A stretch of 64,000 nucleotides of DNA from the NCBI GenBank assembly GCA_964016885.1, contig OZ024743.1, positions 355,570,001-355,634,000 on the forward strand, in the 5' to 3' direction. This DNA comes from Eledone cirrhosa (lineage: Eukaryota). The position numbers and the translations under genes were made by a program. Shown in pieces: positions 1 to 64,000 of this stretch (positions are counted from its first letter, which is position 1; every line of letters starts with the position of its first letter). The notes beneath the pieces were generated by a model, which searched no databases, had not been told where the DNA came from, and saw only the letters and a list, made by a program, of their open reading frames with translations.

Positions 1-702
1 TTCACCAACACCAGAAACTTGATACACCACCTACCCCATCACACTAAATATAACAGCCAGATAACGGCAATTTCACCACCACCACCACCAATCCCAGCAT
101 CATAATAAGAATTACTATTATTATTGTCTCAAGTTTTAACAAAATGTTTAATTCCAATTTTACGGGAATATGTCAACACAATATATATTAAACATACGCG
201 ACACAAACTCATAGATACTACATATCACAAAACTCAGTAACGACAACGCCACCGCCGCCACCACTCCATCCATCATTGTTACCACTATCCCATCACCGCC
301 GCCACCACTCCTTCATTGCTACCACCACTATTCCCCTGTTAACTTAAGAAATGGGAAGATGGCGGTATCACTAGACAAGGGAGAGGCTAGCAAAAGATAT
401 AAATAGATTGACTTAGTGACCTGGCCAACGTCAACAACTATGGCACTGCTGGCTCCCCCCTTCCTCACCAACAATATAAAAGGCCCCAGCACCACCACCA
501 CCACCGACATAAACAACAACAATAACAGGCAACTTCAGCAAAAAGTATATTATATTATTGTAATGCACTGGGTGATTGCTGGCCTTGTGCCTGGAGTGGA
601 GACAATTATTAATAATTTCATTCTTAAGCCACGCAATGCTCACATTAAGGAACCATTCATGATAATAACAATTTTAAAAAAACAACAAAAAGAAAACCCC
701 GT

Positions 703-820
703 GACCAAGAAATACCGGGATGGCGGCCGGCGGGGAATAGCCGTGTCTCTAGGGGAGAACGACCCCTCTAGTCTTGGTTGACACTCGTTCTAGAAGTGGT
801 AACACGAAATGATTACCCCT
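703..820 (+). ncRNA. Candidate HDV-like self-cleaving ribozyme in the Dong 5' UTR
   Basis: P1 GACCAA (703-708)/TTGGTT (774-779) with a first G.U pair; P3 GAC/GTC around a 7-nt loop CCCTCTA; possible P4 CACT/AGTG; J4/2-like CGAA at 805; imperfect P2 AGGGGAGAAC/GATTACCCCT. L3 deviates from consensus. Confidence 0.4.
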
Positions 821-856
821 TGGCGGATAAGGATAAAACGCGACAAAATAAAGTAA

Positions 857-3800
857 ATGTCTAATGATAAAATCTCATACCGGATCGGCCGTCACCCGGT
901 TAAAAAAGGGCCACGTCCCTCAGAGAGGAACCAGACTGGGGTCGAAAAATCAGCCAATGGTTCAAACCTTCCCATCACTTCGGAGCTGGAGACCTCCCAT
1001 AACCGGAATACTCCTACTGTTGGCCCTCCATGCTCACCACCAAGAAATCCAAAGAAAAAGAGAGAAAAATTGTCAAGGGAAGATAATAAGGAATTCCTTG
1101 AGGCTTTCTACACTGCCATGTACTACCCATTAAATACATCGAATACAGAACAGACATATATCAACTGGTAAAAGAAACATCCCGAAAACAGAAGCTATAT
1201 TGACAGTAACAAACTAGCCAATATACGAAGAAATATTGTAAGAAAAAAGTTACTAACTGATATAGAAATTGATCAGATCAAGCTATTAGCACAAAGTCAG
1301 GGAAGGGAAAATGAAACATGTGTCAGTGAAAACGAGGTGAATTGTAACACTTCGAATCCCAGGGTTGGGGCGGAATCACTGGCAACAGAACAAATTAAGG
1401 AAAGGATCGAAAAAGTGGAGGGAGTGCATGCTCAAGATGAAACTCCAAATGAAAATAATGAGATCGTAAATGATAAAGAAATGAATGAGAATGAACTTGC
1501 CAACTTGAAGGATGAAATTATGATCGAATGGATGAAAATGAAAGAATCTGACATAGGGCAACGAGACACCCTCCCTAAGATCCAAAACTCCAAACAGAAC
1601 CAAAAGATAATACACAAGACTATCATAATTCTCAAAAACATTATCATCACAAACAAACGAAACATTACTGATTTAAATCATCTCTATTATGCATCGGCTA
1701 AAGTCACCACTCACTTATGTGGAGTGAAGATGAAAAAACAAAGGAATTCCCACAAGAAATCTACTTGGCAAGAGAACATCAATCGCCAAATAAACCTTCT
1801 CCGATCTGACATAGAAATTTTAACAAACTATAAAGTAGGTGAACATGTTAAACAAACTAAACTTAGAAAATTGAAAAGAAAGTACAGTATAAAATCAACA
1901 AGTGACATAGACATGCTGATAGAAATAATCAAGCAAAAAGTGTCGGCCAAAGCTGCTCGTATAAGGCGTTTTGAAAAACGATCTAGATTCTATAAGGACA
2001 ATAATATGTTCAAAAACAACCAAAGAAACTTCTACAGAAAAATTGGTAAGTCAACAATAACTTCTAAATCAATACCACCCAAGGAGGAAGTGCAAGAATT
2101 CTGGGAAAAGATCTGGGCCGAAGAAAAAGTTCATAACATACATGCCCCATGGATAGACAGACAAATGAAAGATACAGATCACCTTGAGGAACAAATATGG
2201 GAAAATATAACAGTTGAACAGTTGCGCTTGGCTCTAAGAAAAACCAGCAAATGGAAATCGCCAGGAAAAGACAAAATACAAAATGTTTGGATAAATGCCT
2301 TCACAGAGTCTCATGAGCTGTTAGCCCAACTTTACAATGAAATAGTTAAGGAGCCAGAAAAGATACCATCATGGCTAGTTAACGGCATTACATTCCTGCT
2401 TCTGAAGAATGATGAGACAAACAATCCCAAAAATTACAGACCGATAACTTGCTTGACCACAATGTATAAAATGTTAACATCAGTCCTAACTGAATACACA
2501 TATGACCACCTGATAACAAATGACCTATTTCCCATTGAGCAGAAAAGGTGTAAACGAGGCTCATATGGCTGTAAGGATCAGCGTTTGGTTAACAAAATGA
2601 TACTGGAAGATTGTCATAATAGACACAAAAATCTATCGATTGCTTGGATAGATTATAAAAAAGCATTCGATAGTTTGCCACACAGTTGGATTGAAAAATG
2701 TTTAGAGATTTTCAAAATATCCCCCGTTGTCAGGAGATTTTTGTCATTCAGTATGAAGACATGGAAAACGACACTCCTTTTGAATAGTGAAACAAAATCA
2801 CTGGAAGCTGGAGAAGTTAATATTAATTGTGGAATTTTTCAGGGTGACTCTTTATCACCGCTTTTATTCTGCATCGCACTTATACCATTAAGTAAAATGC
2901 TCAATGAAACAAAACATGGATATAAAGTCTATGACAAAACCATTAATCACCTGTTCTACATGGATGACCTGAAACTATTTGCAAAAAATGATGAACAATT
3001 GCAAGGGCTATTATCCACTGTGCAGCAGTTCAGTGATGACATTAAAATGGAGTTTGGACTAGATAAATGCGACAAAGCAACGTTCACCAGAGGAAAGCTG
3101 CTGAAGAGTTCAGACATTAATCTTGATCGGGGGAACGTGATAAAAGAACTTGATCAAGAAAAAACTTACAAATATCTAGGTGTTTGTGAAGGAGACGGAA
3201 TCAAGCACTCGACAATGAGGGAAAGGATAAGGAAGGAATGTTACCGCAGAGTAAGAGCAATCTTAAGAACGGAATTGAATGCAAGGAATAGGATCGATGC
3301 CATAAAGACGCTTGCCATACCAGTAGTAACCTACAGTTACAATGTCATCAACTGGTCAAGCACAGAGATCCGTAGGCTCGATACAAAAATTCGAAAATTC
3401 TTAACCATGCACAGAATGCATCACCCTAAGGCAGATATAGATAGAATATATCTCCCTAGGAAAGAAGGAGGACGTGGGTTAATCCAGTTAGACATTGCGT
3501 TGAAAACTGCAACAATTGGATTATCTACATATCTAAGGGAATCACATGATTGGATGATCAAACTCGTTTTGAAACACGAAAGCATCAAAAGATCATATTC
3601 CATTACAAAAGATGCACAAAGATACAGTAATGGACTACAAATTTCAGAAGTCCCATTTACTGCTGAAATGTAAAACACATAAAAAGCAAAGCAGGTAAAA
3701 GTAACTGCAAAGAAAGAACTGCTACAGAAACTGGCTAAGAAATGGCAAGAAAAGCCTCTGTATGGAAAATACCCAGAGCGAGCTAACAATCCTGATGTTG

Positions 3801-4494
3801 ACAAAACTTTAACCCATCAGTGGTTGGCATCCTCTGGACTGAAATTGGAGACTGAAGGACTGATTATATCAGCACAAGATCAGTGTCTGCCAACAAAAAT
3901 TACCAAGCCAACATAATAAAAAATGGGTGCCGTGTATGCAAAAAACAACCAGAGACCATTGACCATATAATTTCAATGTGCAGTCCTATAGCTCCAACCG
4001 AATACCTAAACAGGCATGACAGAGCTGCACAATACATACATTGGATAATGTGTAAGCATTTTGACCTGCCCCATCAAAAGAATTGGTGGGAGCATCAACC
4101 ACCTCCCATACTTGAAAAAGATCACATCTCAATCTTGTGGAACTTTAGCATCCAAACAGACCGAAAAATAGATGCAAATAGACCTGGTATAATATTGAAG
4201 GACTTTCAAAAGAGGGTATGCCTGCTAATTGATATGTCTATTCCAATAGACAAGAATGTATCTATAAAAACATTTGAAAAATTGAGCAAGTATAAGGACC
4301 TGGAGATAGAAATTGGAAAAATGTGGAAATTGAGAACTAAAACAATACCAGTGGTTGTAGGCGCTCTGGGAATGATACCTAAGGGGTCTAATGATTACAT
4401 ATCGCAAATCCCAGGAAACCCGCGTATAGGAGAAATACAAAAGATAGTACTAATGGGAACTGCCCATATACTAAGGAAGATTCTGTCAATATAA
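857..4494 (+). pseudogene. Dong/R4 single ORF (RT-RLE), interrupted
   Basis: ORFs 857-1171, 1337-3673 (same frame) and 3883-4494. In-frame stops at 1169 and 3671, frameshift near 3885. The RLE 'RPD' motif reads RPG. Confidence 0.88.
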
Positions 4495-4637
4495 GTACAT
4501 CACAAGTCTAAACACTAAAGATGCATGTGTGAATATGTATGTTCTTTCTTGAACATGGCGGACCTTGTTGTCTCTTGAGGTCACTGGTTGTGACTTGGTG
4601 ATAACTCGTATGAACATAAAGCAAGATAAATGCAACT

Positions 4638-4638
<1 letters not shown>

Positions 4639-4681
<43 letters not shown>
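4639..4681. repeat. (TAA)n microsatellite, Dong tail and Tx1 junction
   Basis: Pure AAT repeats between the Dong 3' end and the Tx1-a 3' end. Confidence 0.95.
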
Positions 4682-4683
<2 letters not shown>

Positions 4684-4931
4684 TTTCTTTATTAACCACA
4701 AGGGTTTACATAAAGTAGACATTAAGGACAGTGCAGGACAATGCAGGACGGTACAAATGGGCATTTCTGCGTGTAAAAAACAAAAACAGAGGATGTAACA
4801 AAAAATAACAATGAAAAATTCCCCAATAGGGGGGAGACTTCGGAGGGACATTTGTGGAGAAAGCCCAGTAAAAAGCCACAATGACCCTGACCACCAAGGC
4901 AAGTGCCCTCTCCCAGTTTTCCACCTTTAAT

Positions 4932-7900
4932 TTACAGATATATGCTCAGAGTAGGCACATTCACTCGGGCCATTCTTGCTTCTCTCACCCATTTTTCAAC
5001 AAAATGCTGGGAAGAGAGCACTTCCCTCTCTACTCTGATTTTCCTTTTCAAATGAAATTTGAAAAAGTCAATCAGAGCATCACCGAAGAGGTAAGTGCTC
5101 GTCTTCAGCCCGTTCGAACGTGTCCACCATACTATCTCTTTCGCCATGGCCACCAGACAGATAAAAACTGCCTGCCCTTCGCGGCTAAAGGAGGAGGGCG
5201 GGGCAATCCTCACGATGGACTCAGATGATAGCCGGATCCGTACTAAACGCGACAGCAGGTGTTCGACATAAACCCACAAGTCAGCAGTTTTCGGACACTG
5301 GACGAGTGCGTGCAGGACGGTTTCGTCACCCTGCGCGCATCTCGGACATTCCCGGCTGACGGCACCTCCATGCCTGTAGAGTTTATCCCGAACTGGCAAG
5401 GCTCCTCGGTAGCACTGCCAGGCCAGAGATTTCTGGAAGTTGTCCATTGGCCCTGGCCCGAAAGTTCTTCCGAAGAGATTGGCTAGTTGATTTTCGTCGA
5501 CGCCTAGAGTTTCCCCAAGTACGTTGTCGCTCTTCCCCTCCACTAATCCTCTATAGAACGCCGAGGTAGAGTTTCCACCGATCACATTGCCCGATTGGGC
5601 GAGGGCTGTGAGCGCCTGAAGACATTCCAGTCTCCAGGCGCTCCCTCTCGGTCTTCGCTTGACCCAGGACTGCAGCTCCGTCAAGGAAACGAGCTGGGGA
5701 AATACGTGTCTAGCAAACGGCGACCACACCTGATCACCGTCGAGGAAGAGGTGGAGATGTCGTAGCCTGAGCGCGTGCCTGCGCATCATCAGCCACGGCA
5801 TGCCCAGCCCTCCACGTAGCGGGTGTTGACAACAGATGGACCGCCTGACCATCGGAGCACGTCCCTTCCACAAAAAGCGAAAGAGCAAACGCTCCAGCGC
5901 AGTCAGGCGAGGCTTAGGACAGGGTACGACGGTCAGGCGGTAGCAGATGACAGACGCGATGTACGCGTTAGCCACCTCCGCTCGACCTTTCAGGGATAGC
6001 TTTCTCTCCGCCCATTTCTGGGTGAGAGAAGCCACCCTGCTCGTCACCTCGTCCCAGTTTTTGTCCGTCTGGAGGTCCGGACCGAACCAGACCCCTAGCA
6101 ATTTAACCGGTCCGTCCGTTCAGCGTCCGACGACGCTGTTGGACGGCATGGACCTGCCTCTCCAGGTGCCGAGCTGCAGGCCCACTGACTTTTCCTGGTT
6201 GATCATTGCTCCTGTCACCGCTTCGTATTCTCTTAGTGTAGTGCCGATCGCCTCGATGTGTTTGGCGTTCGACACCACTACGGTGACATCGTCCGCATAT
6301 GCTGACACGGATCTTCCGCATCCTAGTTCGCGCGGGACTCCCCTCAACGTCTCCAGTTTGTGCAGTAATGGCTCGAGAGTCAATACGTACAAGAGGGACG
6401 AGAGGGGACATCATTGGCGGACCGAGCGCATGATGTTGAACGGTTCCGACAGGTGACCGTTCACTCTCACCACAGAGCAGATGTCGCTGTGCATGGCAGC
6501 GATCCAGCCTCTGAAGACGGGCCCAAAGCCAGCCGCCCTCAGGACTGCCGCTAGGTAACGATGGTCGACCCTATCGAAAGATTTCGACTGATCTAAATTG
6601 ATCAAGGACCCACCCGTGCCAGGTTCCTTAGCTACCCTCTCTATGATGTATCGCATGAGGTGGAGGTTGTCGTGGATGGATCTGTCGGGAATGGCGCATG
6701 TCTGCGCCTCTCCCACCAGACCACCAACGACAAGCGCCAACCTCTTTGCTAGCACCTTGGCCAAAATCTTGAACTTTGTGTTTAGCAGAGTTATGGGCCG
6801 GAAATTATCTATGTTATCCCCCTTGTTCGGATTCTTTCTCAGCAGTGCCACCGCTCCTCGGCTCACAGAACTGGGAATTCTCCCGTTCTGTTGCCAGTTG
6901 CAGTAGACGTCCGCCAAGAGGCCTCCGAACAAGTCTGGCATCTGTACGTAAAGTTCATAGGGCAGACCATCCAAACCAGGCGATTTACCCCTTGTGCAGC
7001 CAGTCATTGCCTCCCTTACTTCAGCGGCTGTTATCGGCTTTTCGCAACACTTCGCCTCAGTGGCCGAGAGCCGCGGCAGTCCGTCGAGGTAGACACTAAA
7101 GTCCATCCCTCTACCCGGCCCACCGCTGCCCCCGAACAGCTGAGCGAAGTGTCGCTGAAAAGCTTCACACATTTTCCCGGGATCGAGTAGCATGCGCCCG
7201 TCGTGGTCCACCAAAGACCGGATCGTGGCTTTGTTGCCACGACGCGCCTCCGCCACTCGGGCCCATTGAACGGCTTTCGTCCCCTCGTGTCTGAGAGCAC
7301 GCACCCTTGCTCTGACAACGCAGCCTTCGTGCTTTGCATTGAAGAATTGGTCACGGGCCAATTTCGCCGCAAGCACGTCGGTCGCAATGCCTTTGCTAAG
7401 CGCCTCGTCTAATTTTCTAACTAGTTCTCCCTCTGCTCTATTTTTCTCTGTTGCTAAAGTCTTACTAAACCTAATCGATTCTATTCCAATCGCTCTTTTC
7501 AGAGCAAACCACCACTTGTTGTTGACGATGGCCCCTGTCAACGCCCGCTTAACTAGTTCGCTAATCCGGTCTCTGTAGGCCTTGCGCGCTGGTAAGGACG
7601 CGTTTAGCTTCCAGTAGCCGGGTCCTCGTCTATGAAGCCTATCTAAGTCAAGCACACAGATCACGAATTTGTGGTCCATGTAGCTGACTATCTTGAATTG
7701 TGGACAGCCTATGCTAGACCTATCTATTTCCCTACAAAATACTCTATCTAGATATGATCTGGATGACCCTATGCGATTTGTCCAAGTCCACATTGGCACA
7801 TTCGGGAAATCCAATCGGTCCCTGTCAGACAGTTCAAAACGCCTGAGCAGGTTGGTGAGGCTCTTGCACCCTCCACCCCTATCCGCTAATCCCACACAGT

Positions 7901-8351
7901 CCCAGCGTGCATCTAAGATCCCGTTCCAGTCGCCCACTAACACTAAAGAGCGGGACGTTCCAAGAAAGGTCTCCAGACGCCGGAAGAAATCAGGCCGCCC
8001 TGCTCCTGTCGGGGCATAGACGGCCACTAGCCTGAAAGCTTGCCGGTCTCCGCTGGTCACGTCCAGCACCACCAGCTTACCCTCTGGGTCCAGGAAGATG
8101 GCCCGTATGGCCAGATCCAAACCTCTCCGAAAAAGCACAGCAACTCCTCCCCCCGATCCAGGACGGCTGGGAGATGCGTACACATCGTAGCCGCCGAAGA
8201 TCGGTGCGAAGGCCCGTGCTTCGGAGATTCTGGTCTCGCTGATGGCCACTACATCTATGTTTAGTGACCTGAGGTCGTTGAGCAGGTGACCCTGCTTCCA
8301 TGACGACCCCAAGCCACGCGCATTTATGCTGCCTATTCTGAGTGAGGTCAT
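4932..8351 (-). pseudogene. Tx1-a ORF2 (APE endonuclease + reverse transcriptase), frameshifted
   Basis: APE motifs SINARGL, ISET, VYAP, GDWN, SYLDRV, MDHK; RT motifs FRPITLLN, LDQSKSFDRV, YADD; breaks near 6411 and 6103-6120. Confidence 0.9.
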
Positions 8352-8386
8352 ATTTAAAATAGAGTGGAAAAGATGGGAAAGACCAC

Positions 8387-10480
8387 TTACCGTACTTTTG
8401 GTAGAGGAGGGATGGTTTTTACATCCCTTTTCACCTGATCGTCTGGTGAAGGGACCGTTGAATCGTCCCTTCGGCTGGTCGTCGGCTCTTCTAAGAGAAT
8501 GTCTGAGTATACTCTTCGATTGATGGTTCCTCCTAGGTCCCTGAAATCACCAACTGCGTTGGGGAATTTCGTTTTAATATTTGTGTATTGTTTCTGTGCT
8601 ATTTTTAGCAGTCTTATGTTAGTTGGCGTTTTGATTGGTGCTGGTATTATGTAGTCCTGTTGTGAAATGTCTGTGTGTTCAATTATGTAAGTCATTAGTT
8701 TCTTGTTGTGTGTATTTATTGCCGTGCATTTGTTTTTCTGGGGGTGGGGTGTGGTTCTGCTATTTTCTTGTCGTTGTTGCTGGGTGTGTGTGTTTTGTTG
8801 TTGTGTTTGCGATGTTGGTGCTTGTGGTGGTGGTGTTGAAGGTGTTGTTGGCGGTGGGGTTGTCGCCGGTGGTGATGGTGGTGCTAGTGTGCGTGGTGAT
8901 GGTGTTGGTGGTGTTGCTGCTGTGGGTCTCTTTGCAGTAGACTTTACCCTTTTCTCATTTCTTTCCTCCCTTTTCAAAGGCGACGATGCGCTGCTTCTGC
9001 GTTTGTGCCTTCTTACGACCTTTTGCCATCCCTCTCCCACCTCACACTCCATGTCTGATTCTGTGAGGTCGGGGAGGGGTACCAGCTCCACTCTTTCACT
9101 TGTTGTTGGTGGTGATGTTTGCACTGGAGTCTCTGTTGCCGCTGCATTTGGTATTGCTGTTGTTGTTGTTAATATTTCCACTGCTGCTGCTGTTTTTGAT
9201 TTCCGTGGCGTGGGTATGGGTGCCACGGACCTATCGTTCCTGGTTGCCGCTTGTCCTGTTGCTGGTAGCCGTGGAGCCGGATTCGGAAGGAGGGGGGTTT
9301 TCTCCTTTCTCAGGGTCTTCTCGTTGCAGAAGGCCCTGAGGTGAGTCTTCGATCCACAGCGAAAGCATTTCGGGCGTTTGCCCTCAACACTTATGGGCAG
9401 TTGAGTGCCGTTATCGAAGTCTATCACATCCGGGATAGCTTCGATGCACTCCTGGTTGGTTTGGATTAGCATCTCAATGGAGGTGCCGACCCAATCTTCT
9501 CTTACTTTTTTCTGTACTTGCAGTACAGTTGTTTTGTCCTCGATTCCGACGAGGACAGACGCGGCCAGCCAAGAAGGGGACATTCCGTGGGGGGGGGGGG
9601 CGTGGTTCAGTTTGACCCTCACAATTTTTTGCCCGCAGTAGGAGGGCACCAACACCATTTCCTCGCTCCTTAGGGTCACTACGGATTGGGCCTTTGCCTC
9701 CTGGGGTGTGGAAAAAAGTACGTCTACGGTGGCATATTTTTTGCCTCGGGTGATGTGTGTTTTCCGCTGCCACACAGACCCCAAGGCTTTTTGTATTTGG
9801 GCCTCTGCGGCTCTTTCCACCCTACGGGATTTTGTACTTACTGTACGGTACGTGACCGTACAGTGCTGTTGGGTTTCGAAAAATTTTTCCGCTGCCTTGC
9901 AGATTGCTCGGTGTCCATTCTTTGTCACCATCTTCTTCGCTTCCTCTAATTCCTCATTTGTTATGAGGATTGTTTCCAAGTTTTTCGCAATACCTGCAAA
10001 TGAGATTGGTTTTTCTTTGCTGCTGTTGTTGTCGTCAGAGCTTTTGTTGTTGCTGCAGGTACTACGACTACTGCCTTCGCCGCTGTTGCTGTGGTTGTTG
10101 TTGGTGTTGCTGCTGCTAATGCTGTTGTTGTTTATGCTGCTGGTGATGCTGTTGCGGCTGCTACTGTTGTTTTCATTGTCACTGTTGCTGTTGTTATTAC
10201 GGCTGCTACTGCTATTATTCCTGACGTCAGACGAATGAACTGGGTTTTCGTATTTCCCGCACACCTGTTTCGTCGCTGTCGTCGTCGTCGTGGAGAAACC
10301 TTGCACGCTTTGCACGAGACTTTTCTTTTCTTTCGTCGCTTGCGAAAGAGAAGGGAGGGAGAGAGACACATTTAAAGAAGGGAGGGAGAGAGACAATCTT
10401 CTCTCTGCTGTAGTGATGATTGAGGAAGAAGAAGACGGAATGAGTGGGAGTGACCTATGCAAATTCTTTTTCGTAGCCAT
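8387..10480 (-). CDS. Tx1-a ORF1 (gag-like nucleic-acid-binding protein), open
   Basis: First ATG at 10480; Asn/Ser low-complexity N-terminus, ISFA motif, CCHC knuckle CFRCGSKTHLRAFC, Pro/Thr-rich C-terminal region. Confidence 0.85.
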   Translation of the reverse strand: MATKKNLHRSLPLIPSSSSSIITTAERRLSLSLPSLNVSLSLPSLSQATKEKKSLVQSVQGFSTTTTTATKQVCGKYENPVHSSDVRNNSSSSRNNNSNSDNENNSSSRNSITSSINNNSISSSNTNNNHSNSGEGSSRSTCSNNKSSDDNNSSKEKPISFAGIAKNLETILITNEELEEAKKMVTKNGHRAICKAAEKFFETQQHCTVTYRTVSTKSRRVERAAEAQIQKALGSVWQRKTHITRGKKYATVDVLFSTPQEAKAQSVVTLRSEEMVLVPSYCGQKIVRVKLNHAPPPHGMSPSWLAASVLVGIEDKTTVLQVQKKVREDWVGTSIEMLIQTNQECIEAIPDVIDFDNGTQLPISVEGKRPKCFRCGSKTHLRAFCNEKTLRKEKTPLLPNPAPRLPATGQAATRNDRSVAPIPTPRKSKTAAAVEILTTTTAIPNAAATETPVQTSPPTTSERVELVPLPDLTESDMECEVGEGWQKVVRRHKRRSSASSPLKREERNEKRVKSTAKRPTAATPPTPSPRTLAPPSPPATTPPPTTPSTPPPQAPTSQTQQQNTHTQQQRQENSRTTPHPQKNKCTAINTHNKKLMTYIIEHTDISQQDYIIPAPIKTPTNIRLLKIAQKQYTNIKTKFPNAVGDFRDLGGTINRRVYSDILLEEPTTSRRDDSTVPSPDDQVKRDVKTIPPLPKVR

Positions 10481-10697
10481 GTTGACTTTTTTGTTTAAAA
10501 TAAATATTGGGTACAAAACCCCAATAAGCAGTTATTTAACCCCGAAGGGCCAAATAACGGGCAGAAAGACCCCTCTCACGAGGAGGAGGGTGTTTTTGTC
10601 TACAAGTTGGGTCTAAGTTTTAAACAATTTACAATTGTTAAAGCGTTCAAAATTTACAGTACCTTACAGAGCCGAGCCTCCGTCAACCATAGTATTC

Positions 10698-10735
<38 letters not shown>

Positions 10736-10736
<1 letters not shown>

Positions 10737-12002
10737 TGGGCGTTCTGAAGGCTGATGACATCAAGAACAAAAAAATGAAGGAATTGATAAGAACTGCATA
10801 CATTCGGAGAATAAGGAGCGTATTAAAGTCACATCTGAACAGTAGGAATGCTGTGTCCATTATTAGGTACAGTGCGGGAATTCTGAGATGGAATGTTGCT
10901 GAACAGAAAGAAATGGATATGAAGACTAGGAAGCTATTGACTATCTACAACATGTTCCACAAGAGGAGTGATGTCGATAGACTCTACTTAAGGAGATCTG
11001 AGGGTGGAAACGTCTTATCAGCATAGAGTACTGTGTTCAGATGGAGAAAAACAACCTACACAAATACGTGACTGATAGTAAGGAGCCAATGCTCAGAACT
11101 GTACTGAAGGAGGGGACAATAGGCCAGGGGATGTCCAAGGAGGAAATAACATCAAGGAGAAAGAGCAGCCTTCAGGAAAAATCCCTTCATAGTACCTTCT
11201 TTGAGAAAACTGAATTTAGAGATCCACAGACATGGAACTGGTTGAAAAGAGGAGACCTTAAAAAGGCTACAGAAGGAATGTTAATGGCTGCGCAGGAGCA
11301 GGCCCTCAAAACGAAGTGGTTGAAACACCATATTTACAAGGAGGAGGCTAGCCCACTGTGCAGGATATGTGGAGAGAGAGAGGAGACTGTGGCTCATATT
11401 GTATCCGAGTGTAAACACCTAGCCCAGACTCACTATAAGGGCTGGAGACATGATGGGCAGGGTGATCCACTGGCACCTATGCAAAGTAAACAATTTGCCA
11501 CATTCTGAGAAGTGGTATGAGCATAAGCCAGAGGCGGTGATAGAAAACGATCAGGTGAAGGTGCTGTGGGATTTTAGGATACAGACGGACAAGAAACTGG
11601 AACACAATAGACCTGACCTGGGGGTTGTGGACAAAGAAAAAAGATCGTGCCTGATTGTGGATGTGGCCTGCCCATTCGACACGAGAGTGCAAGAGAAGGA
11701 GAGGGAGAAAATTAACCGATACCAGGACTTAAATTGGGAGGTAAAAAGGATTTGGAACTGCCATGAAGTCAAAGTGATCCCGATTGTCATAGGCGCACTA
11801 GAGACTATCTCAAAAAGTTTCCAGGGATGGTTAAAGAAAATTGTCCCCTTCACGCTTTTTGGAACGCTTCAAAAGGCATGCTTGCTGGGAACAGCAAGAA
11901 CCCTCCGATACGTCCTGAATATCTGAGGCTGCAGGTAGTGGCTTGATATTCATTTCAACAAACTTTCCAGTTAACTAACATCAATGACTGAGACTCAAAG
12001 AG
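10736..12002 (+). mobile_element. 5'-truncated Dong/R4 LINE (RT thumb, CCHC, RLE)
   Basis: DVDRLYLRRSEGG, CRICGEREETVAHIVSEC, NRPDL, VDVACP; flanked by (AAT)n on both sides. Confidence 0.88.
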
Positions 12003-12024
12003 TAATAACAACAATAATAATAAT

Positions 12025-12076
<52 letters not shown>

Positions 12077-12081
12077 TATAT

Positions 12082-12476
12082 CACAATAGGCCTGACCTGG
12101 TGGTTTTGGACAAGGAAAAAAGATTGTGCCTGATTGTAGATGTAGCCTACCCATTTGACACGAGGGTGCAAGAAAAGGAGAGGGAGAAAATTAACCGATA
12201 CCAGATTTTAAAGTGGGAGTTAAAAGGGATATGGAACTGCCATGAAATCAAGGTCGTCCCGATTGTCATAGGCGCACTAGGTACTATCTCAAAGAGTTTC
12301 CAAGGATGGTTAAAGAAGATTAGTCCAGCCCCGCTTTCTGGAACACTTCAAAAGGCATGCTTGTTGGGAACAGCAAGAACCCTCCGATACGTCCTGAATG
12401 TATGAGGCTGCAGGTAATGGCTTGATATATATTTCAACAAACTTTCCAGTTAAATAACATCACTATTTGAGACTCA
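12082..12476 (+). mobile_element. Short 5'-truncated Dong/R4 copy in tandem
   Basis: Closely similar to 11603-11997 (RLE C-terminus plus 3' UTR); followed by (AAT)n. Confidence 0.88.
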
Positions 12477-12493
12477 ATAATAATAATAATAAT

Positions 12494-12850
12494 AATTGTT
12501 TTTACTTTTGGCACAAGGCCAGCAATTATCCCAGTGTATTACTGGTACTTTATTTTATCGACCCAGTAAGGATGAAAGGCAAAGTTAACCTCGGCGGGAT
12601 TTGAACTCAGAATGGCAATAATAATAATAATAACGTTTTCTGATATAGGCACAAGACTAGTAATTTGGAGAGAGTAAAAAGTCGATTAAATTGAACCCAG
12701 TACATTACTGGTACTTTATTTTATCGACCCCGTAAGGATGAAAGGCAAAGTTAACCTCGGCGGGATTTGAACTCAGACCGTAAAGAACCGTCACACTATG
12801 CTGCAAAGCATGGTCTCCAACTCTACCAAGGCTGCCAATCCACCAATCAT
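12494..12850 (-). mobile_element. Two copies of a tRNA-derived SINE (octopus-type), each ending in (TTA)n
   Basis: B-box GAGTTCAAATCCC, conserved GCCTTTCATCCTTACGGGGTCGATAAAATAAAGTACCAG core, 3' tail CTTGTGCC...AAAC(A/G)TTATT. Confidence 0.8.
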
Positions 12851-13474
12851 TTATATTCGGTTTGTTTGCAAGCAAACAGCCTTATAAGTACCACGTGGTA
12901 GATGATCAACGCCATCATTTTGTCTAGCCGTAACTGAGAGAAAACTATCGATAATTGTATAGGAATGATTGTTCCTTATCAAGATTGCGTATTCTCGTCA
13001 CTGCTACCCAATGGAACTGCTGAGGATACACAGTATTCTTAAATATATACATCGGCTGATTAGTCTCATTTGCATACCGAGCGATTTTACGGCCGGGTTT
13101 GCCGAAAATTAAAAAACAATTTTTCACACCTAACATGGTGGATACCGAAAAGTATTCGTGAGTGAATAATAATAATATTATTATTATATAATATCATTTA
13201 TATTCGGTTTGCTCATAAACATCACGTGTTAGTTGACTAACGTCATCCTTTTATTTAATTGGGTTATTGTATTTTGGAAGGTGTGTTTAGGTTTGTTAGA
13301 TTTACCTGTTGGGTATGGTTATGTAAGGATATTTATATATATTGTACCATGCATCTTATACTGTGAGAAATAAGATCCCATAGACAGGGCTCTGCTACAT
13401 ATTTATGTGGTGTTGTAGATGTGCAGGGTTGTGTAGAGAGAAATTACATATATACACACACACATATATATCTA

Positions 13475-13554
<80 letters not shown>

Positions 13555-13578
13555 TATATTATAAAGAATCGGGACCCG

Positions 13579-13807
13579 ACGGCTGAACACTTGCTGTTTC
13601 AACAGCTAGTTACAGACTCTAGAAATAGCTGTTGAAATGTCAAAGGTTCAACCGTAAATATATTACGGTTATTGTCTTCAGCACATAACTGTTGCAACTT
13701 CCGGTTTATGCATGTCTCCTGAAAGATAACAATGCATGTATCTGACAAATGTACATGCAGCGTTTGAAACCGGAGGTCGTATCATTTATGTGTTGAAAAC
13801 AATAACT
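13579..13807. repeat. Two tandem imperfect hairpins in a (TA)n-flanked unit
   Basis: CGGCTGAAC..TTTCAACAGCTA / TAGCTGTTGAAA..GTTCAACCG and GTTATTGTCTTCAGCACATAA / TTATGTGTTGAAAACAATAAC. Confidence 0.65.
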
Positions 13808-13883
13808 ATATTTTAGCTCTGTTCCTCGCATATACCACTCTCCTCTTATCTGTTTGATAGAACTTTCCAACACTATATATATA

Positions 13884-16009
13884 TGAACTTGCTCCTTTCA
13901 AGGCGAACCTTCTTGACTTAGTCGCTAACATTTCCTTTCGCAAACACCCTAACACCTTTCAAACTAAACTCAGAAATGATATTAAGAAATTTAGATCTTC
14001 TAATAACAGTTTCGTTCTTTCCGACAAAACTAATAATATTTACGAAGTCGACAACACCACTTTCTGCCACCTGGCCCATAACGCTATTACTTTCAAATAT
14101 AAGAAAGCTAACCCTATGGCCTACTACGATATTAATACAGAAGCCAAAGAACTTGCCGCCGCCCTTAAGGTAGATAAGAAGCTACAATCTCTAGCTAAGC
14201 GGGAGGCGTTCCTCACCCTGAAAGATCACAAGGTAGACTTTACTTCTAACCCCACATGTAGACTAATAAACCCGGCACGCACAGGTATGGGACTAGTCAG
14301 TAAGGCCATACTTAGAAACATAGTTAAGACCATTAGGGCCAAGTCCAACCTGCCCCAGTGGGCGAACAGCAACTCCGTAATTAAGTGGTTTAACTCCTTC
14401 AAATCCAAAAAAGCGAAGTTCACACAGTTCGACATTGTTGATTTTTACCCGTCGATCTCAGAGACCCTGTTAAACAAAGAGTTGAACTTCGCTACCACTT
14501 ACACCACCGTCGATGATTTAGACAGGGAAATCATCGCTCACTGTCGAAAAACCCTCCTCTTCAACAACGGAGTAGCCTGGGCAAAAAAGTCAACAACTTC
14601 AGACCTATTCGACGTCTTCATGGGATCCGTTTGACAGTGCTGACGTATGCGACTTGGTTGGCCTATTTATTTTCCCGGACTTCCACACGGGAATATACCG
14701 CGACGATTGACTGAACCTATCGAGCCATAAAAGTGGTCACGACCTCGACCGGTTTAAAAAAGACTTAGCTTCAGCCTTCAATGAGTTAGGACTTAGGATA
14801 ACAGTAGCTACCAACCTCTCTAGCGTAGATTTCTTAGACATTAATTTAGACCTTCGCACACACACCTACAGACCCTTCCATAAGCTAAACGAAAAACTCC
14901 TTTACATTCACAAGGACTCATGCCACCCTCCCACTGTTTTTAGAAACTTCGTAAATAATATCAGTACTAGAATCTCAAACCTCTCCTCTAATAAGGCTAT
15001 CTTTGACAGGGCGGCACCCTACTATAACACGGCGTTAGCTAACAGCGGCTTCTCGCAACCTATCACTTACTCTCCCACTAACAACAACAGCATTAAGAAA
15101 AGAAAGCGTAACAATAGACAAACTATCTGGTTCTCTCCTCCCTTCTCACTCAACGTTAAAACCAATGTAGGCAAACAATTTCTAGCCCTCTTAGATAGAC
15201 ACTTTCCCATAGGTCATAAATACCGCTCCATCTTTAACCGACACAAAGTAAAACTAGGATACTCCTGCGCTAAGAACATGAAGGCCCACATCACCAACAG
15301 CCCTAAGAGCAACACCCCACCACGGTGCTCTTGCCGTAAGCCCGAAGCTTGTCCCCTTCAACAGCAATGCAGCACACCCGCTGAAGTTTATGAAGCTGTG
15401 GTCACTTCCAACCGACCAAATCAACCACAGGAGTTCAAATCCTATGTGGGTATGGCGGAGGGCCGATATAAGGAAGGCTTCCTGAACCACCAGTCGACCT
15501 TTAGGTACCCGGACAGACATTCATCCATGAAACTCACGAGCCACGTATGGTCCCTCAAGGACTCAAGTATAGACTGCTCCATTCAATGGAAAACCATCAC
15601 TAAGTCCAAACCATACGCAAGGGGCAATCCGTCGAGTGGACTATGTATTGATGAACGAATAAATATTCTAAAGAGATTACGCAATAGTGATTGCCTAAAC
15701 ACGAGAAATGAATTCTTCACACCTTGTCCACACGTCTGAAAACACATCTTACATAACTACAAAGCTCCGGATTGAATTACAACAACATCCTAATTTTCTT
15801 ATCAACTAGAAACTTTCGGACTTTCGCAGTTATCTCTCTTACACTTCTCGCAAGCAATTTAGTATTGCTTGTGTGAAGTGATCGTTTCTGCGCATGCGCG
15901 TTCGTACGGTTGTCCTTCCTGTTCTGTATAACCATGTCCATTACGAGCTGAGGATCCGCTAAGGTGAAACAATTGTTCTCGGTATGGTGAATTAACTGTT
16001 ATGTAACCA

Positions 16010-16012
<3 letters not shown>
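13884..16012 (+). mobile_element. Penelope-like element, Naiad-type, 5'-truncated and decayed (RT + GIY-YIG)
   Basis: TLKDHK, CRLINPA, QFDIVDFYPSI, GIYRDD, IWFSPPF, CSCRKPEACPL..C, VYEA..SYVG; several frameshifts and stops; (TA)n on both flanks. Confidence 0.88.
15944..15981 (+). ncRNA. Minimal type I hammerhead ribozyme (PLE 3' region)
   Basis: CGAG-CTGAGGA-TCC GCTAA GGT-GAAA-CAATTG-TT^CTCG; stem I CGAG/CTCG, palindromic stem III. Confidence 0.75.
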
Positions 16013-16068
<56 letters not shown>

Positions 16069-16079
16069 GGGTGAGAGAG

Positions 16080-16113
<34 letters not shown>

Positions 16114-16134
16114 CTAGATAGATAGATAGATATA

Positions 16135-16561
16135 TTTCTTTATTAGCCACAGGGGCACAAAAGAAGGGGACAAATACAAAGGGGGAAGTTTACATACAAT
16201 AAAAACGTGTAAAATGTTATCACAGATGGAATTTAAAAGTTAGTCGATTTTCCCCAATAGAGGGAGACAGTTTATATGGGTAACACATACCCCCGAAAAA
16301 AATGTGCAACCCTCATCTCCAGGAGTACAAAGAGCTTGTACTCCTTTCCTCTCCTCCTCCTTTTCCTCAATCTACAGGCTGATATAGAGAGAAGGCCCAT
16401 TCACTCGGGCCATTCTCGCCACTTTCACCCACCTTTCATAAAACTTGCTGGGGTACAGCACCTCTCTCTCCATCCTGATTCTTCTTCCAAAGTGGTATTT
16501 GAAAAAAAGAATCAGTTGTTGGCCGGAGAGAAAGGTGTCTGACCTCAGCTCTTTCAACCTT
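16135..16561 (-). mobile_element. Tx1 lineage b, short 3' fragment with (TCTA)n tail
   Basis: ORF2 C-terminus FFKYHFGRRIRMEREVL; 3' end GTGGCTAATAAAGAAATA; (GATA)n on both sides. Confidence 0.85.
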
Positions 16562-16599
16562 GATAGATAGATAGATAGATAGATAGATAGGTAGATTTA

Positions 16600-19279
16600 A
16601 AAAATTGATTACCACAAGGGCACAAAAGAAGGGGACGAATACAAATGGGGAGTTTACATACAGGTATATGAAAATAAAACTATTAATAAAATAACAAATA
16701 ACAATTGAAATCCCCAATAGGGGGGAGGCGTTACACAGGGGTTGTACACACCCCGAAAAAATGTACAACCCTCATCTCCAGGAGCACCAAGAGTGAGTAC
16801 TCCCCTCCTCCCTTCCTCCTCCTTTTCCTCAACCTACAGGCTTATATAGAGAGAAGGCCCAACCACTCGGGCCATCTTTGCCACATTCACCCACCTTTTA
16901 TAAAATTTGCTGGGGTACAGCACCTCTCTCTCCATCCTGATTCTTCTTCCAAAATGATATTTGAAAAAAAGAATCAGTTGCTCGCCGGAGAGAAACGTGC
17001 CTGACCGCAGCCCTTTTAACCTCGTCCACCATATAACCGCTTTCACCATAGCCATAACACATAGGAAAATCGCCTCTCCTTCGTTTTTGAAAGGGGGTGG
17101 CGGTTTGATCATGACAATGGACACGGTGGTCAACTGGATTGGTCCCACCCGCGACAAAAGTCGTTCTACATATCCCCACAGGTCGGTAACCCCCGGGCAG
17201 TGTACATTTCGGACAGATCTTTTTCGAAGGGCGCCCGTGTCTGTAGAGCTTGTCTCGAACTGGTAGAGCTCCTCGGTAGTACTGTCAGGCCAGGGACTTT
17301 GGGAAGTTGTCCATCAGTCCCGGGCGGAAGGTCCTACCGAACAGACTGGCCAGTTCGTCCTCCTCTACGCCTAGAGTTTCTCAAAGCTGCGGACCAACCC
17401 TCTGTAGAATGACGAAGTGGAGTCTCCACTGATCGCCGTGTCCGTTTGCCGGAGGACTGTGAGCGCCTGAGCACATTCGATGTGCCAGTCGCTCATTTTC
17501 CTCAGTTTTTGCTTGACCCAGGACTGCAACTCGGTCAGCGAAACGAGTCGTGGGAAGGCTCGCCTCACGATGGGGCCCACACCGGTTGTCCGGTGAGGAA
17601 TACGTGGAGATGCCGCAGCCTGAGCGCGTGTTTGCGCATCGTCAACCACGGCATTCCTAGCCCTCCGTTTGAAGGGTGTTTGCAGCAGATGGATCTTCTC
17701 ACCAAAGGAGCCCGCCTCTTCCAAAGGAATTGGAAGAGCGCGCGCTCCATTTTGGTGAGCGTTTTGGCTGGACAAGGCACGACGATCAAGCGGTAGTAGA
17801 TGACGGACGCTATAAAAGTGTTCGCCACCTCCGCTCGACCTTTCAAGGATAGTTTGCACTCGGCCCACTTCTGGGTGATCGCAAACACCTTGGCCGTCAC
17901 CTCGTTCCAGTTCTTCTCCACCTGGAGGTCCGGACCAAACCAGACCCCGAGCAGCTTTACCGGTCCTTCCGTCCAGCGTCCTACGACGCCATCGGAAGGC
18001 ATCGGTTTGCCTCTCCACGTTCCGAGTTGCAAACCGACGGATTTGTCCCGGTTCAGCTTCGCTCCTGTGCATCTTTCGTATTCCTTCCGTAAAGTGCCGA
18101 CATCCCCGATTTGCGAGATGCTCGACACCATTACTGTCACGTCGTCGGCGTAGACCGACGCCGCTTTTCGCAGTCCCGGTTCCTGAGGGATGCCCTGCAA
18201 TAGCTCTAACCTCCGCAGTAGTGGCTAGAGAGTCAGTACGTACAGAAGGGAGGAGAGAAGGCATCCCTGTCGGATGGATCGCGTGATATGGAACGGCTCC
18301 GAGAGGTAGCCGTTCACCTTGACCCTTGAGCAGATGTTGCTGCTGTGCATTGGAGCAATCCAGCCCCTGAACACCGGTCCGAATCCTGCCGCCTCGAGCA
18401 CCGCATCCAGGTAACGATGGTCACCCCTATCGAAAGCTTTAGACTGATCCAAATTGTTCAGGGCCCCACCGAAGCCGAGTTTACAGCCTACCCTCTCTAT
18501 GATGTATCGCATGAGGTGGAGGTTGTCGTGTATGGACCTGGTCGGGATTGCGCATGTCTGCGCTTCTCCCACCAGGTTTTTGACGACCAGCGCAAGCCTC
18601 TTTCTCAAAACCTCAGCCAAAATCTGTAACTCTGTGTTTAGCAGAGTTATGGATAGGAAGTTGCCTATGTCAACCCCCTTATTCTCGTCCATCCTGACTA
18701 ACGTGACTACGCCCTTGGTCACAGAACTGGGATTCTTCCGTTATGCTGCCAGTTGCAGTAGACTCCTTCCAGGAGACCGGAGAACAAGTCCGCCATTGCT
18801 ACGTAAAATTCGTAGGGTAAACCGTCGAGATCTGGAGATTTGCGTTTGCCGCATTGTCTCAGCGCGTCCCCTATCTCAGCGGCCGAAATCGGCCTTTCGC
18901 AGAACTTCGCCTCGCTGTTCGAGAGTCGCGGCAGGCCGTCGAGGTATGCACCGAAATCCATAGCGTGCCACCCTTCCCGAACAGTTGAGCAAAGTGTCGC
19001 TGAAAGCCCGCGCACATCTGCGTAGGCTCACGTATTACGCGTACGTCTTGGTCCTTCAAAGACCGAATCGTTGATTTGTTGCCATTTTTCGCCTCAGTCC
19101 CTCGGGCCCAGCTAACAGTTTTGGTTCCCTCGTTTCCCAGAGCATGTATTTTTTGCTCCTGACAACGCAGCCTTCATGCTTTGCCTCGAAGAACTGGTCC
19201 AAAGCCGTTCTCGTCGCTAGCACGCTGGCTACGATGCCACTCCTAAGTGCCTCTTCTACTTTATCTACCAGTTCCTTGG
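16600..19279 (-). mobile_element. Tx1 lineage b, 5'-truncated ORF2 copy
   Basis: RT fragments (LDQSKAFDR, SIRQGC, VYADD), many frameshifts; bounded by (GATA)n at 16562-16590 and 19280-19311. Confidence 0.88.
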
Positions 19280-19314
19280 TAGATAAATAGATAGATAGAT
19301 AGATAGATAGATAT

Positions 19315-22300
19315 ATTTCTTTATTAGCCACAGCGGCACAAAAGAAGGGGACAAATACAAAGGAAGAAGTTTACATACAATAAAAACGTGTAAAATACTA
19401 TCACAAATACAATTTAAAAGTTAATCGATTTTCCCTAATAGGGGGAGACATTACATATGAGTAACACATACCCCCGAAAAAAATGTGCAACCCTCATCTC
19501 CAGGAGTACGAAGAGTTTGTACCCCTTTCCTCTTCTCCTCCTTTTCCTCAACCTACAGGCTGATATAGAAGAAGGCCCATTCACTCGAGCCATTCTCGCC
19601 ACTTTCATCCACCTTTCATAAAACTTGCTGAGGTACAGCACATCTCTCTTCATCCTGATTCTTCTTCTAAAGTGGTATTTGAAAAAAAGAATCAGTTGTT
19701 GGCCGGAGAGAAAGGTGTCTGACCTCAGCCCTTTCAACCTTGTCCACCATACAACCTCTTTCGCCATAGGCTATCGCACAAAGGAAAACCGCCTCTCCTT
19801 CGTTTTTGAAGGAGGGTGGCGGTTTGATCATGACAATGGACTTGGTGGTCAAGCGGATTGGTCCCACCCGCGACAATAGTCGTTCTACATAGCCCCACAG
19901 GTCAGTAACGCCCGGGCAGTGTATGAATGCGTGCGCGGCGGTTTCTTCATCTCGCACGTACCTCGGACAGATCTTTTTTGCAGGGTCCCTGCCCGGGCGC
20001 CCATGTCTGTAGGGCTTGTCTCGAACTGGTAGAGCTCCTCGGTAGCGCTGCCAGGCCAGGGACTTTTAGAAGTTGTCCATCGGTCCCGGGCGGAAGGTCC
20101 TACCGAACAGACTGGCCAGGTCGTCTTCCTCTACGCCTAGAGTTTCACCAAGCGAGTCGTCGCTCTTGCTGCGGATCAACCCTCTATAGAATGACGAAGT
20201 GGAGTCTCCACTGAACGCCGGGTCCGACTGCCAGAGGACTGTGAGCGCCTGAGCACATTCGATGTGCCAGTCGCGCATTTTCCTCGGTTTTTGCTTGACC
20301 CAGGACTGCAGCTCGGTCAGCGAGACGAGTCATGGGAAGGCTCGCCCCACGAACGGGGCCCACATCGGTTGTCCGGTGAGGAATACGTAGAGATGCCGCA
20401 GCCTGAGCGCGTGCTTGCGCATCGTCAGCCACGGCATCCCCAACCCTCCGTTGGAAGGGTGTTCGCAGCAGATGGATCTTCTCACCAAAGGAGCCCGCCT
20501 CTTCCAAAGGAGCGTTTTGGCTGGACAAGGCACGACGGTCAAGCGGTAGTAGATGGCGGACGCTATAAAAGTGTTCGCCACCTCCGCTCGACCTTTCAAG
20601 GATAGTTTGCGCTCGGCCCACTTCTGGGTGAGTGCAAACACCTTGACCGTCACCTCGTTCCAGTTCTTCTCCACCTGGAGGTCCGGACCAAACCAGACCC
20701 CGAGCAGCTTTACCAGTCCTTCCGTCCAGCGTCCGACGACGCCATCGGAAGGCATCGGTTTGCCTCTCCACGATCTGAATTGCAAACCATAGGCCGACGC
20801 CGCTTTCCGCAGTCCCGGTTCCAGAAGGATGCCCTGCAATAGCTCCAACTTCCGCAGTAGTGGCTCGAGAGTCAGTAAGTACAGACCGTCGAGACCTGGA
20901 GATTCGCGTTTGCCGCATTGTCTCAGCGCGTCCCCTATCTCAGCGGCTGAAATCGGCTTTTCGCAGAACTTCCCCTCGCTGTCCGAGAGTCGCGGTAGGC
21001 TCTCGAAGTATGGACCGAAATCCATAGCCCCTCCCGGCGCGCCGCCCTGCCCTAACAGTTGAGCAAAGTGTCGCTGAAAGGCCGCACACATCTGCTTCGG
21101 CTCACGTATCACGCGTCCGTCTTGGTCCTTCAAAGACCGAATCGTGGACTTGTTGCCAATTTTTGCCTCCGTCACTCGGGCCGGCTAACAGCTTTGACTC
21201 CCACGTTTCCCAGAGCACGTATTTTGCTTCTGATAACGCAGCCCTCGTGCTTTGCGTCGAAGAACTGGTCCAAGGCCGTTCTCGTTGCTAGCACGCTGGC
21301 TACGATGCCACTTCTAATTGCCTCTTCTACTTTATCTACCAGTTCCTTCTCGGTCCTATTTCTATCTAACGCTAATTCTTTACTAAAAACTAACGAATCT
21401 AATCTAACTGCCCTCTTGAGAGAGTACCACCATCTGTTGTTGACAATGTCCTCTGTCAAGTGCTGTTTAACTAAAGTGCTAATCCGTCTACTGAAGGCTT
21501 TGCATGTCGGTAACGACAAGTTCAGCTTCCAGTAGCCGGGTCCTTCTCTATGGGTTCTATCAAGGTTGACCATGCAGGTCACTAGTTTGTGATCTGAATA
21601 GGAACCATGAACATTTGTGGACAGCATAGCATGTCCCTATCCTTATTTCTAACTAGAACCCTATCTAGGTACGATCTAGATGTTCCGCTGCCATTAGTCC
21701 ACGTCCACAGTGGCACAGTCGGAACATCTAGTCGATATCTATCGGCCAGGTCAAATCGGCCGATTAACTGTTTGAGGATGTTACACCCCTCTTTATCGGG
21801 ACATGCTCCCACATAGTCCCAACGTGCATCTAGGATTCCATTCCAGTCCCCCACTAAAAGCAAGGAGCGGGACGTTCCCAGAAAAGTTTCTAAACGTTTG
21901 AAGAAGTCTGGCCGCGTTGTCCCGGATGGGGCATATACGGCCACCAGCCTGAAGGCTCCACCTTCACTACCGTCAACGTCTAGGACCACCATTCGACCCC
22001 CCGGGTTCAGATGTACCGTCTGTGTTACGAGGCCCAGGTGTTTCCGCAGCAAAACGGCAACCCCCCCCCCCCCCCCGGCTGACAGAGGGATGCGTAGATC
22101 TCAAAGTCATCGAAGATGGGGGCCAGCTGTCGCTCGCTGTGGATCCTGGACTCGCAAATGGTTACTACATTCATACTATGCGACCTGAGGTCGTTTAAGA
22201 GTTTGCCCTGTTTCCAGGGCATCCCCAGGCCGCGTACATTCACACATCCAACTCTTATATTGGCCATGTTGGTTCTGAAAAGTTAAAAGAAGAGAAGAAA

Positions 22301-23080
22301 ACACTCACCTCTTCGTCTCTCGGGAATCAGGCCGCACGGTTTCCATGGGGGTGTTAGAGGAGTTGTCTGGGTGTGTGGTGGTTTCCGGCGGGGTGGGGAC
22401 GAAGATGTTTGGTGGGGTGGGGGAGTCTGGGGTGAGGGTGGGGAAACTTTTTAAAAGGACGCGGTTAATGGGTTTAACACAGGGATTACCCACGTCCTTA
22501 GGAAAGTTTTCCTTTAAAGACTTATAGGTGTCCGTAGGGACTCTAATCGTCTTTAAATTAGGTTTGTCTACACAGTTTGAAAAAGTTTTCCCTTCGGTTT
22601 TCATGGAAGGGTCGTTGGAGATAACCTCCATTAAAGTTTTGTTTTTACTGTTTATGTATGTGTAATGTTCTTGTTGTGTTGCGGTGGTTTTTCTCTGCTG
22701 TTCTTGTGGGAGCTTTCGTTTTGCTGTAGGTGTTTGTGTTTGGAGTGATGTCGTGGTTTTGTTTTCGGGACGGGGGGGGGGGTTGTTTGTAATGTTTGTG
22801 TTGTTTGTGTTGGTGGTTGTATGTTTGTAGTGATGTTTGTTGTTTTTTTGTTCTTGTGGTGTCTTTTCTTCTTTCTTTTCGAACGGGAGAGGCTCTCCCT
22901 CGTCGTCACTTGGTGATGATGTGGGGGCCTCGTCCGTTGTGGTGTCTTTGTTATTTGGAAGGGGTATGTTTTGGGGAGCTGTTGTGTTTGTGGGTGTTTT
23001 TGCAGTGGTTTTAGGGGAGTGGGTTTGGTGGGACTGTGCTTGCAGGTTGGTTTGTTGTTCTTATTTTGGTTATGTTTGCG

Positions 23081-23127
<47 letters not shown>

Positions 23128-24420
23128 TTGTTGTGGTGGTGGTGGTGGTGGTGGTGGTGGTGGTGGTGGTGGTGGTGGTGGTGGTTGTGTTGTTGTTTTG
23201 GGTGTTGGCAGTAGTACCTCTTTTTTTGTAGTTAACTGAGGACCACTGCTTAAACAGTGGTAACATGAAGGCCGCCTACCCTCAACAGAAATGTTTATGT
23301 GTGAAATTCCGTCCAGAGGCATACGTTGGGGTATTTTAGCTATCCGTTCTGGCCTCATTTGGACCAGATCTTCCATGCTTGTACCATTGAATGTGCCTCT
23401 GGAGGATTTTCCCACCGAAATGATGGTGTCTTCGTCGAAATCGATGAAGCCAGTTAAAATCCACCAGACGTTTACATTTGGTGCAATGTTCGAAATGTTT
23501 ATCTTTTGTGTTCTTTTTACCATGTGGGTAAAAATGTGTAAAGGGAGGACACAATCGGCGATACAGAATATTTTTGTGCTGTCAATTGGTCTTTCAACAA
23601 CACCGAAATGCTTCCAAAAAGTTTCCCTTTTTGGATGAAGGCAATATCCTTCATGGAATTCTTCAGAACCAGTTCAATGTCGTTTTGGGATAATTGAACT
23701 GGTTTTTTCGACACATTTGAAACCGTCCTAAAAATTACTGTTTTTAGAACAGTTTCTCTGCGTAACTGTTGAGGAAAAGGGATGCTGAAAGCACCACTCT
23801 CACCAAAAGTTACATACTGTTTTGCATCGCTTAACATTTCCCTAGCATTGGAAATGTCAAGGTATGTGAACAGTTCCGTCTTTTGGACGGTTTGAGCAAA
23901 GGAAATCTTTTCCTTGTTCGTGGAGTTGTTCGTGTTGCTGTTGTTGTTGGTGGTGTTGTTGTTATCATTGTTGCTGTTGTTGTTTTTGTTGTCATTATTG
24001 TTGTTGTTGTTGTTCTGGTTGGTGTTGTTTATATTTTGCATGTTATTGGTGTTCATGTTAGTGTTGATGTTACAATCAACGTCCGACATCGTCTTTTCAA
24101 AACTGACGACATTTTCGATATCTTTCAATGAGGTGGTGAGAGGAGGTGACTGCGAGCTTAACACTCTTACCGCCTCTCCATCACTTCTAGTTATGAACGC
24201 AGCGTTCATGACTGAATGCAAAGTTTGTTTACAATTTTTTCACCGGCGAAACTTTTTCCAAAAGAAAATTTCACCCCAGGGAGGGGTGAAGATGACTTGA
24301 CCCACCGTCTGAAAGTCCAGACGTGGGGTCAAGCTATAAAATAGTAATAAATTTAACAATAAATTTTTGATTTCTTACTTAGAAAATCAACAAAAACTTA
24401 CCAACGAATTGGCACACGTC
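19315..24420 (-). mobile_element. Tx1 lineage b, full-span copy with internal deletions
   Basis: ORF1 pieces 24221-22305 (poly-Asn, ISFAQ, ISVEGRRPSCYHC); ORF2 from 22267 (CVNVRGL, GDWN, SDHK) with most of the RT core deleted near 20880 (GLDGL|YLLTLEP). The 5' end is approximate. Confidence 0.87.
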
Positions 24421-24509
24421 TAAAGTAAATCAGGATAACAGAAAATGGATAAAAGTTCGGGGATTTGGGGGAATAAGGGAAAGATTATGATGTGAATAGA
24501 AGATTTAAG

Positions 24510-24585
<76 letters not shown>

Positions 24586-24698
24586 AATATTATATATACA
24601 TGTATATAAAATGTATACACACTTCAACAGCATTCTAATAAATATTGCCTGTACAGGTAATGTAAGTGAGTATGCATTTTGCGGGACACTATGTGTGT

Positions 24699-24820
<122 letters not shown>

Positions 24821-25292
24821 ATACAGAAGAGTGTGTGTATGTTGCTGTACGTGTGTAATACATTAATAAATTATTTATATTTGTCCAACAGAGGGAGTCA
24901 GTAAATCTATGCACAATGTTTAAAGTACACTGCATAGACAGGGCAAGAGTTTACTTTGTTATATGTTATATATAACTGATTAAATATAAAATATAGATGT
25001 AAAGGTTTCAACATACATATACTAAATCACATGTTAGTAATTATACGTTTATTTGTATGCATATATTATAAGTGTACATATGTCACACATATATATATAA
25101 TGATGGGTCGGATTTGCGTGTATACATATATATAGAGAGGGATATATAGATATAGCTCTAGATATAGATATAGATGTGTTCGTGTGCTTGTGTGTGTATG
25201 TGTGTGTGAGTGCGTGTTGTCATAATACAGTAATGTATATAGCATATTTTTGTATGTAAACGTATCTTTATATACATGCAAATATATATAGA

Positions 25293-25327
<35 letters not shown>

Positions 25328-25430
25328 GATTTTTAAAGCGATGAAATACCAATGAAGGTTGGAAGATCACTGATGAAGGACTAATTTTATTCATATGTAA
25401 CCCATGTGCAACCAGGCAGCTCTCCATTTT

Positions 25431-25476
<46 letters not shown>

Positions 25477-25529
25477 ATGTGTGTGTGTGTGTGTGTGTTC
25501 ATTTATTTATTTGAGTGTGTATATATATA

Positions 25530-26262
25530 TATATCAAATAAAAAATACGAGGAAATAGTAGGCAACAATATACGTATTTTTTCTTCAAAGTCCTGACTGC
25601 ATTTTCGCCGAATCCGTTTGCAGCAATTTATGCACCACAAAAGTGCACCATCGCTGTGAGGTTGATAATGCTTATCAAGAGACTCCTCAAAAAGCATTGT
25701 TTCTTGACGCGTTCGTAACAAGTGAGAAATTCTCGAGAGGCGAAGAGAGAAATTAACACGTGATACATGGTCACAGAAGGGTAGTAAAGGTGGACAATAA
25801 GTGAGTACCGTATTTGCTAGAAAAAGCCGACAACACACGCCTGGTTAACTCGACTATAGGAGAGTTTGGGACAATATAATAATAATATACACACACACAT
25901 ATTCATATGTATATGTGTGTGTGTGATGTCCGCCTTAGCAAGTTTTGCTCGATGACCGAAAGTGTTAAAATAATCAAAAGTATTAGAACAATTCAATAAT
26001 CCAAGCTATTTATCAAATTAAAAATATGAGGAAATAATAGAAAAAAATATACCTATTTTTTCTTCAAAGTCCCCACTGCAGTTTCGCCGAATCAGTTTGC
26101 AGCAATTTATGTACTATAGAAGTGCACCATCACTGTGAGGTTGATAAGGTTTATCAAGAGACCCCTCAAAAGTCGCCTATGGTCGAATTAACCAGGTGTG
26201 TCCTAACTGCTTTTTCTAGCAAATACAGTACACGCCTATTGTCCACCTTTACTGCCCGTGAC
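25530..26262. repeat. Duplicated unclassified repeat with one direct and one inverted segment
   Basis: 25533-25692 is repeated directly at ~26012-26172; 25770-25860 recurs inverted at ~26176-26262. Confidence 0.7.
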
Positions 26263-26264
26263 TC

Positions 26265-26820
26265 TCGGTGACTGATGGGGAGTGCTGCGAAAGGTCGATA
26301 ATAGCAGCCGAAATTCGGGAAGCCCTGGCCAATTGTACAATGAGGAAATCTCCCGGTTCGGATGAGTTTTACGTAAATATGCTAGGCTTGTACTCCAATC
26401 TACTTGAAGCAGTCTACTGCGACTGGCAACAGAAGGGGGTATTTCAAGTTCTGTGAGTCGAAGCATAGTAACACTAATGATAGACAAGAACAAAAAGGAC
26501 GTCATTGATAATTTCTGATCCATAACTCTGCTAAACACAGAATTTAAGATTTTAGCCAAGGTGCCAGCAATGATGATGGCGCTTGTTGTCCAGACCCTAG
26601 TAGGGGAAGCACGAACGTGTGCAATCCCGTCCATGTCCATGCAACACAACTTCCATCCCATGCGATACATCATAGAGAAAGTAGGGAATAAACCTGGCTT
26701 TGATAGTGTTCGGAAATTGAGGTGGTCGGCAATTTCTTAGAGGAATATGAAAAGTTAACAGGAACAATAATCAATCCAGAAAAATGGGTGGGTTGAGAGG
26801 TAGGCACCTGGAGAGGCAAA
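26265..26820 (+). pseudogene. Tx1 RT relic
   Basis: ECCERSIIAAEIREAL..KSPG, ITLLNTEFKILAK and GTWRGK match Tx1 ORF2 elsewhere in the window. Confidence 0.75.
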
Positions 26821-27084
26821 TACAATATTGTGCATAATTCAAAGACCACCCCAATAATTTTATTAGGTTGAGTTGATATTGAACAAGAAACAGTTATTAG
26901 ATAAAAATGGTATATTAGTACAAACATTATGCTACAAATTGTCAATTTCAAATTAGTACTTTGTATGATGATGACCTTTAGCAGCAATTCTGCAAGGTAC
27001 TGGTTCCACCAATGAGGCACAATATTCAGGAGTAATGTGTTCTGCCTATACAGTAAATATTTTTTTTTTTTTTTGGTAAATCAG

Positions 27085-27660
27085 TAATTGAGCTGGGATT
27101 TAGCTGGGCAACTTTGTCTTTCATCAATTCCTAACAGCTCAATTGGGTTTAAATCAGGACTTAAACCTATCCAAGGTGTCAGCACTTCAATATCAGATTC
27201 TCGGAAAAATTGGCTAATGGTTTTTTTCCCTATGGCAAGGAGCATCATCTCGTTGATATATCTTGCAACCATGCCTTTCTATCTATAACGGGACCTTTTC
27301 TCGTATAATTTCCAAATACATGTTCGCACTTACAGTCTTTCCTGCTGGCATTATGGCCAGTGCAACTCGTCCCTTTATGCTTATTGATCCCCAGAACATT
27401 AATGATTGTGAATATTTAAATGTTGCTTTGACATAACGAGAATTATAACGCTGTCGAGGTGGTTTCTTACATAGTGATTATAAGGGGCAAATTGTCTAAT
27501 TAATGTTACATCTCTAAACATTACCCCATCCCATTGAACAGCAGTCCAGTGACGTTAAGTGTTGCAGAACAACAGACGGTCATTGCTTTTATTTGAAGGT
27601 TGAGGCTTGGCAGCTGGTTCAAAAGTCCGAAGATTAAATAATAGATCCCTCGATCCCTGA
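27085..27660 (-). pseudogene. Tc1/mariner transposase relic
   Basis: SPDLNPIE motif, LMFWGSIS and HWT..QW..VMF pieces on the minus strand. Confidence 0.7.
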
Positions 27661-27789
27661 AGAGACTCGTTGATTCATTTTTCATTGATACATATAGTAA
27701 GGAAATAAAATGACTTTAATAATACCAGTTATATGAAAATTAATTAATCCAATATTTCGGTATTAATGAACCCTAATTCTAAATCGAAA

Positions 27790-28860
27790 CTGATGAAATG
27801 AGCAGTAAAGGATAAGCACTTCTATCGCCCTCATTTGCAAGGAGCTGAGCTTTTTTCGGATCAGAATTACGATACTCATTGTACCTTAACTTCAATTCGC
27901 AAAGAAGTCGTTTCCTATATAATAGAGTTACCGCTTTGAGATTCTTTGATTTTCCGTATGCATTATATGATCTGCCCACGTCAGTCTAATACATTGCAAG
28001 AGAGATTCCATGTTTATAATATTTGCTTACTTAAAAACTTCAACTTTACTCACAAATCTCTCCAGTACATATGCAAAATTTGTCAAAGACACTTTTGCTG
28101 ATAACTCTCCAACTGTTCAACAAATTTTGAATATATTGTCGACTAAGCAACGAAACAACCAAAATGTAAATTTTGAAAATAGAAGTTTAGTATAAATTTT
28201 CATGTATCGCTGAGACAATTATCATGACTTCCAATTTTGTCAACTGGATTTTCATCAAAACTGCCTAAGTATTTGAAGGAAGATATATTATTCACATTTT
28301 TACTGTACACCATTATCTTAGGTTCCATACATGGTTTTCTCGGGTAAGACTGATAAAAAAGCAAGAATTTTATCAAAATTTATTGTGAAGTCTAACATAA
28401 TACGCGTCAAGGAATTTTTATCCATAAGACTTTCAAGATCGTTTTCATTATATGCAGCAATAATGCCACCATCGGCATACAATGTCTCTTATCAGATACA
28501 GAAGTATGTGATTTAGAGTTGAGCTATTTCAGATTGAATAACTTACAGGTCATGTACGACTATAAATACCCTTAAAGCAATCTGTGCAAGCGAATGAAAG
28601 CATTGTGAAGTGTATGGTAAATAAAGGGGGAGATTTTATATCCCCCTGTTTTACATTAAGACGAATTGAAAATGGGGTTCTGCATTCTTCACTAATTACA
28701 ATATGCGATATCATATCATCGTGAAAGGCTTGGTAGCATTTATTAGGGAAACCAAGTTTTCTGGGAGATGCCATGATACCCGATGATTCGTAGAATCAAA
28801 GGCTTTAGTAAGGTCAAGGAAACAATGATAAAAACTAGGTAGCTGTTCAAGGTATTTTGT
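27790..28860 (-). pseudogene. RTE (BovB-like) LINE RT relic
   Basis: FLDLTKAFDS, LGFPNK, VKQGD..SPPLF and YADG remnants. Confidence 0.65.
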
Positions 28861-29207
28861 TTTTATATACTATACATTATATTATACATACATTCATGTA
28901 TACAACGCTATTTCAGAGCACCAATACAAATACCAATTTTTTTTTCTGTGCTGGACCGGCAACCGCTCTGTTTAATCAGTTCTTAAATATTACTGGAATT
29001 CTATAAGAATCCAGAAGCAAGGGAGTGAGTGGTCTTGCTAAACGCTAACGAGCGAGAAACAGCTGTCGACCATTCTCCTTTGCTTTTGCCGAGAATAAGT
29101 GACATAGCCACTACTTCAAAACTCATAGCGAATGGTCTTCAAATTGTTTTTAATTAAACATACAGTATATTGCCAAATATACTATACATATATTCATATA
29201 TATATGT

Positions 29208-29308
<101 letters not shown>

Positions 29309-29336
29309 ACATACATATATATACATATATATATAC

Positions 29337-29812
<476 letters not shown>

Positions 29813-29829
29813 TATATATATATTCCATA

Positions 29830-29917
<88 letters not shown>

Positions 29918-30068
29918 ATACTTTGGGAGGGTCATGTTGCCAATAAGAAACACACGCACCAGTTTCTTTCACTCTAATTTATTATAAATTAAATTATAAA
30001 TTTAAAAATGTATAAATTTCCGGTTGGTTCGTTGGTTGGTTCCACAACCGGACGGTTGTTCATATATT

Positions 30069-30111
30069 GTCAAATTTCTTTCGTCACACATTTTGTGACC
30101 TCTTCAGTGAC
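30069..30111 (-). ncRNA. Hammerhead ribozyme motif (left arm)
   Basis: Reverse complement reads GTCA-CTGAAGA-G GTCACA AAATG TGTGAC-GAAA-GAAA-TT^TGAC. Confidence 0.65.
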
Positions 30112-30234
30112 TAGGGATTATTTTCTTTGTTTTGTGCCTCTCCTTTGTTCTGTCCTACGCCATCTTGTTTTTCAAAAACAAGATGGCGTAGGACAGAACA
30201 AAGGAGAGGCACAAAACAAAGAAAATAATCCCCA

Positions 30235-30277
30235 GTCACTGAAGAGGTCACAAAATGTGTGACGAAAGAACTTTGAC
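30235..30277 (+). ncRNA. Hammerhead ribozyme motif (right arm)
   Basis: GTCA-CTGAAGA-G GTCACA AAATG TGTGAC-GAAA-GAAC-TT^TGAC; stem I GTCA/TGAC; one extra G before stem II. Confidence 0.72.
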
Positions 30278-30484
30278 AATATATGAACAACCGTCCGGTT
30301 GTGGAACCAATCAACCAACCGGAAATTTATAAATATTTAAATTTATAATTTGATTTATAATAAATTGGAGTGGAAGTAACTGTTGCGTGTGTTTCTTATT
30401 GGCAACATGACCCTCCCAAAGTATAACAATATCGGTTTCAACACACGTTTTCAGATAAAGAATCTTACTAAACAAATTCAGAAA

Positions 30485-30560
<76 letters not shown>

Positions 30561-30664
30561 AGTATATTTACCGACATATGCGTACAGATGTACACTAATG
30601 CTAGCAAATACATAAGTTATGTCATAGTACCTAGGAGGTTCAATGCAGGAGGATGCAGAACAAT

Positions 30665-31080
30665 TATATGAAAGACGTAAAATAAGAAAATTTTAAAAAT
30701 TAAAAATTAACTTACTTACTAAAATTTTCACTCCAACTAATTACTTTCTGTAATGGGATAAAGATAGTTACGCAATGTAACTGTCGAGAATTCATTACTT
30801 CATCAGGGAGTCTATTCTCAGCTAAGTCTCCAGGCAATGCGCGGACACTAGGGACTCATATAAAAATAACAATAATTCGGTGGATGGAACAGCTAGCGGG
30901 GACGGAATTCCAAAGCACTGAAAAAGTTCGCTGTCTCTGGTCAAATGGCAGATTCTAAAGAATCAATCACGTGACACTGAGGCTAACTATCTTTATCCCA
31001 TTACAGAAACTAATTAGTTGGAGTGAAAATTTTAGTAAGTAAGTTAAATTTTGATTTTTAAAATGTTCTTATTTTACGTC

Positions 31081-31089
<9 letters not shown>
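30665..31089. mobile_element. Element with ~105 bp inverted arms and a ~210 bp spacer (MITE or PLE fold-back)
   Basis: 30665-30770 is the inverse of 30984-31089; ends in (TA)n. Confidence 0.65.
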
Positions 31090-31127
<38 letters not shown>

Positions 31128-31630
31128 TAAATAGTGTAGGAGAGTGAAGTTAGAGAAAGAAACAGAGATAGCAAGAGATAAATAGACATGGAGGGTGAGA
31201 TGAAGAGTTAAGAGAGATATGAAAAAAAAGGAAAGAGAGAGATATCAGATGAAGGTATGTGATGATAGTGAGAAAGAGAAGTCTATACACGTGTAATGTT
31301 AAACTTTATATAAAAAGACGAAAGAGAAAAGTAAACAGATAAAGATAAAGAAAAAGTAAATGAGAAAAGGAGAGGGATACTTAGGAAGGTGTATGGTCCA
31401 CAAATGCATTATGTTGAATTGTGTAAGGAAGGGAAGTGTAGGGATAAGAGATGGGAAAAATCAAGCATATATATGTGTGTACATAAATTTTGAATATATG
31501 TTGGTTGTTTACCGACACCCTAGTATGCAGATTGGAGCACTCGACGAAGTGCGCAGGTTGGTTTGGTTACTCCGGAGTAATGTAAAATAAAATAAATAAG
31601 TCAAATATTTAAAATTTGTCTTCGTTTATT

Positions 31631-31685
31631 ACTGCTATATATATTTCGGTGACAGCCATCTTTGGCTGTGACCTCTTCAGGCAGT
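31631..31685 (-). ncRNA. Type I hammerhead ribozyme in an orphan pLTR-like fragment
   Basis: Reverse complement reads ACTGC-CTGAAGA-GGT CACAGCC AAAGAT GGCTGTC ACC-GAAA-TATATA-TA^GCAGT; perfect 5-bp stem I. Confidence 0.85.
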
Positions 31686-31836
31686 CCGAATTGGTGTGGT
31701 AGAGACGGGTACACATGTTGTTGAGGTGTTTAACTCCGTCAATACTCCGATATACCCAGTTCCTGGTTGGGTTGTTATTTCTCTGAGGAACTGGAATCAT
31801 ATATTTATTTTATTTTATGTGTGTATATATATATAT

Positions 31837-32059
31837 ATTATAAATATAAGCTATCGCCGTATTTTGACTAAAGAAATTAAAGAAATTATTTAGCCTGATA
31901 GTGGGGTTAAGAACCCTCGGAGAAATGGAAAAAGATGAGTATGGACGTACATGTACGTCCATACTCATCTTTGAAGAAATACTTTAATTTCTTTAGTCAA
32001 AATACGGCGATAGCTTATATTTATAATTTCATACTCGCTCGCTGTTTCGAAAATATTCT

Positions 32060-32063
<4 letters not shown>
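31837..32063. mobile_element. Second fold-back copy of the 29454 SINE-like family, folded just after the tRNA-like head
   Basis: Shares GCCGTATTTTGA, CTGATAGTGGGGTT.AGAACCCTC and the CTCGCTCGCT tail; centre GTACATGTAC at ~31951. Confidence 0.7.
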
Positions 32064-32094
<31 letters not shown>

Positions 32095-32241
32095 GTTAAA
32101 ATACTGGAGCGTGTTGGAGTTAAACACCCTCTTCGTATTATAGAAATAACAGTAAAAGGTATAGCTCTATGTAGTTAAAGAGAGCCGAAAAATTAAGAAA
32201 GTAAAACAAAGAAGCCTTCAATACATCAAAAGTCTTTATTA

Positions 32242-32279
32242 GCCGACAATGTTTCGTCCTATTAAGGACTCATCAGGGC
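32242..32279 (-). ncRNA. Minimal hammerhead ribozyme (Naiad 3' end)
   Basis: Reverse complement reads GCC-CTGATGA-GTCC TTAATA GGAC-GAAA-CATTG-TC^GGC. Confidence 0.88.
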
Positions 32280-34075
32280 AATTAAAACAACAAGAAGTAA
32301 TGTCGGCAGATAGAAGCCGGAAGCTCCGAAGAATATGGAGTGTACATACACTAAAGTATTGCAAGATTATGGGTAAAAATATATAATAAAAATAATAAAA
32401 ATATATAATAAAAATTACTAAGGATGTATATAACATTAAGAACCATATTACAAATATAGTCCAAAGCAAAAAAAACCTAGAGCTAAACAAAGGTGGTTAT
32501 ATAGAGCAGGAATTATATATAATACAATGTAATATAATATATTATACCTTTACCAATATTAAAATTACAATAAAAATCAAAAGGTACAATATGCATATGT
32601 ATATATGTACGCACACGTACACACACATACACATACAACAATACACATATCCATCTTCAACTGCACAAATTAAACCTTATTAAGAGTTTGAATATAAAAA
32701 TAAGCATGATAGGAATGAAAATAATAATAATAATAATACTAATACATCTACCCAATATACATGAGGTAATAATATGATATAATTATAAGTAGCACATATA
32801 ATAAATAATAAACAATACAATTATATACTATATAATATAATATAATAGAATAGATAATCTCCGGTTAATTTACACAAACAATATAGATGTCACAATAATA
32901 CTATAATAATAATATACTAACATTTATAATATACAATATACTAACATTTATAATATACAATATATAATGGTACTCAAGTTAACAAATCAATTCATACTGG
33001 GTTACAGAGTAGGTGAGGAAAAATAAATTGTACAATACCCTAAAAATTATGATGGTACAAAAAAATACAAACATCTTACATGATATATAAAGTTTAACAT
33101 ATCATAATGTTACATATAATCAACGGTAAGTAATAAGGATCAATATTACAAATAAAAAATACAATATAATATAATATATTATATAAAATAAATTAACATA
33201 ATATAATATATAATTACTTATAATTACAAGGTTGGTGAACAGATATGCATGTGGGTGAGTGAGTAAGGGCCAGACAGTAAATATAATGCACAGTAGTATT
33301 ACAAATAAAATATAAAATATAAAATATAGAATAAAATAAATAAATAGAATCAACCGGAAATTAAAAAACAAAAACAAACGTATACATTTAGGTCTCACAT
33401 GCAGTTAAGTAAAAACTAAGGAAACAACCCCTGTAAATGACTCGAAAACCCTATTTGGTAAATTAATATTAAAAATATTTACAATATCCAATAAGGCAGT
33501 ATAATATTAGCTATAGTTTAAGTAATTAAAGTTTATAAACGTTAATATTTCGTTACAAATATTTACAAAAAGGAATGAAATTTTTTACTATCATATACAT
33601 AACGATATCTAAAAAACTGACTTAAGCAGAATTAAGGTAGGCTAATAGGCACAGAAATGAAGAAATATATGGAGGATGCATAGGGGCATAAAATCGTAGT
33701 CGATATACTATATTAAATAATAGAAAGGAGCGTAAAAGAGGGGGGTTTAGATATAATCATAGTCAATTTGGAGGGGTTGATAATAAGTTTATGTGCGCAT
33801 GGGGGGGGGGGTATCCAAAGAAGAATCCGAATAAAAATAAAAATAAAAATTAAAATAAAATAAAATAATTAGCGTAAAATATATAATCTTATATATATTC
33901 ATAAGGTGTTAATAGTGAAAATTTAATGCGTAAGAAGATAGATATGGTACAGTAGCCAAAAGATTATGAGAGCTAGAATAAAGAGTCATCAAAAACCAAT
34001 GATAATAATGATGATAATAATAATGTTGGTAAACAAAAGAACCTAAACTAAAAAATAAGTAATGGAATATATCAG

Positions 34076-36083
34076 CTAATGGGTACAATTTGTTCTACTA
34101 GAACGTTTAGGTTTATAATAAAAGTATGAATTAGAAATAGCGTGGGGGCAAGAAGAGAATATCTCAGACTTTCTATTAAGTAAGGATACGCTAGAGAAAA
34201 TTATAGAGTGTGTCTCGAGGATACAGAGATTACAAAACTTAGTATGTGTAGAAAGGTGGTTAGAGCGTGCTACTAAACGCCAGTTAAGGCTAAATGGTAT
34301 ATTAGCTCCGTTAAGATCCCAGATATAATGTGCTAAAGAAGTAGAATTCTTAAACTTAACATGTTTGAAATTAGAGATATGAGAGTTAAACCTAGTCTTA
34401 AAAGTGTTAGATGTAGAGCCTATATAAGTTCTATTAGAGGAATTAGTTATAACGTCGCAAGCATAGACAATGTTCTTAGAAGGGCAGTTACCGTTTAAAG
34501 GGCAGTTAGCACTCACTCTACAATTGCACTTCCGGGTGTTATTGGTTGGCTCAAGTGGTGATGCATTACACGTAGGATTGCTATTAGATAAGGTCTGTTC
34601 TGGTGGTAATGCATTTCCAGATCTGTTCAGACTAGTAGTATGTAGAGAGGAGAATCCATCCCTAATTTTCCTATTCTTAGTGCTAGCTAAATGAGAACTA
34701 ATATTAGGGGTGGTAGAGAATGAAAGTTTAATAACATTTTTATTAAAAATACTATGGTATTTATGAGAAGGGGGGAAATTTTTCTCTAAGATAGAGAAGA
34801 AAGATCTAGGGATATTAGTTGATACTTCCTGATTATATGGCGGGTTAAAATAAGTATTTAATCGCCTTCTATTTTTATTCTTACCGACTCTACCATTATC
34901 AAATATCCCACCATCGAGACTAGGGTTACTACAAGGATTAGTTAAAACCGCATTCATAGAATCAGCCAAAATTTCATTAAGTCTATTACAGTTTCTACCT
35001 CCAGTAGATCTGCTGCTGTCCGGAATCCCATCAAAAGGATTAGGGCCAATGATAGGATCAGTAGGAGCAACATTATTAGAATAAGATCCAGCAAAACCAT
35101 CACCAATGAGTGAGCGCACAGGGGGTTCAACATGTTTCCTAGAGGTATTATATTCACTATTACGAGTCCCGTGGGTTAACTTATGGATGGATTCAGATAC
35201 ACCTATATAATTTTTACGGTTACTATGTTTCCTACTCCCATTCATGGCCATGTTATGTGATATTATGTTATTATTATTAAAAGTAAGCGGAGACTTTCTA
35301 AGGTTACTATTATTATAATGTATTTTACTAGAGTAACCGGAATTTGCTAGGGCATTATTATAGTACTCCGCATGTTCATTAAATGTTCCTACGTCCTTAG
35401 AGAGTGTGGAAATCCTATTAGATACACCCTTAATTATAGAGCTTATCATAGACTTGGGGTGGTTAGAATTGGGACTAACATAAGAAAGTATTTCATTAGG
35501 CTTATGGAAGGGTTTAAAACTATTAGTGACCAAGTCCAAAGTCACATCTAAAAAGTTAACCGCTCTATCATTGCTATCTATCGTGATCGAAAGGTTATAG
35601 CTTTTAAAAAACTTATAAAGCTTCTTCTAATTATGTTCTACATTGTTGGTGCTCGAGTTAATTACAAACAATGCATCATCACGATATAGTCCGCCTATAA
35701 GTTGCGGGAAGGTAGCATATAGTTCATTAAGGAGGAACAACCCAACAAGATCAGTAACCTGGGCCGAATCACTCGAACCCATTGTAACGTCGAAATTATT
35801 GGGCGTGTTTTTACGGGTCCAAAATGTGTCCTCAAATTTAATAATAGTTTTACGGGCTGCTAGTATAAAATCTACCTGTGATCGTGTGAGGCTGGACACT
35901 CTCATGGCCAACATTAAAGCTTTATTGAGGAGGATGGGTGAAATTGATGTGTAGTAGGCATCAATATCGAATTGGATAAACTTATTAGATTCATGTCTAT
36001 TAATCCCAGAGAACCAATCTGTAACTTCCTTAGTGTTCCCCCATAGGTTAAAATTAACCTTATCCCTAACATCTGGTATAATA
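34076..36083 (-). pseudogene. Naiad RT-GIY-YIG ORF, 5'-truncated, one in-frame TAG at 35627
   Basis: QFDIDAYYTSI, DVTMGS, GLYRDD, NFLDVTLDL, YFNPPY, CNCRVSANCPLNGNC, IVYAC..TYIGST..FKTRFNSH. Confidence 0.88.
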
Positions 36084-36111
36084 ACATAATAATAACATAA
36101 TATCACATAAC

Positions 36112-37287
36112 ATGGCCATGAATGGGAGTAGGAAACATAGTAACCGTAAAAATTATATAGGTGTATCTGAATCCATCCATAAGTTAACCCACGGGACTCG
36201 TAATAGTGAATATAATACCTCTAGGAAACATGTTGAACCCCCTGTGCGCTCACTCATTGGTGATGGTTTTGCTGGATCTTATTCTAATAATGTTGCTCCT
36301 ACTGATCCTATCATTGGCCCTAATCCTTTTGATGGGATTCCGGACAGCAGCAGATCTACTGGAGGTAGAAACTGTAATAGACTTAATGAAATTTTGGCTG
36401 ATTCTATGAATGCGGTTTTAACTAATCCTTGTAGTAACCCTAGTCTCGATGGTGGGATATTTGATAATGGTAGAGTCGGTAAGAATAAAAATAGAAGGCG
36501 ATTAAATACTTATTTTAACCCGCCATATAATCAGGAAGTATCAACTAATATCCCTAGATCTTTCTTCTCTATCTTAGAGAAAAATTTCCCCCCTTCTCAT
36601 AAATACCATAGTATTTTTAATAAAAATGTTATTAAACTTTCATTCTCTACCACCCCTAATATTAGTTCTCATTTAGCTAGCACTAAGAATAGGAAAATTA
36701 GGGATGGATTCTCCTCTCTACATACTACTAGTCTGAACAGATCTGGAAATGCATTACCACCAGAACAGACCTTATCTAATAGCAATCCTACGTGTAATGC
36801 ATCACCACTTGAGCCAACCAATAACACCCGGAAGTGCAATTGTAGAGTGAGTGCTAACTGCCCTTTAAACGGTAACTGCCCTTCTAAGAACATTGTCTAT
36901 GCTTGCGACGTTATAACTAATTCCTCTAATAGAACTTATATAGGCTCTACATCTAACACTTTTAAGACTAGGTTTAACTCTCATATCTCTAATTTCAAAC
37001 ATGTTAAGTTTAAGAATTCTACTTCTTTAGCACATTATATCTGGGATCTTAACGGAGCTAATATACCATTTAGCCTTAACTGGCGTTTAGTAGCACGCTC
37101 TAACCACCTTTCTACACATACTAAGTTTTGTAATCTCTGTATCCTCGAGACACACTCTATAATTTTCTCTAGCGTATCCTTACTTAATAGAAAGTCTGAG
37201 ATATTCTCTTCTTGCCCCCACGCTATTTCTAATTCATACTTTTATTATAAACCTAAACGTTCTAGTAGAACAAATTGTACCCATTAG
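36112..37287 (+). CDS. Open ORF in the inverted arm encoding only the linker and GIY-YIG endonuclease (391 aa)
   Basis: Identical to the C-terminal 391 aa of 34076-35545 and starts at a native ATG; expression unknown. Confidence 0.5.
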   Translation: MAMNGSRKHSNRKNYIGVSESIHKLTHGTRNSEYNTSRKHVEPPVRSLIGDGFAGSYSNNVAPTDPIIGPNPFDGIPDSSRSTGGRNCNRLNEILADSMNAVLTNPCSNPSLDGGIFDNGRVGKNKNRRRLNTYFNPPYNQEVSTNIPRSFFSILEKNFPPSHKYHSIFNKNVIKLSFSTTPNISSHLASTKNRKIRDGFSSLHTTSLNRSGNALPPEQTLSNSNPTCNASPLEPTNNTRKCNCRVSANCPLNGNCPSKNIVYACDVITNSSNRTYIGSTSNTFKTRFNSHISNFKHVKFKNSTSLAHYIWDLNGANIPFSLNWRLVARSNHLSTHTKFCNLCILETHSIIFSSVSLLNRKSEIFSSCPHAISNSYFYYKPKRSSRTNCTH

Positions 37288-39110
37288 CTGATATATTCCA
37301 TTACTTATTTTTTAGTTTAGGTTCTTTTGTTTACCAACATTATTATTATCATCATTATTATCATTGGTTTTTGATGACTCTTTATTCTAGCTCTCATAAT
37401 CTTTTGGCTACTGTACCATATCTATCTTCTTACGCATTAAATTTTCACTATTAACACATTATGAATATATATAAGATTATATATTTTACGCTAGTTATTT
37501 TATTTTATTTTTATTTTTATTTTTATTTTTATTTTTATTTTTATTTTTATTTTTATTCCGATTCTTCTTTGGATACCCCCCCCCCCCCCCATGCGCACAT
37601 AAACTTATTATCAACCCCTCCAAATTGACTATGATTATATCTAAACCCCCCTCTTTTACGCTCCTTTCTATTATTTAATATAGTATATCGACTACGATTT
37701 TATGCCCCTATGCATCCTCCATATATTTCTTCATTTCTGTGCCTATTAGCCTACCTTAATTCTGCTTAAGTCAGTTTTTTAGATATCGTTATGTATATGA
37801 TAGTAAAAAATTTCATTCCTTTTTGTAAATATTTGTAACGAAATATTAACGTTTATAAACTTTAATTACTTAAACTATAGCTAATATTATACTGCCTTAT
37901 TGGATATTGTAAATATTTTTAATATTAATTTACCAAATAGGGTTTTCGAGTCATTTACAGGGGTTGTTTCCTTAGTTTTTACTTAACTGCATGTGAGACC
38001 TAAATGTATACGTTTGTTTTTGTTTTTTAATTTCCGGTTGATTCTATTTATTTATTTTATTCTATATTTTATATTTTATATTTTATTTGTAATACTACTG
38101 TGCATTATATTTACTGTCTGGCCCTTACTCACTCATCCACATGCATATCTGTTCACCAACCTTGTAATTATAAGTAATTATATATTATATTATGTTAATT
38201 TATTTTATATAATATATTATATTATATTGTATTTTTTATTTGTAATATTGATCCTTATTACTTACCGTTGATTATATGTAACATTATGATATGTTAAACT
38301 TTATATATCATGTAAGATGTTTGTATTTTTTTGTACCATCATAATTTTTAGGGTATTGTACAATTTATTTTTCCTCACCTACTCTGTAACCCAGTATGAA
38401 TTGATTTGTTAACTTGAGTACCATTATATATTGTATATTATAAATGTTAGTATATTGTATATTATAAATGTTAGTATATTATTATTATAGTATTATTGTG
38501 ACATCTATATTGTTTGTGTAAATTAACCGGAGATTATCTATTCTATTATATTATATTATATAGTATATAATTGTATTGTTTATTATTTATTATATGTGCT
38601 ACTTATAATTATATCATATTATTACCTCATGTATATTGGGTAGATGTATTAGTATTATTATTATTATTATTTTCATTCCTATCATGCTTATTTTTATATT
38701 CAAACTCTTAATAAGGTTTAATTTGTGCAGTTGAAGATGGATATGTGTATTGTTGTATGTGTATGTGTGTGTACGTGTGCGTACATATATACATATGCAT
38801 ATTGTACCTTTTGATTTTTATTGTAATTTTAATATTGGTAAAGGTATAATATATTATATTACATTGTATTATATATAATTCCTGCTCTATATAACCACCT
38901 TTGTTTAGCTCTAGGTTTTTTTGCTTTGGACTATATTTGTAATATGGTTCTTAATGTTATATACATCCTTAGTAATTTTTATTATATATTTTTATTATTT
39001 TTATTATATATTTTTACCCATAATCTTGCAATACTTTAGTGTATGTACACTCCATATTCTTCGGAGCTTCCGGCTTCTATCTGCCGACATTACTTCTTGT
39101 TGTTTTAATT

Positions 39111-39148
39111 GCCCTGATGAGTCCTTAATAGGACGAAACATTGTCGGC
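39111..39148 (+). ncRNA. Minimal hammerhead ribozyme (inverted arm)
   Basis: GCC-CTGATGA-GTCC TTAATA GGAC-GAAA-CATTG-TC^GGC; canonical core and GUC cleavage site. Confidence 0.88.
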
Positions 39149-39200
39149 TAATAAAGACTTTTGATGTATTGAAGGCTTCTTTGTTTTACTTTCTTAATTT

Positions 39201-39258
<58 letters not shown>

Positions 39259-39434
39259 AGAGCAGAGAGATAGAGAGAAAGAGAGAGTGAGAGGAAGAGA
39301 AGGAAAGAGATACTGGATGGATAAGCAAGAAGATGTGTGGTCTATATATGCATAATGTTGAATCGTGAGAAGAAGATGTAAACGAGATGGAGGGGGAGAA
39401 AGAAAAGGGAAAGTAGTCATTAAATATATATACA

Positions 39435-39479
<45 letters not shown>

Positions 39480-39599
39480 TGTATATATACGTATACATAA
39501 ATATATATATATACACACATATATATATACATATATATACATATATATATAAATGTATATATACACATATACATATATATGTATACAGATATCTATATA

Positions 39600-39690
<91 letters not shown>

Positions 39691-39692
<2 letters not shown>

Positions 39693-40696
39693 TAGCGGCT
39701 TCCCGTCTACATTAGTGATCCCCTCTGGCTTCTCAACATTCTCTACCAGATATGTTGTTTAAGTCTCATTCATTCTCAGCCCCACACTCATCGACACAGT
39801 CTCAACCTCCTGCATCAAATCCTCTGTCTCCTTCACTGTATTTGTCACCAAAACTATGTCGTCGGCAAATTCAGCATCTGATACCTTTTTCGCCTTAACT
39901 CTCCTGCTCTGTGCCGGTGCTACAGTAAAGCCAGAGTCCTGGTGTTTCTCCAGTGCAAGGCGCATACAATAGTCCACTACGATGATAAAAAGGTAGGGAG
40001 CCAATGTATCTCCCTGGAGCACTCCAGCCAGTATATCAAAGAACTCTGTCATCCCATCAGGTGTAATGACTTGGGCTTTGGTGTTGGTGTAGAGCAGTGA
40101 TATCAGGTCCACTATCTTCTTGGTTGAGGACTTCCTGTATTTGGGAGCAAAGATTGGGAATACGGAAGATGATGTGGTTGAGAGGAAGAGCAAAGCCAGG
40201 GCGGCGTGCCACAGCTTGAGATCGGTGTAGAAGTCGGACCTTCGTAAAGACCTGAAAATCCGCCTCTTCATTGCTGTAGTGGAGTCTGTGCTGCTGTACG
40301 GGTCTGAGACTTGGACACTGACCAAGAAACTCACTCAGATGATGGATGGGTGCTACACGAGAATGCTGAGGATGGCTCTGAACATTAATCACTAAATACT
40401 GAGGATAAAAAACTCAGAGCTGTATGGGAGCCTCCCAAAAGTCAGCTCAAATGTGACACAGAGGAGACTGAGGTTAGCTGGACATGCTCACCGACATCCA
40501 GAGTTGACATTGCACTCAATGCTCCTGTGGGAGCCCCTACATGGACATACTGGAAGGGGAAGACCAAGGTTAACGTATGTTGATGCCCTAAGGACAGATA
40601 CTGGTCTGTTGGAGACGCAGGACCTGGCAACGATAATGAGGGACAGAGACCGCTGGAGAGAACTCGTCCATGGATCTCGGGAATTTTACCCGCCCT

Positions 40697-40698
<2 letters not shown>
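39691..40698 (+). mobile_element. RTE-group LINE 3' fragment with a 5' inversion
   Basis: Minus segment 39691-40121 (GVLQGDTLAPYLF, FADD, ends DGKPLE) and plus segment 40123-40698 (VEDFLYLG, LLYGSETW, RLAGHAHRH, GRPRLTYVD); (TA)n on both sides. Confidence 0.85.
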
Positions 40699-40732
<34 letters not shown>

Positions 40733-41161
40733 TTATCTATAAAAGGCAGATTGTTGTTGATGTGTGTGTGTCTGTGTGCATGTTCCATGTTTATACATTT
40801 GCACAATTTTGAACCGATTCGACTCGAAATCTGTAAGAATGTTGTAAATGGTCTATTTTAGGTCAATGACTATTTATTTCATTCAAACTCAGTATGTGTG
40901 TGCATGTGGATGTATGTATTGTGTGTGCGTGTGTGTGTGTGTGTGTGTGTATGTATGTGGGTATCTGGATGTATGCGTATGTGTATATATATATATATAT
41001 GCGTGTGTGTGTGTGTGTGTGTATATATATGTGTGTGTATGTGTGTATATATATGTGTGTGTGTGTGTGTGTGGATGTTTGTATGTGTGTATGTATATAT
41101 ATATGTGTGTGTGTATGTATGTGTGGGGGTGTGTGTGTGTGTGTATATATATATATGTGTG

Positions 41162-41196
<35 letters not shown>

Positions 41197-41235
41197 ATGT
41201 ATGTGTGTATCTGGATGTATGTGTATGTATATATA

Positions 41236-41288
<53 letters not shown>

Positions 41289-41361
41289 ATGTGTATATAT
41301 ATGTGTGTGTGTGTGTATGTGTGTATGTATATGTATGTATGTGTGTGTGTATGTATGTGTG

Positions 41362-41402
<41 letters not shown>

Positions 41403-41750
41403 GTATATGTATGTATGTGTGGATGAAGGTATGTGTGTATATATAGGTGTAAGTGCACTAAATCCTTTTCTATCACGCTCCACTCTCCTACCCATCACAG
41501 GAAGATATGTGTGTGTATATTGCTTCCACCCCCTCACTGACCAGCAGCTGGCGATTGCTAAATCTGACCTTTATAAAATAACCCACACCCCAAATAACTT
41601 CTCATTCACTACCAGAAAGGGACACAGCAGTCAACCTGTTGTTGCTACCTAGATGAAAACTGCTATGAAATCCCACAATGAATTTTATACTTGAATTTTC
41701 AAGTCTCAAATTTTAACTCTTCGTATTATTAATTTTTCTTAATATTAATC

Positions 41751-41798
41751 AACATTTGAAAAGATGGCTTTTGCAGACCCATCGAAACCGGTCATTTT
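41751..41798 (+). ncRNA. Hammerhead variant with U3-A8 core in the 5' pLTR
   Basis: AACAT-TTGAAAA-GATGG..CCATC-GAAA-CCGG-TC^ATTTT; palindromic stem III ACCGGT; stem I has one mismatch. Confidence 0.7.
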
Positions 41799-41967
41799 TT
41801 ATACCCTTTATTATTTCCTTACCTTATAAAATTATGTTTTTTCACAAAAAAGTATTCTGTCTCTTATATATTCCATGTGCCATTACCAACCTCAATTTTC
41901 TCTATAACCTTCGTTTTGTGTAGAAAATTACACTTTTCATATATACTAACCTACGCAAATCCGGAAA

Positions 41968-44900
41968 ATGGCACTGGAACAAGACAACACCACTTCAAAC
42001 TCCAATATCAATGAGGAAATCCTGAAAATCCTAAAAGAGATAAATGGAAAACTCACCATTCTGACAAAAAAACAGGATATACCCCAAACCACCACACCGA
42101 CTGACAACCAAATTTATTTAAACGTTCAAAACGTATGCAACTCCATCGAAAAACTTATGAATACCAACACAGAACAAACGACATTGCTCCATATCAAAAA
42201 CCAAATGGGATACCTCTGGAAAAAACATCTAAAAACCAGAAAATTCACTTTCTGGAATATGATAAAAAACCTCAACAAAGCTGGAATTTACCAAAAATGG
42301 ATTAACTCAACACCGATAGTTTTACCACGTAAATCCCAAATAAAGCATATTACAAACGAACCTGAACCAGAAAGAAAACTCCGTGAACAAATGTCACTCA
42401 ACAGGATAAACATGGAAATAGAACTCCTAAAATTAAGGGCCACCTCAAACGAGCAAGAGTATAAGGATACTGATAAAAATATGGAGGAAGAATGCACTAA
42501 AAAGGCCGAGGGAACAACCCTACAAAATTTAATCAAATCGTGGAAACAGGACTGCGAGAATGCAGAAATTATTTCCCTTAAACGGTGGGAAAAATCCGAA
42601 AACTGGTTCCTCAAATATGAAGAAGACTTTAAAAGGACGCACCAAACAGGTAACCCCTTTATAAAGCATTTGAACATAACAAGAACTACAACAGACACAT
42701 TTACACCACCAAACCCAACACACACTAACCACAGGCACATCCCCCACCAACACAAACCAAATACGGCCAACTACACCAAAAGAAACACACCCAACCACCA
42801 CAACACAGGTTTCCGTAGAAATGCCCCCTACATAAACCAACGACGAAATAACATAGATCCAACTCACAACACACACACCACATTCCTCAGAAGAAATCCA
42901 CCCAGGCCACTTGAAATCACAACAGAACTTACCCACAACCACACCAGACATCACCCTCAATCCAACAAAAGACAACCCCCCAGCCTCAACACTCTGTACC
43001 ACAGAAATAACGCACCCAGACCACATGAACCAACAACAGAATCCTTGCTCATCAACAACCACAACACATACCACCCCCACCATCACATTCACCCTCATGA
43101 AACAACAAGCTACAGACCCACACGCAACAGACCAACAAAATATAATCACACACAAAACTACATTCCTTTTTTAGGGAAAAGCCTGAAATACCAGGATACT
43201 CGATGGCCCCCCCCTCAGGAGAAACCAAAAATAATCAACCTCTCAAAGACACCTCTAACCAACACACAAATCAACATTTTAAGTAAGGGCCTGAAATTTA
43301 CACCTACACCACGTAAACCAAACTTCCCCGAAATGAAGGATGACATCATGGAATACTGCCGAAAGCTGCGACTAACGGAATTCTTCCACAACGACACCAA
43401 CACTGAAGACGAATCACTGGTTAGAAATAAAAGCAATTTCTGCCCACAAAAGGGAAGAAATAAAGCACTGGACACGTACTGCGAACACATCACCAACTTT
43501 CCCTATGAAAAAATTACAAATAAACACACGAAATCAAACCTATCTACACACGAATGGGAAGAATTATTCACACTTAGAAACAACCCTGAGATAACTATCA
43601 AAGAAGCCGATAAAGGCAGTACTGTTGTGATTATGAATACGGACTACTATAGGACCCTCGCACTTAACATTTTAGAAAACAACACATACTATGAAAAAAC
43701 AGAAAACTACAAACACACCAAAACAATGGGGAACCTTTTGACCTTACTGAATAAATACCGCAACAGCTTAACCACAAAAGAGTTTAACTATATAAGCCAC
43801 TTCAAATGCAATACAAGCTCTTTTTACGGCTTACCGAAACTTCACAAATGTAAACCCATAAACGATGCATGTGACACCTCAACCAACAATTACATTGAAC
43901 TAACACCACCAGAAGACCTAAAACTCAGGCCAATTATAGCAGGCCCTACATGTGAAACCCACAGACTTAGCAACTTTCTGGACATCCTACTGAAACCCTT
44001 TCTACAACATATACAGAGCTACATACGAGATGATCTTGACATGCTGAAACACCTCCCTAAAACAGTAAGTGCAAATACAATTCTTGTCTCCTTTGACGTA
44101 ATAAACCTCTACACAAACATACCTCACAACTATGGAATAACAGCAGTCCAATACTGGCTTAACACACACCCATCAGAAATACCGACACGCATCAACACAG
44201 ATTTTATCACTGACGGACTCCGCTTTATCCTACAAAATAACTACTTCACATTCAATGGTTCAACATACAGACAAGTATCAGGTACGGCAATGGGCACGAA
44301 AGTAGCACCCACATATGCCAACCTAGTCATGGGATTCCATGAACAACAAATATACAGTCAGTCCCTTCTCTTATTTGGAGACTCTTTCCACACACACCTC
44401 AAAGCCAATTGGAAAAGATATCTAGACGACTGCTTTATCCTATGGCAAGAAGACATGAACTCACTTACTACGTTTAAAAACATGATAAACAACATAGATA
44501 ATAACATACAATTCACAATGGAATCCAATCCTAAGGAATTAGCCTTCTTGGATATTCTCATCTCTGTAATAGACGGGAAATTAGATACAGATATATTCTA
44601 TAAACCCACAGATTCCAAGCAATACCTCTTTTTCACATCAAGTCACCCAAAACATACAAAACTTAACATTCCTTACAATTTGGCCAAACGTATATGTACC
44701 ATAGTATCAGATCCACCTAAACGGGAGCAAAGACTAAAGGAACTAAAAGACACCCTTATCTTAAGAGCCTTTCCACTTGAAATAATCAACAATGGAATAG
44801 ACAGGGCAAAACACCTAAATCCCCATCAACTTAACAATCCAAAACAGAAAACCACACTCAACACCCTGCCATATGTATCCACTTTCAACCCCAGAAATAC

Positions 44901-45480
44901 CGAAATGTTTGATCACCTACACAAAAACCTCCCCATCCTACTTAAAGATGTAAAAATGAAGTCTATTCTTGAAACACACAAGATCCTTAAAAGTAAAAGA
45001 CAACCCAAATCACTTAAACGCATTCTCACTGGACCAAATATACCCAAACCAATCCTCAACCCTACAGTTACCAAATGTGGTAGAACAAACTGTGGAACGT
45101 GCCTCTACCTCACTGAAGGACAAACATTTACATTCAAAGATGGCCAAACATTTACAGTAAAAAACAATTTCACCTGCAACTCGGAGAACTTGATTTACGC
45201 AATAACTTGCGGTGGGTGCAAACACAACTACATAGGACAGACGGGCACCTCATTACGCAAAAGAATGACCATCCACCGCCAACAAATCCGGGACGCTAAC
45301 ACAAGAAAAATCCCCTTGAGCAGCCATATTGCGAACTGCGCAGGAATGACACTACCCAACTTTAAAATCTTCCCCTTCTACAAGTGCTCAGATTCGTTCA
45401 CACAACAACAAAGAATAAACAAAGAAAATCTATTCCTTAACAAATTTAAACCAAAACTAAACGGGTTATCACCCCAATAG
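41968..45480 (+). CDS. PLE polyprotein: N-terminal extension, RT, Cys-rich linker, GIY-YIG endonuclease (1170 aa)
   Basis: INLS..LSKGLKF, ADKG, YGLPKLHK, RPII, SFDVINLYTNIP, GTAMG, RYLDD, FLD; CGRTNCGTC linker; LIYAITC..C..NYIGQT..RKRMTIH. Confidence 0.93.
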   Translation: MALEQDNTTSNSNINEEILKILKEINGKLTILTKKQDIPQTTTPTDNQIYLNVQNVCNSIEKLMNTNTEQTTLLHIKNQMGYLWKKHLKTRKFTFWNMIKNLNKAGIYQKWINSTPIVLPRKSQIKHITNEPEPERKLREQMSLNRINMEIELLKLRATSNEQEYKDTDKNMEEECTKKAEGTTLQNLIKSWKQDCENAEIISLKRWEKSENWFLKYEEDFKRTHQTGNPFIKHLNITRTTTDTFTPPNPTHTNHRHIPHQHKPNTANYTKRNTPNHHNTGFRRNAPYINQRRNNIDPTHNTHTTFLRRNPPRPLEITTELTHNHTRHHPQSNKRQPPSLNTLYHRNNAPRPHEPTTESLLINNHNTYHPHHHIHPHETTSYRPTRNRPTKYNHTQNYIPFLGKSLKYQDTRWPPPQEKPKIINLSKTPLTNTQINILSKGLKFTPTPRKPNFPEMKDDIMEYCRKLRLTEFFHNDTNTEDESLVRNKSNFCPQKGRNKALDTYCEHITNFPYEKITNKHTKSNLSTHEWEELFTLRNNPEITIKEADKGSTVVIMNTDYYRTLALNILENNTYYEKTENYKHTKTMGNLLTLLNKYRNSLTTKEFNYISHFKCNTSSFYGLPKLHKCKPINDACDTSTNNYIELTPPEDLKLRPIIAGPTCETHRLSNFLDILLKPFLQHIQSYIRDDLDMLKHLPKTVSANTILVSFDVINLYTNIPHNYGITAVQYWLNTHPSEIPTRINTDFITDGLRFILQNNYFTFNGSTYRQVSGTAMGTKVAPTYANLVMGFHEQQIYSQSLLLFGDSFHTHLKANWKRYLDDCFILWQEDMNSLTTFKNMINNIDNNIQFTMESNPKELAFLDILISVIDGKLDTDIFYKPTDSKQYLFFTSSHPKHTKLNIPYNLAKRICTIVSDPPKREQRLKELKDTLILRAFPLEIINNGIDRAKHLNPHQLNNPKQKTTLNTLPYVSTFNPRNTEMFDHLHKNLPILLKDVKMKSILETHKILKSKRQPKSLKRILTGPNIPKPILNPTVTKCGRTNCGTCLYLTEGQTFTFKDGQTFTVKNNFTCNSENLIYAITCGGCKHNYIGQTGTSLRKRMTIHRQQIRDANTRKIPLSSHIANCAGMTLPNFKIFPFYKCSDSFTQQQRINKENLFLNKFKPKLNGLSPQ

Positions 45481-45883
45481 AATTGTCATAAAATATAAAC
45501 ACACATACGCACGGAATCACTACTATTAAAGACCAGAGACCAATTCTGTAGAATCAGGTTTATTCATTGACAGACCATGCCTTTGTGTGACCAACACATC
45601 CATGTTAAACCCTGCACGTGCACACACATATATCTATATATATATGCGCACACAGAATTCACCACTGTCGGTTGCGGGGCCCAATCTACATGAAGAACTC
45701 AATGTGATCAGAATGACTTGTATTTTAATTTCACTGCCCCAACTTCTTATATTATGGAAAAAATATATGTGTCTGTATGTATATATATATATATATATTT
45801 GAAGGCCATTTCTCTGTGTGTGGGTGTATGTATGTGTGTGTGTGTGTGTGTGAGTATGTGTGTGCATGTGGATGTATGTATTG

Positions 45884-45922
<39 letters not shown>

Positions 45923-46092
45923 GGGTATCTGGATGTATGCGTATGTGTATATATATATATATATGCGTGTGTGTGTGTGTGTGTGTATATATATGTGTGT
46001 GTATGTGTGTATATATATGTGTGTGTGTGTGTGTGTGGATGTTTGTATGTGTGTATGTATATATATATGTGTGTGTGTATGTATGTGTGGGG

Positions 46093-46184
<92 letters not shown>

Positions 46185-46223
46185 ATGTATGTGTGTATCT
46201 GGATGTATGTGTATGTATATATA

Positions 46224-46282
<59 letters not shown>

Positions 46283-46355
46283 ATGTGTATATATATGTGT
46301 GTGTGTGTGTATGTGTGTATGTATATGTATGTATGTGTGTGTGTATGTATGTGTG

Positions 46356-46394
<39 letters not shown>

Positions 46395-46742
46395 GTATAT
46401 GTATGTATGTGTGGATGAAGGTATGCGCGTATATATAGGTGTAAGTGCACTAAATCCTTTTCTATCACGCTCCACTCTCCTACCCATCACAGGAAGATAT
46501 GTGTGTGTATATTGCTTCCACCCCCTCACTGACCAGCAGCTGGCGATTGCTAAATCTGACCTTTATAAAATAACCCACACCCCAAATAACTTCTCATTCA
46601 CTACCAGAAAGGGACACAGCAGTCAACCTGTTGTTGCTACCTAGATGAAAACTGCTATGAAATCCCACAATGAATTTTATACTTGAATTTTCAAGTCTCA
46701 AATTTTAACTCTTCGTATTATTAATTTTTCTTAATATTAATC

Positions 46743-46790
46743 AACATTTGAAAAGATGGCTTTTGCAGACCCATCGAAACCGGTCATTTT
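46743..46790 (+). ncRNA. Hammerhead variant with U3-A8 core in the 3' pLTR
   Basis: Identical to 41751-41798. Confidence 0.7.
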
Positions 46791-46926
46791 TTATACCCTT
46801 TATTATTTCCTTACCTTATAAAATTATGTTTTTTCACAAAAAAGTATTCTGTCTCTTATATATTCCATGTGCCATTACCAACCTCAATTTTCTCTATAAC
46901 CTTCGTTTTGTGTAGAAAATTACACT

Positions 46927-48152
<1,226 letters not shown>

Positions 48153-48329
48153 CTGGCATATGTATGTGTGATTATTTGTGACTGTACTCATTACTACTGG
48201 TAAATATGTTAGTGTATTCTGTGTGTGATGTGGTGGTGGGAGGTAGAGGGGGCACACCAATCATATGTCTACTTTTTAAGGTGAGGGAAAGCGGTGTAGA
48301 TTGTGTGGCTGATCAAAGGTGTTGTTCTA

Positions 48330-48615
48330 ATGGTGGTGGTGGTGGTGGTGGTGGTGGCGGTAGTGGTGGTGGTGGTGGCGGTGGTAGTGGTGCTGGTGTT
48401 GGTGGTGATGGTGGTGGTAGTGGTGGCGGAGGCGGTGGTGGTGGTCATGGTGTTGGTGGTGCTGATGCTGGTGCTGGTGCTGGTGTTGGTGGTGATGGTG
48501 ATGGTGGTGGTAGTGGTGGCGGCGGCGGTGGTGGTGGTGGTGGTGGTGTGGCGGCGGCGGTGGTGGTGGTGGTGGTGGTGATAGTGGTAATGATGGTAGT
48601 GGTGGTGGTGGTGGC
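48330..48615. repeat. (GGT)n degenerate microsatellite
   Basis: GGT/GGC/GAT triplets. Confidence 0.9.
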
Positions 48616-48840
48616 GCGGTTTCAATTGTTCAATGATAGTTATAGTGCGTTGTTGGTTTTTCTTTTTTGTTAATGTGGTGGTTCCGGTGGTAGTACTTAG
48701 TGGTTCTTGAGAGTTGGTGTATTGTTGGGGTGGCGGTGATGATGGTGGAGATGGCGGTGACAGTATGTTTAGAATGTTTGTGTTAATGGTCGGGTGTGCT
48801 GGTGCAGGGTTGTGTATGTGGTTCTCGTGGTCGTGTAAAT

Positions 48841-48987
48841 CAGGCATATCAAACAAGCCCTTTATAAGCACACCTGCGGCCCGCACAAATCAGTTGTAAT
48901 GTGAGCAATTAGTTGTCGTGTGTGGCCCTGAGACAACACATATGTAACCCATGTGGTCCTCGGGAGACCCTCAGTTTGTCATGCCTG
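48841..48987. mobile_element. hAT-family MITE (147 bp)
   Basis: TIRs CAGGCATATCAAAC / GTTTGTCATGCCTG; perfect 8-bp TSD GTGTAAAT at 48833-48840 and 48988-48995. Confidence 0.88.
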
Positions 48988-49081
48988 GTGTAAATGATTA
49001 TTTGAGTGATGGCGCTGTTTTGATATTGTGATTCTAGTGGTAGTCCAAATGATTTTAGTGCGACAGTGGGGGGTGTCGATA

Positions 49082-49333
49082 TGGTGGTTTTGGTAGTAGT
49101 ACTGGTGACTGTGGTGGTTTTGGTAGTAGTACTGGTGACTGTAGTGGTTTTGGTAGTAGTACTGGTGACTGTGGTGGTTTTGGTAGTAGTATTGGTGATA
49201 GTAGTGGTTTTGGTAGTAGCACTGATGGCTGTGGTGGTTTTGGTAGTAGTTTTGGTGACTGTAGTGGTTTTGGTAGTAGTTCTGGTGACTGTGGTGGTTT
49301 TGGTAGTAGTACTGGTGACTGTGGTGGTTTTGG
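49082..49333. repeat. 30-bp minisatellite, about 8 copies
   Basis: Unit GTGGTGGTTTTGGTAGTAGTACTGGTGACT. Confidence 0.9.
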
Positions 49334-49384
49334 TGTTGTGTTAGTACTAGCGGTAGTGCAGGAGCTGGTGCAATAATGCGCCAG

Positions 49385-49964
49385 CTTCAGTATTCGATCA
49401 TCATCAGAAGGGAAATACGTGTAAAAGCCAAACCCACTATTTTCCCACTATTTTCAATTCGGTGTTCGTGCCTACCCTTACCTATGGCCATGAATGTTGG
49501 GTAGTGACCGTGAATACAAGCGGCTGAAATGGGGTTCCTCCGATGTGACATAGGAGTAACGTTACTGGATAGAGTGCATAGCTCGGAGATCAAAGAGATT
49601 TTACAAGTAGAGTCGCTACTTCTCATAATTGAGAGATCACAAATCTGATATTATAGATATAGGGCTAGAATGTCTACACCCTGGATAGATTTGACGGGTA
49701 AAGCCAACCGGCAAGAGACCCAAAGGTAGACCATGAGTATTATAGTTGGATAACATCCATGAACTCAGTTGCGGGTGGTCTTGCATGGGTATCTAGCTGG
49801 ATCAATTAGAGACGGTTGCTTTTGATTGAACCCTCTGGAGTGTGTGTCTGATGACCCTCTCCCTGAGAAGAAGAAGAAGAAGAAGAAGAAGAAGAAGAAG
49901 AAGAAGAAGAAGAAGAAGAAGAAGAAGAAGAAGAAGAAGAAGAAGAAGAAGAAGAAGAAGAAGA
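49385..49964 (+). mobile_element. RTE-clade LINE 3' relic with (AGA)n tail
   Basis: PTLTYGHECW, IQAAEMGFLR, GVTLLDRV, GKRPKGRP remnants; (AAG)n at 49866-49964. Confidence 0.7.
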
Positions 49965-50082
49965 ATTGGTGGTGATTGGAGTGTATTGGGGCAGGTTTCT
50001 GTTGTGGTATTAATGATGATACTAATTGTGTCATGTTTTTTGTTGCTGTTGATGTAGTTATTCTAGTATTAGTATTGAAATA

Positions 50083-50270
50083 ATTGTTTCTACTTTAGGC
50101 ACAAGGCCAGCAATTACCCAGTGCATTACTGGTACTTTCTTTTATCGACCCCGTAAGGATGAAAGGCAAAGTCAATCTGCGCGGGATTTGAACTCAGATC
50201 GTAAAGGGACGTAACTATGCTGGAAAGCATGGCGTCCGACCCTCTACCGATACTGCTAATCCACCGCCAT
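50083..50270 (-). mobile_element. tRNA-derived SINE (same family as 12494)
   Basis: Same core and CCTTGTGCCTAAAGTAGAAACAATTA tail. Confidence 0.8.
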
Positions 50271-50289
50271 ATTAGTATTGAAATAATGA

Positions 50290-50689
50290 CAACAACAACA
50301 ACAGCAATAACAACAATAACTAACATAACAAGAAATATATCAACATAACAATAATTATCATAACAACAACATTAACTACCATTACAATACAAACAACAAC
50401 AACAATATTGATCACAACAACAACAACAATAATTACAATAGCAACAACAAGAATAATTAACAACAAGAATAATTACTTTAACAATAACAACAGCGACAAT
50501 ATCTACAATAGCAATAAAAACATTAACAACGACAGCAAAACAACATCAACAGAAATATAAGACTAAAATAACAAATGTACCAATAATTACTACAACAGAA
50601 TTAAAACAACAAAACCAACAACAACACAACAATAACAACAAATTCAACAACAACAAAACCAACAACAACACAACAATAACAACAAATTC

Positions 50690-50751
<62 letters not shown>

Positions 50752-51624
50752 AAAACAGCAACCCAACAACAACAATAACAACAGCAACAAACCAACAACA
50801 CAGCAACCCAACAAATTCAACAACAACAACAATTAAATAACAACAACGCATTAACAACATGGTAATAATAACAAAACTAACAATAACACTAACAACACAA
50901 ACTCAACAACAAAACTAACAACAACACATCAATAACAACAACAACACAAATACACCAATAACAAAGCCAACAACAACAACACAAAAAAACGCACCAGTAA
51001 TAACAAAAACAACAACAACACAGTAATAACAACAACAACACAAATACATCAACTAAGAAATCCAACAACAACAAAAACAAAAAAATCTGCAGCAACAACA
51101 ACACAAATACAACAATAACGACAACAAAAGCAACAGCAATAATAAGAAAATCAATACCAACAACAACAACAGCAATAATAACAATATCAACAACAACAAC
51201 TACAACAACAGTAGCAATAACAACAACAAAAATTGAGAACAACACAACAATAACAACTACAACAAAAACAGCAGCAGCAATAACAACACAGCAACAACAA
51301 AAACAGCAGCAGCAATAACAACACAGCAACAACAACAACAACAACAGCAACAACAACAGAAATAACAACAAGAAAATTGAGAACAACACAGCAACAACAA
51401 CACCAGCAATAACAGCAACAACAACAACAACAACAGCAGCAGCAGCAGCAATAACAACACAGCAACAACAACAACAACAACAACAGCAACAACAACAGCA
51501 ACAACAACAGAAATAACAACAAGAAAATTGAGAACAACACAGCAACAACAACAACAACAACAACACCAGCAATAACAGCAGCAATAACAACAACAACAAC
51601 AGCAATAACAACAAGAAAATTGAG

Positions 51625-51661
<37 letters not shown>

Positions 51662-51898
51662 CCAGCAACAACAGCAACAACAGCAGCAGCAATAACAACA
51701 AGAAAATTGAGAACAACACAGCAACAACAACAACAACAACAACAACACCAGCAATAACAGCAGCAACAACAACAACAACAACAGCAATAACAACAAGAAA
51801 ATTGAGAACAACACAGCAACAACAACAACAACAACAACACCAGCAATAACAGCAGCAACAACAACAACAACAACAGCAATAACACCAAGAAAATTGAG

Positions 51899-51938
<40 letters not shown>

Positions 51939-51991
51939 GCAATAACAGCAGCAACAACAACAACAACAGCAATAACAACAAGAAAATTGAG

Positions 51992-52029
<38 letters not shown>

Positions 52030-52039
52030 GAAAATTGAG

Positions 52040-52079
<40 letters not shown>

Positions 52080-52150
52080 CCAGCAACAACAGCAACAACA
52101 GCAACAACAGCAACAACAGCAGCAGCAGCAATAACAACAAGAAAATTGAG

Positions 52151-52184
<34 letters not shown>

Positions 52185-52267
52185 CCAGCAACAACAGCAA
52201 CAACAACACCAGCAACAACAGCAACAACAGCAGCAGCAGCAATAACAACAAGAAAATTGAGAACAAC

Positions 52268-52318
<51 letters not shown>

Positions 52319-52326
52319 GCAGCAAT

Positions 52327-52365
<39 letters not shown>

Positions 52366-52374
52366 AACAACAAT

Positions 52375-52405
<31 letters not shown>

Positions 52406-52482
52406 CAACAACAACAACAACAGCAGCAATAACAACAACAACAATAACAACACCAACAACACAACAACAACAACAACAACAA
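50290..52482. repeat. (AAC)n-derived satellite with a higher-order marker motif
   Basis: AAC/AGC/AAT triplets punctuated by repeated ACAAGAAAATTGAGAAC between ~51230 and 52265. Confidence 0.9.
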
Positions 52483-52862
52483 TGTTAACACCACTGACGA
52501 CAAGACTATAACGGTGAGAAGAAGGTAATAGAGTGCAGAGGTAGAAGGAGAGTTGAAAAATGCCGCCAGGGAACCTGTTACAAACGTGAGAATTGTCTAT
52601 TAAGACTGATGATGACAACGAAGTTCTAATGATGGAAACGAGTGTTTGTCCGTTAGAAGCGAGACTCTGACACCACTGATGGCATTTGGTGACAGATGTA
52701 TCTTATCTTGTGTATTTCTTTATCTCTTTTCTCCTCAATTTTCCTCTGACGTCTCTTACGTACACATATGTATGTATGCATAGTTGTGAGTAAATTTATA
52801 CGTGTATGTGTATGTGTATGTATATGTGTATGTGTATATGTATGTGTATGTGTATGTGTATA

Positions 52863-52895
<33 letters not shown>

Positions 52896-53308
52896 ATGTG
52901 TATGTACCTCATGTGTACCTGATGTGTATGTATTTATGTAATGATATATGTATGTAAAAATGTATGTATGCACTTATATATGCATCGGTATATGTAAGGA
53001 TATATGTATGCACTTATATATGCATCGGTATATGTAAGGATATGGGTATGTAAAAATGTATGTGTACACATAAAAATGTATGCATGCATGTAAGTATATA
53101 TGTGTTAGTGTATGTACCTCAGTATGGATGTATGCATGTAAGGATATATATGTATGTAAAAATGTATGTATGCACTTATATACCCGAGTATCTATATATT
53201 CATGTAAGGAGGTGGGTAAGTAAAAATGTATGTGTACAAATAAAATTGTTTGCATGCATGTAAATATATATGTGTCTGTTTATGTGTATGTACCTGAGTA
53301 TGTATGTA

Positions 53309-53978
53309 TCTAAACTATAATAAAGGAAGGTCTGCGGGACTGCGTACGGTTTTGTTTTTTTTTTATCCCGTTAGTAAAATAAGTTGGATTACTTTGAATA
53401 AATAATTGTTTCTACTTTTGGCACAAGGCCAGCAATTATCCAGTATATTACTAGTACTTTATTTTATCGACCCCGTAAAGATGAAAGGCAAAGTTAAACT
53501 CGGCGAGATTTGAACTCAGAATAAATAATGAATGAATATTACATAATTTATCTACTAAATTTCGTAAACAAAAATCATTTCGTAAAAATAAATAATTTAA
53601 AATTGACTTCTTTTCAAAGTTACACTTCCGGTATATCGTTGCCCCCACCACCACTTCAACTACCATATATATAGAAAGAGAGAGTGTGTGATGTCAACAC
53701 TTCCTGTGGCGATCACTTAAATAAGCATACTAATTTTCTGTCACTAATTTTCTCCTAATACAGTTTATATATAATATCGTCTTTTTTTAATGTATCATGG
53801 ATTACGTTACTGATTACATAAGATAGTGTAACACAGTCTTCGTTCAATTGCTGTTTATATTGTCAATTACGATGTTATTTGATGTATCATATCTACATGT
53901 ATATATACTTGCGTATAATATCAATATACACACCACACATGCTAGCAGAAAACCACGCGAGGGTGGTTTTTCTGCTAG
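53309..53978 (+). mobile_element. Probable non-autonomous Helitron containing a SINE fragment (53405-53520)
   Basis: A|TC start; terminal hairpin GCAGAAAACCAC..GTGGTTTTTCTGC ending CTAG|T; interrupts a duplicated TATG-rich unit. Confidence 0.45.
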
Positions 53979-55666
53979 TATATGTAAGGATATATGTATG
54001 AAAAATGTATTATGCACTTATATAAGCATCGGTATATGTACCCGAGTGTATATATATTCATGTACGGATGTGGGTATGTAAAAATGTATGTATACACATA
54101 AAAATGTATGTGTACAAATAAAATTGTATGCCTGCATGTAAGTATATATGTGTCTGCGTATGTGTATGTACCTGAGTATGTATGCATCTAAGGATATATG
54201 TGTCTGCGTATATGTATGTACCTGATGTGTATGTATACATGTAAGGATATATGTATGTAGAAATATATGTATGTATATATGCATTGGTATATGTACCTGA
54301 GTATGTATATATTTACGTAAAGATATAGGTATGTAAAAATGTATATCTACACGTCAATTTATATACATGCATGTAAGTATATATACCTGTCTGTGTATGT
54401 ACCTGAGTGTATATGTATACATTTAAGAATATAAGAATGTAAGAATGTATGTATGTAGGAATGTCGTTATATATTTATGTATTTATCCGAATAGGTATAT
54501 AGGTATGTATCCTAGTATACATGTGCACATGTATGTATGTATGTGTAGATATGTGTGCAAAGATATGCACATGTGTCTCTATTTTAATGCGTATGTTTGT
54601 GCAGTGGAGTAGATGCCTATCAATCTACTTTCTCACCCAATATAACTTCCTGTGTATTCTTAAGAATATTTGTTTTGAGCTGGGTAGCAGGCAAAATATG
54701 TGTAAAATTGTGTTTACACGTATATTTATGTGTATATTATATATGTACATACATATATATACAAGCTCACACACATACATACATACATTCATACATACAT
54801 ACTTACATACATACATACAGACAGACATACATACATGCATACTTACATACATATAGACATACATACATACATACATACATACATACATACATACATACAT
54901 ACATACATACATACATACATACATACATGGTGGCTGCCAACTCGTTTTCGAGTACGGCCACTACTTTATATACATGTAGGAGAACCCCTACCGATGCGCT
55001 AAACAAGTGTGACTTTTTAGTTCAGCCAGCGACTTGAAAACTCTGGAACAAACACTACACTTGTGACAATTATTGACACATAGTGCTGGGCCCATGGTAC
55101 CATGTGTCGACAAGTGCACAGAGATCTCCAGATATAAAGCAATGCCTGTGCCGTGAAGCTTTTATAGTGAGCAAAGGCACTGCACAAAGCCAGTCCCACT
55201 CTCTTAACCAAGATGATATTTACCAAAAAGAAGAACAATTCAACATCATTGGATACCATCAGGGTTGCAGGTGTTATATACATACATACATGTTATATAC
55301 ATACATACATACATACATACATACATACATACATACATACAGAGATACATACATGCATAATACTTACATACATAGATACAGACATACATACATACATGCA
55401 TAATTACATACATATATACATACATACATGCATACATACATACTTACATACATACATACATACATACTTACATACATACATACATACAGACATACAGACA
55501 TGCATACATATATACGTACGTACATACATACATACAGACAGACAGACATACAAACATGCATACATACATGCATACATACATATACATACGTACTTACATA
55601 CATACATGCATGCATGATGGCTTCCCCCTCGTTATCGAGTATGGCCATTGCACGTGAAGAGAAAAA

Positions 55667-55709
<43 letters not shown>

Positions 55710-55720
55710 TATATATATAC

Positions 55721-55797
<77 letters not shown>

Positions 55798-56270
55798 TAT
55801 ATATATATATACACACATATATAGTAATAACAATAATAATAACTACAACAACAACAATAATAATATACATATATACATATATATATACACACACACGCAC
55901 GCACATAAACATATCTATACACACAATAGCAACTAACAGCGCTGCGGTCGAATGTGGCTTTTTAGCCCAGCCAATGATCTAAAATGTCTTGCACAGAGTC
56001 GGCAACCAAAACATTCACTGGGAATAGCCGGCTGTGGTTGGAGTCCATGTACTTTAGCATACATGCATACATACATACCTATATACATTAATAATTAGAT
56101 ACATAGATGTGTTTCTCATAATTCGAGTATGTTGCTATATATTTATCTATATATATAGCCATAAATATGTGTCCCTTTCCTACTTTGTTTCCATATAAGC
56201 CATTATCGTTCTAACCATGCTAACCCCAACCCCAAACACTAGAAATTTATAGAAATTTATATATATATTC

Positions 56271-56311
<41 letters not shown>

Positions 56312-56399
56312 CATATACATATATATATATATACATATACATACATATATATATATATATGTATATATGTATATATGTATATATATATATATATATATG

Positions 56400-56432
<33 letters not shown>

Positions 56433-56453
56433 TTATTTATATATACATACATA

Positions 56454-56530
<77 letters not shown>

Positions 56531-56664
56531 AGAGAAATATGTGTGGGTGAGGCTGTACTGTAGGAAGCTGATGTAGAAGTGCATATTGTCACTCCATTTT
56601 AGATTTACCGTTTTCCTACGTGATTGACTAGTAGCTGAAAGCTGCTAACATTCATTTATTTAAC

Positions 56665-56869
56665 CTGCATAGATGAAGATATTGTCTTCTGGGAGGGCAG
56701 CGTTGTTGTTGCTGGTACCGTCGTTAGCATATATAGCAAAATGTAGCATATCGGTATGGGGGAAACCGGTCGTTGATGTCCATTCTTGTCGGAGCAAGAA
56801 TCGATGAGCAGTGGAAAATGATAAATATTCGAGACATGACAATAAAACAAAAGATGTTTGCATCATCAA
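56665..56869 (-). CDS. Possible first coding exon of a host gene (secreted or receptor protein)
   Basis: Non-repetitive ORF MMMQTSFVLLSCLEYLSFS..LHFAIYA..NIFIYA ending at a GCAG|GT phase-1 donor; a candidate upstream exon (TAG..CTG|GTGAG) lies at ~57728-57883. Confidence 0.28.
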
Positions 56870-57112
56870 CGGTGATGAAGAAACGATGAGATTTCAGTGG
56901 GTTCTCAAATTTCAGATCAATCACGCTGCTAAATGGCCATTTTGGTGGCGTCTGGTTTGAACATGACATGTCTGCCTAATACATCTGCACAGTGGTGAAT
57001 ACTTTTGTATACGAAGTAAATGTGATTGATACATACACATATACACATACACATACACAAATAGCACACATAATTATAAACTCTCTGTATATATATATAT
57101 ATATATATATAT

Positions 57113-57192
<80 letters not shown>

Positions 57193-57313
57193 ATATGCAT
57201 AAAGAAAGAGAGAGAAATATCTCATTCATTTTTGGACGGACATACACACAGAGACACACAGATGAAACCATATATATATGTATATATATTTATATATATA
57301 TATATATATACAC

Positions 57314-57382
<69 letters not shown>

Positions 57383-57926
57383 CAAACATATACAAATATA
57401 CACACATACACGCATACATACATACATACATACATACATACATACATACATACATACATACATACATACATACATACAAACATACATGTATAATACACAC
57501 ACGTACTCCAAAGTGTGCACTGTAATTAGTTTTGGCGAGGTGTTTTCAACTTAACCTGTTCAAGAAATATTCATAAAAGTATGAATTATTTGGGACTATA
57601 GCGTATACAGTGGAAGAATTGACATAAAGAGCTAACTTCTGATATACGATATCAAGGAAGTATGCGTGATCTCACCTCGTATCAATTCTTTCGATAAAGA
57701 ATGTTCTGTTTCGAGAACTATATCTCTCACCAGGTAGTGTAAAATGACAAAATCCCTCTATGAACAACAGTCATAAAGGGTGAACATAAGACTGCTCGGA
57801 ACGAATAAAAGTGTCGAAAATTGACTCTTTCATCACCAACCGAATGAAAATGTCTAAGAAGATTGCCCTTTGAATTGATTTCCTCTATGCAAACACACTT
57901 GCAGGGAGAGGTATACATATATATAG

Positions 57927-57981
<55 letters not shown>

Positions 57982-59428
57982 TGTGTGTGTAAGTGTGTAT
58001 CTGTGTCTGTGTCTGTGTCTGTGTATGAATATGTGTATGAATATGTGTGTATGTGTATGTGTGTGTGTCCGTGTGTGTATGTACTTATATATATTTGTGT
58101 GTATGCATCTATCTATATATCTATCTATATATATATATATAAACATAAATTATCGAGATTCGCATTTCGGCCACGAAATAACGAAAAACAACCTCCGAGA
58201 TGTGCGGCAAGTGCTCAATGATTCAGATGAACCAGAGCTATAGCAAACGTTAAAGGCCAAACACACTGAGACGATGGTTAAACAATCATTCGCATAGCCA
58301 AAAAAAAACGATCAAGTAATTCGGGTATTGAAAATTTACCCGGACCCCTGGAAGGTTGGTAAAATCCAGTATATGGGTTTCTGCGGCTCCTAAATCAAGT
58401 ACCGTCCGCTTACATAAGTAATGTCAGGCTTCTGGTAAGATGATTGAACAAAGAAGCCACTTTCTCAACAGGTTTTAGTTCAATGTTAATACAAGGACTG
58501 ACTATTGCTGACCCCGCGTGGGGATCGGCAAGGGAGGCAACCCCTATATATATATATATATATTCTGCAATGTATTTACTACTGGCCTTGTACCTTAGGA
58601 TGGAAGCGAGGCCTTTTCTTTTCTTTTTATGTCACCGCCGTCACCGTGGTGGGCTCATCACTGGTGTTGTCGTTATTATTGTTGTTGGCGTTACCGCAGT
58701 CTGGCTCTCGGGTAATGGCCACTCACTGCCATTGACTTGATACTAATACCAGTGATACCACCACTTCCACGACGACCGGGGTGATGGGCAGTGTTAATGT
58801 TTGTTACCGTTACTATTGTTGTTGTTGCGATGGTCTTGGTGATAGATGCCATCAAATCTGTGTATCAACTTACCTCTGAGCACCGTATATAGCTTTGCCA
58901 ATTGTTATCGTTGTTATTGTCGGCGGGTGGTACCGTCACTACGACTTTTGGTCGGTGTTTTGCTGTTATTGTCGTTGTTGTTGTTGTTGTCGTCGTTGTC
59001 GTCGTCGTCGTTGTTGTCGTTGTTGTTGTTGTTGTTGTTGTTGTTACTGTTGTTGTCTTAAGGTGACTGTCGACAAAAATATATACCCCATCCTCCCTCA
59101 GAGCTCCATTTATTGCATCCACTGTCTACTGGGCTTTGGCTACACACAGTTTTTTCGTTTTTTCTTTGAGAGCACTTTACTCTAGCAAACGCGACAGCTG
59201 GGAGACCCTTTAAGGAACTCATATATCTGCTGGGCACACAAGCCATAGGACGTGCGTTTTTTCCTGCCGGCGGCATATCAAACAATTCGGAAATCATCTG
59301 AGGATACCGTTCTCATAACAACAACAAATGCATAAAGGACATCTCGATTGCATGGAGAACCGTGGAAATAATTTTAATGATTAAACGATATATGTAACCT
59401 CAGCATCTTATTTTGTTATTTATATATA

Positions 59429-59578
59429 CTAGCAGAATGGCCCGGCGTTGCTCGGGATTTGCTCTAGGGTTCTTATATATTTGATATATATTTATCCTTA
59501 TCGAGCCTCGTGAAATAAATACGTTTGTTTATATTTTGTTATTGTGTATGCAAAAATATCAGTACACGAATATATAAT

Positions 59579-59658
<80 letters not shown>

Positions 59659-60109
59659 TAACAGATTAAAGTTTAAGCAAAGAATCGCTGCTTTCTCCCT
59701 TAACGGGATCTTCTAAAGGTAAAAAAATCAATCTGTGAACGCAGAAGTAAATATTTCGAAAAACGTTACACACACTATATATATACACACACTGTATATA
59801 CATATATACACGTAAACACATATAGCATCATAACGTTGTAATGCAGACAACCAGACATACAGACAGATATTATATGGGCGCAACATTATATCTATGTATC
59901 TATCTAAAAAGAAAGACTAAGAATTATAGAGAGAGATCGCTAAATCGCCTAATGCGGTCCCTAGGGCATTGACAATTTGAAATTGTTTTGTTCGAACCAC
60001 TCACAGGGCCATAAGTATTACATGTGTAAAGTTTGAAAACAATCAGTTGGGTGGTTCTCGAGTTTTAGGGAGTCAGAGAGACAGACATTCTTTGTTTTAG
60101 ATATATAGA
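59429..60109 (-). mobile_element. Non-autonomous Helitron
   Basis: Minus strand A|TCTATATATCTAAAA...CCCGAGCAACGCCGGG hairpin...CTAG|T; no TSD. Confidence 0.75.
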
Positions 60110-60202
60110 TATTCAATAATTTGTATATATCTAACTTATTGGCGCTGCGGTCGGGATTTTACACATCTAAATATATATATATGTGTGTCTGTGTGTGTGT
60201 AC

Positions 60203-60255
<53 letters not shown>

Positions 60256-60313
60256 TATAAATATATATATATTTGAATATATATATATATATATATATAT
60301 TCAAATATATATA

Positions 60314-60372
<59 letters not shown>

Positions 60373-60391
60373 GTACACACATATATATATC

Positions 60392-60439
<48 letters not shown>

Positions 60440-60511
60440 CATGCCTATGTATATATGTATGTATATGTAACTAAGAATTAGTAGAAACCTTTTCCATTGC
60501 TACTCTTTATG

Positions 60512-60638
60512 ATCTGTGTTCAAATCCCGCCGAGGTTAACTTTGCCTTTCATCCTTACGGGGTCGATAAAATAAAGTACCAGTAATGCACTGAGATAATT
60601 GCTGGCCTTGTGCCATAAGTAGAAACAATTATTATTAT
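60512..60638 (+). mobile_element. tRNA-derived SINE fragment
   Basis: GTTCAAATCCCGCCGAGG core and CCTTGTGCCATAAGTAGAAACAATTATTATT tail. Confidence 0.8.
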
Positions 60639-60660
60639 CTTATCCAACATAGCTTCTCAC

Positions 60661-61780
60661 ATGCGCGTGGCCTTGGGTCGTCTTGGAACCAGGGTTGCTA
60701 AACATATATGTGGAGGCCATCAGCGAGACCAAAATCTCAGAGGCACCTGCATTCGTACTCATTTTCAGCGGTTATGTGGTGTACAAATCTCCAAGCCGTT
60801 CCGGATCGGGGGGGAAGAGTGGCAGTGTTATTACGGAGAGGTCTGGATCTTGGGGTACGGGCCATCTTCTTGGACCCAGAAGGTAAGTTGGTGGTGCTGG
60901 ACGTGATTAGCAGAGAAGGACACGCTTTCAGGCTAGAGGCCGTCTACGCCCCAACAGGGGCAGGATGGCCTGACTTCTTCCGGCACCTGGACACCTTTCT
61001 TGGAACGTCGCGCTCTTTAATGTTAGTGGGCGACTAGAACGCGATGTTGCATGCACGCTGGGACTGTGTGGGACTAGCGGATAGGGGAGGAGGGTGTAAA
61101 ATCCTCGCAAACCTGCTCATATGTTTTTAACTATCTGACAAGTACCGTCTGGATTTCCCGAATGCGACGATGGGAACACGGTCAAACCGCATCGGTTCAT
61201 CCATATCGTATCTACATAAGGTATTTTGTAGGGAAATAGATAGATCTAGCATAGGTTGTCCACAATTCAAGATAGTCGATTTTGTAGACAGGGACCCGGA
61301 TACTGGAAGCTGAACGCCTCGCTACCGGTGCACAAAGCTTACAGAGACCGGATTACCGAATTAGTTAAGCAGGCGTTGACGAGGCAGTCAACAACAACAA
61401 ATGATGGTTCGCCCCGAAAAGAGCGATTCAAACAAAGTCCATTAGGTTCAGTAAGGTTTTAACAATAAGCAAAAATAGAGTAGTGGAAGAACTAGTTAGA
61501 AAATTAGACGAGGCGCAAAATAAAGGCATCGTGACTGGACGTGCTTGCGGCGACCAATTCTTCAACGCAAAGCACGAAGGCTGCGTTGTCTGAGCTAGGA
61601 CACGTGTTCTCAGACACGAGCCGTTCGATGGACCCGAGTGGCGGAATGACCACAAAGCCACGATCCGGTCTTTGGAGGAACGTTAGACGCATGTTAGTCG
61701 ATCCCGAGCAGATGTGAGCGACCTTTCAACAGCACTTCGCTCAACTGTTCGGGTGCAGTGGCGAGCTGGATCGGGGAATG
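60661..61780 (+). pseudogene. Tx1-a ORF2 relic (APE domain and linker)
   Basis: AISET, FLDPEGKLVVLDV, VYAP, GPGYWKLNASL; matches 7100-8330. Confidence 0.85.
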
Positions 61781-61805
61781 CACTAATTGTTTTTACCTTT
61801 TGTGA

Positions 61806-62350
61806 AGGCACGTAGCTTAGAGGTTTCTCTCATCACTGTAAGAGCGCATGTTTGATTCCCGGCGGTGCGTTGTGTGCTCAAGCAAGATATTTTATTTCCC
61901 GTTGCTCCAGTTTACTCAACTAGCAAAAAATGTGTGTATAAAAATGTACCTTCAATTCAACAGGCTATCCCCTTTCCATACTATATTACTCTAAATCTCC
62001 ATGGGCGACACGTCACTTACGCGTTAATTTCACGAGCAGACTGTTCCATTGTAAGAGCAACAGTAACACTCATCGCTGTGACCGACGGAAGTGCAGTATG
62101 CGTGCGTGTCCGTAATTTTTCATTCTTTGGGCTAGGCAAAGCTTAATAGTTAAGAAATCCGCTCGCTTTGCAATCATAATTGTTTCTACTTTTGGCACAA
62201 GGCCAGTAATTATCCCAGTGCATTACTGGTACTTTATTTTATCGAATCATAATGTTCTATCGAATCATAATGTTCTGGTGACATGTGCCTCAGGCCGACC
62301 AAGGCCTTGTGAGTGAAATTGAGTAGACGAAAAATGTTTGGGAAACCCAT
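61806..62350 (+). mobile_element. Degenerate second SINE family, interrupted by a SINE fragment at 62180-62245
   Basis: B-box-like GTTTGATTCCC, AAGCAAGAT..TTGCTCCAGT central block, RTE-like 3' block CCGACCAAGGCCTTGTGAGTG. Confidence 0.45.
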
Positions 62351-62761
62351 TGAATGGAATGTGCCCGTAATTAAGAGAACCAGGTTTGTCAAACCTGGTC
62401 ATGCTAATCTTGCCTAGGAGTTACATTAAGGCTACATGGGCTTGTAGATTACTTAGCCCCTTACATGTTAATTCACGAACAAGCCGTTCCGTTGATCGAA
62501 CAACTGTAATATTCGTCGTCGGAATCGACGGATGCCCCCACACACTTATACACATTACACATTATTCTCTTTACTACATTATTTCCGCTTCTTGTCTGAC
62601 TTATACTGTAAGATAAAGAAATTATCACTTGGTGTATAATAAATATATGAAGAATTATTCTGTCATATCATCTCAAACGTTGAATCTAGCAAAGTGTCCA
62701 TTCATCAAGTCATTTGGATAGAAAATCTGCAAATATATATAAAAATAAATTTCGCCAATCA

Positions 62762-62807
<46 letters not shown>

Positions 62808-63047
62808 GTAAATAATCTTCTTTGTCTTCTTCATTCATTTCGTCTTATTGTAGTTCTCTTTTTATCTTCTCCTTCATCATCGTCTTCTCCATCTTATTCT
62901 TTCTCTTCTTTATTTTTTCTTCATCCTCCTTCTTTGTAATCGTTCAAACGTCGGACACATAAAATACCAGTCAAGCACTGAGGTCAATATGATCAACTTG
63001 TTCAAGGTAACAACACCCAAATAGCTGGAATTGTCCTTAAATTAAAA

Positions 63048-63165
63048 CCTTTCATCGATAAAATAAAATACCAGTAATGCACTGGGGTCGATTTAGTCGA
63101 CTTTCCCTTTCGCCCAAAATTGTTGGCCTTGTGCCTAAACCAGAAACCATTATCATTATTATTAT
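63048..63165 (+). mobile_element. SINE 3' fragment
   Basis: ACCAGTAATGCACTGGGGTCGAT..CCTTGTGCCTAAACCAGAAACCATTAT. Confidence 0.7.
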
Positions 63166-63350
63166 TCGATTTAGCATGTAAAAAAAAAAAAAAAATTTGA
63201 AAGACATCAATCTCACGAAAATTTGCCAAGGTATAACTTATTCAATTTCTAATTAATTTTCTCTTCTGATAAATGCTAGAAATTAAGAAGGATTGCACGC
63301 ACTCACACACACACACACACACCACATACTCCCCCCCCCCTCATACACAC

Positions 63351-63383
<33 letters not shown>

Positions 63384-64000
63384 CTTATATATATATATAT
63401 AATGCACATTATTAATCGGCAGCGATTTTGAAACAATATATAATGATTCATACTCACTCTTTCTTTTACGTATTTGTTCATATGTGTTTCATATATATGC
63501 GTATGTGTAGATGCGTGTGTATGTGTTAGAAATATTTTTCGTTTTATAGATTTCGTGTTTCGGGTGTTCATTCAAAGAGAAATTTTTATTTTGTTTGGAA
63601 GTTTGTTATTTTTTTTTATATTTTAGCTATGAAATATAAGAGCTAAGCATGACAAATAGAGCAATTATAATTCCGAAATGTGGTCAGCCTATTTGTTTTG
63701 GTAACAATCATAAAACGCTAGAAAGTATGGTTAATTTCAGGATTTCTTCATAATAAATGACTGCATTCTTCGCCTTTTATTTATTTTTCTTTCGTTCTCA
63801 TCTCTTTCCAATCTACATTGATGTAACTATGTGTAGTTTAAAAAAACAACATCATCACAAAATGTTTAACATTGTAAAATGTCTAAAACTATGTTTTATT
63901 TCTAGTTATAACCACAGCGAACATGCGAAAAAAAAATTATTTAAAGTTTGTTTTTTTAATAAAACACAAAACTGAAAATTACACTGAATACTAAAAACGA

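What the first reader, a model, noticed from the sequence alone, without database searches (positions are those of the whole stretch)
8338..8392. Tx1-a shows the same stop-in-donor arrangement and the same phase-2 in-frame fusion
Seen: GTA CG|GTAAGT GGTCTTTCCCATCTTTTCCACTCTATTTTAAAT ATG ACC TCA CTC AG|A ATA GGC. The ORF1 TAA lies in a perfect GTAAGT donor (8390). The first downstream AG (CAG, 8338) gives a 53-nt intron and CGA ATA GGC, in frame with the APE domain. The ORF1 C-termini of lineages a and b are not alignable by eye, yet donor position, pyrimidine-rich spacer and phase are shared, which suggests selection. Alternative explanation: a U1 snRNP binding site or translation re-initiation signal rather than a real intron.
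Basis: partly seen in the sequence, partly recalled or inferred. Interest (0 to 1): 0.78.

Follow-up and report, generated by a model that had tools for sequence, protein, structure and literature searches.

The report
Splice donor swaps retrotransposon ORF1 modules
A family of mobile elements keeps a strong splice-donor signal at the end of its first gene; the short intron proposed here is likely not removed, but the signal likely spliced neighbouring copies together, which would explain why this 1,200-copy element is a hybrid of two older families.

Summary
The sequence is as described: CG|GTAAGT holds the ORF1 stop, and the first AG gives a 53-nt, in-frame 'intron'. The donor is real. It is present in 20 of 21 lineage representatives of this Tx1-like clade and is the best U1 match in the element in 16 of 18 scored.

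The fusion reading is not supported. Donor phase is 2, 1 or 0 (12/7/1 of 20). The first AG is in frame in only 8 of 20. None of 1,243 Tx1-a copies lacks the intron. ORF2 keeps its own ATG.

Three hybrid subfamilies break exactly at a donor boundary and resume after a CAG in another lineage's ORF1 tail. Tx1-a is one: ORF1 about 90% like parent p up to p's donor (window 8434/8433), then 96% like family a2. The likely cause is splicing of read-through RNA across head-to-tail arrays, then retrotransposition.

Why the donor is kept is inferred only: probably U1 binding on unspliced RNA. No RNA run was available.

The parts
10698..10736 (-). (ATT)n microsatellite 5' of the element (target site)
10481..10697 (-). 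5' untranslated region of Tx1-a (inferred from flanks and ORF1 ATG)
   Evidence: same start after (ATT)n in tandem copies
8387..10480 (-). ORF1, 697 aa from ATG 10480; bases upstream of 8433 derive from parent family p (87-93% identical); no Pfam hit
8433..8434 (-). Hybrid junction: 8434 is the last p-derived base (p continues GTAAGTGA here); 8433 is the first a2-derived base (a2 has CAG before it)
8391..8433 (-). 43-nt ORF1 tail segment derived from the a2 lineage (42 nt in a2)
8383..8393 (-). 5' splice site ACG|GTAAGTGG containing the ORF1 TAA; pairs with this genome's U1 5' end at -10.4 kcal/mol, rank 2 of 307 GT sites in the element
8352..8384 (-). Pyrimidine-rich inter-ORF spacer (82% C/T) ending in the ORF2 start context
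8338..8340 (-).
4932..8351 (-). ORF2 (APE endonuclease, RT, zf-RVT); broken into separate frames in this copy between 6411 and 6119, open for 1,139 aa in other family copies
4767..4769 (-). CAG after a U-rich tract in the 3' UTR; candidate distal acceptor, found only in lineages a, a2 and l
4639..4693 (-). AATAAA (4693-4688) and (ATT)n tail
22265..22311 (-). Tx1-b junction: GAG|GTGAGTGT donor (G+1 at 22308), pyrimidine tract, CAG at 22277-22275, ORF2 ATG at 22267

Best explanation
The GTAAGT at the ORF1 stop is a 5' splice site kept across this whole Tx1-like clade; it is likely not paired with the nearby AG, and it likely created Tx1-a by splicing one element's ORF1 onto the next element's ORF2 in a read-through RNA. 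Shown: the donor is conserved while phase and local acceptor are not; ORF2 keeps its own ATG; elements insert into each other's microsatellite tails and form mixed head-to-tail arrays; three subfamilies break exactly at a donor and resume after a CAG 23-99 nt upstream of the recipient's own donor. Inferred: RNA reads through from unit 1 into unit 2, the spliceosome joins unit 1's ORF1 end to that CAG, and unit 2's ORF2 protein retrotransposes the product. The new element has unit 1's promoter and ORF1, unit 2's ORF2, and again a donor. Inferred and untested: day to day the site binds U1 snRNP on the unspliced two-ORF RNA without splicing, protecting or stabilising it, and ORF2 is made from its own AUG. 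My odds by step: donor conserved 0.97; no routine 53-nt fusion 0.85; hybrids made by splicing 0.75; non-splicing U1 role 0.45.
For: Donor in 20 of 21 representatives and top U1 site in 16 of 18, across groups only 67-74% identical in ORF2. All three stop codons and three phases occur while G|GT RR GT stays. Tx1-a matches a2 from -83 onward at 96% and not before. In 22 of 30 fetched loci, parent p has an ORF1 87-93% like Tx1-a, an intact donor at the break and a different ORF2 (79-86%). a2 has CAG before the segment in 5 of 5 loci. Of 41 b-type exon ends not followed by G, 18 continue into the m-type tail after m's CAG and 4 into the hybrid's own upstream CAG. Each junction shares only AG; at the p/a2 junction a site 3 nt away shares 4 bases and was not used. 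The hybrids join families of the same tail class, (ATT)n or (TCTA)n, and mixed tandems are common. 5'-truncated m copies sit right behind (TCTA)n with the CAG intact. Precedent for the same inference in SVA_F1 and pt_SVA_D6 (PMC6139936, section read). Precedent for splice-independent U1 action in foamy virus (PMC3694450, abstract and section titles).
Against: No RNA evidence of any kind. The b-type hybrids were found by a search conditioned on a break at the donor, and my control at a non-donor position was mis-designed, so only Tx1-a's breakpoint was located without that condition. Exon ends and acceptors both end in AG, so 2-nt microhomology cannot be separated from splicing. Older Tx1-a forms have G, A or C as the first base after the junction (6 of 30 loci; 7 of 9), so the join is uncertain by one base. 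The chance that three AG-guided breaks all fall on CAG is about 0.06 (from site lists), suggestive only. ORF1 is also swapped without a splice signature: Tx1-b versus b2 breaks in register near -150 to -200. No hybrid was seen among 28 d-type or 4 a2-type variants, and c gave 0 hits. For the U1 role, ORF2 has few AATAAA sites downstream of the donor, and the recurrent one upstream is an Asn-Lys codon pair.
Confidence: 0.55

Rival explanations
1. One reading: the 53-nt stretch is an intron whose removal fuses ORF1 in frame to the endonuclease, and selection keeps that fusion.
For: In frame in a, a2, b, n, h, c, j and f (8 of 20). Tx1-b has a textbook pyrimidine tract and CAG. Any stretch offers AGs in several phases, so a later in-frame AG cannot be excluded.
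Against: Out of frame in 12 of 20; the first YAG is in frame in 6 of 20, about what chance gives. Tx1-a's own parent p and the intact family d2 are out of frame. Implied introns are 28-61 nt. 0 of 1,243 Tx1-a copies, 0 of 41 b-type, 0 of 28 d-type and 0 of 4 a2-type variants, and 0 of 12 acceptor-side b hits are intron-less. Spliced human L1 RNAs make up about 2% of full-length copies (PMC5860796, passages). The ORF2 ATG lies inside the supposed intron in many lineages yet is kept.
Confidence: 0.08
2. The donor routinely splices to a distant acceptor in the 3' UTR or beyond, giving an ORF1-only mRNA that raises ORF1 protein over ORF2 protein, as the spliced gag RNA of copia-type elements does (recalled).
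For: Tx1-a, a2 and l have a strong U-tract plus CAG 74 nt before the AATAAA, and the frame would close after 19 codons. d, f, i and g have a different 3' UTR YAG. The ORF1 stop lies on the intron side in 20 of 20. Such an RNA lacks ORF2 and might rarely be copied.
Against: No acceptor column is shared; 7 of 14 aligned lineages fall in neither column. AG is depleted in the 3' UTR (12 seen, 43 expected; GA 30 versus 43). No copy with this deletion among 1,243, although the junction would lie about 90 nt from the 3' end.
Confidence: 0.2
3. The motif and tract are a translation re-initiation signal that pairs with the 3' tail of 18S rRNA, and the likeness to a donor is incidental.
For: Bases +2 to +22 pair with this genome's 18S tail far better than shuffles in a, a2, g and c (p at most 0.01). 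The ORF2 start context CCAACATGG is kept.
Against: Not significant in 14 of 18. It does not explain the conserved exon-side (A)G, the +1 G and the +5 G, nor hybrid breaks at the exon boundary. It may be a second role of the tract.
Confidence: 0.1
4. The hybrids arose by reverse-transcriptase template switching on a shared AG, and the donor is never actually spliced.
For: Only 2 shared bases at each join, an uncertain first base in Tx1-a, and in-register swaps and slippage deletions do occur in these tails.
Against: All three breaks are at the exon boundary and after CAG, and a better 4-base match 3 nt away was skipped. There is no 5'-truncation hot spot at the m acceptor (about 8 of 879 copies visibly truncated within 41 nt; 122 inspected).
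Confidence: 0.2

Closest known systems
[quoted passage not shown]
   Same: A new retrotransposon subfamily born when an upstream exon was spliced to an acceptor inside the element and the product amplified; inferred there, as here, from a junction at the exon's 3' end.
   Different: There the donor is a host gene exon and the element is non-autonomous. Here donor and acceptor are both in autonomous elements of one clade, ORF1 is exchanged, and the donor is rebuilt in the product.
SpIREs, spliced human L1 copies (PMC5860796; passages read)
   Same: An element-borne donor leaves spliced genomic copies.
   Different: The L1 donor is in the 5' UTR and is explained by a RUNX3 site, and splicing is within one element. 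Here it is at the ORF1 stop, splicing is between tandem units, and one product has over 1,200 copies.
Foamy virus major splice donor (PMC3694450; abstract and section titles read)
   Same: A retroelement donor whose U1 binding acts without splicing; the model for the inferred everyday role.
   Different: There a defined poly(A) site is suppressed and this was tested. Here no such site is identified and nothing was tested.
L1 and SART1 ORF2 initiation (PMC3894237; passages read)
   Same: ORF2 made from its own start on a two-ORF RNA.
   Different: That paper does not contain the word splice (0 hits); no donor at the ORF1 stop is described.
L1-Tx1 elements listed as recently active in Octopus vulgaris (PMC13282606; passages read)
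   Same: Young L1-Tx1 families in an octopod genome (13 families, 421 insertions there).
   Different: No mention of ORF1 or splicing (0 hits each); identity with these families was not tested.

Membership tests
APE-type non-LTR retrotransposon, L1/Tx1 group | Two ORFs; ORF2 with APE endonuclease, RT and C-terminal zinc motif | tested here: met
   Pfam Exo_endo_phos, RVT_1, zf-RVT; 1,139-aa ORF2 in family copies
APE-type non-LTR retrotransposon, L1/Tx1 group | Target preference (Tx1 trait, recalled), 3' tail, 5' truncation | tested here: met
   (ATT)n on both sides of the window copy; two tail classes and tandems; truncated copies
APE-type non-LTR retrotransposon, L1/Tx1 group | RT tree places it in Tx1 rather than L1 against named references | not tested
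U2-type spliceosomal intron (53 nt, 8390-8338) | Strong 5' splice site | tested here: met
U2-type spliceosomal intron (53 nt, 8390-8338) | Conserved 3' acceptor and phase | tested here: not met
   8 of 20 in frame by first AG, 6 of 20 by first YAG, five lineages with no YAG nearby
U2-type spliceosomal intron (53 nt, 8390-8338) | Intron-less retrocopies in the genome | tested here: not met
   0 of 1,243
U2-type spliceosomal intron (53 nt, 8390-8338) | Spliced RNA reads | not testable with these tools
   No RNA holder listed
Splice-born retrotransposon subfamily (SVA_F1/SpIRE type) | 5' part ends exactly at a donor in an extant parent | tested here: met
   Parent p, donor at the break in 24 of 30 fetched loci; b-type parents
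Splice-born retrotransposon subfamily (SVA_F1/SpIRE type) | 3' part begins right after YAG in the other parent | tested here: met
   CAG in 3 of 3 events; first base after the Tx1-a join varies in older forms
Splice-born retrotransposon subfamily (SVA_F1/SpIRE type) | Excess of such breaks over non-splice positions | tested here: inconclusive
   Control mis-designed; about 0.06 by local AG counts; non-splice swaps exist
Non-splicing U1-binding element (foamy virus type) | Complementarity to U1 5' end | tested here: met
   Rank 1 in 16 of 18 lineages
Non-splicing U1-binding element (foamy virus type) | A poly(A) site suppressed by U1, rescued by compensatory U1 | not testable with these tools
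   No conserved target site found; needs an experiment

The most novel reading that the evidence does not exclude
This LINE clade carries a built-in splice joint at the end of ORF1. Because elements insert into each other's tails, the spliceosome snaps one family's promoter and ORF1 onto another's ORF2, and every product inherits the joint. The donor is thus a self-renewing module-exchange device that has founded successful autonomous families, and it also acts as an unspliced U1 element the two-ORF RNA needs.
Probability: 0.3. Interest if true: 0.82.

Novelty: new variant of a known kind. Interest (0 to 1): 0.62.

Why it matters
LINEs are known to exchange 5' regions and ORF1 over evolution (recalled), usually put down to template switching. 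This gives a second, base-exact route through the spliceosome, with both parents and the product still in one genome, and one product grown to over 1,200 copies. A donor held at the ORF1 stop through 30% divergence of ORF2 also points to an undescribed RNA-level control of a two-ORF retrotransposon, and it can be tested with existing octopod RNA data.

Tried and rejected
RNA test: no RNA holder listed. Contigs of four runs of unknown kind were laid and showed no 8337/8391 joint among the joints displayed; this is no evidence either way.

Fused proteins: two searches for longer proteins found nothing (weak). A third gave 14 ORF2 relatives; of the 8 read, none had an ORF1 extension.

Other taxa: the metagenome scan gave one distant locus (26%) with no such junction, so the range beyond this genome is unknown.

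-1 frameshift: the ORF2 frame is open 65 codons upstream in Tx1-a but is closed at the donor in a2; rejected. Stop read-through: the ORFs are out of frame.

Shared distal acceptor in ORF2: the best column (about +2800, 11 of 14 lineages) is a Phe-Tyr-Arg codon run; treated as a by-product.

Lineage k, which lacks donor and spacer, as a spliced copy: single old copy, imprecise deletion likely. It was left out of the 20-row table and is the 21st representative.

5'-truncation hot spot near the donor: an artefact of my pattern.

Control at a non-donor position: mis-designed; it only gave 629 b-type copies as a rough denominator.

The d, c, b and a2 searches covered only exon ends followed by A, C or T, so joins to a G-starting exon were tested for Tx1-a alone.

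Earlier scan notes: none found.

Full report
Setting. The window lies in a 3.0-Gb animal genome, likely an octopod: its 18S gene is about 2.87 kb and the one relative named to species is an Argonauta protein. Tx1-a runs on the minus strand from about 10697 to 4639, with (ATT)n on both sides. ORF1 is 10480-8387. ORF2 starts at 8351 and carries APE, RT and zf-RVT domains. This copy's ORF2 is broken; other copies are open for 1,139 aa. The family is young: 29 other copies are about 98% identical to the window copy.

Observation. Of 1,243 copies with the exact 17-nt exon end, 1,234 continue GT. The other 9 are point mutants and none is a deletion.

The donor is conserved. Patterns on the ORF2 N-terminus gave 4,399 and 6,455 hits, of which the first 100 each were listed. 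From these I picked representatives by eye and fetched 40 long loci, so the set comes mostly from contig C1 and is not a census. A donor lies 25-53 nt before the ORF2 ATG in 20 of 21 representatives; the exception is a single old copy. Against the genome's own U1 it is the best site of the element in 16 of 18 scored, rank 2 in Tx1-a and rank 7 in lineage l. The three main groups are 67-74% identical in ORF2 and 3' UTR. The spacer is 76-86% pyrimidine, and the start context is CCAACATGG or close to it.

The fusion is not conserved. With ORF1 frames set by protein homology, the donor is phase 2 in 12, phase 1 in 7 and phase 0 in 1 of 20. The first AG is in frame in 8 of 20 and the first YAG in 6 of 20. 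The frame match in Tx1-a follows from two things: a stop inside GTAAG forces phase 2, and the AG belongs to an AGA arginine codon. An intact d2 copy is out of frame. No local intron loss was seen in 41 b-type, 28 d-type or 4 a2-type variants, or in 12 acceptor-side b hits. A fusion RNA would encode the RT and should be copied; spliced L1 RNAs account for about 2% of full-length human copies (PMC5860796, passages). Zero of 1,243 puts the share here below about 0.25%.

The donor has likely been used, elsewhere. Of the 41 b-type variants, 18 run from the exact exon end into the last 23 nt of m-type ORF1, which in m follows CAG. Four run into a point 99 nt before the hybrid's own donor, again after CAG. 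Their ORF2 is m-type and their ORF1 b-type. Tx1-a has the same build. It matches a2 at 96% from -83 onward and not before. A parent family p exists: 98 hits, 30 fetched, 24 with a donor at the break, 22 of these with ORF1 87-93% like Tx1-a and ORF2 only 79-86%. a2 has CAG before the 42-nt segment in 5 of 5 loci. Each join shares only AG, and at the p/a2 join a four-base match 3 nt away was not used. Partners share a tail class, (ATT)n for p and a2 and (TCTA)n for b and m, and mixed head-to-tail tandems are common among 51 long loci. Truncated m copies stand directly behind (TCTA)n with the CAG intact, a ready acceptor.

Caveats. The b-type hybrids came from a search that required a break at the donor, and my off-site control failed. 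Older Tx1-a forms differ in the first base after the join. Three CAGs in three events has a chance of about 0.06 from local AG counts. ORF1 is also exchanged in register without any splice mark, as between Tx1-b and b2. No RNA run was available.

How it most likely works. ORF1 and ORF2 are made from the unspliced RNA, ORF2 from its own AUG (inferred from conservation). The donor likely binds U1 on that RNA without a regular partner; the scarcity of AG in the 3' UTR (12 seen, 43 expected in 12 lineages) fits selection against in-element splicing. What U1 does there is not shown: protection from early cleavage, as in foamy virus (PMC3694450, abstract), is the lead, but no target poly(A) site stands out. 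Rarely, read-through into the next unit supplies a CAG just ahead of that unit's donor, and the spliced RNA is copied as a new hybrid. The frame shift at the join is tolerated because the ORF1 tail is low-complexity and a stop follows soon. An ORF1-only spliced mRNA remains the main rival for the everyday role.

Comparison and novelty. The hybrid route works like SVA_F1 and pt_SVA_D6 (PMC6139936, section 10) and like SpIREs, but between autonomous elements and with ORF1 as cargo. I found no paper describing a donor at the ORF1 stop of Tx1 elements or splice-made ORF1 exchange. The searches were (0 papers), seen as listings; passages were read. The library lacks most subscription papers, Repbase Reports were not searched, and no supplements were read, so it may be noted there. 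The Tx1 label itself was not tested against named references.

Verdict. Observation confirmed, fusion reading not supported, and a more interesting feature found: a clade-wide donor that likely built this family. New variant of a known kind; interest 0.62.

Noticed in passing
window 41950-45480 (+): Open 1,176-aa frame with a weak RVT_1 hit and a C-terminus that looks like a GIY-YIG nuclease (recalled motif): likely an intact Penelope-like element, flanked by a 1.1-kb direct repeat (40891-41945 / 45853-46937).
   Followed up: no
window 32190-39200: 3.1-kb inverted duplication (98.9%) of another Penelope-like element; a third such element lies at 13861-15739.
   Followed up: no
window 1172-4494 (+): A different RT element (833-aa and 212-aa frames) lying tail to tail with Tx1-a.
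   Followed up: no
window 60660-61784 (+) and 26251-26698 (+): Further decayed Tx1-like ORF2 fragments; the first begins just inside ORF2, so it has no junction.
   Followed up: partly
window 4800-4830 (-) and L068-L087 3' UTRs: A short C-run/TATT/G-run hairpin-like motif, a U-rich AG-poor stretch and a TTTTAC(A/T)CG motif recur in the 3' UTR of nearly all lineages; possible RT-recognition or 3'-end signals.
   Followed up: partly
L083:3060-3075: In lineage n the donor is followed by ATATCCTT, which resembles a minor-spliceosome 5' site (recalled); looser RTCCTT forms occur in p, g and c only.
   Followed up: no
L121, L137: A second b-type ORF1 joined to the m tail at the same point; either a fourth splice event or later recombination.
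   Followed up: partly
G000:C1:174561229-174561290: Hybrid-type ORF1 joined to the m tail without the extra 23 nt: an in-register form or a later loss.
   Followed up: no
L098, L099: Subfamily f reads through the donor in phase 0 and stops at +28; its first YAG happens to be in frame.
   Followed up: partly
G000:C1:55427399-55453334 and G000:C1:114789853-114808243: Arrays of four or five Tx1-a units about 6 kb apart, built by insertion into the (ATT)n tail.
   Followed up: partly
window 8715-8720 (-): AATAAA inside ORF1 at a conserved Asn-Lys; an AATAAA lies 300-400 nt before the ORF2 ATG in 9 of 19 representatives.
   Followed up: partly

Follow-up and report, generated by a model that had tools for sequence, protein, structure and literature searches.

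Mammalian L1, the LTR elements of the Ty1/copia group and Rous sarcoma virus provide the closest described parallels to the arrangement reported here. Mammalian L1 has two ORFs, a short spacer between them and a conserved donor near its 5' end, as does the present element. It is expressed as an unspliced bicistronic RNA that also gives rise to the spliced products SpORF2 and SpIRE. There, the donor lies in the 5' UTR and is kept within a RUNX3 site, and spliced RNAs have left genomic copies (passages of PMC5860796), whereas none were found by the searches described below. Given that splicing of L1 RNA is already known (PMC2896524 and PMC5860796, both in part), LINE splicing as such is not new.

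In Drosophila copia and Arabidopsis EVD, a conserved donor likewise lies at the end of the structural ORF (gag), and U1 at this donor both directs splicing and represses premature termination (PMC5580714, in part). These are, however, LTR elements with a single gag-pol ORF, a defined acceptor and a demonstrated subgenomic RNA; in the present element, ORF1 carries a stop of its own and any partner acceptor is a candidate. The RNA stability element of Rous sarcoma virus resembles the present case in placing pyrimidine-rich sequence after the stop of the first ORF of a long unspliced RNA (passages of PMC4764554). That element binds PTBP1; the tract found here is only about 35 nt long, follows a donor, and its protein binding is putative.

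Among cephalopods, 13 recently active L1-Tx1 families have been described in Octopus vulgaris (PMC13282606, in part). The main text of that paper mentions neither splicing nor introns, and the string "splic" does not occur in the main text of another octopus transposable element paper or of a survey covering vertebrate Tx1 (PMC7140322). Searches of full-text literature, with supplements, subscription journals and Repbase reports outside their scope, found no conserved donor at an ORF1 stop. This suggests that, within the literature covered, a conserved donor across a LINE ORF1 stop has gone undescribed.

Here, we analyze such a donor in a LINE copy from Eledone cirrhosa, situated in a window of 64,000 nucleotides (contig OZ024743.1, positions 355,570,001 to 355,634,000 of the forward strand).

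Structure and relationships of the element

The features relevant to this study, all on the minus strand of the window, are as follows.

19313 to 24430, minus strand: LINE copy of the L1 group (Tx1-like), subfamily b1, near full-length and dead; the 5' end is approximate and was set against other copies
22305 to 24209, minus strand: ORF1 of the b1 copy, interrupted by frameshifts that leave three open stretches, and without a Pfam family
19553 to 22267, minus strand: ORF2 (AP endonuclease, reverse transcriptase, zinc-binding domain), broken and internally deleted; ATG at 22267, TAG at 19555-19553
19320 to 19325, minus strand: poly(A)-type signal, lying within a few bases of the 3' end of the b1 copy (counted by eye)
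22303 to 22311, minus strand: 5' splice site, GT at 22308, with the ORF1 stop TGA (22307-22305); assigned from sequence, conservation and use in a paralogue
22268 to 22302, minus strand: spacer between the ORFs, with a pyrimidine content of 73-83% depending on lineage; the ATG lies 37-47 nt from the donor
22275 to 22277, minus strand: acceptor-like YAG, found in lineages b and f only and without sign of use
24396 to 24402, minus strand: candidate donor by sequence in the 5' UTR (GT at 24401), some 30 nt downstream of the element's 5' end
4682 to 10697, minus strand: younger family a element of the same design; ORF1 TAA (8389-8387) inside a donor with GT at 8390, ORF2 ATG at 8351 without an AG ahead, 5' donor at 10667 (eye-counted from sequence)

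Frameshifts disrupt both ORFs of the b1 copy, and its 3' end abuts a TATC-type microsatellite. In an intact relative (L214), ORF2 matches PF03372, PF00078 and PF13966 (AP endonuclease, reverse transcriptase and zf-RVT), and the best PDB match of the intact ORF2 is human L1 ORF2p (E 7e-52). ORF1 measures 627-702 codons in young copies. The 3.0-Gb genome holds 27,451 ORF2 ends, and depth in samples X1-X3 drops towards the 5' end of the element, reflecting many 5'-truncated copies. Domain order, a separate upstream ORF1 and 5'-truncated copies all fit an L1-group non-LTR retrotransposon, to which the element is assigned. The nearest named ORF2 relative is from Argonauta hians (66% identical), and a fragment from Octopus sinensis was also recovered. 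A search with the endonuclease returned nine matches, with no named Tx1 protein among those listed, and a search for ORF1 homologues found none.

Copies of lineages b, d/e and g finish in TATC-type repeats and those of a and c in ATT-type repeats (read, not counted). Target specificity for microsatellites is frequent in the Tx1 clade, and the tail repeats seen here fit this trait. Behind the b1 copy (16076-19313, minus strand), two more 5'-truncated copies lie head to tail, each with a TATC-type end and with ORF2 stops at about 16834 and 16372; from this stacking, the clade apparently inserts into its own tails. Copies L224 and L225 and the b1 copy share the same ORF1 end and have apparently different 3' UTRs (19313-19555 in the b1 copy), and families a and c have an ORF1 C-terminal sequence in common that is terminated at different points. 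The differing 3' UTRs and shifted ORF1 ends suggest that recombination may have occurred between families.

The family a element is very young, as seen from the near identity of its 40 best junction matches, and its 5' donor contains the stop of an 8-codon upstream ORF. Elsewhere in the window, two GIY-YIG ORFs with weak Pfam matches lie on opposite strands within 32374-39016 (34076-35626, minus; 36085-37287, plus), bordered by mirrored tandem repeats, and this region is probably an inverted Penelope-like arrangement. Long open frames encoding reverse transcriptase, of 833 and 1,176 codons, occur at 1172-3673 and 41950-45480, both on the plus strand.

A conserved 5' splice site across the ORF1 stop codon

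A sequence-only reading of the b1 copy had placed the ORF1 stop inside a consensus donor, followed by a polypyrimidine tract and an acceptor just ahead of ORF2. All of these features were confirmed (GT at 22308 with the TGA within the donor, pyrimidine-rich spacer, AG ending at 22275, ORF2 ATG at 22267), as was a second donor consensus beginning at 24401. At 109 loci selected by the ORF2 start motif alone, the sequence G/GTRRGT was present 22-52 nt upstream of the ORF2 ATG in 93, as against 32 of 7,194 equally sized control windows. The 16 misses comprised single-base mutants, deletions, one truncation and one short-spacer copy. As separate observations, L103 has lost nearly its whole spacer by imprecise deletion, not splicing, and L096 is 5'-truncated within the spacer.

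Within ORF1 bodies, the donor motif falls over only 2 of 721 stop-like triplets, whereas it spans the ORF1 stop in all 11 lineage representatives (our choice, one per lineage, from 20 long loci; the lineages share ancestry). Donor positions -1, +1, +2, +5 and +6 are invariant in these 11 sequences. Columns of the flanks are identical in at most 10 of the 11 and those of the spacer in at most 9; across eight lineages, no more than 27 of 182 four-fold sites in ORF2 are unchanged, and the ORF2 regions of the representatives are as little as about 65-70% alike. Beneath the motif, the stop varies by lineage (TAA, TGA or TAG) and occupies either of two registers, at intron positions +2 to +4 or +6 to +8. 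Positions +3 and +4 vary between A and G, a variation tolerated by U1 pairing. Given that the lineages are related, the 11 of 11 score represents retention under selection and not repeated origin or 11 independent events. Among the 30 copies closest to the window element, the GT is kept in 29 and the AG in all 30, which reflects no more than the youth of these copies.

Use of the donor in a paralogous copy

One contig of sample X4 (contig 30, depth 115) runs through ORF1, departs at the donor and continues for 31 letters beyond the joint. These letters have a single match in the genome, where a polypyrimidine tract and AG immediately precede them and a sulfotransferase (PF03567) exon begins. 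A same-strand copy of the element lies on C3, 22,483 nt upstream of this exon. Contig 30 shares the alleles of the C3 copy at 14 of 15 places, one of these alleles not occurring in the 30 closest copies, and other ORF1 contigs carry C3-copy alleles at 18 of 19. Given the exact GT-AG join and the allele match, X4 is very probably cDNA. On that basis, the donor at the end of ORF1 is used by the spliceosome in a paralogous copy; the evidence consists of one contig from one sample, the cDNA nature of which is inferred from the exact join. In combination with the conservation data, these results establish that the donor across the ORF1 stop is kept under selection and is splice-competent, without a conserved acceptor.

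The chimeric locus (G000:C3:34980313-35004768; L034, L033, L031) comprises a full-length copy, with ORF1 joined to the host exon. By eye, reading through the join reaches a stop once a single codon has passed, and the frame differs from that of the host exon. Both the proximal AG and the ORF2-end site are intact in the C3 copy and were bypassed in the observed join, and two other X4 contigs run unspliced across the spacer. The junctions foreseen by the sequence-only reading are not among the five joints listed for X4, a sample with 23 indel rows and 36 loose ends besides these joints and represented by contigs, which drop rare forms. Samples X1-X3 behave like DNA, and a 34-nt skip is not among the joints listed for them (17 further joints).

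The predicted 34-nt intron and searches for processed copies

It had further been proposed that removal of 34 nt (22308-22275) fuses ORF1 to ORF2 or, alternatively, that the 5' donor is joined to the acceptor ahead of ORF2 to give a subgenomic ORF2 mRNA. The in-frame join holds on paper in this subfamily, where GT-AG ends and a pyrimidine tract are present, but fails across the clade. An AG ahead of the ORF2 ATG is found in 4 of the 11 representatives and absent in 7. A one-base shift of the donor in b2, c and f would put the fusion out of frame in these lineages, one example being an intact b2 copy with an ORF1 of 643 aa and an ORF2 of 1,145 aa.

No copy precisely lacking the 34-nt piece was found, compared with 472 places bearing the unspliced junction (one mismatch allowed). 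In sister family a, spliced junctions numbered 0 against 1,214 places with an intact donor; two further places with a non-T second base are point mutants and, like 13 from the same search in b2, all retain the spacer. Copies joined from the 5' donor were likewise nil, both in b1 and in a/c, where 2,447 intact 5' donors were counted. Overall, the processed-copy searches in b1, b2, d/e, a and a/c were empty or returned point mutants only; they employed exact or one-mismatch patterns, with older, diverged copies outside their reach. L1 RNA is copied preferentially in cis by the protein that it encodes (PMC4989455, in part), and an RNA producing ORF2p should therefore leave genomic copies, of which spliced ones are absent. 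Taken together, the loss of AG and frame and the absence of intronless copies make it very likely that the 34-nt piece is never cut out.

A putative U1 site on the unspliced RNA

The reading we favor, at a probability of about 0.4, is that the donor at the ORF1 stop acts as an unpaired U1 snRNP site on the unspliced bicistronic RNA, from which ORF2 is translated by reinitiation. U1 bound here and at the 5' donor would favor full-length, stable transcripts, and a PTB-like protein, bound to the pyrimidines that follow the stop, would protect the long ORF2 "tail" against nonsense-mediated decay. Reinitiation at the ATG about 40 nt downstream of the ORF1 stop would then yield the ORF2 product, and splicing to distant host acceptors would be a by-product through which ORF1 becomes an exon of host transcripts. 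Comparable activities are described in portions of three reports: at the EVD donor of Arabidopsis, U1 represses premature termination (PMC5580714), PTBP1 close to a stop codon blocks decay (PMC4764554), and reinitiation across a 63-nt spacer has been proposed for L1 ORF2 (PMC5972666).

A donor fixed amid diverged flanks, its splice competence and the lack of spliced copies count in favor of the unpaired U1 site. Against it, AATAAA is nearly absent from ORF2 of intact copies, where U1 would thus have little to suppress, and such signals occur in ORF1, upstream of the donor. Short pyrimidine-rich spacers without a donor in distant LINEs (L285 and L294) also count against it. Poly(A) signals located 150-350 nt ahead of the donor were considered as a pattern and rejected, being present in several lineages and not in b1/b2; ORF1 is A-rich.

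Candidate acceptors at the end of ORF2

The main rival, somewhat less probable than the unpaired U1 site, follows the copia gag strategy, which would have arisen independently in a non-LTR element. Here, ORF2 would lie within an intron extending from the ORF1 stop to the ORF2 stop or beyond. Joined to an acceptor that coincides with or follows the ORF2 stop, the donor would yield an ORF1-only mRNA and an excess of ORF1p, with the unspliced RNA serving as template and as the source of ORF2p. Drosophila copia does so (cited in passages of PMC5580714), the ORF1 stop is intronic in either register, and the sole observed splice yields an ORF1-only reading.

Of the 27,451 ends, the first-listed 100 include 84 in which a pyrimidine run leads up to TAG as the ORF2 stop. 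In the single lineage with TAA at this position, the 3' UTR contains a strong acceptor-like site (14 of 15 distinct ends pass our cut-off), and the one sister-lineage copy checked is without it. This pairing of TAA with an acceptor is nevertheless one event only, and some site above the cut-off is also found at 12 of 32 TAG ends. Moreover, TAG does not stand out in the synonymous-site control, in which G occurs in seven or more of eight lineages at 17 of 42 two-fold purine sites, and on this control the idea of an ORF2-stop acceptor failed. By eye, the predicted join meets an immediate stop in six of eight lineages, but immediate stops are expected at the purine-rich start of the 3' UTR.

A scan along ORF2 for conserved acceptors revealed only sites explicable by coding sequence, none of which stands out. 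Processed ORF1-only copies were sought in b1/b2, d/e and a, and none were found. The bypassing of the intact ORF2-end site by the expressed C3 copy also weighs against a copia-like intron. Should ORF2 nonetheless lie in an intron, full-length copies would be exon traps in host genes.

Distant LINEs and a motif kept for other reasons

A more doubtful explanation is that the motif is kept not for U1 but as a termination-reinitiation signal or an inherited stop context, splicing being accidental. The motif always overlaps the stop, 37-47 nt ahead of a strong ATG context, and SART1 is known to use reinitiation, which has also been proposed for L1 (PMC5972666, in part). Its distribution outside the clade is also patchy. 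From 80 loci of distant LINEs in metagenomes, 44 with an ORF2 start were examined, 27 of which had an upstream ORF of at least 120 codons; the donor was in register in 1 of these 27, and GTRAG lay within 15 nt in 4. The single case, L287 (near 1150-1190), has the same design, with a stop within the donor and a 36-nt pyrimidine-rich spacer without AG. It is not a sister of the octopod clade in a tree without named references, and its two closest junction-bearing relatives (L282 and L285) are without the donor. The donor over the stop thus appears, from these comparisons, to be clade-wide in this genome and patchy elsewhere, L287 being the one outside case. Two other distant metagenome LINEs, L309 and L334, have a donor in or beside the ORF1 stop.

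A pure stop-codon signal is harder to reconcile with a motif that stays fixed while the reading frame slides beneath it, the stop alternating between TAA, TGA and TAG, or with the recurrence of a similar motif near the 5' end.

The 5' donor and ORF2 expression

Donor-like sites 30-75 nt from the 5' end recur in lineages e, b1, b2, b3, g and a/c. In a/c, this donor contains the stop of an 8-codon upstream ORF, and the sole b1 copy with an altered 5' donor has a one-base deletion. Splicing from this site to an acceptor at the start of ORF2, as the sequence-only reading suggested, is feasible on paper in b and f, where an AG precedes the ATG. By eye, a short first-exon ATG in a/c is in frame with an AG just past the ORF2 ATG, and human L1 yields a spliced ORF2 transcript (passages of PMC2896524). 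We nevertheless consider a subgenomic ORF2 mRNA improbable. An ORF2-coding RNA should be copied in cis, and the lack of joined copies in b1 and a/c therefore speaks against it. Lineages d/e, g and h are without an AG ahead of the ATG, and no such junction is among the five joints listed for X4, in which 5' cover is thin. This route would also leave the donor at the ORF1 stop unexplained.

An ORF1-ORF2 fusion protein produced by removal of the 34 nt, although GT, AG and frame all suit it in b1 and b3 and the closest copies retain both splice sites, is very improbable in view of the AG missing from most representatives, the out-of-frame join in b2 with both ORFs intact, the nil counts of intronless copies in b and family a, and the passage of the expressed C3 transcript over its own intact proximal AG.

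Implications

Control of the ORF1:ORF2 ratio and of bicistronic RNA integrity in two-ORF LINEs is only partly understood, and L1-type RNAs are generally regarded as harmed by splicing. The donor at the ORF1 stop offers a small, mutable handle on U1- or splicing-based control in an active clade with more than 27,000 3' ends. As the sulfotransferase case illustrates, full-length copies bring with them a strong donor through which ORF1 can become spliced into host genes, and this bears on the interpretation of LINE "expression" in cephalopod transcriptomes.
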